Shown piece after piece: positions 1 through 32,000 of a DNA stretch of 32,000 nt. The position numbers were made by a program, and so were the translations under genes. Source of the DNA: Candidatus Hadarchaeota archaeon. GTDB lineage: Archaea; Hadarchaeota; Hadarchaeia; Hadarchaeales; Hadarchaeaceae. The notes under the pieces are model-generated. The model saw only the letters and a program-made list of their open reading frames with translations. It searched no databases and was not told where the DNA came from. Each line of letters starts with the position of its first letter. Position 1 is the stretch's first letter. The DNA is taken from contig CAZETV010000002.1 in the NCBI GenBank assembly GCA_964514965.1, positions 90,001 through 122,000 of the forward strand, given 5' to 3'.

Positions 1-1083
1 GCTCCGCCCGACTCGCTGGAGCAAGCGAGTGGCCTGGCGAGGAGAATTGTACTGGATAACTAGGTCTATTCGCCCGATGTCCAACCCTAGCTCCATGCTC
101 GAAGTGCAGACGATCCCTTTGAGCTCACCCTGTTTCAGCCCTCGCTCGGACCGGAGCCTCGAGAAGCCCGACAGTGACCCATGGTGGACGCTGAGAGGAA
201 AACGAATATCCCAGAGGCGGAAGCGACTCGCCAAGATTTCAGCGGTTGCGCGTGTGTTGGTGAAGACGAGCGTGGAACCGTGCTCTTCGATTAACTTTCG
301 CATCGTGCGTAAACGGGCAGCAACTGGAGAGTAAGTGTAGAGTTCTGATGCCAGCCGTTCGTCGCGCTTGGTCGCTGCGGGGTAGAGGATATCCAGTTCC
401 AACTCACGAACGACGCTAACATCTACAACCTCGCATGATCTATCCACACCTGCCAGAAATCTGGCGACCTCCTGCGGGGAACCAATTGTGGCGGAAAGCC
501 CGATGAGCTGGAATTCTCCACCTTTGAGCTTGCGCAGCCTTTCGAGTGTGAGGGCAAGCTGTACCCCGCGCTTGTTGTCAGCCAGCTCGTGGACCTCGTC
601 AATAATCACCCACCGCACGCTTCGCAGGTGCTGACTCAGTCTCCGGCCCATCAGGAATATCTGAAGGGTCTCAGGAGTGGTGATCAAAACATCTGGTGGG
701 ATTAATGCCTGTGCTCGCCGCTCACGCGCCGCCGTGTCCCCGTGACGGACTGATATCCGTAGGTCGAGAGCACGACACCACCACTCCAGCCGCTCAAGCA
801 TGTCACGGTTGAGGGCCCGAAGTGGAGTGATGTAGATTACCTTTATCCCACGTTCGCGCGTCTGTGATACCAAGAGTTGGTGTAGCACCGGTAAGAAAGA
901 GGCTTCCGTCTTTCCCGTACCCGCTGGAGCAATCAGCAGAACATTTTTGCCTTCAAGGATTTTGGGAATTGCTCTGCTTTGTGGGTGGGTAGGCTCGGTG
1001 AATCCCCGCTCGGCCAGCAACTTTCGGATTGGTCTGGCCAGTGAATCAAACACGTTGGATTCGTCCGACGTTTTAAACCCCAT
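1..1083 (-). CDS. lhr: Lhr-like DEAD/DEAH-box ATP-dependent helicase, N-terminal part (gene runs off the window start)
   Basis: Manual minus-strand translation from the ATG (revcomp of 1081-1083) gives MGFKTSDESNVFDSLARPIRKLLAERGFTEPTHPQSRAIPKILEGKNVLLIAPAGTGKTEA... It has Walker A APAGTGKTEA, motif II DEVHEL and motif III SAT. The frame stays open to position 1. It is absent from the ORF track because it is truncated. Confidence 0.8.
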   Translation of the reverse strand, partial: MGFKTSDESNVFDSLARPIRKLLAERGFTEPTHPQSRAIPKILEGKNVLLIAPAGTGKTEASFLPVLHQLLVSQTRERGIKVIYITPLRALNRDMLERLEWWCRALDLRISVRHGDTAARERRAQALIPPDVLITTPETLQIFLMGRRLSQHLRSVRWVIIDEVHELADNKRGVQLALTLERLRKLKGGEFQLIGLSATIGSPQEVARFLAGVDRSCEVVDVSVVRELELDILYPAATKRDERLASELYTYSPVAARLRTMRKLIEEHGSTLVFTNTRATAEILASRFRLWDIRFPLSVHHGSLSGFSRLRSERGLKQGELKGIVCTSSMELGLDIGRIDLVIQYNSPRQATRLLQRVGRS

Positions 1084-1161
1084 GAACTTTTAGTCGGCTT
1101 TACTTATCAGTCTTGATTGCCAAATGGTGGTTTCACCCGTATGTGAATCGGGTCTTTAAAC

Positions 1162-1689
1162 CTAGCGGTAAGCGGCGCCCAGGTCCAACTTCCGGCGCAG
1201 CTCATCGAGTTTCAATTTCAGTTCAATATCTATCTTTCGCTGCTTCCCCGGGAGGAGACCTCTTAGATGCTCGGTCGACTCCTGATAGCGACCCATGCCC
1301 GCCGCGACAATCGCCCGATTCCTGAACTTGGGGTGAGAAGAAATCAGCCCGAAAGGCATTGGCAACCCTTCCTCCATGAGCTCGCGAATTTCATCGTCCA
1401 CCTTCCGAGCGGCCACCCGCGCCCCAGCACCGACCATCTCGTAAGGACTTTTTAACTCGCCCTTGATCTGCCAGATACCCACATCTGGGCCGTAAAAGAA
1501 GAGGTCTCTGTAGCCGTAATCATCACCACCAGTTAAAACCCGCCACTTGTTTTGAAGCTTGGGGAACTGCCTGTAGCGCTTGCGCATTTCCTCCATAATC
1601 TTCGATAGTGAACTAACATCCACGTTATCACCAGTATCGCACCTTGAAGTCTGAAAACCCGCCACGATAATTTTCCCATTCGACATCAA
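1162..1689 (-). CDS. Hypothetical protein, no family recognised
   Basis: 175-aa ORF that looks coding (KIIVAGFQT, GAGARVAARK, AIVAAGMGRY). The annotated start overlaps the acyP 3' end by 62 nt. An internal ATG at 1596 is an alternative start. Confidence 0.45.
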   Translation of the reverse strand: MMSNGKIIVAGFQTSRCDTGDNVDVSSLSKIMEEMRKRYRQFPKLQNKWRVLTGGDDYGYRDLFFYGPDVGIWQIKGELKSPYEMVGAGARVAARKVDDEIRELMEEGLPMPFGLISSHPKFRNRAIVAAGMGRYQESTEHLRGLLPGKQRKIDIELKLKLDELRRKLDLGAAYR

Positions 1690-1906
1690 CTTTGCTGACC
1701 GTGGCTCCAGAAGGACCGTGATTGCAAAAGTTCAGCACTCGCTCCACCGCATCCTTTTCGCCCTCGAACACCGCTTCGACTCGACCATCGTGTGTGTTTC
1801 TAACCCAACCGTGAACACCGAGTTGCTGCGCCAATTCTCGAGTGTAATATCTGAAAGAAACGCCCTGAACCATTCCAGATATCAGCACGTGGGCCCTCGC
1901 TTTCAT
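1628..1906 (-). CDS. acyP: Acylphosphatase
   Basis: 92 aa with the acylphosphatase signature VxGxVQGVxFR (ISGMVQGVSFRYYT) and GWVRN...GxVE. Confidence 0.9.
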   Translation of the reverse strand: MKARAHVLISGMVQGVSFRYYTRELAQQLGVHGWVRNTHDGRVEAVFEGEKDAVERVLNFCNHGPSGATVSKVDVEWENYRGGFSDFKVRYW

Positions 1907-1993
1907 TAAAATCCCATTTCAATTATGTGCGGCCTAACAAAAAATTGTTGCTCAAGAGGTAAACTTCATCTGCGCCAATTGATTTTCGATTTC

Positions 1994-2578
1994 CTACCTC
2001 GAAACGAACGGATTTCCCTGGACGAAAAACCTCAGCTTCCGCTTTAGGTCAGCACTCACTCCAATGCGATGCGAATCTCTTATCTTAAATTGTTCGACTC
2101 TACCTTCGATTATTGTCAATTCGCTCTTAGAGTTTGTTAAATCTAGTCCGTGGTGTTCACGTGTTATGCCCATAGCACGCGTCAGCTTCCCTGGTCCCGA
2201 CATCAATTCAAGTTCATCTGAAATCTGCCTTCGCTGGCGCATAAGTTCGACACCCTCCAACGGCATTAGCGCGCGAATAAACACTGACCCCGGTACGCCT
2301 TCCCGCTCGGTTGTTACGTTAAACAATTCATGTGCATGTATTGAATACACAAACGCCAATCCGCCACGCCACCACATTATCTCGTTTAGCCTTGTACGTT
2401 TGCGCGAGGCCCGGGAAGCCAGATCTCTCTTGCCGTAGTACGCTTCGACCTCGACGATATTGCCGCTCGTGAGACCTTCGCTCGTGCGGTGGATGAATAC
2501 TTTCCCCAGCAGTTCTCTGGCAACCGTGGAAGTGTCACGCTCGTAGAAATCTCTCGGGAGAGGATGCATGTTAACCAC
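1994..2578 (-). CDS. mpg: DNA-3-methyladenine glycosylase, MPG/AAG family
   Basis: LPRDFYERDTSTVARELLGK...IVEVEAYYG...GLAFVYSIHAHELFNV...VFIRAL.P..G...GPGKLTRAMGI matches the family pattern along its full length. Confidence 0.88.
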   Translation of the reverse strand: MVNMHPLPRDFYERDTSTVARELLGKVFIHRTSEGLTSGNIVEVEAYYGKRDLASRASRKRTRLNEIMWWRGGLAFVYSIHAHELFNVTTEREGVPGSVFIRALMPLEGVELMRQRRQISDELELMSGPGKLTRAMGITREHHGLDLTNSKSELTIIEGRVEQFKIRDSHRIGVSADLKRKLRFFVQGNPFVSR

Positions 2579-2640
2579 CCAGGATTTCTCCAGAATTGTT
2601 AAAAATATGTTCGACGTAACTAAAAGATGGAGGTTATGAT

Positions 2641-3303
2641 ATGGAGCTTGACCCGAAGGTAAAGGAGAGATACCCAGACTTCATCGCGGCTTATGCATTA
2701 GTGAGCGGCTTGACTATTGAGCCGGCCACCGAAGGGCTGATCGAGCGAAAGCGCGAAGTATTCAGCAACCTCAAGGCGAGCTATGGGGCCCAGAACGTGC
2801 TGGACCTAGCCGAATTGAAGACATACCGCGCATTTTTCAAAGTGATGGGTGCAGACCCTTCGAGCTATCGTCCCGCGCCGGAATATTTGCTCCGCCGAGC
2901 GCTCGATGATCGATTTCCTGCTGTCAACAACTTGGTTGACGCTTGTTTGCTTGCTACGATCGAGCACTTAGTGATGGTAGGGAGCTACGATGCTGACAAG
3001 GCAAAAGGGCAAGTTGTGACGACGCTGGCGACAGAGCCCAAGCCCTTCGAATTAATAAACGGACGAAAAATCAGCGCGAAGCCCGACGAAATCATCCTGC
3101 GAGATGATGCGAAGATGCTGGCGGCATACACTCTCGGTGACGCGAAAGCAGCGATGATCACGCAGAAAACATCAAATGCTTTAATCGTGATCTGGAACGC
3201 CCTTGGCATAACACGCGAAAGAGTTGAGGCAGCTCTCAACGCAACCACAACCTACGCTCGGAAGTTCTGCGGCGGTCATGTGGAGCGAAGTGAACTGCTT
3301 TAG
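2641..3303 (+). CDS. Stand-alone B3/B4 tRNA-binding domain protein (PheT B3/4-like)
   Basis: YRAFFKVMGADPSSYRPAPEYLLRRAL...FPAVNNLVDACLLATIEH is the typical B3_4 domain core. Confidence 0.7.
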   Translation: MELDPKVKERYPDFIAAYALVSGLTIEPATEGLIERKREVFSNLKASYGAQNVLDLAELKTYRAFFKVMGADPSSYRPAPEYLLRRALDDRFPAVNNLVDACLLATIEHLVMVGSYDADKAKGQVVTTLATEPKPFELINGRKISAKPDEIILRDDAKMLAAYTLGDAKAAMITQKTSNALIVIWNALGITRERVEAALNATTTYARKFCGGHVERSELL

Positions 3304-3312
3304 GTTGGCACA

Positions 3313-3522
3313 ATGCACCAGCTGACTTGGCTAGACATTGCGTTTGTTCTAATAGGAGTTGCCCTTTTGCTGCTTCCCATCTTGGGCAAGTATATTGACC
3401 TCTCACAGGTGCCGTCTTGGCTGATTTACATCTATCACAGTAATGGGTTCTACTTCTTGACTTCGCCATTACTACTCGTGCTCTCGATTGGTGCATTCAT
3501 CGCCTACATTTTGATGAGGTAA
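3313..3522 (+). CDS. Small two-TM membrane protein (DUF2905-like)
   Basis: 69 aa with two hydrophobic helices flanking LGKY...FYFLTSPLLLVLSIGAFIAYILMR. The resemblance to DUF2905 is from memory only. Confidence 0.45.
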   Translation: MHQLTWLDIAFVLIGVALLLLPILGKYIDLSQVPSWLIYIYHSNGFYFLTSPLLLVLSIGAFIAYILMR

Positions 3523-3761
3523 AGGACGAATGATTTTAGTTTCCAAACGTCGCCATGATATAAGGAGATAACATAACTTCGCAACTCTCGCTTCGCCAGC
3601 GGCAGGCGCTCCTCCTCAGCTCAAAAGACGGATGGGCGCCCGGCAAGGAAATCTTTATTCACTTCACGAACCCTGCTTTTACGCTCTCCACTCAAAACGG
3701 GGTCACGACGTTAGAATCACCCAAACGCAAGCTTAAGTTAAAGGACGACCCAATCACCATC

Positions 3762-4790
3762 TTGGAAAATTTTCTAGCCCAAGACTACTTCGCCGTTGGT
3801 TACTTGAGTTACGAATTTTTTAAGTACCTCGAGCGGGATTTTGTACCCAACCCGCGCAAAGATGGCGCCACTTTTCCAGACGCCTGTTTCTTATTTTTCG
3901 AAGGTGACGCTGCGCGAGGAAATATCGATGATTGGTGGGGTGAGAATGAGAATATAACCAGCTCAAAAAAGACATTCAACCCGCGCCCGAACATGACTAA
4001 ATCTAATTTCATCCGTATGGTCGAGCAGGCGCGCGACTACATCGGCAAAGGTGATATCTACCAAGTGAACCTCTCGCAACGCTTTGAGGTGCCGTTTGAT
4101 ATCCCGCCGCAATTGTTCCTCGCCAAGCTTTACAGGGTGCAGCCAGTCCCGTTCGCATGCTGCATGGACTTTGGGGAGTTCCAGCTTGTGAGCGGGTCCA
4201 TGGAGCTCTTTCTGAGGAGAAAGGGCAGACAATTGGTGACAAAACCGATTAAGGGCACCCGAAAACGAGGGGCAACTGCCGATGAAGACAAAGCCCTACG
4301 AGAAGAGCTCGCGGCAAGCAAAAAAGAGCGAGCCGAAAACCTCATGATTACTGATCTCATGCGTAACGACTTAGGGCGAGTTTGCGAGTACGGCAGCGTA
4401 AGAATAAACAATCTCTTCAAGATAGAATCCTATTCAACACTTTACCAGATGGTATCAGAGATAGAGGGCACCTTACGTGGTGAGATTACAATCAACAACA
4501 TGATCCAAAATACTTTCCCACCGGGCTCAATAACTGGAGCCCCCAAGCGTCGAGCTATGGAAATCATCGACGAGCTTGAGCCACATTTGCGGGGCCCTTA
4601 CTGTGGTGCCATCGGTATTTTCGAGCCTTCCGGCGACTTCACATTGAGCGTTGCAATCAGAGTGTTCGTTTCATCGCGGGGGAGAGGTACCTTCTGGGTA
4701 GGGGGAGGAATCATGTGGGACTCGGTACCCGAACAGGAGTACGAGGAAACCCTAATCAAAGCAAAAGCGATAATGAAAGCGCTCGCGTGA
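3762..4790 (+). CDS. pabB: Aminodeoxychorismate synthase component I (chorismate-binding enzyme family)
   Basis: YQVNLSQRF, PIKGTRKRG, KERAENLMITDLMRNDLGRV, FPPGSITGAPKRRAMEIIDELE, GGGIMWDSVPEQEYEET. The TTG at 3762 is the first canonical start, but PabB-like sequence continues in frame upstream to 3564 (see findings). Confidence 0.85.
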   Translation: MENFLAQDYFAVGYLSYEFFKYLERDFVPNPRKDGATFPDACFLFFEGDAARGNIDDWWGENENITSSKKTFNPRPNMTKSNFIRMVEQARDYIGKGDIYQVNLSQRFEVPFDIPPQLFLAKLYRVQPVPFACCMDFGEFQLVSGSMELFLRRKGRQLVTKPIKGTRKRGATADEDKALREELAASKKERAENLMITDLMRNDLGRVCEYGSVRINNLFKIESYSTLYQMVSEIEGTLRGEITINNMIQNTFPPGSITGAPKRRAMEIIDELEPHLRGPYCGAIGIFEPSGDFTLSVAIRVFVSSRGRGTFWVGGGIMWDSVPEQEYEETLIKAKAIMKALA

Positions 4791-4799
4791 GGTGGTGAG

Positions 4800-5615
4800 G
4801 TGAAGGAATTTATTTTTCTTGACGGGAAACCGTTAAAGCAAAAACTCCCGCTGCGCTCGTTGTTCTACGGTGAGGGACTCTTCGAAACCTTCAGGTGGCC
4901 CGGCTCACCACCCGTTTTCCTAAAAAAACACATCGATCGAATGAAACGGGGCTCTGAATTTCTTAAAATACCATTTCCCGCTGAACAAAACATGAAAAAT
5001 GCTTTGGACGATTCTGTAAACAAATCTGGCGTGAAGGATGCCTATGTAAAACTTTGTGTCCTTTGCGCTGGCCCCTCGAAATTTTACAAACTGGCGAACG
5101 AAGTACAGGTGCTAGTAATGGTTAAGGAATACGCGCCACCGAATAAATATGTAAGGGCCCATGTCGTCCCATTCAAGCGAATTTCCTCTTCCCCTCTATC
5201 CCGAATCAAGTCTATAAATTACCTTGAGAACATGCTCGCCCGAAGGGAGGCCGAGCGTAGGGGTTACGGCGAGGCGATATTCCTAAACGAGCGCGGCGAA
5301 GTGGCCGAAGGTAGTTCCACGAATATCTTTTGGGTAAAGCGAGGGGTCCTTTATACCCCTGCTCTTGAGTGTGGGCTCTTGCCCGGCATCACTAGGGAAG
5401 CGCTCATCTCGCTAGCCCCAGAACTGGATCTCGAATTAAAGGAAGGGAAATTCAACTTAAATGAAATCTTCGCGTCCCAGGGCGCGTTTTTCACTAACTC
5501 ATTGATAGGGATAGCGGCTATCACCGAGATAGACGAGACAGAATTGACCGTAGACGGGGCGCTTTTCGGCAGGCTCAGGAACTCCCTCTTTAGGAGACTT
5601 GGATGGGCCCCCTAA
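4800..5615 (+). CDS. pabC: Aminodeoxychorismate lyase / class IV (branched-chain/D-amino-acid) aminotransferase
   Basis: GEGLFETFR near the N-terminus, SINYLENMLARREAERRGYGEAIFLNERGEVAEGSSTNIFWV, LPGITR. It lies directly downstream of pabB with a GTG start. Confidence 0.75.
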   Translation: MKEFIFLDGKPLKQKLPLRSLFYGEGLFETFRWPGSPPVFLKKHIDRMKRGSEFLKIPFPAEQNMKNALDDSVNKSGVKDAYVKLCVLCAGPSKFYKLANEVQVLVMVKEYAPPNKYVRAHVVPFKRISSSPLSRIKSINYLENMLARREAERRGYGEAIFLNERGEVAEGSSTNIFWVKRGVLYTPALECGLLPGITREALISLAPELDLELKEGKFNLNEIFASQGAFFTNSLIGIAAITEIDETELTVDGALFGRLRNSLFRRLGWAP

Positions 5616-5956
5616 CTTTTTTCTTTCAACTTCAAAATTGCCTCGGCGATGTCGCCACCTGTTTCCTTGAGCACCTGCATTGCGGCCTCTAGCTCGACTC
5701 CCGCCTGATCCATCACCAGCTTGATGTCATCTTCGCTCGGCCCTAGCTCTAGCTTTCGCTCGAACTCCTGCCCGCTCACCTGATAGCTCCGCTGTCCTGC
5801 CATCTCGGTGCGCGTCACCTGAGCGTTGGATATCACGATTTCCCGGTCTGCGAGCTTGATTACGACCTCTTGCACACCCTCAAGCTCATCCATTTTAACT
5901 CCCATCTGCCGCATCGCACGCTCCATCTGCCGCCGGTCTATCCGTTTTGGAAACAC
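5612..5956 (-). CDS. nac: Nascent polypeptide-associated complex protein (NAC domain + C-terminal UBA)
   Basis: RQMERAMRQMGVKMDELEGVQEVVIKLADREIVISNAQV... followed by a C-terminal UBA-like DDIKLVMDQAGVELEAAMQVLKETGGDIAEAI. Confidence 0.9.
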   Translation of the reverse strand: MFPKRIDRRQMERAMRQMGVKMDELEGVQEVVIKLADREIVISNAQVTRTEMAGQRSYQVSGQEFERKLELGPSEDDIKLVMDQAGVELEAAMQVLKETGGDIAEAILKLKEKS

Positions 5957-5984
5957 TAAACCAACCTCGGCGTTTCAAACGCTG

Positions 5985-6512
5985 CTAACTCAATGCCCTT
6001 TGCCCTTTTTTTTCCATCCGTTCATTTATACCACCTAACCCTCTTCTAACTTCTACTGCTTTACCGACTTTAAACGCTATCATTTCCTCACCAGTTAATA
6101 AGGTTTTACCGCTCGCTAGCAGACGGTCCCGTGAATCCACGACTAGCACCTCCTCGGCAGGCCTTATCTCAGGGTCCGCTGCCACGACGTGTTTTGCGAA
6201 CACTGTCTTTCCCTGCGCTACAAAAGGTGCCGCATCGTCGCTCACCACCACTCGAAGGCTAGGTGGCTTGAGTGTCCGATGCACTAGCTCGGCTCCTTTT
6301 CGATTAAGAATGATGAAACCATCGGAGGCGCGAATCGAACACAATGGCTCGCCGGTCAATAGAACTTGACGAATTCTCCCTCTACTTTTCAACACTTGGA
6401 CGCTGCTGGGAAAAAGTGCCTGCCCAACCCCACGGCCGAATAAATAGTCCGCCACCGCGCGTAGTTTAAACAGTTCTTTCCCCGTTGGTTCCTGCAAACG
6501 ACCACCGTGCAA
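5985..6512 (-). CDS. PUA-domain RNA-binding protein (archaeosine-TGT C-terminal-like)
   Basis: LRAVADYLFGRGVGQALFP...GRIRQVLLTGEPLCSIRASDGFIILNRKGAELV, followed by a PUA-like C-terminal half (VVSDDAAPFVAQGKTVFAKHVV...GEEMIAFKVGKAVEV). TTG start. Confidence 0.65.
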   Translation of the reverse strand: MHGGRLQEPTGKELFKLRAVADYLFGRGVGQALFPSSVQVLKSRGRIRQVLLTGEPLCSIRASDGFIILNRKGAELVHRTLKPPSLRVVVSDDAAPFVAQGKTVFAKHVVAADPEIRPAEEVLVVDSRDRLLASGKTLLTGEEMIAFKVGKAVEVRRGLGGINERMEKKGQRALS

Positions 6513-6643
6513 AATTGACTGCGGCTAGTGAAAAAGTTTTGGGGCGTTGGATATTCTAAATATGACACGCTATGCTCAGCGCCTTTTTGTTAATGAGGCG
6601 ATGAGATTTTAAGGATTCACACCTGAGAGAGCTTGGGAGCTCG

Positions 6644-7687
6644 ATGATACTTACCTTTGAACAGGAAAAAACCATCATTCGAACATTGCTACAGAAGCTC
6701 GGTGTGGACGAAGAGCAATCCAGCGCCACGGCCGAAGTCTTAGCTGAGGGCGACCTCCGCGGCTTCTCCTCCCACGGCCTTCTCCGCCTGCCCTACATCC
6801 TGAGGGCGCTAAAGCGAGGTACGATCATCGCCAATGCAAAGGTCGAAATCATGCGCGAAACTCCGGCGACCGCGCTCATTAACGGTGGGCACGGGCTGGG
6901 CCACTACACCGGGATGCGAGCGATACGCACAGCAATCGAAAAGGCGAAAAAACAGGGTGTGGCCGCAGTCGGCGTTTATAACTCAAACCATTTCGGCATC
7001 GCAGGGTACTACGCTGAGTTAGCGATGCGTGAAGAGTTGATCGCCATCGTGACCACAACTACCGACGCACTCGTTCACCCTTGGGGCGGCGTCGAACCCT
7101 TGCTTGGAACAAACGCTCTGGCCATCGGCATCCCCTCCAAGCCTCCCGTTTTGCTCGACATGGCGATGAGCGTCGCGGCACGTGGTAAGCTCGTTAAAGC
7201 GATGAAGGAAGGCAAACCCATTTCTGAAAATTGGGCAATCGATTCTGAAGGACGACCGACGACCGATCCTGAGAAAGGCCTAGAGGGAGCGCTCAGCCCA
7301 TTTGGAGGGGTCAAGGGCTACGGGTTGGCTTTCATGCTCGAAATATTAGCAGGCCCGCTGGTGGGTGCCGCTGCAGGGAAGGAAGTTCACGGCACACTCG
7401 AGCCAGTGGAGGGTTTTTCCACCAAAGGAGACCTCATGGTCGTGATTGACCCGGCAAAATTCGGATCAATCGATGAATTCAAGGCACGCATTCAAAAGTT
7501 TGTGACGCAGCTCAAGGAATCCCGCAAGGCTCCAGGTGTTAAAGAGATTTTGGTGCCTGGTGAACCTGAGTTCTGCATCCGAGAGAAGCGACTTCAGGAA
7601 GGCATCCCGATAGCCGACGAAGTTTGGACCGAACTTGAGCAGATTGCAAAGGATTTAGGGGTAAATATAAAACCCCCTAAAAAATAA
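6644..7687 (+). CDS. Ldh2-family malate / (S)-sulfolactate dehydrogenase
   Basis: AEGDLRGFSSHGLLRLPYILRALKRG, NSNHFGIAGYYA, GTNALAIGIP and GGVKGYGLAFMLEILAGPL are typical of PF02615-type enzymes. Confidence 0.85.
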   Translation: MILTFEQEKTIIRTLLQKLGVDEEQSSATAEVLAEGDLRGFSSHGLLRLPYILRALKRGTIIANAKVEIMRETPATALINGGHGLGHYTGMRAIRTAIEKAKKQGVAAVGVYNSNHFGIAGYYAELAMREELIAIVTTTTDALVHPWGGVEPLLGTNALAIGIPSKPPVLLDMAMSVAARGKLVKAMKEGKPISENWAIDSEGRPTTDPEKGLEGALSPFGGVKGYGLAFMLEILAGPLVGAAAGKEVHGTLEPVEGFSTKGDLMVVIDPAKFGSIDEFKARIQKFVTQLKESRKAPGVKEILVPGEPEFCIREKRLQEGIPIADEVWTELEQIAKDLGVNIKPPKK

Positions 7688-7732
7688 CAAACAATTTCAG
7701 TAATGTCTACGGAACCAACTCTTCAAACAGAC

Positions 7733-8296
7733 TCAATTTCGTTTCAAGTAATCGATAAGCTCGCTTGATATCAGCGGCTTGTCCTTGACGAGCGGGAACG
7801 CATATGACAAAAATGTTGAATATACCTCGCTTATTTGAATTTCAAGCCCACGCTGCACGAGCAACTCCTCGAGTCGCTTGCCTTCGAACACCCGCTTGGC
7901 CATGTATACCGCGCCGTCTATCGCGAATTGATGCTTTCCTAGATTTCGTGCGAGAGCCCTAGGCAACGATGCGGTCAGCAATTTTCTGGTCCGCCCGAGC
8001 GGAGGCTCCCCGCCCAAGATGCCACCGATGACGATTGCCCGCTTACCCCGCATGTCATCGGGTGATAGCTTTTTTCTCGCGCGAGGGTCGAGCACAACCA
8101 ACTCCTTTTGATTAAAAATTTCCTTTACTCGTCTTCGTTCAACCTGTGTCATGCGTTTAATCTTTTGGGATTCTTTTATCTTTTTCACGTTTGTTAAGAT
8201 CAGGTTATTTTTCCCGACGATTCGCGCTGCATTCGAATACTCAATGGAAATCCATTCGCTCAACTTAGGCTCAAGGTGCTCGATGACGAATAACAT
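7733..8296 (-). CDS. SPOUT-class SAM-dependent methyltransferase, DUF431/Sfm1-like
   Basis: MLFVIEHLEPKLSEWISIEYS and VLDPRARKKLSPDD...VIGGILGGEPPLGRTRKL parallel yeast Sfm1 (IIEHMEEGFSEWVILEYS; LLDPRA...GGILGDHPPRDRT), recalled from memory. Confidence 0.8.
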   Translation of the reverse strand: MLFVIEHLEPKLSEWISIEYSNAARIVGKNNLILTNVKKIKESQKIKRMTQVERRRVKEIFNQKELVVLDPRARKKLSPDDMRGKRAIVIGGILGGEPPLGRTRKLLTASLPRALARNLGKHQFAIDGAVYMAKRVFEGKRLEELLVQRGLEIQISEVYSTFLSYAFPLVKDKPLISSELIDYLKRN

Positions 8297-8389
8297 TGGC
8301 TATCCCAAACAGTTTATTGGCGACGATATAACTAAAATGCTTAAAAAACAGTGCAACCTTCGCAAAACAGACCCTGCAACGGGTCAACG

Positions 8390-9631
8390 CTAAGTTTTTT
8401 TCGTTAGCAGCTCAACAACAGGCATTTTCTCGCCAGAAAGAAAACTTATGCATGCGCCGCCGCCAGTGCTGATATGTTTTATCCGGTCGGTAACTCCTGC
8501 TTCACGCGCAGCTGCCACTATATGTCCTCCGCCGATTATTGTGAAAGCTTGGGAGTTTGCCATGGCTTTAAGCACTTTGAAAGTTCCCTGTTCGAATCCT
8601 TGCTTTTCAAAAATTCCCAGCGGACCATTTATGACGACAGTTTTCGCCCCCAAGATTACCTTCGAGTACTCCTCGACCGTTTTGCTTCCAATGTCTCCAA
8701 TAGGTAGGTCTGTCGGGAGCTTATCTACTCCTAGTTCTTTCGGTGTTTCTTTCTCCTCAACAATTAAGTCAGAAGGAATTTTTATCTTGTCTCCGTGCTG
8801 GGAAAGCAAACGCTTAGCCCGCTCTATTTCTTCACCAAAACCTTTATCGAGCAAAAATTGTAGGTTCAGCTTACCCAAATCCTTGCCACTTGCCGCAAGA
8901 AGGGCATGCCCGACCAAGCCCCCCGTTAACACGAAGTCCGCAATACCCTTAGCAAATACATTTTCGATTATGGTGAGTGAATCATCAGCTTTCGCGCCCC
9001 CCAACACATAAACGGAGGGGTGCTCAGGAGTCAACGCGCGACCCAGCCCTTTGAGTTCACGTTCCATAAGCCGCCCAGCAAAGGTCGGCAGCACAGCGCC
9101 AAACCCAACCAAAGAAGGCTGGGATCGGTGGGCTGCGCCGAACGCATCATTCACGTAGATATCTACAAGTTCAGCGAGCCTTTTAACTAGATGAGTTTTC
9201 GCCATCTTCTCGGGAGAACCTTTCAATGTTTCCTCGGCGCAGAATCTTACGTTCTCAAGCAGCAGTATCTCACCCGATTGCATTTTCTGGATTTCGGACT
9301 TGGCCGTTGGCCCGAAAATGTCCGGGATATATTTAACATCTAAACCGACATCAGCACTCAATTTTTTCGAGTGTTCCTCCAGAGTAGTGAAATCTTCATC
9401 GCCAGGCCTCCCTTGGTGGGCGAGAACGACGACTTTTGCTCCTTTTTCTGCCAGTTCTTTGATGGTAGGAGCACATTCTCTTATCCGCGTGTCGTCTAAG
9501 ATTTCACCAGTTTTTGGGTCGATGGGTGCGTTTATGTCCACTCGCACGAGCACTGTCTTTCCTTTAACTTCAGCCTTATCGAGGGTAGGAAATTCCAAAC
9601 CTTTCACCCCATACGCCAGCACGGGCGTCAT
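8390..9631 (-). CDS. pgk: Phosphoglycerate kinase
   Basis: 413 aa with GKTVLVRVDINAPIDPKTGEILDDTRI, LAHQGRPG, AFGAAHR and ISTGGGA. Confidence 0.95.
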   Translation of the reverse strand: MTPVLAYGVKGLEFPTLDKAEVKGKTVLVRVDINAPIDPKTGEILDDTRIRECAPTIKELAEKGAKVVVLAHQGRPGDEDFTTLEEHSKKLSADVGLDVKYIPDIFGPTAKSEIQKMQSGEILLLENVRFCAEETLKGSPEKMAKTHLVKRLAELVDIYVNDAFGAAHRSQPSLVGFGAVLPTFAGRLMERELKGLGRALTPEHPSVYVLGGAKADDSLTIIENVFAKGIADFVLTGGLVGHALLAASGKDLGKLNLQFLLDKGFGEEIERAKRLLSQHGDKIKIPSDLIVEEKETPKELGVDKLPTDLPIGDIGSKTVEEYSKVILGAKTVVINGPLGIFEKQGFEQGTFKVLKAMANSQAFTIIGGGHIVAAAREAGVTDRIKHISTGGGACISFLSGEKMPVVELLTKKT

Positions 9632-9659
9632 GACAAATTATTTCTTAAAATTGCCCCCA

Positions 9660-10661
<1,002 letters not shown>

Positions 10662-10725
10662 TTAAACCCCTCCTAATTCATTCACCAAAAACGTTATTTA
10701 AACTTTTTCGTCACCCCATTCTTAG

Positions 10726-10736
10726 CTAATAATTAG
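10726..10736. promoter_or_regulatory. 11-bp perfect palindrome CTAATAATTAG in the gap/rbkR divergent intergenic region (candidate operator)
   Basis: Read directly from the sequence. It lies about 100 nt upstream of the rbkR ATG. Any functional assignment is speculative. Confidence 0.25.
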
Positions 10737-10832
10737 TTTTCTACACGAAAAAACGTATCTTCTCACCCATACATAGGCCAATTGTCTCATTTTTTAGACG
10801 CTTAACATTTTTGGTAAGATTTAAAAGCTAGT

Positions 10833-11519
10833 ATGCTCCGTTTGACTAGGGATAACTTGGGTAAAAAGACCACTACCGAGATTTTGCTTTTGCTGGCCAA
10901 GGAAGGAGCGCATCTAGAAGACCTGAAACTTTCATTGAGCTGGCTTGCGGACAAACTAGATATTTCAAGACAGACTGCAGCGCGGCGGCTACTTGAGCTT
11001 GAGAACCAGGGCCTAATCAAACGAGCGCTAGGGGCCCGCGGTCAGAACGTGCGTATAACACCGACAGGCTTGGCAAACTTGCGCTTAATGCATCGAGAAC
11101 TCGAGGCGATTTTTGGATTGAAACCGCGTTCGTTTAAGTTAACTGGCCGGATAATCTCGGGTGTGGGCGAAGGCAGCTATTACATGAGTCAGCGAGGCTA
11201 CCGCGAGCAATTCGAACGCGAACTAGGTTATACTCCCTATCCGGGGACGCTCGACATTACTCTTGACGAAGCATCGCTTGATCTCAAGGCGGTGCTCATG
11301 CAACTTCCCGGCAAACATGCCGAGAGCTTTAAAACAAATGAACGAACTTTTGGTCAAGTGAAATTTTTCCCAGCTAAATTGAGAAATAAGAAAGCTGCCC
11401 TGATTTTGCCATTTAGGAGCCATTATACTGACATCATTGAACTCATCGCGCCGAAGAAACTGCGTGAGAGCCTGAAGCTTAGGGATGGCGATGTCGTTCA
11501 AGTGGAGGTGATAGTCTGA
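10833..11519 (+). CDS. rbkR: Winged-HTH regulator fused to CTP-dependent riboflavin kinase (RbkR type)
   Basis: N-terminal HTH (LADKLDISRQTAARRLLELENQGLI) plus a C-terminal archaeal RibK core (GRIISGVGEGSYYMSQ..Y..QFE..LGYTPYPGTLDI). It is the first gene of the rib cluster. Confidence 0.85.
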   Translation: MLRLTRDNLGKKTTTEILLLLAKEGAHLEDLKLSLSWLADKLDISRQTAARRLLELENQGLIKRALGARGQNVRITPTGLANLRLMHRELEAIFGLKPRSFKLTGRIISGVGEGSYYMSQRGYREQFERELGYTPYPGTLDITLDEASLDLKAVLMQLPGKHAESFKTNERTFGQVKFFPAKLRNKKAALILPFRSHYTDIIELIAPKKLRESLKLRDGDVVQVEVIV

Positions 11520-11560
11520 TTATCGACAGCGCTCTCGAAGCACTCCGCGCGGGTAATTTT

Positions 11561-13074
<1,514 letters not shown>

Positions 13075-13078
<4 letters not shown>

Positions 13079-13737
13079 GTTTGGATCTAGGCAAGGTTGG
13101 TATCTTGGCCCTTGGATCTCACGAAGAGCGCCATGGTGCGGCCTTGCCTCTCGACACCGACGCCAAGCTAGCTTCACATGTCGCGCTTGAAGCAGCCAAA
13201 CGCACTGGCGCGGAGTTCTTAGGGACACTCTACTCTTCTTATGAGTTACCCTACATCGATACAGGGCGCCACCAGACGCTCGAAGAGGTGATGGAAGAGC
13301 TTAGGGCAAAGCTACAAACGGCAAAACAAATACTGGGTATACAATGCGTTGTGCTGGTCAACGCACACGGGGGAAACAATCCTCTGCGTGACCATATTCA
13401 AGAGCTCGAACAAGAGACCAGCTTGCGGATTATTTTTAATAATAAAATTATTGAGCTTGAAGGTCCCCACGCCGCGACAGGTGAACTGAGCATGGGGGCT
13501 GTAATCGGCATAACAGATGTTTCAAAAATCGTGGAGCACTCTGATTTCGAGCGTTATCCCGAGGTCGGGTTCGTCGGGTTGAAAGAGGCAAGAATAAATT
13601 ATCAATGGGCGGAACGACAGGCCCGAGAGGTTGAAAGGATGGGTGTTCATGCCGACAAATTCTTAGGTGAAAAGCTCTTGGAATGCGCGATTATCAATGT
13701 GGTGAACGATATTCGCAAGCTAGAAACTTTCCACTAA
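13075..13737 (+). CDS. arfB: Creatininase-family amidohydrolase, probable ArfB (FAPy deformylase of archaeal riboflavin synthesis)
   Basis: Creatininase metal-site motifs LGSHEERHGAALPLDTD, NAHGGN and GPHAATGELS. It is translationally coupled (4-nt overlap) to ribH. Confidence 0.7.
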
Positions 13738-13831
13738 ATAAGCGAGTCAAACAGATTGAATTATCTATCGTTTGGTGAAAGCTTTACACAGCATTTTAAT
13801 TTACATGGCAAGTATTTGGGTTAGGGTTTAA

Positions 13832-14596
13832 GTGGAGTTCATCGTCACTCAATTGGCTTACCTTTTGCTCGGAATTGCAACTGGGATATTATCCGGCACA
13901 TTTGGTATCGGGGGCGGAACTTTAACCACCCCTGCAATGCGGGATTTGTTAAGGACGCCCGGACATGTAGCTCTCGGGACCCCTCTACCGATAATCATCC
14001 CTACTGCATTCTCAGGCGCGCTGGTATTCCACAGGAAGAGAATGTTGAAGTATAGAATCGGAGCAGTTTGTGCGCTCGCGGGTTCGGTCACGGCTTTACT
14101 CGGCGCGACTGCGACCGTTTACTTTACTGGCAGAGAAATGATGTTGATAACGAGCGCATTCATAGCCTTGCTAGCGGCTAGGTTCGCATTTGCAGGCAAA
14201 GAACCAAAGCCTAAGGCAAAAACAGCCCCAACAAAATTGCTGCTTCGGGCAACGTTTATCGGCCTCGCTGCTGGAGCTCTTTCTGGTTTCCTCGGTGTGG
14301 GTGGAGGCGTTATCTTAGTGCCAGCTATGGTGTTATTGTTAAACTTCCGCGTGCACGAAGCGGTGGGAACCTCGCTCATGGTCATGGTGATATATGCAAT
14401 TCCCGGCTCGGTAGCTCATTACTTGCTGGGCCATATCGATGTCGCCCTGCTGCTCCCCATTGCAATAGGATCAGTCTTTGGGGCACAATTCGGAGCAAGA
14501 CTCGCCGTTAGGACAAGAGAGAATCGTTTGAGGCTTGCGTTTTCATTTTTCCTGTTTGTGGTCGCCGTTAGCATGGCGGTATTCGAGCTTTTGTGA
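13832..14596 (+). CDS. TauE/SafE family (DUF81) anion exporter
   Basis: 254 aa and polytopic, with duplicated halves each starting with the G-rich motif (GTFGIGGGTLTTPA and GFLGVGGGVILVPA). Confidence 0.85.
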   Translation: MEFIVTQLAYLLLGIATGILSGTFGIGGGTLTTPAMRDLLRTPGHVALGTPLPIIIPTAFSGALVFHRKRMLKYRIGAVCALAGSVTALLGATATVYFTGREMMLITSAFIALLAARFAFAGKEPKPKAKTAPTKLLLRATFIGLAAGALSGFLGVGGGVILVPAMVLLLNFRVHEAVGTSLMVMVIYAIPGSVAHYLLGHIDVALLLPIAIGSVFGAQFGARLAVRTRENRLRLAFSFFLFVVAVSMAVFELL

Positions 14597-14914
14597 CTGG
14601 TCGCATCGCCGATTCAAGTTCGACAATAATACTTAGTCCCGATTCAAACTACAGATTTAGATTCATAGCCCAAAAACGGATTCCGCCCGTCAAGCATCCA
14701 TATGATAAAATATCACCATATTTATTCAAAATTTAGCCAATCTGCCATTTTTCAGCTGATGCGTGATCAGAGAAAAAACAGAAACGAAATTTGCACCTAA
14801 AAATCTTGTTCTCGGGTGCTGTGTCGCATCAATCTTAATTAATCGACGATTGTCATTGTATATATTGGAGACTGAGCCAACAAGAGAGTAACAAAATCAC
14901 CGAGGTAATCTAAC

Positions 14915-15043
14915 ATGCGAAAGAAACAAAAGCGAGATTGGAAGGCCCATAACGACCAGATCGTAAAGCGAGGCGAGCTGTTGCTCGATTCCGACTTTGT
15001 CGAGAACTGGGAGAAAGAGCTTGAAAAGATGAACCAAGGCAAG
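14915..15043 (+). mobile_element. Remnant of an IS5-type DDE transposase N-terminus, fused in frame to the downstream isomerase
   Basis: MRKKQKRDWKAHNDQIVKRGELLLDSDFVENWEKELEKMNQGK follows the W-x2-[YH]-N-x2-[LI]-V-x-RG-x-L...W pattern of IS5-family transposase N-termini. Similarity stops at about 15043. Confidence 0.45.
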
Positions 15044-16369
15044 ATTCCTCCGAAAGTCGGATTGATTACGGTTTCTTTGCAGCGCGAGGAAACGGAGTTA
15101 GCATCTAAATGGGATCGGCTAGCCTACGAGAAACTCAAAGAGGCAGGATTGGATGTGATGCACCGCGAAGAATTGTCATTGACTGTTCAAAGTACTTTAG
15201 AAACTGCCAAGGAATTTAGAGATGGAGGCGTATGTTGTTTAATATTCTTAGTAGGGACTTGGGTTTACGCCCCCCAAATAGTCACGACAGTTAGAGAGAT
15301 ACACTCACCTTTTATTCTTTGGGCATTACCCGATCCGAAAACTTTCTCTCTAACCGGAGCAGGGGTAGTGCACGGCTCACTTGATGAGATGGGTATCAAA
15401 CATAAGCTAATATATGGGTCTCCTGAGAATCCTGAAGTCATCAATAAAATTGCTGAGTACTCAAAAGCCGCAATGGTCGTCAGGCATCTTTCCAAATCGC
15501 GCTTTGGTATGTTCGGCGGCAGAACGGGAGGCATGTATACAGCGATGGCGGATATGGCCCAAGTTAAAAATTTATTCGGCGTTGAATACGACCAAGTAGA
15601 CCAGCACCGCCTGATTATCGAAGCTCAAAATGTGCCGGATGAAAAAGCCCAAGAAATGTTGGATCGTGTCAAAAGCGAGTTTGGTCGGATAGAACCCCCT
15701 AACGATGTCATGATAAAGTCAGCCAAGTTATATCTCGCTTTGAAGAAAATAATCTCGGAAGACGACTACAACTTTGTCGGCATTAAATGTATGCCCGAGG
15801 TTGCAGATAATTACGTGTCATGTTGTCTCGCAGTTTCTCTCATCAACGACGATGGTATAGTTACCTCTTGTGAGTGCGATGTCAATGCTGCCTTGACGAT
15901 GCAGATACTCAAACTATTGACTGGGGGCCCTGTACTTTTTGCGGATGTGAACCATGTCGATATGAAGGAGAAAGTCTTGAGGCTCGTGAATTGCGGCTCC
16001 ATGCCAACTGGGCTCGCAAAGTCGAGAAATGATGTCGACTTAGGGATGCAGTATGAGTACCTGAGCAAAACAGGTGGAGCAACTACCACATTTTGCTGCA
16101 AGCCTGGCAGGGTGACGCTCGCACGGCTCGCTAGGATAAAGGGCCAGTATGTCATGCAGATAGCTACTGGCGAGGCCGTCGAACGCCCAAAGGAGGAATT
16201 TAAGGAAGCTAGAATCAAATGGCCACATGCGTTCATCAGGCTCGATGGGAACCCTGAAGAGTTTCTCCAAAATTGCCGGAGCAACCACCACCATATGGGA
16301 TATGGGGACATCAAGGGGGAATTATTAGCAGTCTGTAATATCCTCAACATCAGGCCGATTGTGACATAA
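14915..16369 (+). CDS. L-fucose/L-arabinose isomerase family protein
   Basis: 484 aa in which GGVCCLIFLVGTWVYAP, FGMFGGRTGGMY, FVGIKCMPE and a C-terminal GYGD-type ending fit the FucI-like sugar isomerase fold family. A likely functional start is ATG 15029 (MNQGKIPPKVGLI). Confidence 0.75.
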   Translation: MRKKQKRDWKAHNDQIVKRGELLLDSDFVENWEKELEKMNQGKIPPKVGLITVSLQREETELASKWDRLAYEKLKEAGLDVMHREELSLTVQSTLETAKEFRDGGVCCLIFLVGTWVYAPQIVTTVREIHSPFILWALPDPKTFSLTGAGVVHGSLDEMGIKHKLIYGSPENPEVINKIAEYSKAAMVVRHLSKSRFGMFGGRTGGMYTAMADMAQVKNLFGVEYDQVDQHRLIIEAQNVPDEKAQEMLDRVKSEFGRIEPPNDVMIKSAKLYLALKKIISEDDYNFVGIKCMPEVADNYVSCCLAVSLINDDGIVTSCECDVNAALTMQILKLLTGGPVLFADVNHVDMKEKVLRLVNCGSMPTGLAKSRNDVDLGMQYEYLSKTGGATTTFCCKPGRVTLARLARIKGQYVMQIATGEAVERPKEEFKEARIKWPHAFIRLDGNPEEFLQNCRSNHHHMGYGDIKGELLAVCNILNIRPIVT

Positions 16370-16472
16370 TCAATTTGCGATATCTTTTTTTATTGACATT
16401 AAAACTTTGCTTGGTCTTTCAGCGCCCAGAGCTTCAGCAGGAGGCACATGTCTGTTGTATCAAGCGGTTTCG

Positions 16473-16712
16473 TTATTCCAAGTGCTTAAGCTCTTTCCCA
16501 ACCTCGAGGAGCGCCCACGCCCAAATCAGACACTCGAAGCTCTTTATCAAATCTCCGCACTCGAGGAAGTGTTTCGAGTCCTCGCGGTACGCCTTGATGT
16601 TAGAGAGCATTTCCGTTCCCCGCTCATCAACGGCATTTGCAGTGGAGAGAGCTTTGTCGAGTTTGGTAGTCCACTTTTTTATCTCTCGAGTCAATTCACT
16701 TTCTAAAGTCAT
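16473..16712 (-). CDS. DUF357-family small protein
   Basis: 79 aa and helical, with the NIKAYREDSKHFLECGDLIKSFECLIWAWALLEVG pattern. It overlaps the dph5 stop by 4 nt. Confidence 0.55.
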   Translation of the reverse strand: MTLESELTREIKKWTTKLDKALSTANAVDERGTEMLSNIKAYREDSKHFLECGDLIKSFECLIWAWALLEVGKELKHLE

Positions 16713-17497
16713 CTAATCACATCCTCAGAAGCTCCAGCGAACACACGGAGTGCTTCTGCCTCCACGAAGTGAAGCTTTCCCGGTACGATGAGCACATGCG
16801 GTGCAGGGCCGAAGTCTAATTTACGTAGCCTTTCTACCTTATCAGCTTTGAGAATAGCATCATCCGAACCAGCTCGTGCCACGACTAAAGCAAGTGTATC
16901 TTGAGTGAAAGCATTTTTTTTCAATTTTTTCTCCAGCTCGAGCATTATTTCAATTGCCTCATTGGCAGTCATCGCCCGCCTTTCTTCGGCTCGGATGTCG
17001 AGCAGAAGTAACGTGTGAAGTCCTCGACCGCGATTTTCGACCAGTACTTCGTAGGGCTTCCGAGACGGGTTGTCGGGAAATGGAACCGTAGCCGTGCGTC
17101 CGAACTTGTAGCTTTGCAACCCCGCCAGCCCAGCCGCAACTGAAGCAATCGATGCGGCATGAACAATTTTTGTTTCAATATCAGCTTTGGCGGCTCGCAG
17201 GCGTAGATCGATGTGCGTGGTCGCCACCATCGGATCGCCAGGGACTATGAATGCCACCTTACTTGTTTTAGCAATTTCGAGAATTTCTCCGGGCTTTTGT
17301 TCAACGGTTTTTCGATCAACAACGTGAATTGGACTGTCAATTTTTAGTTCCAATTCTTTTAAGTTGAGTCCGGGTATGATGCTTGTGTAGAACTCGGCAT
17401 ACACGACATCGGCTTCTTTTGCTACCTGCAGTCCCTGAAGCGATATCCCCTCACCATGCAAGCCAAGCCCGATGAATACAAGCATAGTATCATACAT
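16709..17497 (-). CDS. dph5: Diphthine synthase
   Basis: MLVFIGLGL...VYAEFYTS...AFIVPGDPMVATTH...GL.SYKFGRT.T.PF... is a full-length tetrapyrrole-methylase-fold Dph5 pattern. Confidence 0.95.
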   Translation of the reverse strand: MYDTMLVFIGLGLHGEGISLQGLQVAKEADVVYAEFYTSIIPGLNLKELELKIDSPIHVVDRKTVEQKPGEILEIAKTSKVAFIVPGDPMVATTHIDLRLRAAKADIETKIVHAASIASVAAGLAGLQSYKFGRTATVPFPDNPSRKPYEVLVENRGRGLHTLLLLDIRAEERRAMTANEAIEIMLELEKKLKKNAFTQDTLALVVARAGSDDAILKADKVERLRKLDFGPAPHVLIVPGKLHFVEAEALRVFAGASEDVIR

Positions 17498-17636
17498 TAT
17501 TTGAAATAGTTAAGAAAAGCTCTACCGCTTCTACACCAAGGTATAAATTTCTAGATTATTTTGAACTCGGAGGGACATAACTATTTCGTGAAATTGCATC
17601 GTAAACGCTTAATTTGGCTGGACGGTATATTCGTTC

Positions 17637-17735
17637 GGGCCCGTGGCTCAGTCTGGTAGGTGCCTCTGAAGGGCAGCCAAAAGCAATCGGCTCTTAACCG
17701 ATCGGTCGAGGGTTCGAATCCCTCCGGGCCCGCCA
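17637..17735 (+). tRNA. tRNA-Lys(CTT) with a 22-nt intron in the D-arm and an encoded CCA
   Basis: Acceptor GGGCCCG/CGGGCCC, anticodon arm ATCGG-CTCTTAA-CCGAT, T-arm GAGGG-TTCGAAT-CCCTC, discriminator G, then CCA. The D-stem GCTC...GAGC only forms after removing 17660-17681 (GTGCCTCTGAAGGGCAGCCAAA). Confidence 0.85.
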
Positions 17736-17753
17736 TCAAAAATCCCCAATCTG

Positions 17754-17775
17754 AGCAAGATTCTTGCTTATTTTT
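17754..17775 (+). terminator. Hairpin plus T-tract directly after the tRNA
   Basis: AGCAAGA-T-TCTTGCT (7-bp perfect stem) followed by TATTTTT. Confidence 0.4.
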
Positions 17776-17776
17776 C

Positions 17777-17965
17777 GCAAAAATCCTGCCCGAATCCTGC
17801 TCAACTTTTGCCTGAAAATTGCACGAAAGATTTAAACGCCGCACCACAAAAATTATACAAAAATCCTGCTCGAATCCTGCCCGGTTCTTGCGAAAAATCG
17901 TTTGATAGATTTGAATGATAGCAGTCGTCTAGCCGGGGCACCAAAAACATGCGAATATCCTGCCC
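17777..17965 (+). repeat. Composite repeat block, copy A (189 bp identical to 29078-29266)
   Basis: Compared base by base with copy B with no mismatch. The wider repeat-like context spans 17736-18030 and holds three tandem ~80-97 nt units, each with a pair of ATCCTGC heptamers. Confidence 0.95.
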
Positions 17966-18034
17966 GAATCCTGCTCTATTTTTGCGAAAGATCGTTTGAT
18001 AGATTTGAATGATCTAGCCGAGAGAAATTTAACT

Positions 18035-18075
18035 TTATATAACAATCGAAAGTTTTTTTAAAGGTTGTTATATAA
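18035..18075. promoter_or_regulatory. Perfect 11-bp inverted repeat TTATATAACAA-N19-TTGTTATATAA upstream of abiEi (candidate operator over TATA-like boxes)
   Basis: Read directly from the sequence. It ends 10 nt before the AbiEi ATG. AbiEi antitoxins are known autorepressors that bind inverted repeats. Confidence 0.45.
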
Positions 18076-18084
18076 ATAACTATC

Positions 18085-18714
18085 ATGAAAACTTTGACGA
18101 GATACCTGCTATCGAGCTTCGGCGGGGGCGTGGTGACGAGGGATGAGGTCAAGGCGGCGTGCAGGAAGTTCAGGGCAAGCTACGCGAGCACTGTAAACTT
18201 CATGATATCCTATGGATACCTGATCAGGATCCTCCGGGGGCTGTACTACGTCAAGACCCTCGAGGAGTTCAAGCTGGGGAAAGCTGTGGACGTTCACAGG
18301 GCGATCTCCCTCGGCCTGAACAGGCTGGGGGTCGGCTGGTACTTCGGCCTCTACACCGCGCTCAGGCTGAACGGCCTCGTCCACGAGTTCCCCGGCGTCA
18401 CCTTCATCGTGAACGACAGCATATTCAGGCCGAAGGAGATAGAGATAGCTGGGGGGAAGACGAGGTTCTTGAAGCTAAAACGCGGGCTCTTCGGCTTCGG
18501 GGTTGTTGACAAAGGCGGCGTTAAATTCTCCGACCCCGAGAAAACGGTCTTGGATCTCGTCTATTTTTCTAGGTACCGCGGCCTGCCGGGGGAGAGGATA
18601 ATCTCGATGATAGGCGAGTACGGCGAGCGTTTGGAAAAGGAGAAGCTCGAGGCCTACTTGAAATTTTATCCGAAAACCGTCGAAGGGGTTATTAGAGATG
18701 CCGGACTTGTCTGA
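18085..18714 (+). CDS. AbiEi-like antitoxin / transcriptional regulator (type IV TA)
   Basis: N-terminal wHTH ending in YGYLIRILRGLYYV, a C-terminal SDPEKTVLDLVY-type segment, and a 17-nt overlap with the downstream AbiEii gene. Confidence 0.75.
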   Translation: MKTLTRYLLSSFGGGVVTRDEVKAACRKFRASYASTVNFMISYGYLIRILRGLYYVKTLEEFKLGKAVDVHRAISLGLNRLGVGWYFGLYTALRLNGLVHEFPGVTFIVNDSIFRPKEIEIAGGKTRFLKLKRGLFGFGVVDKGGVKFSDPEKTVLDLVYFSRYRGLPGERIISMIGEYGERLEKEKLEAYLKFYPKTVEGVIRDAGLV

Positions 18715-19624
18715 GTTCGTCTCATTCGTCGCCCGTAAATCCAAAGTGAAGAACACCAGCTTGATAGAGAAGGATGTGATGCTGCACAGGATACTCAAGG
18801 AGTTCTGCTCATCTCCACTTTCGGCGAACTATCTTTTCAAAGGGGGTAGCTGCTTGGTCAAATGCTACTTTGGCTACTACAGGTTCAGCGTAGATCTTGA
18901 TTTCACGTGGCGTGATCAGGAGGCGTGGAAGGGGCTGGGGGAAAAAGGGCTGAGGAGAAAGCTGTCGGCGGAGATAAAGCGCCTCGCCTCATTTCTGGCG
19001 AAAGTTTCGGGAGAATTGAATCTCGAGTTCAAGGTTGAGCCGGGGGAGAGGAAGTTTATGGAATTCGGCGGGGGAGGGAGGATGGCAACTTTCAAGCTTT
19101 GGAAGGGATCAGAGCTGATAAAAATTCAGGTGAATTTTGTGGAGAAACTGCTGTTTCCCCCGAAGGTCGCCAGGGCAAGGATTTTGCTGGACGGGGTTAA
19201 ATTATCGAGGGATGAGCGGGTGTACTTCGGAGAATTCTTGGATTTCTACAGACCCTTCAAGCTGATGGCCTACGACGAGAGGGAGATCTTGTGCGAGAAA
19301 GTCAGGGCTATTCTAACGAGGAGGGCCCAAAAGCTGAGGGACTTTTACGATCTGTTCGTGCTCTCCACGCACGGTTTTAAGCTGGAGGATTTGAGGGGGG
19401 AGATAGCCGAAAAGGTGAGGGCCTCGCTCTATTACAGGAAGTACCGGGAGAATCTCGATCGGAACAGAAAAGAGTTGGAGGTAGATGTGGGAACTCTGGA
19501 GGATCCATTTGAGAGGAGCTTGCTGATGGTGAAACCACGGAAGGATTTTGAAGATTTTCTCAAGCTGGCGCGAGAGGGGCTGAGGGAAATAGCGGATGGC
19601 GTTATCTCTGGAGGAACTTTATGA
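18698..19624 (+). CDS. AbiEii/AbiGii-family nucleotidyltransferase toxin (DUF1814)
   Basis: LFKGGSCLVKCYFGYYRFSVDLDFTW is the hallmark NTase motif of the family. 308 aa. Confidence 0.85.
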   Translation: MPDLSEFVSFVARKSKVKNTSLIEKDVMLHRILKEFCSSPLSANYLFKGGSCLVKCYFGYYRFSVDLDFTWRDQEAWKGLGEKGLRRKLSAEIKRLASFLAKVSGELNLEFKVEPGERKFMEFGGGGRMATFKLWKGSELIKIQVNFVEKLLFPPKVARARILLDGVKLSRDERVYFGEFLDFYRPFKLMAYDEREILCEKVRAILTRRAQKLRDFYDLFVLSTHGFKLEDLRGEIAEKVRASLYYRKYRENLDRNRKELEVDVGTLEDPFERSLLMVKPRKDFEDFLKLAREGLREIADGVISGGTL

Positions 19625-20097
19625 CACATGATTACGGCGTGAAAGGGTTCGCCATTTTTTCCGGCTAACTCTGAAGGGGAGGTCAGGGAGATGCTGGACG
19701 CGATCTGGGGGATTGAAAAAGCAGCACTGATTGCCGTGAAAGTATGTTTTATCCCCCTTATTTGGAACGTTGCCAGCCCTACCAAAAACCATCCAACCCC
19801 CCACAAAAAATCAGACATTATTTCAACTACCTGTTTTTCCATCCTCTACTCTCACCTCAAGAAAAATATAAGCTCCCGCTAATAGTCAAGGGGGCATAAA
19901 TGGGTAAAGAAAGCCATGATAAACTCAAAGATTCCAAACATCTGCCACCTGCGTTCAAAATACTTGTTGACTTTGCCGAGGAACGCGGACTATTCAAAGA
20001 AACATCAGAAAATAATAGGAATAGAATCACCTCTTGCGTGGCTGCAGACCGCCACGAGAAAACCGATCGCGTAGATTGTGGCTTGAAGAGTATCACC

Positions 20098-20732
20098 TCA
20101 CCCAGCGAGAAGTTCGTTAATCGCTTGTTCGGCTTCGACGATGTCGTGAAAATTAGTTCTGCGCAAGATGTTCGAGACGGCCTGCTTCGATGTGCGAAAA
20201 TGTTTTGCCATGTCAACATGTTTCGCGTTAGGGTGGGTTTCGAGGTAATCTATAACCTGAGTCTGTCTGCTCGTCCATTTTTTCATCAGGCACAAGACGA
20301 GTCGAACCAGTGCGTTCAGCGTTCGGTCCTTTCGTTCATCTCTCGAGTTAATCACCGCCTCTGTCCTTTCCCGCCTCGCCTTCTCCAGAGCATCGCGGGA
20401 TCGGTAAAAGGCTAGGCCGTCCATTTCGAGAACGTTTTCGCTTAGGGACGTGCTTATCTCTCCGAAACCAACGCCACAGCGGAATCCGACACCCATCGCG
20501 CTTAGGTGGCGCCTAATTTCTTTGAACATTCGGTACGCCTTACTGGGGGATATTAGGGCACCTTGGAACTCGTCTCCCCGGGTGATTGCGAAGTCCGCCT
20601 GCAAATCTTTTCCAAACTCGCGGTTGAGGCGGCGGACCAACGACCGAACCCTGCGCTGGACGAGGGGCCGATTCTTCAATTTTCTGGATTCCTTCAGGTC
20701 TACAGTGATAACACAAAAGTTTTTCCCGTCAT
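20098..20732 (-). pseudogene. SatD-family protein with C-terminal HTH, N-terminus displaced by a 1-nt frameshift in an A5/T5 run
   Basis: FAITRGDEFQGAL, GFRCGVGFGEI and MDGLAFYRSRDAL are SatD motifs. The in-frame upstream sequence FCVITVDLKESRKL matches the SatD N-terminus but has no start codon. ATG 20730-20732 is out of frame by one nt, across the run at 20720-20724. Confidence 0.75.
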
Positions 20733-20927
20733 AAATACACTTCCGAGAGTTTACTTTAGTGAGTAAACCTTTTTAGATTTACCTCCCCTACAAAACTCCA
20801 AGCTCGACCACGAAGTGGAGGACCTCATTCACATGGGATGGATCCACCACCTCGGCCCCGGAACTTCCTCGAAAACACGGGGAGAGCAACATAAATCTTT
20901 ATTTTTGATATGTTTTCCATTTTTTAA

Positions 20928-21320
20928 TTAATATATTTACTGACCTTTGGCAAACCTGCATATGTGGAGAAGTACCAGATATCGCATGCAGAGGCGATCA
21001 AAATGATCGAGAGGGTAAACGGCGTTCCAGTGCTCGCTCATCCAGTTTTCGCGCACGCTGACGACATGCTCCCGGAGTTGGCCGAACTCGGCCTTGGCGG
21101 GATCGAGGTCTACCACAGCAAACATGACGCTCAAACGACCAAGTATTACGAACAACTGGCGCAGAAATACGGCTTGTTGATCGTTGGGGGATCTGACTCC
21201 CACGGTTCGGATATACCAGTCGGGAACGTGCGGATACCCTACTCCCTCGTCGAGAAGCTTAAAATGGAAAGGAATGATATACAGGCGAAGCAGAAGAAAC
21301 CGATTTTACCCAATATCTGA
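20928..21320 (+). pseudogene. C-terminal fragment of a PHP-domain (TrpH/YciV-like) phosphoesterase
   Basis: FGKPAYVEK...AIKMIERVNGVPVLAHP...GLGGIEVYHSKH...LLIVGGSDSHG covers only the last ~115 aa of a normally ~220-280 aa protein. Homology begins abruptly after an AT-rich stretch, and no PHP N-terminal DLHxHT motif is found upstream in any frame. Confidence 0.7.
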
Positions 21321-21650
21321 TAGAGCGCATATTTAGTCAAACGGTTGTGACACCAACTATTTTTTTGGCGGGCTTGGGCGATCGCGGACAAATAACCGGG
21401 TCCAGTTCCCGTCGTGCTCGGGTGTGAAAAGGGAAGAATGGAGAACCTCCCACCCCTGCCAATATTTCCGCATTAACATAGCACGCTTCTGAGTCGCCCG
21501 AAGCCATTCGCCCCGCCTAATGTTTAGGGAAATAAATTTAAATAAGCTTCATCTTTAAATTACAAGGAGGTAATGAATTCGTGATTTGGATCAAGTACTG
21601 GTATTCTTGTGGTTCACCAACCGAGGTACATGTCTGTGAGGTTGTAGGGA

Positions 21651-23483
21651 TTGACAGAACTACATAAAAGATGCGGCTTGGCGGCGGCTTTGACGCTAGT
21701 TCTTGTTTTACTAATCGGCTCCGGTATTCCCACCCAAGCTCAGCCCTTTGACCGCCCCACGCTCAAAACGCCGGATAACGAGTACATAACCAACGACAAT
21801 ACTCCGTACTTCAGCTGGGAAAATATCACAGGTGAAAACATACTCAAATTCCATCTTGTAATAGATAACGACTCAAATTTTGCGGACGGCGAGAATTTCT
21901 ACTACAATTCAAACTTGATTGATAACTTTGACAACTTCGACACGCACTCGGAGAACGCGCTACCTGAGGGGATATGGTACTGGAAGGTTAGAGCAGAGAA
22001 TGCAAATGGGCCGGGCCCCTGGTCCGGTGTCAGGTGGTTGAAAGTCGACGTAACCTCTCCGACGGTTCAGATCTCCGTCAACACCGCTATGGTCTTCGAC
22101 AATTATGTCGGCGCAGACAACTTCGTGGTTACGGCAACGTTCAGCGAGAATATGGACAACACGATTACCCCAACCATCACCTTCACCCCCGACGTGTCGT
22201 TGGATACTTTAGAGAATGTGGTCTTCGCTTGGACCGTCGATAACAGCGTGTGCACGTGGACTTACGATGTGGATGATGAGGGTGTGGAGAACTTGGGCGT
22301 GGACGTGACGATTAGCGGTGGGAAGGATTTGGCAGGGAACGATCAGGTCGACAACACTGGAGAGAACATGTTCTCCGTCGACACCCTAGCGCCTGTTGCC
22401 CCAACGTTGGTGTCGCCCGAGAACAACGAGAACACGAATGACAACACCCCGAACCTCGATTGGGGTACTGTCTCGGATGCCAGCCTGCCGGTACTCTACC
22501 GCGTCCACGTGAGCGATAACTCCCAATTCCCATATGACAACGTGGATTCAGGCTGGATCTCTGACGATAACTACATCACCTCCGAGCTCGCTGAGAGCGT
22601 GTGGTACTGGCGAGTTCACGCGAAGGATAACGCTGGTAACGTGGGAGACAAATCAGCGTCTCGCTCATTCAGGGTCGACATAACTGCGCCTGTTGCCCCA
22701 ACGTTGGTGTCGCCTGATAATGGGGCACAGACGGCTGATAGCACCCCAACGCTCAGTTGGAACGTCGTGAACGATAACTCGCTCCCCGTGACATATGATC
22801 TTCAAGTCGATGATGATTCCGACTTCTCTACGCCCACGGAGAACGTTTCGGGCCTTACCGACTACAGCTATGCCACATCAAGCTTGGCGGATGGGACATG
22901 GTACTGGCGTGTCCGGGCAAGGGACAACGCTGGTAACGCAGGCAACTGGTCATCGAGGTTGTTCACAGTGGACACAACAGCTCAAGCAGCACCTGCCCTC
23001 ACTGCGCCAGCCAATGGCGCGTTCACGAACGATAGCACTCCAACCTTCGACTATGGGTCGATTTCGGGTGCATCGAGTTATACCCTCCAGTACACGACCG
23101 ACAGCGGGTTCACACAAAACCTCACGACGATCTCGAGCACCGCAACGGATTACATTCCGACAGCAGCGTTGGCTGATGGGACATGGTACTGGCGCGTGCG
23201 AACGGTTGATGCCGTGGGCAACATAGGCGGCTGGTCGAGCACTTGGTCCTTCACTATCGACACCGTAACACCAACCGTGACGATATCGCCCTCCCTCGAG
23301 GCCACGCCAACGGCTACCGGCTGGACCTTGACCACCACGGACAGCAGCATCGAGATCAGCGGCTCGGTTACAGACGCGACTGGCGTAACAGTCAAGATAG
23401 ATGATGTAGAGGTGACCGTAGTCGATCGCAGCTTCCGCAAAACTGTAAATTTGATGGTAATAGGTGTGAACACATTCACCTAG
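21651..23483 (+). CDS. Secreted/cell-surface repeat protein (signal peptide, four WYW[KR]V beta-sandwich repeats, Ig-like spacer domains)
   Basis: N-terminal signal-like LAAALTLVLVLLIGSGIPTQAQP. There are four ~97-aa repeats, each with TNDNTP..[FLS]W and [IT]WYW[KR]VRA.[DN].[AN]G motifs. The ORF ends at a TAG that looks premature (see next feature). TTG start. Confidence 0.8.
   Translation: MTELHKRCGLAAALTLVLVLLIGSGIPTQAQPFDRPTLKTPDNEYITNDNTPYFSWENITGENILKFHLVIDNDSNFADGENFYYNSNLIDNFDNFDTHSENALPEGIWYWKVRAENANGPGPWSGVRWLKVDVTSPTVQISVNTAMVFDNYVGADNFVVTATFSENMDNTITPTITFTPDVSLDTLENVVFAWTVDNSVCTWTYDVDDEGVENLGVDVTISGGKDLAGNDQVDNTGENMFSVDTLAPVAPTLVSPENNENTNDNTPNLDWGTVSDASLPVLYRVHVSDNSQFPYDNVDSGWISDDNYITSELAESVWYWRVHAKDNAGNVGDKSASRSFRVDITAPVAPTLVSPDNGAQTADSTPTLSWNVVNDNSLPVTYDLQVDDDSDFSTPTENVSGLTDYSYATSSLADGTWYWRVRARDNAGNAGNWSSRLFTVDTTAQAAPALTAPANGAFTNDSTPTFDYGSISGASSYTLQYTTDSGFTQNLTTISSTATDYIPTAALADGTWYWRVRTVDAVGNIGGWSSTWSFTIDTVTPTVTISPSLEATPTATGWTLTTTDSSIEISGSVTDATGVTVKIDDVEVTVVDRSFRKTVNLMVIGVNTFT
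21753..23261 (+). repeat. Four intragenic ~97-aa repeats (21753-22049, 22386-22679, 22680-22973, 22974-23261)
   Basis: Manual alignment of the protein. An exact 29-nt DNA repeat GCGCCTGTTGCCCCAACGTTGGTGTCGCC at 22389-22417 and 22686-22714 marks the starts of repeats 2 and 3. Confidence 0.7.
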
Positions 23484-23707
23484 CCGTAACCGATGCCGCG
23501 GGCAACACCACGACGCGAACATTGGAAGTCATCCGAGCTGGAGTTGAGCCACCTCCTGTCGCAGAGCCCGCAATCTCGTCTGAGCAAGCCGTGTTCATAG
23601 CCGCGCTCGTCGCGTTATTCATCATCCTGATAGTTTTTGTGAAGATGGTTCTTGTTAAGAAACCTGCGGAACCTGTCCCAAGTTCTGGCCTCCCACCGAC
23701 GAGATAA
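23477..23707 (+). CDS. Frameshifted C-terminal continuation of the surface protein (Ig-like strand plus C-terminal TM anchor)
   Basis: The frame shifted by -1 reads HLAVTDAAGNTTTRTLEVIRAGVEPPPVAEPAISSEQAVFIAALVALFIILIVFVKMVLVKKPAEP... This continues the ...GVNTF sequence naturally and ends in a hydrophobic helix followed by basic residues. Confidence 0.65.
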   Translation, partial: HLAVTDAAGNTTTRTLEVIRAGVEPPPVAEPAISSEQAVFIAALVALFIILIVFVKMVLVKKPAEPVPSSGLPPTR

Positions 23708-24007
23708 CGGCGCAAGTGATGGAGAAGCTTATCAAGGTGCCCCAGAGCTATTGCGCCAAGTGTTGAAAGAAATAGGACTAGACCGGGAGATCGCGGAGCT
23801 AGCCCGAGGCGGGTAATGGGGGGTTTTGAGCATTAATCTAGCAAAAGCTCGGATTACCTCCTGTGCCCCTTTTCTATTTTTTGCGCTCATGCCAAGTTTG
23901 AAAAGTTTAGTCCAACAGTTGGGCCTACACAACTTGGCTATTATAGTTTCGATAGGGGGCGAAATAACCCCATCCCCCGAAACCCCCGAAAGAGGCGCTG
24001 AGTAGAC

Positions 24008-24493
24008 ATGATAGTAGAACGGATAGGAGCCATAACATGCGAGATCCTTCCGGATTCGGGAAATATCATGTCCAGGGCTCAGGAAGTGTTCAGGGAATTG
24101 GGAGAGGTGGAGCAGCGCCTCCGAATCACCGAGCGCAAGCTTTATCGCTTGAAGGAGGGTAGCTGGTCGTATACGAAGAACATGCTAAGGTTTGGGTTCG
24201 CGTCATGGGTCTTCGGCCTTTCGATTTTCTTTTTAGCGGTCGTGGCAATGAGTACCGAACTTTTTGGAGGGGTTCCGCTGACTTGGAGCTCCTTGCTCGT
24301 GGGGACCCCCTTGCTCGTGGGAGCCCCCGCAGCGCCCATGATGATGACGGCTGCGTCGGTCCGCAAGTTTGACACCAAGATAAAGCGCCTCAGACACATC
24401 CGAAGTGGCCTAGCGGTAAAGTACACTAGAGCCCTCTACCAGTACCAGAGGGCCTCCCTCCAATATTTGAAGCAGGCGGGTTCTACTGGGTAA
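24008..24493 (+). CDS. Hypothetical membrane protein (coiled-coil N-terminus, two TM helices)
   Basis: 161-aa ORF with the hydrophobic segments FGFASWVFGLSIFFLAVVAM and LLVGTPLLVGAPAAPMMMTAA. No family recognised. The start may be the second ATG (MSRAQEVF). Confidence 0.5.
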   Translation: MIVERIGAITCEILPDSGNIMSRAQEVFRELGEVEQRLRITERKLYRLKEGSWSYTKNMLRFGFASWVFGLSIFFLAVVAMSTELFGGVPLTWSSLLVGTPLLVGAPAAPMMMTAASVRKFDTKIKRLRHIRSGLAVKYTRALYQYQRASLQYLKQAGSTG

Positions 24494-24775
24494 GATAAAT
24501 TGTTTCGTAAAAATGGTTTTTCTGGGCAGTAATTCAGTTTTATGTCCAAAACCGATTTAACCCCCTCGCTCAAAATCACTTTCGTGCACTCTCGTGTATT
24601 GTAAAACACTTCATTACTTTAAAAGGATCAAGCGCCCCTGAGCCTAAATGATAAAGATTAATAAGTTGACTACGCAGCTGGGATTGGGTACAATTTGGAT
24701 TCGGACAGGCTTGACATTATCCTATGAACAACATCCGCGCTGATCTCGTCGATAGGTTCGCATGAGCTATTCCAA

Positions 24776-25552
24776 GTGATAGTAGATAATGCCAAGGAGA
24801 TATCCGGTGCAAAGTTCGTTTCCCTATCTTTTTTCAACGAGGAGAGGGACACGGTTAAACTCGGCGCGCTGTCGGGCCCCGAACCTTCTTTGTTAAGAAA
24901 GGTATCAGAGATGTTAAAAATAGAAAATCTATTTCGCCACGGGTTCCCGGTCAGCAAGTGTCCAAGTTTTCAGGAGTTCTTAAAGAAGAAAGAGAGAAAA
25001 CCTGTCATCCTCAGCGGCTTTCACGAATACACCTTTGGATTGTTCGATAAAAGGATATGTAGTCTAATCGAAAAAATTGTGGGCTTTGAGGAGGTAGTGG
25101 CGATTCCGTTACTGAAAAATGAAAAGGTGGAGGGAATTTTAGGTTATTTATTTCCTACCAAGGAAAAGCGTGACTTCACCCCACTGCTGATTTTTGCAGA
25201 CCTCGCATCTCAAGCTTTAGAAAAATCAAAAATGTTTGAAGAACGGTTGAGGGGAGGGAAGGTCGCTATAATGAGCGAATATCTCGCAGGAGACATTATT
25301 AGAGAGTTCGGCGTTAGAATTCCAGTGGGAGAGTTAGGTTCGCGAGAGATTTTAGGACAGCTGGCTGACCTTGCTACTAAGCCTCCGCCCCGGAATTTAT
25401 TCAACCTATTAGTCGCCGGGACGCACATAGCTCTCAGTCAAGAGGGAGTTGAGGTAAGCGAAGTAGAGATCCGTGAATTCTTGGCCCCCAATCATCAGAA
25501 GATTCCTTCAGGAAGGAATGGTATGAGAACCTTGACAACCATGAGAATATAA
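24776..25552 (+). CDS. GAF domain followed by the N-terminal half of a PLD (HKD) domain; 5' piece of a split gene
   Basis: GAF pattern: VIVDNAKEISGAKFVSLSFFNEE...VVAIPLLKNEKVEGILGYLF...LLIFADLASQALEKSKMFE. The C-terminal HIALSQEGVEVSEVEIREFLAP parallels AILGAADRGVEIKFMVP of the second PLD domain in the next ORF. Confidence 0.7.
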   Translation: MIVDNAKEISGAKFVSLSFFNEERDTVKLGALSGPEPSLLRKVSEMLKIENLFRHGFPVSKCPSFQEFLKKKERKPVILSGFHEYTFGLFDKRICSLIEKIVGFEEVVAIPLLKNEKVEGILGYLFPTKEKRDFTPLLIFADLASQALEKSKMFEERLRGGKVAIMSEYLAGDIIREFGVRIPVGELGSREILGQLADLATKPPPRNLFNLLVAGTHIALSQEGVEVSEVEIREFLAPNHQKIPSGRNGMRTLTTMRI

Positions 25553-25596
25553 CTGTTTTAACATTCCTAGCGAATATAACGCTGCACTCCAAGTAC

Positions 25597-28500
25597 ATGA
25601 TAGTTGACAACAGGATTGTCTCCGTCGGCAGCACTAACTGGGGCCACAGATCCCTTACAACCAACCGTGAAATGAACCTTACGCTTCGCGGAGAGAACAT
25701 CGCTGATTCGTTCACTTACATCTTCGATTCAGGTTGGGTCGCAGCCGGCGGACAAGCTAGGGGCGGTGAATACTGGGAAGAAAATTGGATTTATCCCGTA
25801 GCCAACGGCGCAGAGATCCCAGAAAATGTTACTGACACGGTGGACGAGTGGGTTAATATGTTTGATAACGCGCAGGATAATGTCCAGCTATATCAGTACG
25901 CTTACAATGGTGGTCCCGCTGAAGTTCGTGAGGCTATATTGGGTGCGGCAGACCGCGGCGTGGAAATAAAATTTATGGTGCCCCAGCGCTCGTACGACAG
26001 ATGGCCGAGTGCAACGGAGGAACTAGCAAGTCACAAGAATATCCATGTTAAAACAATTGAGTTCCCGGTGGGCGTGGCTCATCCCAAATTTATTAACGTG
26101 GATGGCCAGCGAACATGGGTGGGGAGCGCTAACATACACTCTGACTGGATATTAACCGGTAGGGAAGTTGGCGTCACGGTCTATCACTCCCAGACCGTTG
26201 ATACCCTGCTCACCATATTTTACACCGACTGGGAGAGCGTATACGCTTCGTGGGTTAGTCCCAACGCGGTTGAAGTGGGGGTCTCACCAACTCGGAAAGG
26301 CGATTTACCTGGAGAAACGCTCCAGTTCGGTGTTACCGTTGCAAATGTCGGGGAAGTCATCGATAACTACGACCTGACGGTTAGCGACAATGCTGGCTGG
26401 ACTCTTTCGCTCTCAGAAAATCGAGTTGAGAACGTTCAGCCCAGTGAGAACGGAACAGTAACGCTCAGCGTCACCATTCTTGGAAATGCTGGAACAGGTG
26501 AGGTTAGTGTGGTAACGGTTACAGCTACTTCCGAAAACGACAATAACGTGAGTTCGAGTGATAAGGTCCTCGCGCTGGCAGCGGGTTCGGTGAGCATTTC
26601 TCCTACCGACGACTCTTATGTTGATCAGGCGAACCCCGACTCGAATTACGGCTCTGAAACTTATCTAGAGATAGCGAGCAAGTGGGATGGAAAACGGCGC
26701 AGCTTCCTTGAGTTCAACCTCAGCGATAATCTGTCAGATAACGCTTTGATAATTGATGCAGAGCTCAACCTATACTTCTATTGGGGCAGCGACTACGTCG
26801 CACTGCGCGATGCAGGCGTACTTATTGAGGCAAGGGAGGTGACCGATGATTCCTGGAGCGAATCGACGATAACCTGGAATAACGCTCCAACGGTAGGGGA
26901 AGTGATCAACACCTCAGAGATAGGCTCCTACGGCTGGAAGAAGTGGGATGTAGATGACTACGTTGCCGAACAGCTTGAGAACGAGAGCGATCAACTTGCT
27001 AGCTTTGCCATAAAACTTGATAACGAGGATTTCGATAACACCCTCAGAAGAATGCGGTTCCGCTCCGATGAATACTCAGACAACACAGAGCTCCGGCCGT
27101 ACCTCAAAGTCAAGTACTTCCCAGCGGTCTACGATGTGCAAGTAGAAGTAGACAAGGAAGAGCGAGGCCGTCCAGCAGGCTGGGTTGCTAATTATACGGT
27201 GACTGTGACAAACAAGGGCAACATCAATGACAACTACGAGCTAACTGTGAGCGATAACAATTGGCTGACCAGTGTAGATCCAACGCTTCTAAAAGATGTC
27301 TTTCCAGAAGAAAACGAATTAGTAACCTTAAAGGTTACGGTTCCAGCTAACGCAAAGCCTGGAGATTCAGACAACGCCACGATTATCGCTACTTCACAGA
27401 CAAAGCCTGCGGTCAGCGATAACAAAAAGGTAACGACAAAAGTCGTGGTAGACTACAAGCTCAGGCCATGCGAGGATGACTCATATGTGAACGAGGCGGA
27501 TCCGAGCACTAATTACGGTACCGAGCCACACCTTGAGATCGCAACCATGGTCGACAACAACAGGCGTGCATTCTTGAAATTCGAACTCTCAAAAATACCC
27601 GAAAACGTGGAGATTTACAGCTCGAGGCTCTACCTGTACTTCTACTGGGGCTCCAACTACACCGAGCTGAGAGAGAATTATGATATGAAAATTGAAGCCT
27701 ACAAGGTCAGCGATGACAGCTGGAGCGAGGGCACCCTAACTTGGAACAACCAGCCCACAATTGGGAATAAAATCGACTATACTTCGATAGGGTCTTGGAA
27801 AAGCTGGAAGTACTGGGACATAAAAAGCTACTTCGAGGAGCAACGTGGGATTGACAATCTGGCTTCCTTCGCCATAATGTTTGAGAACGAGAATTTCGAC
27901 AACACCCTTAGGAGAATAAGATACCGCTCGAAGGAGTACACGGACGACACAAGTCTCACGCCCTACCTGAGCGTCTGGTACTTCCCCACGACGGTTATTT
28001 ACGATGTTGAATTGGCAGCGACACCAGAGGCCCAAGGCGATAACGCGGGTGAAAATCTTGAATACACTGTGAAAGTCACAAACCTCGGCAACGTCCCTGA
28101 CAGCTTTGCCCTAACGGTTACAAGCAGTCTAGGCTGGAACGCCGTTGTTAGTCCGGAAAATCTTGAAGATATCCTACCGAACGAAACCGAGAATGCAACA
28201 CTAACCGTTACGATTCCGGAAAACGCGCAACCCGGAGAGGTCGACAACGTGACCATCACGGTGACATCACTTGGGGATAACACGGTGGGCGATAACGCAG
28301 TTGTCCGTGCAGGCATCTCGCAAACCACGACCTTGCTTCCAGCCGATGACGCGGCGGTCTTCCAGGATTTACCGGACTCGAACTATGGAAGCGAGACCTG
28401 GCTGGAGGTCACAAGCGCGGTCGACAACAACCGACGCTCGTTGCTCAAATTCGACCTATCCTCGCTGCCTGCGGGCTCCGATGTAATCGGGGCTGACCTA

Positions 28501-28854
28501 AACATGTACTTCTACTGGGGATCTGGCTTCACCGCACTTCGGGATGCAGACGTGCTAATCGAGGCCCGTGAAATCTTGGATGATAATTGGAGCGAGTCGA
28601 CGGTGACTTGGAACAATGCCCCCACCTTAGACAATCTGATCAATGCTGTGGAGATAGGTTCCTACGATTGGAAGGTATGGAACGTAGGCAACTTTGTAGC
28701 TCAACAGTTTGAGAACGATAATCTAGCGAGTTTCGCCATTAAATTCGACACCGAGGACTTTGACGAAACGTTGCGGAGGATACGATTCCGATCGCAGGAG
28801 TACTCGGATAACCTTACCCTAAGACCGTATCTGGAAGTGGAGTACTATCCATAG
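25597..28854 (+). CDS. PLD-family (two HKD motifs) protein with three tandem CARDB/NEW3-like + DNRLRE-like modules; 3' piece of a split gene
   Basis: HKD motifs are H-S-K-YMIVDNRIVSVGSTNW (the H and K lie upstream of the annotated ATG; the frame is open from 25477) and AHPKFINVDGQRTWVGSANI. After these come three ~290-aa modules. No signal peptide. Confidence 0.85.
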   Translation: MIVDNRIVSVGSTNWGHRSLTTNREMNLTLRGENIADSFTYIFDSGWVAAGGQARGGEYWEENWIYPVANGAEIPENVTDTVDEWVNMFDNAQDNVQLYQYAYNGGPAEVREAILGAADRGVEIKFMVPQRSYDRWPSATEELASHKNIHVKTIEFPVGVAHPKFINVDGQRTWVGSANIHSDWILTGREVGVTVYHSQTVDTLLTIFYTDWESVYASWVSPNAVEVGVSPTRKGDLPGETLQFGVTVANVGEVIDNYDLTVSDNAGWTLSLSENRVENVQPSENGTVTLSVTILGNAGTGEVSVVTVTATSENDNNVSSSDKVLALAAGSVSISPTDDSYVDQANPDSNYGSETYLEIASKWDGKRRSFLEFNLSDNLSDNALIIDAELNLYFYWGSDYVALRDAGVLIEAREVTDDSWSESTITWNNAPTVGEVINTSEIGSYGWKKWDVDDYVAEQLENESDQLASFAIKLDNEDFDNTLRRMRFRSDEYSDNTELRPYLKVKYFPAVYDVQVEVDKEERGRPAGWVANYTVTVTNKGNINDNYELTVSDNNWLTSVDPTLLKDVFPEENELVTLKVTVPANAKPGDSDNATIIATSQTKPAVSDNKKVTTKVVVDYKLRPCEDDSYVNEADPSTNYGTEPHLEIATMVDNNRRAFLKFELSKIPENVEIYSSRLYLYFYWGSNYTELRENYDMKIEAYKVSDDSWSEGTLTWNNQPTIGNKIDYTSIGSWKSWKYWDIKSYFEEQRGIDNLASFAIMFENENFDNTLRRIRYRSKEYTDDTSLTPYLSVWYFPTTVIYDVELAATPEAQGDNAGENLEYTVKVTNLGNVPDSFALTVTSSLGWNAVVSPENLEDILPNETENATLTVTIPENAQPGEVDNVTITVTSLGDNTVGDNAVVRAGISQTTTLLPADDAAVFQDLPDSNYGSETWLEVTSAVDNNRRSLLKFDLSSLPAGSDVIGADLNMYFYWGSGFTALRDADVLIEAREILDDNWSESTVTWNNAPTLDNLINAVEIGSYDWKVWNVGNFVAQQFENDNLASFAIKFDTEDFDETLRRIRFRSQEYSDNLTLRPYLEVEYYP
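26266..28851 (+). repeat. Three tandem ~290-aa modules (26266-27123, 27124-27990, 27991-28851)
   Basis: Each module has V.V.N.GN..D.Y.LTVS...W...........E..T.TL.VT.P.NA.PG (CARDB/NEW3-like). This is followed by DDSYV..A.P.SNYG.E..LE......NRR.FLKF.LS...YFYWGS......WSE.T.TWNN.P......FDNTLRR.R.RS.EY (DNRLRE-like). Conservation is at protein level, with DNA diverged at many synonymous positions. Confidence 0.8.
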
Positions 28855-28871
28855 GACCAGAGTTCAAAAAA

Positions 28872-28903
28872 GGGCGGCTTGCCGCCGCCCGCTCTCTTCT
28901 TTT
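28872..28903 (+). terminator. GC-rich hairpin plus T-rich tail after the giant ORF
   Basis: GGGCGGC-TTGCC-GCCGCCC (7-bp stem) followed by GCTCTCTTCTTTT, 18 nt after the stop codon. Confidence 0.5.
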
Positions 28904-29037
28904 AAGGGAAAGTTTCACTTTGGTTTTATGTTCTCGAATAATAGAAAAGAAATGGGCGAGCTGCAACATTGGAAATTGCGCCATAACTAGCGATTAATCA
29001 GGATGAAGCGGAATCGCAAGTTATGGTAGATTTAAAC

Positions 29038-29069
29038 GGTAGCTTAAAACCTACTCCCCCGCGCCACCA
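29038..29069 (+). other. tRNA-3'-end-like fragment (not tRNA-Lys) immediately preceding repeat block B
   Basis: GGTAGCTTAAAACCTACTCCCCCGCGCCACCA has a T-loop-like TTAAAAC and a GC-rich acceptor-like strand ending in CCA. No matching 5' half lies upstream. Confidence 0.4.
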
Positions 29070-29077
29070 AAAATCAT

Positions 29078-29266
29078 GCAAAAATCCTGCCCGAATCCTG
29101 CTCAACTTTTGCCTGAAAATTGCACGAAAGATTTAAACGCCGCACCACAAAAATTATACAAAAATCCTGCTCGAATCCTGCCCGGTTCTTGCGAAAAATC
29201 GTTTGATAGATTTGAATGATAGCAGTCGTCTAGCCGGGGCACCAAAAACATGCGAATATCCTGCCC
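29078..29266 (+). repeat. Composite repeat block, copy B (189 bp identical to 17777-17965)
   Basis: Base-by-base comparison. The repeat context extends, with divergence, to about 29320 and includes the shared TTAACTTTA[TA]AT box. Confidence 0.95.
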
Positions 29267-29347
29267 AAATCTTGCCCAATTTTTGCCGAGAAATCGTTTG
29301 AAGTTAACTTTAAATATTTGAACCTAACTTCATAATATGGTGCGGTC

Positions 29348-29926
29348 ATGAAATTCCATAATGTGTTAGAGGAAGTGTTTGGAACTGGCGAGAGGGTAAA
29401 AGTACTGCGAGTTCTTACACGGTACCCTAAGGAATTCACTTCTAGGGAACTGTCTGGATATTGCGGCGTCTCCGTTCGCGGTATCATTGATATTCTTACT
29501 CTTTTCGAGCGTTACGGGTTCGTAAAAAGCCGCAGGGTTGGGAAGTCCATCCTTTGGAAGATAGACGGGGGCAACTACCTGACCAAGGAACTCATCCTGC
29601 CATCCTTTGAGGTGGAGGGGGGCATCGTGGATCATCTAAAGCGGGGGATTTCGACGATGGTTAGGAGGTTCCCGGTGCGAAAAGCGGTGATCTACGGGAG
29701 CGTCGCCCGCGGGGATGAGCGACCTGACAGCGACATAGACCTATTGTTGGTCGTGGAAAAAAAGGGTAAATGGGTGAAGGAACTCCAAAATAAGCTCAGA
29801 GGGGAGATATTGGCGCTTTTTGGTAACACGCTGTCGATACTCGTTTGCACTCCGGGCGAGTACAAAAAAATGAGCAGGGGGCTGAAGAAGGAGATAGAAG
29901 GAGGCATCGTGGCCTTCGGTGGTTGA
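29348..29926 (+). CDS. wHTH-fused minimal nucleotidyltransferase (MNT-type antitoxin of a HEPN/MNT pair)
   Basis: The NTase motif is YGSVARGDERPDSDIDLLLVV (GSxxRGx5-SDxDL). The N-terminal ~90 aa are wHTH-like (RVKVLRVLTRYPKEFTSRELSGYCGVSVRGIIDIL). Confidence 0.8.
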   Translation: MKFHNVLEEVFGTGERVKVLRVLTRYPKEFTSRELSGYCGVSVRGIIDILTLFERYGFVKSRRVGKSILWKIDGGNYLTKELILPSFEVEGGIVDHLKRGISTMVRRFPVRKAVIYGSVARGDERPDSDIDLLLVVEKKGKWVKELQNKLRGEILALFGNTLSILVCTPGEYKKMSRGLKKEIEGGIVAFGG

Positions 29927-30332
29927 TGTGGTCGAAACGCAAAAGGTCGAAAAGCACCTCTATTCAAACTACCTCGAAAAGGCCCGAGAATACTTAGATG
30001 GTATGAAAGATGAGCTGGCAAACAAACGCTGGAACTTGGCCGTCCTAGCAGGCGTCCATTGCACCATCTCAGCATGTGATGCGCTGACGATCTTCTTCTT
30101 GGGTAGAAAACACAAGGGGATAAAACACGCCGATGCCGCAAAGCTCCTCGCTAGCATCGAGGGGATTGATCCAAGGAAGTTAAGGGAGAAATCCAACCAG
30201 CTCATCTCCATCTTGGATTACAAAACCCCAGTGGAATACGACAAAACCGTGTTCAAGGAGTCGGACGCAAAGGAACTCACAAAAAGGGTCGAGCGCTTTT
30301 ACAGTTGGGTCAAGGGGAAGTTGCCGGAGTGA
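29919..30332 (+). CDS. HEPN-domain protein (toxin partner of the MNT)
   Basis: 137 aa and helical, with an Rx4-6H motif in GRKHKGIKH. The GTG start overlaps the MNT gene by 8 nt. Confidence 0.8.
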   Translation: MVDVVETQKVEKHLYSNYLEKAREYLDGMKDELANKRWNLAVLAGVHCTISACDALTIFFLGRKHKGIKHADAAKLLASIEGIDPRKLREKSNQLISILDYKTPVEYDKTVFKESDAKELTKRVERFYSWVKGKLPE

Positions 30333-30347
30333 TGCCGATATTTGGTC

Positions 30348-30387
30348 CCGTAGGGGTTCGGGGGGTTCAAACCCTACCCCCGCACCA
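30348..30387 (+). other. tRNA-3'-end-like fragment immediately preceding repeat block C
   Basis: CCGTAGGGGTTCGGGGGGTTCAAACCCTACCCCCGCACCA has a GGTTCAAA T-loop-like core and a CCCCCGCACCA acceptor-like end. It is related to the fragment at 29038-29069. No 5' half is present. Confidence 0.35.
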
Positions 30388-30398
30388 ACAAAAATCGT

Positions 30399-30527
30399 GC
30401 AAAAATCCTGCCCAATTTTTGCCTGAAAATTGCACGAAAGATTTAAACGCCGCACCACAAAAATTACGCAAAAATCCTGCTCGAATCCTGCCCGGTTCTT
30501 GCGAAAAATCGTTTGGGAGATTTGAAC
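30399..30527 (+). repeat. Composite repeat block, copy C (shortened, near-identical to parts of A/B)
   Basis: A 50-nt run (30417-30466 = 17806-17855) and a 47-nt run (30469-30515 = 17858-17904) are identical, separated by a 2-nt difference. Copy C lacks one 11-nt heptamer period near its start. Confidence 0.9.
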
Positions 30528-30555
30528 GGGGGCTTGAACCTATCCGGGCCCGCCA
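30528..30555 (+). other. Degenerate copy of the tRNA-Lys T-arm/acceptor 3' end (putative right-hand att remnant)
   Basis: GGGGGCTTGAACCTATCCGGGCCCGCCA versus tRNA 17708-17735 GAGGGTTCGAATCCCTCCGGGCCCGCCA. The terminal 13 nt are identical and 22 of 28 match overall by manual alignment. Confidence 0.6.
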
Positions 30556-30600
30556 TATGTATACCGTAAGTTTTGCCCAATTCTAGCGGTACGAGTAAAC

Positions 30601-31377
30601 TCAATCGAGGCGCACGACTTCAATCTTCTTTAAGTCACAAACGCCAAGCTTTGCTTCTTGGGCGAGTTTCAGGTGCCCTACAGTAGAAGGGTCAATCCCT
30701 AGAACGGTGGACCCCACAGCATCGGCCGCGATCGGATCGTTTGAAAAAATCATCACATCAAACCGCTTTCGTTCGCCACCCAACTCCGAGCTTAAACTGA
30801 GCCGCCCGTCAATCACCGCTAAATCGGGGAGCTTGTAGCGGTTGATGTCGACGATGCTCTCTTCGATGCCCAGCTTGTGAAATCTGCCCTTATCCCGTCC
30901 GATGGTGGCGCCGAGCATGTTCTTTAGCGAGAGCGTTACACGGGCTGATGAATGCTGTTTCAAAACAGCCACCGATATCAAATAGGTGCCCTTTAAAACC
31001 ATTGGGAACTCGAACCGCTTCAGCACTGCTGCCTCCGCTTTTTTCAAAACCTCGAACTCCTCCGAATTTAAGTCAACTAGCTTCACCCCGTGATAATTCG
31101 CCAATTCAACATAACCCTGATTACGATAGATAGTGTGGGTGCCCCCAAACCCTGAACCCTCGGCGACGATAAGTTGATTATCGTCCTTGAAAAATTTCAC
31201 GAGAGCTTCAACGGTGTCGGTAGGAGTCGTAACGGGATATGGGCGATCGGCGATGAGGTTAGGTTTTATCACCACTTTCCTGCGATGAACTTCAACACCC
31301 AAAGAGCGCAGGCCCTTTGGTACCATCGTGGTGGGGTCGTTTCCTCTTACAACAACAACTTTCGACATGCCCCTCAC
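30601..31377 (-). CDS. DUF362 domain-containing protein
   Basis: 258 aa in which VVIKPNL..., LIVAEGSG, LKQHSSARVTLSLKNMLG and AVIDG fit the DUF362 pattern. Confidence 0.85.
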   Translation of the reverse strand: MRGMSKVVVVRGNDPTTMVPKGLRSLGVEVHRRKVVIKPNLIADRPYPVTTPTDTVEALVKFFKDDNQLIVAEGSGFGGTHTIYRNQGYVELANYHGVKLVDLNSEEFEVLKKAEAAVLKRFEFPMVLKGTYLISVAVLKQHSSARVTLSLKNMLGATIGRDKGRFHKLGIEESIVDINRYKLPDLAVIDGRLSLSSELGGERKRFDVMIFSNDPIAADAVGSTVLGIDPSTVGHLKLAQEAKLGVCDLKKIEVVRLD

Positions 31378-31442
31378 ACTTGTTTATCTAATTATAAAGT
31401 TAAAATGGTCACCCAGAAAGCGATATGGCTGCTAAGAAAGAA

Positions 31443-32000
31443 CTAAAATTTCGCATACTTACTCAAGCCGAGTTCCTTTAACTTCTCAGGGGTCGGCTTA
31501 CCTTTCTTCCACCCGCGCAGGGCATAGTACTCATCGAGCATCGCCCCCAGCTTGACAACATGACCTTTAGACGGACCCTCGGGCATCGATTCTTTGAGCA
31601 AACGTTTGGGTAGCGTGTCGTCCTTGCGGCCAAAGCCCTCGCGGTTGATGAAGAGCCGCTCAAGAGTATAGATACGATCACCGGCTTTCAACAGCTCATC
31701 GGGCGACCAGTTCCACCCTGTTATCGCGTTTAGCATCTCTACTATTTCAGGCATCCAAATGGCGAGGGTCGCAAATTTACAAAAGACGGCCGAATCACAG
31801 ATTGCGAATAGGTCTTGAAGAGTCTTCACCCACTGCGCCTTTCCCTCAGTGGCGAAGCGGTCAAGTCGTTTGGACACACCAAAAATTTCAGGACCTGTCA
31901 TGTAAGCTCGAAGGTGGCAGCTACCACTATTTGAGGTCGCGTATGCCAGCCCGTGTCCCTGAGAACCACGCGAATCATACGCAGACATTTCAAGTCCTTT
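31443..32000 (-). CDS. aor: Aldehyde:ferredoxin oxidoreductase (tungsten AOR family), C-terminal part; gene continues beyond the window end
   Basis: KGLEMSAYDSRGSQGHGLAYATSNSGSCHLRAY...CDSAVFCKF...LDEYYALRGW is the classic AOR domain 2/3 signature. The frame is open through 32000. Confidence 0.9.
   Translation of the reverse strand, partial: KGLEMSAYDSRGSQGHGLAYATSNSGSCHLRAYMTGPEIFGVSKRLDRFATEGKAQWVKTLQDLFAICDSAVFCKFATLAIWMPEIVEMLNAITGWNWSPDELLKAGDRIYTLERLFINREGFGRKDDTLPKRLLKESMPEGPSKGHVVKLGAMLDEYYALRGWKKGKPTPEKLKELGLSKYAKF

Follow-up and report, generated by a model that had tools for sequence, protein, structure and literature searches.

A composite cassette array without a recombinase gene of its own behind tRNA-Lys(CTT) in a Hadarchaeota chromosome

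Archaeal integrative elements that target tRNA genes are reportedly also a subject of She et al. from 2001. They are known with SSV-type, pT26-2-type (suicidal) or type II tyrosine integrases (PMC7253208; PMC6563490); they target the 3' part of the tRNA gene, have a copy of the tRNA 3' end as their att site, choose flexibly among tRNAs and can form arrays by re-use of a site. CIMEs (cis-mobilizable elements) and tandem accretion at tRNA genes have been described in bacteria, Streptococcus among them (Pavlovic 2004; Bellanger 2011; review PMC5704250): CIMEs measure several kb, derive from ICEs or IMEs by decay and keep attL and attR without integration or transfer genes, and they lie in tandem at a tRNA 3' end with internal att sites, their recombinase being thought to be supplied by another element. 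Integrons and CALINs, including those of archaea (PMC9668308), collect small cassettes, often of toxin-antitoxin (TA) or defence genes, each with a recombination site of ~50-100 nt, at a fixed attachment-site anchor, and can be mobilised by an integrase acting in trans. In Dehalococcoides, serial islands lie behind a small RNA gene, ssrA (the tmRNA gene), and are split by copies of its 3' end (PMC3146451).

The locus analysed here lies in a 32,000-nucleotide stretch of a Candidatus Hadarchaeota genome (hereafter the window, with positions counted from its first letter). The core genes end at dph5 and tRNA-Lys and restart at DUF362/AOR, with none in between, as a first-pass annotation of the sequence had proposed. 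The intervening 12.8 kb (17736-30555) are a genuine insertion behind tRNA-Lys(CTT) of the chromosome, since in five related Hadarchaeota genomes (L003, L006, L007, L012 and L030) DUF362 directly follows the tRNA at a spacing of 34-45 nt; the comparison with relatives that the annotation had suggested thus yielded empty sites. The insertion is bordered as follows:

17637-17735, plus strand: tRNA-Lys(CTT) gene, the attachment target, with a D-arm intron of ~22 nt (about 17660-17681)
17723-17736, plus strand: left 14 nt core TCCGGGCCCGCCAT (attL core), identical to the right copy
30543-30556, plus strand: right 14 nt core TCCGGGCCCGCCAT (attR core), followed by a 45 nt trailer and then by the DUF362 stop codon at 30601

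The core corresponds to the last 13 nt of tRNA-Lys plus one more base and is found in exactly two copies in the window, both at the borders (0.01 expected by chance). Over 30 nt the left and right sites are 80% identical (24/30), and the duplicated tRNA end earlier proposed to bound the island is thereby confirmed. The 42 nt 3' of tRNA-Lys resemble the repeat units described below (z 3-5) and not native trailers, while the 45 nt 3' of the right core resemble the native tRNA-Lys trailers of the relatives (z 4-5); this flank pattern reads as the classical B-O-P' ... P-O-B' arrangement. The ARAGORN label Ala(ggc) for 17637-17735 was rejected, as the program was misled by the D-arm intron: manual reading, together with orthologues lacking this intron (L003-L012, L030), gives the anticodon loop CTCTTAA, that is Lys(CTT).

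The island had been described as one element, a view that we revise: it is a composite array in which two or more cassettes with cargo are combined with several units without any. The first reading had not resolved the three copies of a ~270 bp block that divide the insertion into cassettes, a tRNA-Leu 3' fragment (30343-30387) and a second tRNA-like end (29023-29069). Each block consists of units of ~70-110 nt; in a unit, a pair of AWTCYTGCYC boxes is followed by GATTTRAAYG and this by a tRNA 3' end of Lys, Gln-like or Gly/Leu-like type. Within the window the units are confined to the three blocks; 14 copies of the box motif are present where 0.8 would be expected, and most of them form pairs 11 nt apart.

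17736-18022, plus strand: block L, three tandem units directly 3' of tRNA-Lys
17736-17846, plus strand: unit a of block L, ending in CCGCACCA
17847-17943, plus strand: unit b of block L, with a tRNA-Gln-like end CCGGGGCACCA
17944-18022, plus strand: unit c of block L, its tRNA-like end truncated
29023-29069, plus strand: M0, the arm ATGGTAGATTTAAACGG with a class-II-tRNA-like 3' end (..CCTACTCCCCCGCGCCACCA), forming the right end of the 11.3 kb segment
29070-29302, plus strand: block M, with units a (29070-29147), b (29148-29244) and c (29245-29302)
30388-30555, plus strand: block R, with units a (30388-30457) and b* (30458-30555)

Proceeding from the tRNA, units a, b and c are followed by an 11.3 kb segment that is led by AbiEi/AbiEii and ends in M0, by a further set of units a, b and c, by an MNT-HEPN cassette ending in the 45 nt tRNA-Leu fragment, by units a and b*, and finally by the native trailer. 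At every junction in the island, an element arm is joined to the 3' end of one or another tRNA, which runs up to CCA. The arm measures ~70 nt and contains a pair of AWTCYTGCYC boxes with a spacing of 11 nt, then GATTTRAAYG, then a T-arm-like stretch. The 3' ends of at least four different tRNAs are present. Blocks L and M share an exact 189 bp repeat (17777-17965 = 29078-29266), and unit c of block M is fused to the promoter-like GAAGTTAACTTTAAATATTTGAA of MNT; the M0-type arrangement is also seen upstream of MNT in another locus (L040).

At the right-hand border, unit b* ends in the element arm GATTTGAACGGGGGCTTGAACCTAT followed by the local acceptor end CCGGGCCCGCCA. The annotation had taken this site for a decayed copy of the local T arm; instead, its T-arm-like part, GCTTGAACCTAT preceded by GATTTGAACG, is conserved element sequence, and the same sequence precedes a tRNA-Gly acceptor end in L034 and L041. 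The pattern AAATCGTYTG..AGATTTGAACG...G..TGAACCTAT is common to unit b* and the units of these two loci, and past the common arm the sequence is the acceptor end of the local tRNA, Lys in the window and Gly(CCC) in L034/L041. The right-hand site is therefore a hybrid att site, in which an element arm is joined to the local acceptor end. The window and L034/L041 are the two lineages in which units were seen; exact-motif scans of IMG/VR and JGI metagenomes gave no match.

Profile searches uphold the accessory gene content that had been reported (AbiEi/AbiEii, SatD, a PHP fragment, two repeat proteins and MNT/HEPN). The 11.3 kb segment encodes:

18085-19624, plus strand: intact AbiEi/AbiEii type IV TA/abortive-infection pair (AbiEi 18085-18714, AbiEii 18698-19624), directly 3' of block L
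20098-20679, minus strand: SatD-family protein with a C-terminal MarR-like wHTH, the sole minus-strand gene
20964-21320, plus strand: PHP phosphoesterase gene fragment (last third; C-terminal)
21651-23707, plus strand: Big_13/Ig-repeat surface protein, main ORF 21651-23483
24776-25552, plus strand: GAF-like sensor gene, last ~62 codons missing
25597-28854, plus strand: PLDc_2 + 3xCBM96 protein, start of the first PLD domain missing

AbiEi (PADLOC 5e-78, covering 1-206 of 209 aa) and AbiEii (PADLOC 2e-101; Pfam AbiEii 7e-27) are adjoining full-length genes and constitute an AbiE system. The segment is otherwise degraded: the PHP gene is a fragment, the Big_13 gene is frameshifted, with the hydrophobic C-terminal anchor of its product in another frame (23522-23707), and the GAF/PLD junction within 24776-28854 is a deletion scar. 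In light of these degraded genes the segment could be the stump of a once-autonomous element. No counterpart of it was found elsewhere.

The second cargo cassette is far smaller:

29303-30387, plus strand: MNT-HEPN mini-cassette of 1.1 kb, consisting of a promoter-like box, MNT (29348-29926), HEPN (29919-30332), GCCGATATT and R0
30343-30387, plus strand: R0, a 45 nt tRNA-Leu 3' fragment after HEPN, matching a Hadarchaeota tRNA-Leu at 41/46

The MNT protein (NTP_transf_2, 2e-10) matches MntA weakly (2.4e-7; 30.6 bits, under the 60-bit NCBIfam cut-off), and HEPN has a profile match of 1.4e-6; the adjacent genes overlap by 8 nt and qualify as an MNT-HEPN (type VII TA) pair. The same cassette, with the same ends, is found at other tRNAs. 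In L036 the CCA end of tRNA-Leu(CAG) abuts TTCAACAGC, from which a 1.12 kb cassette extends through MNT-HEPN to GCCGATATC and is closed by 47 nt that repeat the tRNA end perfectly. In L034, L041 and L042 the left boundary is unchanged, after a unit and a tRNA-Gly end, the 1.1 kb boundaries being the same at the tRNA-Leu(CAG) and tRNA-Gly(CCC) sites. Behind tRNA-Leu(GAG), MNT-HEPN is present with a diverged left end in L043, and there is no cassette in L004. Further, many MNT homologues (60-94% identity) are found on contigs of 1.1-1.4 kb only, which fits a cassette flanked by assembly-breaking repeats. Near-identical strains differ by whole cassettes: at their tRNA-Gly, a 1.2 kb HEPN/MNT+unit cassette and a 135 nt unit distinguish L034 from L041 (97-99% identical), and each of the two differences falls exactly at a junction that follows ..CCGGCCGCACC. 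A second island in L034, of 7.2 kb, has the tRNA-Gly end repeated over 47 nt at its borders.

The annotation had noticed no recombinase gene in the island and had suggested a six-frame profile search, which we ran: six-frame Pfam searches, with NCBIfam and PHROGs on the ORFs, detected no integrase, transposase, Cas1, TnpB or Rep in the island. Likewise, no integrase was found in the core genes flanking it, or near the cassettes in L034-L043 within 10 kb or up to the contig end. An SSV-type element was rejected, as there are no int(N)/int(C) halves and the ORFs at the att sites (17581-17847 and 30180-30458, both on the minus strand) are translated repeat units without a family match. A MITE or IS-type transposon was rejected too, there being no inverted repeats at unit or island ends and no transposase or TnpB. 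As the island has no recombinase gene of its own, the cassettes are apparently moved by an enzyme encoded elsewhere; this trans-acting enzyme is hypothetical, since a recombinase was identified nowhere. Nor was an excised or circular form observed.

Taken together, we regard it as probable that the island was built behind tRNA-Lys by tandem accretion of integrase-less, att-bounded cassettes that are site-specifically recombined in trans. The junctions of arm and tRNA end would be the att sites through which cassettes enter and leave, strand exchange would occur in the last ~8-13 nt of the tRNA (the acceptor 3' strand and CCA), and the paired AWTCYTGCYC boxes may serve as arm-type binding sites. 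The recombinase would most likely be a tyrosine integrase that a resident or a superinfecting element provides. We infer that recombination is site-specific and relies on an enzyme acting in trans, and likewise what the boxes do and in which order events took place. Earlier, either movement in trans by way of the internal repeat blocks or loss of the mobilising gene had been envisaged; the former fits MNT-HEPN well, with its same ends at several tRNAs, whereas the latter may apply to the 11.3 kb segment. Homologous recombination or gene conversion, and not integration, could have produced the cargo-less units and the exact 189 bp repeat. It is conceivable, though we would sooner doubt it, that Hadarchaeota practise an integron-like capture of cassettes at tRNA 3' ends. 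Small defence and TA cassettes with promoters (MNT-HEPN, Fic and AbiE-led), each having a tRNA-end-like site of ~50-100 nt, would then be stacked behind several tRNA genes (Lys, Gly, Leu), and a promiscuous recombinase with its gene elsewhere would exchange strands in the final ~8-13 nt of the tRNA.

It is unlikely that the locus is a single ordinary integrative element in tRNA-Lys, reduced to an immobile remnant by deletion of its integrase and replication genes and with incidental internal repeats. This agrees with the empty sites and with the 14 nt direct repeat at the borders, and the several truncated or frameshifted genes of the 11.3 kb part point to extensive decay; however, the island contains the ends of at least four tRNAs and three unit-block copies, the discrete 1.1 kb MNT-HEPN cassette has identical boundaries at other tRNAs with no integrase nearby, and near-identical strains differ by whole cassettes. 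Given the precise conserved ends of MNT-HEPN at several sites, independent decay to the same boundaries is improbable. Several junctions also unite partners with only ~8-13 nt in common, as is usual with a short crossover core but not with homologous recombination; a tRNA-Leu-type cassette end lies beside a tRNA-Gly end with CCGCACCA as the common sequence, the element arm meets the Lys or Gly acceptor end exactly at CCGG, and the arm keeps conserved, phased boxes. These points make us sceptical of a process without any dedicated recombinase, in which circles or fragments with a 45-190 nt stretch of tRNA-derived or unit sequence would integrate and be excised through host homologous recombination while unequal crossing-over and gene conversion multiply the units. 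In its favour are the 189 bp that blocks L and M have in common without a mismatch, the equally perfect 47 nt repeat in L036, the tandem cargo-less units and the failure to find an integrase.

The segment order across the 189 bp repeat is that of the submitted assembly. The independent Logan contigs of SRR14802574 (k=31) break off 30 nt inside each copy of the repeat, and an alternative graph path would give a chromosome with MNT-HEPN only plus an 11.3 kb circle. Hence the 11.3 kb piece (17966-29077 plus one repeat copy) might be a separate circle or lie elsewhere and have been threaded in via the repeat. We deem such an artefact very unlikely: the submitted contig is 245 kb long and none of the four Logan contigs contradicts its order, the alternative path still leaves a unit-flanked cassette array behind tRNA-Lys, and the 11.3 kb circle would then be the excised form predicted by accretion in trans. 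For Hadarchaeota, 3-4% of the genomes are reported to contain integrons and CALINs, in which TA cassettes are common (PMC9668308), and the locus likewise consists of small cassettes separated by ~100 nt sites; yet for the array to be a CALIN, with the units as attC sites, seems barely credible. The units form no attC-like long imperfect hairpin (compared with shuffles, their folds have z -0.6 to -1.8 for the plus strand and a positive z for the minus strand), no RYYYAAC...GTTRRRY pair is seen by eye, the junctions are tRNA 3' ends, and the cassettes have their own promoter-like boxes. Nor was IntI found, with no Phage_integrase-type match in the island and none recorded in the flanking genes of the Logan contigs.

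If 1.1 kb cassettes or cargo-less units of ~100 nt shuttle between tRNA genes without encoding a recombinase, island finders that require an integrase would miss a layer of archaeal gene flux, which would weigh most for defence and TA genes. Accretion in trans would also be a second, integron-independent route to the building of cassette arrays, in which the tRNA-end fragments at the junctions would record the tRNA sites visited earlier by the pieces. A unit with its tRNA end, recombined with a tRNA gene, offers a testable substrate for finding the putative Hadarchaeota recombinase.

With the archaeal integrative elements the locus shares the tRNA 3' target, the tRNA-end copy as att site (47 nt in L036), the flexible choice among tRNAs and the possible arrays, but those elements encode an integrase, which the SSV type has as separate int(N) and int(C) parts, whereas the island has no integrase or fragment of one in any frame, and its crossover apparently lies at the extreme 3' end and not in the T loop or anticodon region. 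The small cassettes with their sites, the fixed anchor and the presumed mobilisation in trans recall integrons and CALINs, from which the island differs in having tRNA-end-like double-strand sites in place of attC hairpins, a tRNA gene in place of attI as its anchor, promoter-like boxes in its cassettes and no IntI. The Dehalococcoides ssrA islands have integrase genes of their own. Similarly serial and split by 3'-end copies, they are much larger than the cassettes described here. Closest are the CIMEs, with which the island shares retained attL and attR without integration or transfer genes, the tandem arrangement at a tRNA 3' end with internal att sites, and a recombinase thought to come from another element. 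Unlike the CIMEs, it has an archaeal host, contains several cargo-less units and the ends of several tRNAs, and includes at least one TA module of 1.1 kb that has moved in this minimal form from one tRNA site to another; origin by decay of an ICE or IME agrees with the degraded 11.3 kb segment, but the ends of MNT-HEPN are precise at several sites. The island is thus best read as a variant of CIME-like arrays, with some resemblance to integron arrays.

The dph5 protein is 75-87% identical to the dph5 proteins of Hadarchaeota MAGs, which places the organism of the window within this lineage. In five related genomes (L003, L006, L007, L012 and L030; such handles denote other loci or contigs, mostly from Hadarchaeota) we observed the order AOR, DUF362, a gap of 34 to 45 nt, tRNA-Lys and dph5, whereas in the window 12.8 kb separates the tRNA from the DUF362 stop codon (30601). 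The comparison with empty sites that the first-pass annotation had proposed thus identifies the 12.8 kb as an insertion. The 45 nt located 3' of the right core align to the tRNA trailers of the relatives (z 4-5), and the first 42 nt past the tRNA gene align to repeat units of the island itself (z 3-5) rather than to those trailers. The flanks hence display the classical layout of tRNA-core-element ... element-core-trailer. An insertion point 20 nt downstream of the tRNA, considered because the post-attL sequence resembles the relatives' trailers, was rejected as the alignment statistics favor the units. Two further loci, L004 and L008, were examined for an integrase as putative occupied tRNA-Lys sites, and were likewise rejected: the genes there are core genes arranged in another synteny, with no mobile element.

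The target is the single tRNA that ARAGORN finds in the window (17637-17735). The program labels it Ala(ggc) because of an intron of about 22 nt in the D arm; hand reading and comparison with intron-less orthologues give the anticodon loop CTCTTAA, i.e. Lys(CTT). Its orthologues (L003-L012 and L030) vary in the number and position of introns: that of L011 has the canonical 37/38 intron as its sole intron, those of L006 and L007 have two, and most are misnamed by ARAGORN as Ala, Leu, Arg, Glu, Pro or Pyl. A 14-mer, TCCGGGCCCGCCAT, comprising the end of the T-stem, the acceptor 3' strand, CCA and one extra base, occurs exactly twice in the window, at 17723-17736 and 30543-30556 (chance expectation 0.01), and the left and right sites are 80% identical across 30 nt. 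Thus, the coordinates and counts previously given for the duplicated tRNA end are correct.

The earlier finding that the island lacks a recombinase was also upheld. None was detected by a Pfam run on all annotated ORFs and on the six frames of 17580-30620, covering all stop-to-stop segments from 30 aa upwards, and NCBIfam and PHROGs searches of the island ORFs returned nothing related to recombination. The Pfam matches were confined to AbiEi/AbiEii, SatD with a MarR-like wHTH, a PHP_C fragment, a Big_13 repeat protein, a protein combining PLDc_2 with three CBM96 domains, NTP_transf_2 (MNT) and HEPN. The flanking genes on two independent Logan contigs, which extend some 10 kb leftwards and 9 kb rightwards, encode only core metabolism by their precomputed Pfam matches. 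The only sizeable ORF without a Pfam match (24776-25552, 258 aa) was considered as a hidden recombinase and dismissed, its homologues being GAF/PAS sensor proteins of 300-356 aa. Similarly, a split SSV-type integrase was rejected: the ORFs 17581-17847(-) and 30180-30458(-), which both start with MVRRLNLSCNFQAK and cross the att sites, are translations of repeat units and match no family.

The borders and counts reported by the first-pass annotation are right, but the internal anatomy of blocks and units was missed. A block of about 270 bp is present three times, and is built of tandem units of about 70-110 nt that are all mutually homologous:

Repeat blocks and tRNA-like ends in the island
17736-18022, block L, units a, b and c
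29023-29069, M0, tRNA-like end just before block M
29070-29302, block M, units a, b and c
30343-30387, R0, tRNA-like end just before block R, with 41/46 positions identical to the 3'-terminal 46 nt of a Hadarchaeota tRNA-Leu
30388-30555, block R, units a and b*

Blocks L and M share an exact stretch of 189 bp (17777-17965 and 29078-29266). Each unit starts with (C)AAAAT and contains the box AWTCYTGCYC, mostly paired 11 nt apart; the window has 14 of these boxes where 0.8 would be expected, all of them within the blocks and 13 on the plus strand. The boxes are followed by TTGCGAAAAATCG and then by GATTTRAAYG (8 copies against 0.4 expected), and the 3' terminus of the unit resembles a tRNA 3' end through CCA. 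For instance, CCGCACCA is the terminus of unit a and also of tRNA-Leu and tRNA-Gly(CCC), whereas unit b terminates in CTAGCCGGGGCACCA, which is nearest to tRNA-Gln(CTG), and unit b* in the tRNA-Lys end. As the units fold no better than shuffled sequence and Rfam recovers nothing besides the tRNA, they are DNA sites rather than RNA genes. In both L and M, unit c directly joins a promoter-like TTAACTTTAWATA box ahead of a TA operon and has its tRNA-like end truncated or deleted, which would lock these inner junctions. Searches for the repeats elsewhere were negative: five exact patterns for unit and cassette ends found nothing in IMG/VR, one exact pattern gave only a chance match in JGI metagenomes (in a coding region of the unrelated-looking contig L031), blastn of block L found no match in phage and plasmid collections, and a protein database queried with the spurious ORF spanning block R yielded no miscalled ORFs over similar repeats.

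The right-hand site had been described as a decayed copy of the tRNA, a description that is not borne out. Its T-arm-like part, GATTTGAACGGGGGCTTGAACCTAT, is unlike the local T arm and almost identical to GATTTGAACGAAAGCTTGAACCTAT in the units of L034 and L041, where GATTTGAACGAAAGCTTGAACCTAT is followed by CCGGCCGCACCA, the acceptor end of the adjoining tRNA-Gly(CCC), and not by the Lys end. In both the window and the L034/L041 lineage, identity to the local tRNA starts exactly at CCGG. The site is hence a hybrid of an element arm and the local acceptor end, a pattern that would be expected from an element site recombining with different tRNA genes by a crossover in the last 12 nt or so.

The MNT-HEPN toxin-antitoxin module (29303-30387) offers a view of a single cassette in other contexts. 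We found 57 homologues of the MNT protein (60-94% identity), several of them annotated as Hadarchaeota; many are on contigs no longer than 1.1-1.4 kb, as expected if assembly-breaking repeats flank the cassette. At L036 it lies directly behind tRNA-Leu(CAG) in the arrangement ...CCA/TTCAACAGC...GAAGTTAACTTTAAATATTTGAA...MNT-HEPN...GCCGATATC, beyond which come a 47 nt repeat identical to the tRNA end and a core gene. The cassette forms an insert of 1.12 kb, and no integrase is found within 10 kb of it. This insert (9833-11042, with perfect direct repeats of 47 nt (+2)) is situated between DUF1512/EF-G and phosphoglucomutase. L037-L039 carry the cassette at the same tRNA-Leu(CAG) with a decayed right repeat, and L043 carries it behind tRNA-Leu(GAG), a tRNA that L004 has without the cassette. 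At L034, L041 and L042 the left boundary at TTCAACAGC is as in L036 and comes after a unit that terminates in the tRNA-Gly end. In L041, L042 and the window, HEPN is followed by the right end GCCGATAT and a tRNA-Leu fragment, both HEPN and this right end being absent from L034. Since the termini of tRNA-Leu, tRNA-Gly(CCC) and unit a have only CCGCACCA in common, the junction between the Leu-type cassette end and the Gly-type site must have been formed within these 8 nt. It is clear from these comparisons that MNT-HEPN has been transferred as a unit of 1.1 kb among sites of three or more kinds. In another Hadarchaeota genome (L035 8578-10970), an AbiEi/AbiEii pair is back to back with the MNT-HEPN cassette, so that both TA types of the window adjoin without the 11 kb separating them there.

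A second island of the same kind, 7.2 kb long (L034, 7227-14526), lies between tRNA-Gly(CCC) and a 94% identical, 47 nt copy of the 3' end of that tRNA, and has no integrase on record. It comprises in order Fic (SoFic according to PADLOC), a unit, HEPN/MNT (-), a unit, and MNT (+) with a giant Big_13/PLC protein. The corresponding region of L041 (3122-5810) is 97-99% identical over the shared parts; it is without the 1.2 kb cassette of HEPN/MNT(-) and unit, and carries an additional 135 nt unit beside the tRNA. Both differences fall exactly at junctions following CCGGCCGCACC, and thus near-identical strains gain or lose whole cassettes. Weak Pfam records of LAGLIDADG_3-like ORFs (L034 2220-2576; L043 4430-5413) lie near ribosomal-protein/tRNA genes.

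The 11.3 kb segment between blocks L and M is degraded. Only the last third of a PHP phosphoesterase gene of about 260 aa remains (20964-21320; NCBIfam profile positions 173-258 of 259), and a deletion junction at 25490-25600 brings together a GAF-like gene lacking its last 62 or so codons and a 5'-truncated PLD-CBM96 gene, which starts within the first PLDc_2 domain with the HKD motif HSKYMIVD just upstream of the first ATG. The hydrophobic C-terminal membrane anchor of the Big_13 surface protein (21651-23483) lies in another frame (23522-23707), reflecting either a frameshift or a sequencing error. Directly after the PLD-CBM96 stop, a G+C-rich hairpin, GGGCGGCTTGCCGCCGCCC, followed by a T-rich run (28868-28905) looks like a terminator. 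Probes from 28 Hadarchaeota tRNA 3' ends revealed no more tRNA-end fragments in this segment.

Taken together, the observation made by the first-pass annotation is confirmed and its interpretation is supported in part. Of the alternatives it left, movement in trans fits the MNT-HEPN cassette, and loss of an integrase is still a fair alternative for the degraded 11.3 kb segment; the mobility of MNT-HEPN as a 1.1 kb unit would hardly be expected if larger elements had decayed independently time and again, and recombination in trans is therefore favored. The island has probably arisen by tandem accretion of att-bounded cassettes that encode no recombinase. The foreign ends within it (Leu, Gln-like and Gly/Leu-like) indicate that other tRNA loci were where parts of it were put together, before these reached the present site as composites. 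Homologous recombination alone can account for the 189 bp repeat as well as for units without cargo, but junctions sharing only 8-13 nt are not easily explained by it, and we regard it as unlikely.

The order of the segments across the 189 bp repeat might instead be an assembly artefact: four independent k=31 Logan contigs (L001, L002, L032 and L033; from run SRR14802574) break off 30 nt inside each copy of the repeat, so that short-read graphs cannot order the segments and would equally allow a chromosome with MNT-HEPN only, together with a circle of 11.3 kb. Such a circle would, however, itself be the excised form predicted by the accretion of cassettes, and we give an artefact only a slight chance. 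An integron or CALIN, to be considered as integrons have been reported in Hadarchaeota (PMC9668308), is extremely improbable, as the units show none of the features of attC and tRNA ends form the junctions. The island is probably a CIME-like, integrase-less cassette array at an archaeal tRNA gene, whose cassettes are unusually small and whose recombination arm is conserved; a full-text literature search found no description of such arrays for Hadarchaeota. The accretion and co-mobilization model developed for bacterial CIMEs (PMC5704250) fits its composite make-up. Further, the flexible tRNA targeting of archaeal integrases, for which an 'integrase provided in trans' has been discussed (PMC7253208), and the formation of arrays by archaeal elements through site re-use (PMC6563490) agree with this reading of the island.

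Follow-up and report, generated by a model that had tools for sequence, protein, structure and literature searches.

Tandem integration at tRNA genes, integrated elements that lack an integrase, and the exchange of modules between tandem elements have been described in archaea and bacteria (PMC8371274, PMC4383910, PMC3146451), and for archaea all three phenomena are documented (PMC8371274). The tyrosine integrases involved in such events fall into classes according to the sublocation of the crossover within the tRNA gene, namely the anticodon loop, the T loop and the T-stem/acceptor junction (PMC4383910). The locus described here lies in a 32,000-nt stretch of Hadarchaeota DNA, which is called the window throughout. 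Like tandem tRNA and tmRNA islands, it combines a complete tRNA gene with displaced 3′ fragments that point the same way, shows an empty site in related genomes and stacks several elements at one tRNA (PMC4383910, PMC8371274); its crossovers likewise fall in the anticodon loop and at the border of T stem and acceptor stem (PMC4383910). The locus differs from such islands in being an array without any integrase, with elements as small as 1.15 kb, or 70-135 nt where no cargo is carried, with internal fragments from tRNAs other than the resident one, and with a long repeated arm that contains phased 11-mers.

Other known systems offer partial parallels. IMEX elements are integrase-less, exploit the host XerCD recombinases at dif and form tandem arrays at one chromosomal site; the elements studied here would share the reliance on a recombinase that is not self-encoded, with the tRNA 3′ end in place of dif as the target. 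Cis-mobilizable and accretion arrays (ICESt1-type; the Dehalococcoides ssrA arrays, PMC3146451) likewise consist of att-bounded elements without an integration module, placed behind a single RNA gene, with a motif by each direct repeat and a content that varies among strains. In those arrays, however, integrase-bearing members are co-resident and the recombinase, serine or tyrosine, is known (PMC3146451), whereas the Hadarchaeota array has an archaeal host, shows no autonomous partner and uses several tRNA acceptor ends. Tycheposons of Prochlorococcus (bioRxiv 10.1101/2020.12.28.424599) also bring cargo to a few tRNA genes, push older elements inward and leave partial tRNAs and degenerate remnants scattered across the island, but a tycheposon is defined by recombinase and replication genes of its own, both of which the Hadarchaeota elements lack. 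Integrons and CALINs, including archaeal ones (PMC9668308), hold short, toxin-antitoxin-rich cassettes, each with a recurring recombination site of 60-140 nt, which could be moved by an integrase encoded elsewhere; here, in contrast, attC structures or cores, IntI and attI are all absent, cassettes bring their own promoters, and insertion occurs at a tRNA 3′ end. An earlier reading made from the sequence only had considered the array unlike described archaeal elements, which is too strong in view of the tandem tRNA integration and integrase-less elements already reported (PMC8371274, PMC4383910, PMC3146451). In effect, the locus belongs to a known type of genomic island, here in an unusual and much reduced form, with toxin-antitoxin cassettes of 1.2 kb, cargo-less units of 70-135 nt and a shared 11-mer arm.

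The repeat blocks are carried by a 12.8-kb insertion (17736-30555), with an intact tRNA-Lys(CTT) gene on one side and a displaced tRNA-Lys 3′ end on the other. In two relatives (L054 and L053), the gene order is AFOR, DUF362, tRNA-Lys and diphthine synthase, and the last three genes lie within about 200 bp, forming an empty site at the same locus. The diphthine synthases of these relatives are 87% identical to that of the window, where 12.8 kb separates tRNA-Lys from DUF362, and orthologous tRNA-Lys genes adjoin the diphthine synthase gene in all four relatives L054-L057. The intact gene (17637-17735) and the displaced fragment (30527-30555) have the same orientation and are linked by a repeat, D6, in which 17707-17736 and 30527-30556 are 80% identical over 30 nt, the last 14 nt being identical. 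The tRNA was called as Lys by its anticodon loop CTCTTAA and has an intron of about 22 nt in the D arm; ARAGORN miscalls it as Ala, and Rfam matches only 17671-17732. The features of the locus are as follows, with the basis of each in brackets.

17637..17735, + strand: tRNA-Lys(CTT), intact, with D-arm intron and encoded CCA; putative target and left att site (sequence, Rfam, ARAGORN).
17736..17776, + strand: U0; its first ~21 nt (TCAAAAATCCCCAATCTGAGC) resemble the native downstream flank of tRNA-Lys in relatives (L054 empty-site alignment), and its second part is a partial unit start with the palindrome AGCAAGAtTCTTGCT (alignments).
17777..17846, + strand: unit A1 (type X1), with 11-mers, the box GATTTAAACG and an 8-nt stub CCGCACCA (profile, alignment).
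17847..17943, + strand: unit A2 (type X2), with three 11-mers, AAATCGTTTGATAGATTTGAATG and a stub ending in GCCGGGGCACCA (profile, alignment).
17944..18020, + strand: unit A3 (type X3), with a full body and a stub that stops after CTAGCCG (profile, alignment).
18021..29026, no strand assigned: E1 cargo, without an integrase (Pfam, NCBIfam, PHROGs; six-frame Pfam on the unannotated 4.1 kb).
29027..29066, + strand: stub s3, the putative right end of E1, an arm end (TAGATTTAAACG and GTAGCTTAAAACCTAC) followed by the tRNA-Leu-type acceptor end CTCCCCCGCGCCA.
29067..29244, + strand: units B1 and B2, identical to A1 and A2 from 29078 onwards (repeat comparison).
29245..29299, + strand: unit B3, truncated (alignment of A3 with L063, L061, L058 and L059).
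29300..30342, + strand: E2, a toxin-antitoxin cassette of MNT and HEPN genes (Pfam).
30343..30387, + strand: stub s5, a decayed 3′ half of tRNA-Leu(CAG) (alignment to the L063 tRNA-Leu).
30388..30457, + strand: unit C1 (type X1), without one 11-mer (alignment to block B).
30458..30555, + strand: unit C2 (type X2 body), its arm fused, ...GCTTGAACCTAT to CCGGGCCCGCCA, to the tRNA-Lys acceptor end (repeat D6).
30556..30587, + strand: flank that separates the displaced stub from the renewed start of clear chromosomal homology (GCGGTACGAGTAAACTCAATCGAG) (alignments).

Each unit is built of three parts. It opens with three or four tandem 11-mers (AAATCCTGCYC), continues with a conserved 24-nt box (GAAATCGTYTGAnAGATTTGAACG) and a T-arm-like sequence, GCTTGAACCTAT, and closes with the acceptor strand and CCA of a real tRNA. 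The switch from arm to target sequence falls at the T-stem/acceptor junction, and the arm is fused to whichever acceptor end is local: ...CCTAT is followed by CCGGGCCCGCCA (Lys) in the window and by CCGGCCGCACCA (Gly) in the related arrays L058 and L061, where a C2-type arm is joined to the tRNA-Gly end instead. Across genomes, the arm is kept at about 77-79%, and conservation is highest in the 11-mers and the box. The stubs, 8-45 nt long, are decayed. The sequence-only reading had recognized that units end like tRNAs, and these are indeed genuine tRNA 3′ ends; the opening that it described (CAAAAAT and 5 nt) is present as well, and can be refined as one more, degenerate copy of the 11-mer. 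When folded as RNA or as DNA, units and blocks did no better than shuffled sequences (z-scores -1.2 to +1.3). The 11-nt phasing, together with an exact 11-nt indel, points to recognition at the DNA level, and a recombinase or an accessory protein may bind to the phased 11-mers. We know of no requirement for arm sites among archaeal SSV-type integrases.

Blocks A and B are perfectly identical over exactly 189 nt (17777-17965 and 29078-29266), as had been noticed from the letters alone; outside this stretch they are still related but diverged for about 40 nt more. Block C (30388-30528), seen at that stage as a shortened near-identical copy, aligns to block B (29067-29218) at 133 identical and 8 mismatched positions, a 94% identity that leaves aside a single gap of 11 nt, equal to the loss of exactly one 11-mer. 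Block A does follow a real tRNA-Lys(CTT), at 17637-17735. In the window, AATCCTGCYC occurs 20 times with at most one mismatch, against 4.4 expected (0 of 100 shuffles reach 20), and 15 of these matches lie on the + strand within the three blocks, while GATTTRAAYG occurs 8 times against 0.39 expected, always inside or adjoining the blocks. A profile made from 9 units matched only within the blocks of the window and on the + strand throughout, with no unit copy at 1-17700; the units recovered by the profile all belong to tRNA-linked arrays and share the orientation of the tRNA. Units are 70-108 nt long and either directly abut or have genes between them.

One reading frame is open across block C. 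This prompted the idea that the units derive from the N-terminal portion of a former SSV-type integrase gene, which was rejected because of the 11-nt period, the 11-nt indel and a translation without homologues; relatives among spurious ORFs were also sought for the block C translation, and none were found. A role of the units as toxin-antitoxin operators was rejected as well, since one block precedes two unrelated cassettes, each of which has its own conserved palindromic promoter outside the block.

The larger of these cassettes, E1, measures 11.3 kb, and its promoter and cargo follow directly 3′ of unit A3. Its genes include an AbiEi/AbiEii toxin-antitoxin pair, a SatD-like gene and a PHP-domain gene fragment, and its large products are a 610-aa Ig-repeat protein and a 1085-aa protein with PLD and CBM96 domains. 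At its right end, stub s3 contains a unit profile match at 29022-29054 and agrees with the 3′ end of tRNA-Leu(CAG) at 12 of 13 positions, which none of 500 shuffles equalled. In block A itself, unit A1 is 19 nt short of full units and 100% identical to B1, and its stub CCGCACCA is the 3′ end common to tRNA-Gly(CCC) and tRNA-Leu(CAG). The A2 stub is tentatively assigned as tRNA-Gln-like from its sequence, a weak likeness that 29 of 500 shuffles matched. Unit B3 was shortened by a deletion between two TTGA repeats, which took the stub and the left arm (TTCAACAGC...CATCTTGA); this left arm is present at the MNT-HEPN cassette elsewhere.

The E2 cassette encodes an MNT nucleotidyltransferase with an N-terminal winged helix and a HEPN partner, under its own palindromic promoter/operator (GAAGTTAAC..TATA..TAACTTC). 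It is found with the same borders in L063, L061, L058 and L059. On both sides, the edges of this 1.15-kb cassette are the same in three tRNA contexts and directly adjoin ...CACCA. One of these contexts is L063, where it sits between a real tRNA-Leu(CAG) gene and a 48-nt perfect repeat of the tRNA-Leu 3′ half, an att duplication with no unit repeats nearby. Stub s5 of the window covers the variable arm, T arm, acceptor strand and CCA, and it agrees with the real L063 tRNA-Leu 3′ half at 38 of 45 positions (0 of 500 shuffles as good); on this alignment, it is the putative right att site of the 1.15-kb cassette. The stubs before blocks B and C, once thought to derive from different tRNAs, thus both have an acceptor end of the tRNA-Leu(CAG) type. 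Unit C2, in turn, is the predicted right att site of the whole island, and the flank behind it (30556..30587) is weakly similar both to the native flank of relatives and to a unit start.

The unit is also arrayed behind tRNA-Gly(CCC) in two other Hadarchaeota assemblies, fused there to the Gly acceptor end. The L058 array runs from tRNA-Gly(CCC) through a Fic gene, a unit, HEPN-MNT′, another unit, and MNT with a large surface protein to a 41-nt repeat of the tRNA-Gly 3′ half, and one of its cassettes is inverted. L061 shares a backbone that is 97-99% identical and differs by two indels: a 135-nt cargo-less unit that directly follows the tRNA-Gly gene, precisely at its 3′ end, and a 1.2-kb cassette. 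Each of the two is bordered by ..CTATCCGGCCGCACC. Close relatives thus differ in presence or absence at att borders, as expected of cis-mobilizable elements, and E1, E2, the L058 cassettes and the L061 135-nt unit are all att-bounded without integration or transfer genes. These indels could, however, be homologous-recombination deletions between units of about 100 nt rather than site-specific events. The 48-nt repeat of L063 and the 41-nt repeat of L058 begin in the anticodon stem or loop, which, with the T-stem/acceptor junction of the arms, places the crossovers at known sublocations. That units and stubs should sit by tRNA ends at cassette borders, a check proposed with the sequence-only reading, was seen in the window and in these two Hadarchaeota arrays.

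The window's version of the unit appears to be rare, since its exact 20-mer ATCCTGCYCGAATCCTGCYC has no related match in about 186,000 species-representative genomes or in JGI metagenomes. Its hits in genome, metagenome and viral contigs are single chance matches, with which BLAST of the whole block agrees, and refined unit patterns gave nothing or chance matches in viral contigs. A viral match (L052) lies within a phage coding region and was dismissed as chance; a bacterial prophage (L060) with a similar 11-mer pair between integrase gene and tRNA was set aside because such pairs occur at the frequency expected by chance. BLAST of the block against phage and plasmid collections returned no match.

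The blocks are probably the attachment-site ends and leftover scars of small mobile elements stacked behind tRNA-Lys. On this view, small integrative elements would lie in tandem behind the tRNA-Lys(CTT) 3′ end in the window, and each unit would be the conserved right-hand arm of one element family, joined at the junction of T stem and acceptor stem to the acceptor strand and CCA of the tRNA that was entered. Units with almost nothing between them (A1, A2, A3, B1-B3, C1 and C2) may be cargo-less miniature elements or deletion scars, and the units or stubs that come after genes would be the right ends of cassettes, as for E1 and, with its tRNA-Leu att site, E2.

No recombinase domain was found in any ORF of the island (Pfam, NCBIfam, PHROGs) or in a six-frame Pfam scan of its unannotated DNA, run with stop codons masked; an integrase gene inside the island, typical of Islander-type islands, is absent. 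The L058, L061 and L063 arrays contain no integrase or integrase fragment either, and no autonomous integrase-bearing relative was present in the related loci examined. Because no element encodes an integrase, integration and excision would proceed via a tyrosine recombinase whose gene lies elsewhere, either in the host or in an autonomous relative, in line with how cis-mobilizable and other non-autonomous integrative elements work; we infer its action in trans from the lack of integrases in the 32 kb of the window and in related arrays totalling about 40 kb. The likely history of the locus is that such an enzyme inserted integrase-less elements one after another in a site-specific manner, and that homologous recombination between the shared repeats came afterwards.

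The present order probably arose in one or both of two ways, accretion of composite pieces and recent homologous recombination at the shared X1-X2 repeats, given internal stubs of Leu, Gly/Leu and possibly Gln type and the 100% identity of A and B over 189 nt. For example, an 11.3-kb circle consisting of s3, X1-X2, A3 and the cargo could have recombined into a resident X1-X2. The stubs indicate that this order would not stem from three independent entries at tRNA-Lys: they are unlike tRNA-Lys, so a model in which each newcomer enters at the tRNA needs extra steps for this array.

The same material can be read as dead relics, that is, fossils of elements that once carried integrases, in which all current variation, the identity of A and B and the L058/L061 indels included, arises from homologous recombination and deletion without any active site-specific system. 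Integrase loss after integration and module exchange between tandem elements are known for archaeal elements (PMC8371274), a perfect repeat of 189 nt lends itself well to homologous recombination, and decay is visible in the truncated B3, the divergence of s5 from tRNA-Leu and the PHP gene fragment. This account is nevertheless unlikely in light of the identical MNT-HEPN borders in three tRNA contexts (one of them a clean 48-nt att duplication), the exact placement of the L061 135-nt unit at the tRNA-Gly 3′ end, the conservation of the arm at about 77-79% across genomes, best in 11-mers and box, and six-frame scans free of integrase fragments. An assembly artefact, in which the 189-nt identity of A and B is a spurious duplication, deserves attention in a metagenome-assembled source, where a perfect repeat of this length exceeds the usual span of unpaired reads. 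The Logan short-read assembly of SRR14802574 contains the same DNA and breaks exactly at the repeat borders, so that two left and two right contexts of the repeat exist in the reads; this independent de Bruijn graph assembly ends exactly 30 nt into each side of the repeat and yields separate contigs leading from the tRNA into the repeat, from the repeat through AbiE and s3 into the repeat again, and from the repeat into MNT-HEPN. As the same architecture recurs in unrelated assemblies, a duplication artefact, which had been raised as a possible refutation, is extremely improbable. An alternative to an integrated E1 is a chromosome without E1 plus an 11.3-kb circle.

Three further readings concern what the units are. 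Short, toxin-antitoxin-rich cassettes spaced by a recurring 70-100-nt site recall an integron, with blocks as attC-type sites folded from single-stranded DNA and an IntI-type integrase inserting the cassettes, and integrons or integrase-less attC clusters are reported in 3-4% of Hadarchaeota genomes (PMC9668308). No block, on either strand, contains an RYYYAAC...GTTRRRY pair within 40-160 nt, the folding z-scores (-1.2 to +1.3) are unremarkable, the window has no IntI, the cassettes have their own promoters with one inverted in L058, and the sites end in tRNA 3′ ends that were copied from neighbouring tRNA genes, all of which makes an integron the least credible reading of all. The phrase "integron-like or serial-integration" in the sequence-only reading therefore survives in its second half, owing to the empty site, the tRNA ends and the cassette borders, while the first is reduced to a loose functional analogy by the lack of attC-like R″/R′ pairs or hairpins and of IntI, and by the cassettes' own promoters. 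That reading was correct in seeing no attC-like imperfect palindrome (the R″/R′ search was negative on both strands), no IS terminal inverted repeats (none occur at unit ends) and no CRISPR array, as the units, 70-108 nt long and adjoining or gene-separated, have no spacers. It is very unlikely that a MITE-like or single-strand element (IS200/IS605- or IS91-like) inserts 3′ of ...CCA, remaking its target and piling up head to tail. All units do end in ...CCA with the next beginning at once, cargo-less copies exist, and a hairpin lies 11-15 nt from the end of some stubs (T-arm-like; GGGGGCCCCCACCA in L057), but left ends lack a subterminal hairpin, and neither inverted repeats, fixed-length target duplications nor a TnpA or Rep gene were found. 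Moreover, the junction falls within the tRNA, between T stem and acceptor stem rather than after CCA, direct repeats of 41-48 nt of tRNA 3′ halves are a hallmark of tyrosine-integrase att sites, and profile matches are confined to tRNA-linked arrays in one orientation. Finally, small structured RNA genes (tRNA-like, split-tRNA 3′ halves or C/D-box RNAs) might be transcribed from the A-rich unit start, as the A/T-rich CAAAAATTATAC is a possible archaeal promoter and a single G-U-rich hairpin (ATCGTTTGA..TTGAATGAT) is possible on the + strand, which has CCA at its end. With Rfam matching the tRNA only, folding no better than shuffles and thus neither a conserved structure nor a known RNA family, an 11-nt phasing and indel, and decayed stubs of 8 to 45 nt, such genes are as improbable as the artefact.

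Serial integration thus being preferred, a further step is possible, though it must be held tentatively and is rather to be doubted than assumed: Hadarchaeota may possess a dedicated in-trans cassette exchange, in which a recombinase reads the arm of about 90 nt (11-mers, box and T-arm mimic) at several tRNA targets. Integrase-less cassettes with toxin-antitoxin, Fic and surface-protein genes, as well as cargo-less units of 70-135 nt, would be inserted at the T-stem/acceptor junction of Lys, Gly, Leu and perhaps Gln tRNA genes.

Hadarchaeota are uncultured subsurface archaea whose mobile elements are, to our knowledge, almost undescribed. In this locus and related ones, their variable genes, including toxin-antitoxin and defence-type cassettes and large secreted proteins, sit in tRNA-anchored arrays of very small integrase-less elements. 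Islands of this kind would escape searches that depend on finding an integrase, such as those of the Islander type, and the units account for assembly breaks at this locus. If the elements are moved in trans, the unit becomes a searchable recombination site, and a recombinase with loose tRNA specificity is predicted. In-trans cassette exchange, if true, would be a functional analogue of the integron with tRNA 3′ ends as its insertion site.

The 12.8 kb that separates tRNA-Lys from the DUF362 gene in the window is an insertion at that tRNA. In two assemblies of one relative (L054 and L053), whose diphthine synthase is 87% identical to that of the window, the site is empty: oxidoreductase, DUF362, tRNA-Lys and diphthine synthase follow one another, with about 200 bp between the two protein genes nearest the tRNA. 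At the far end of the insertion stands a second, displaced tRNA-Lys 3' end, with 80% identity over 30 nt, in which the last 14 nt, TCCGGGCCCGCCAT, are identical. An intact tRNA with a displaced 3' copy is the standard signature of tRNA-gene integration (PMC4383910). Genes for PGK, GAPDH, riboflavin synthesis and diphthine synthase lie in the left flank, and those for the DUF362 protein and aldehyde:ferredoxin oxidoreductase in the right.

17637-17735: tRNA-Lys(CTT), anticodon loop CTCTTAA
17736-30555: inserted region
17777-17965: repeat block A
29027-29066: s3, tRNA-3'-end-like stub preceding block B
29078-29266: repeat block B
30343-30387: s5, tRNA-3'-end-like stub preceding block C
30388-30528: repeat block C, as measured

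The D arm of this tRNA-Lys carries an intron of about 22 nt; because it interrupts the gene, ARAGORN called an Ala tRNA and the Rfam match was confined to the 3' two-thirds. DDE_Tnp_1 transposase genes unrelated to the units occur in L053 (4460-5671) and in another Hadarchaeota genome, L057 (5458-6645), within variable DNA close to their diphthine synthase loci. On the minus strand of the L057 locus (9800-9845), the CCA of tRNA-Lys leads into TCAAAAGGAATGGGGGCCCCCACCA and then CAAAAATTAAAG, a tail consisting of a 25-nt GC hairpin with an ACCA mini-stub and then an A-rich start as after the units of the window.

Blocks A and B are 100% identical over exactly 189 nt, as the sequence-only reading had stated, and can still be seen to be related over a further 40 nt or so. 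Block C, described there as a shortened near-identical copy, indeed has 8 mismatches and a single 11-nt gap relative to B; A equals B perfectly, whereas C is 6% diverged. The placement of block A behind a real tRNA-Lys was likewise correct. There are 20 occurrences of AATCCTGCYC (at most 1 mismatch) where 4.4 are expected and 8 of GATTTRAAYG where 0.39 are expected, and no shuffle equalled either count.

The homologues of the diphthine synthase carry the source names Hadesarchaea or Hadarchaeota. An identical protein is recorded on a 245-kb NCBI contig and in Logan, an independent short-read assembly, of SRR14802574, where the island DNA lies in three contigs that end 30 nt inside the repeats:

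Contig 1: ends at window 17806
Contig 2: spans window 17936-29107
Contig 3: spans window 29237-30446

A k=31 graph breaks in this way where a genuine repeat has two different contexts on its left and two on its right, so the duplication is not one assembler's artefact, a concern raised earlier about the A/B identity. An identical graph is expected from a chromosome without the 11.3-kb segment between A and B (E1) plus a circle of that segment; the linear order is therefore ambiguous.

Alignment of the window units with copies from other loci yields a four-part plan, namely three to four tandem 11-mers (AAAAATCCTGCCC / GAATCCTGCYC / GRTTCTTGCSS) at exact 11-bp spacing, a box GAAATCGTYTGAnAGATTTGAACG, a T-arm-like GCTTGAACCTAT, and, at the end, a tRNA acceptor strand with CCA. 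The common layout recognised earlier was confirmed, with two of its elements redefined: 'CAAAAAT + 5 nt' is a degenerate 11-mer and 'TT.TTGC' the last 11-mer. A nine-unit profile matched solely inside these arrays, always in the orientation of the tRNA, with no match in window 1-17700 or in about 100 kb of other Hadarchaeota chromosome fetched. A single occurrence of a similar 11-mer pair in a viral-collection locus (IMG/VR UViG_2634166325_000001, 10040-10146) is close to chance expectation; there, at a bacterial-looking prophage end, a tyrosine-integrase C-terminus precedes AAAATCCTGCCCCAATTCTGCCCC and an opposite-strand tRNA, and the position of this 11-mer pair between integrase gene and tRNA is curious.

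Contigs of relatives, retrieved with the small cassette's MNT protein as query, trace the stubs to real tRNA ends. In L063, the MNT-HEPN cassette is flanked on one side by a genuine tRNA-Leu(CAG) and on the other by a 48-nt stretch that repeats the 3' half of that tRNA perfectly. Since 38 of 45 positions of s5 agree with this half (0 of 500 shuffles did as well), the stub is identified as the right attachment site of the 1.15-kb MNT-HEPN element between B and C. The s3 stub is a unit-arm end fused to a Leu-type acceptor end (12 of 13 positions). In L058, a JGI metagenome contig, the order is tRNA-Gly(CCC), Fic gene, unit, inverted HEPN-MNT pair, second unit, MNT gene with a large surface protein, and a 41-nt tRNA-Gly 3'-half repeat. 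Its units end in GCTTGAACCTAT followed directly by CCGGCCGCACCA, the Gly acceptor end, and the last unit of block C (C2) ends in GCTTGAACCTAT followed by CCGGGCCCGCCA, the Lys acceptor end. One arm fused to whichever tRNA adjoins is the strongest evidence for recombination at the T-stem/acceptor junction, a known integrase sublocation (PMC4383910). The 8-nt stub of unit type X1, CCGCACCA, is the end common to tRNA-Gly(CCC) and tRNA-Leu(CAG), and that of X2 is weakly tRNA-Gln-like, with 29 of 500 shuffles scoring as well.

Evidence for mobility comes from L058 and L061 (NCBI GCA_054774235.1), whose backbones are 97-99% identical with two clean indels, both bounded by ..CTATCCGGCCGCACC: a 135-nt cargo-less unit in L061, directly after ...CCGGCCGCAC of tRNA-Gly, and a 1.2-kb HEPN-MNT cassette in L058 that L061 lacks. 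The MNT-HEPN borders are constant in the tRNA-Leu locus and the tRNA-Gly arrays, with CACCA followed by TTCAACAGC on the left and the tRNA-Leu half on the right; in the window, the left arm was lost by deletion between two TTGA repeats, which fused the cassette to unit B3 of block B. Many MNT homologues lie on 1.1-1.4-kb contigs, which fits a cassette flanked by assembly-breaking repeats but is weak evidence, short contigs being common in that collection. In L059 (9144-9791 and 10001-11060), the cassette adjoins an AbiEii gene and a decayed Leu-like stub ending GCACCA; its surroundings contain neither a tRNA nor a unit, so this copy looks fixed and dead.

The tRNA intron content differs among close relatives. 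The window tRNA-Lys has one D-arm intron, and the L054 copy (7146-7260) has that intron and a second after the anticodon. The tRNA-Gly of L058 (7227-7318) has an insert in the D region; its counterpart in L061 (~3120-3213), on a 97% identical backbone, carries an intron behind the anticodon instead. In L058, the displaced 3' half (14487-14527) is closer to the L061 version than to L058's own gene, which suggests that an incoming element replaced the 3' half.

The island cargo comprises AbiEi/AbiEii, a SatD-like gene, a PHP-domain gene fragment, two large repeat-rich proteins and MNT-HEPN. Features with coordinates are:

19900-20415 (+): 171-aa ORF without homologues, chosen by the Logan gene call over the overlapping SatD-like gene
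20098-20679 (-): SatD-like protein (E = 1e-21)
20964-21320: ORF whose match to PHP-family phosphoesterases is confined to their C-terminal third (profile positions 173-258 of 259)
21651-23483: 610-aa protein with 297-nt Ig-like repeats
25597-28854: 1085-aa protein that combines PLD domains with three ~867-nt CBM96/NEW3 repeats
29300-29347: palindrome GAAGTTAAC..TTTAAATATTT..TAACTTC around the TATA-like box of the MNT-HEPN cassette

The PHP ORF is a gene fragment within E1, a sign of decay. Both large repeat-rich proteins look secreted, and analogous large Ig-repeat proteins occur in the L058 array; the 1085-aa protein starts inside a PLD active-site motif and may thus be truncated N-terminally. 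The palindrome, 92-96% identical across genomes (L058 9960-10000, L059 9937-9981, L063 9952-9995), is probably an autoregulatory operator of the winged-helix MNT protein. Scans of all ORFs against Pfam, NCBIfam and PHROGs gave no integrase, transposase or fragment of either. The 4.1 kb of E1 that lack annotation gave none in six-frame scans with masking, and the other arrays gave none in their gene tables or in additional scans.

Several explanations were weighed. Integrons exist in some Hadarchaeota (PMC9668308), but an integron fails here on attC cores, folding and IntI. An origin as MITE or IS fails on inverted repeats and distribution, which upholds the earlier exclusion of an IS. Small-RNA genes are backed by neither Rfam nor folding. 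A single-strand transposon inserting after CCA would account for the head-to-tail pile-up, but it leaves the 41-48-nt tRNA-half repeats and the within-tRNA junction unexplained.

The favoured reading is that the array consists of integrase-less integrative elements and their miniature derivatives; a tyrosine recombinase encoded elsewhere would have inserted them at tRNA 3' ends, with the 11-mer triplet as putative arm binding sites. The internal stubs of the window are of Leu, Gly/Leu and perhaps Gln type, not Lys, X1-X2 lies upstream of both cassettes, and C is diverged while A equals B; together, these features require accretion or recent homologous recombination. By accretion, pieces would be excised along with scars lying upstream and would then re-enter as composites; homologous recombination might involve, for example, an s3-X1-X2-A3-cargo circle and a resident X1-X2. 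Both processes have been described for tandem integrated archaeal elements (PMC8371274). A relics-only explanation is the serious rival; the single point on which it departs from the favoured reading is whether any site-specific system is still at work.

Among described systems, the nearest are tandem tRNA/tmRNA islands (PMC4383910), accretion arrays in which some members lack an integrase, the Dehalococcoides ssrA islands being an example (PMC3146451), and tycheposons (bioRxiv 10.1101/2020.12.28.424599). The locus bears the tRNA-island signature, lacks an integrase, and can be classed as a non-autonomous, cis- or trans-mobilizable element. What is new is the phylum of the host, the extreme degree to which the elements are miniaturised, a conserved arm that bears phased 11-mers, and the fact that one arm family uses several tRNA acceptor ends. 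That a dedicated trans-acting cassette system underlies the locus is a tentative proposition, somewhat doubtful at present; if true, it would deserve greater interest.
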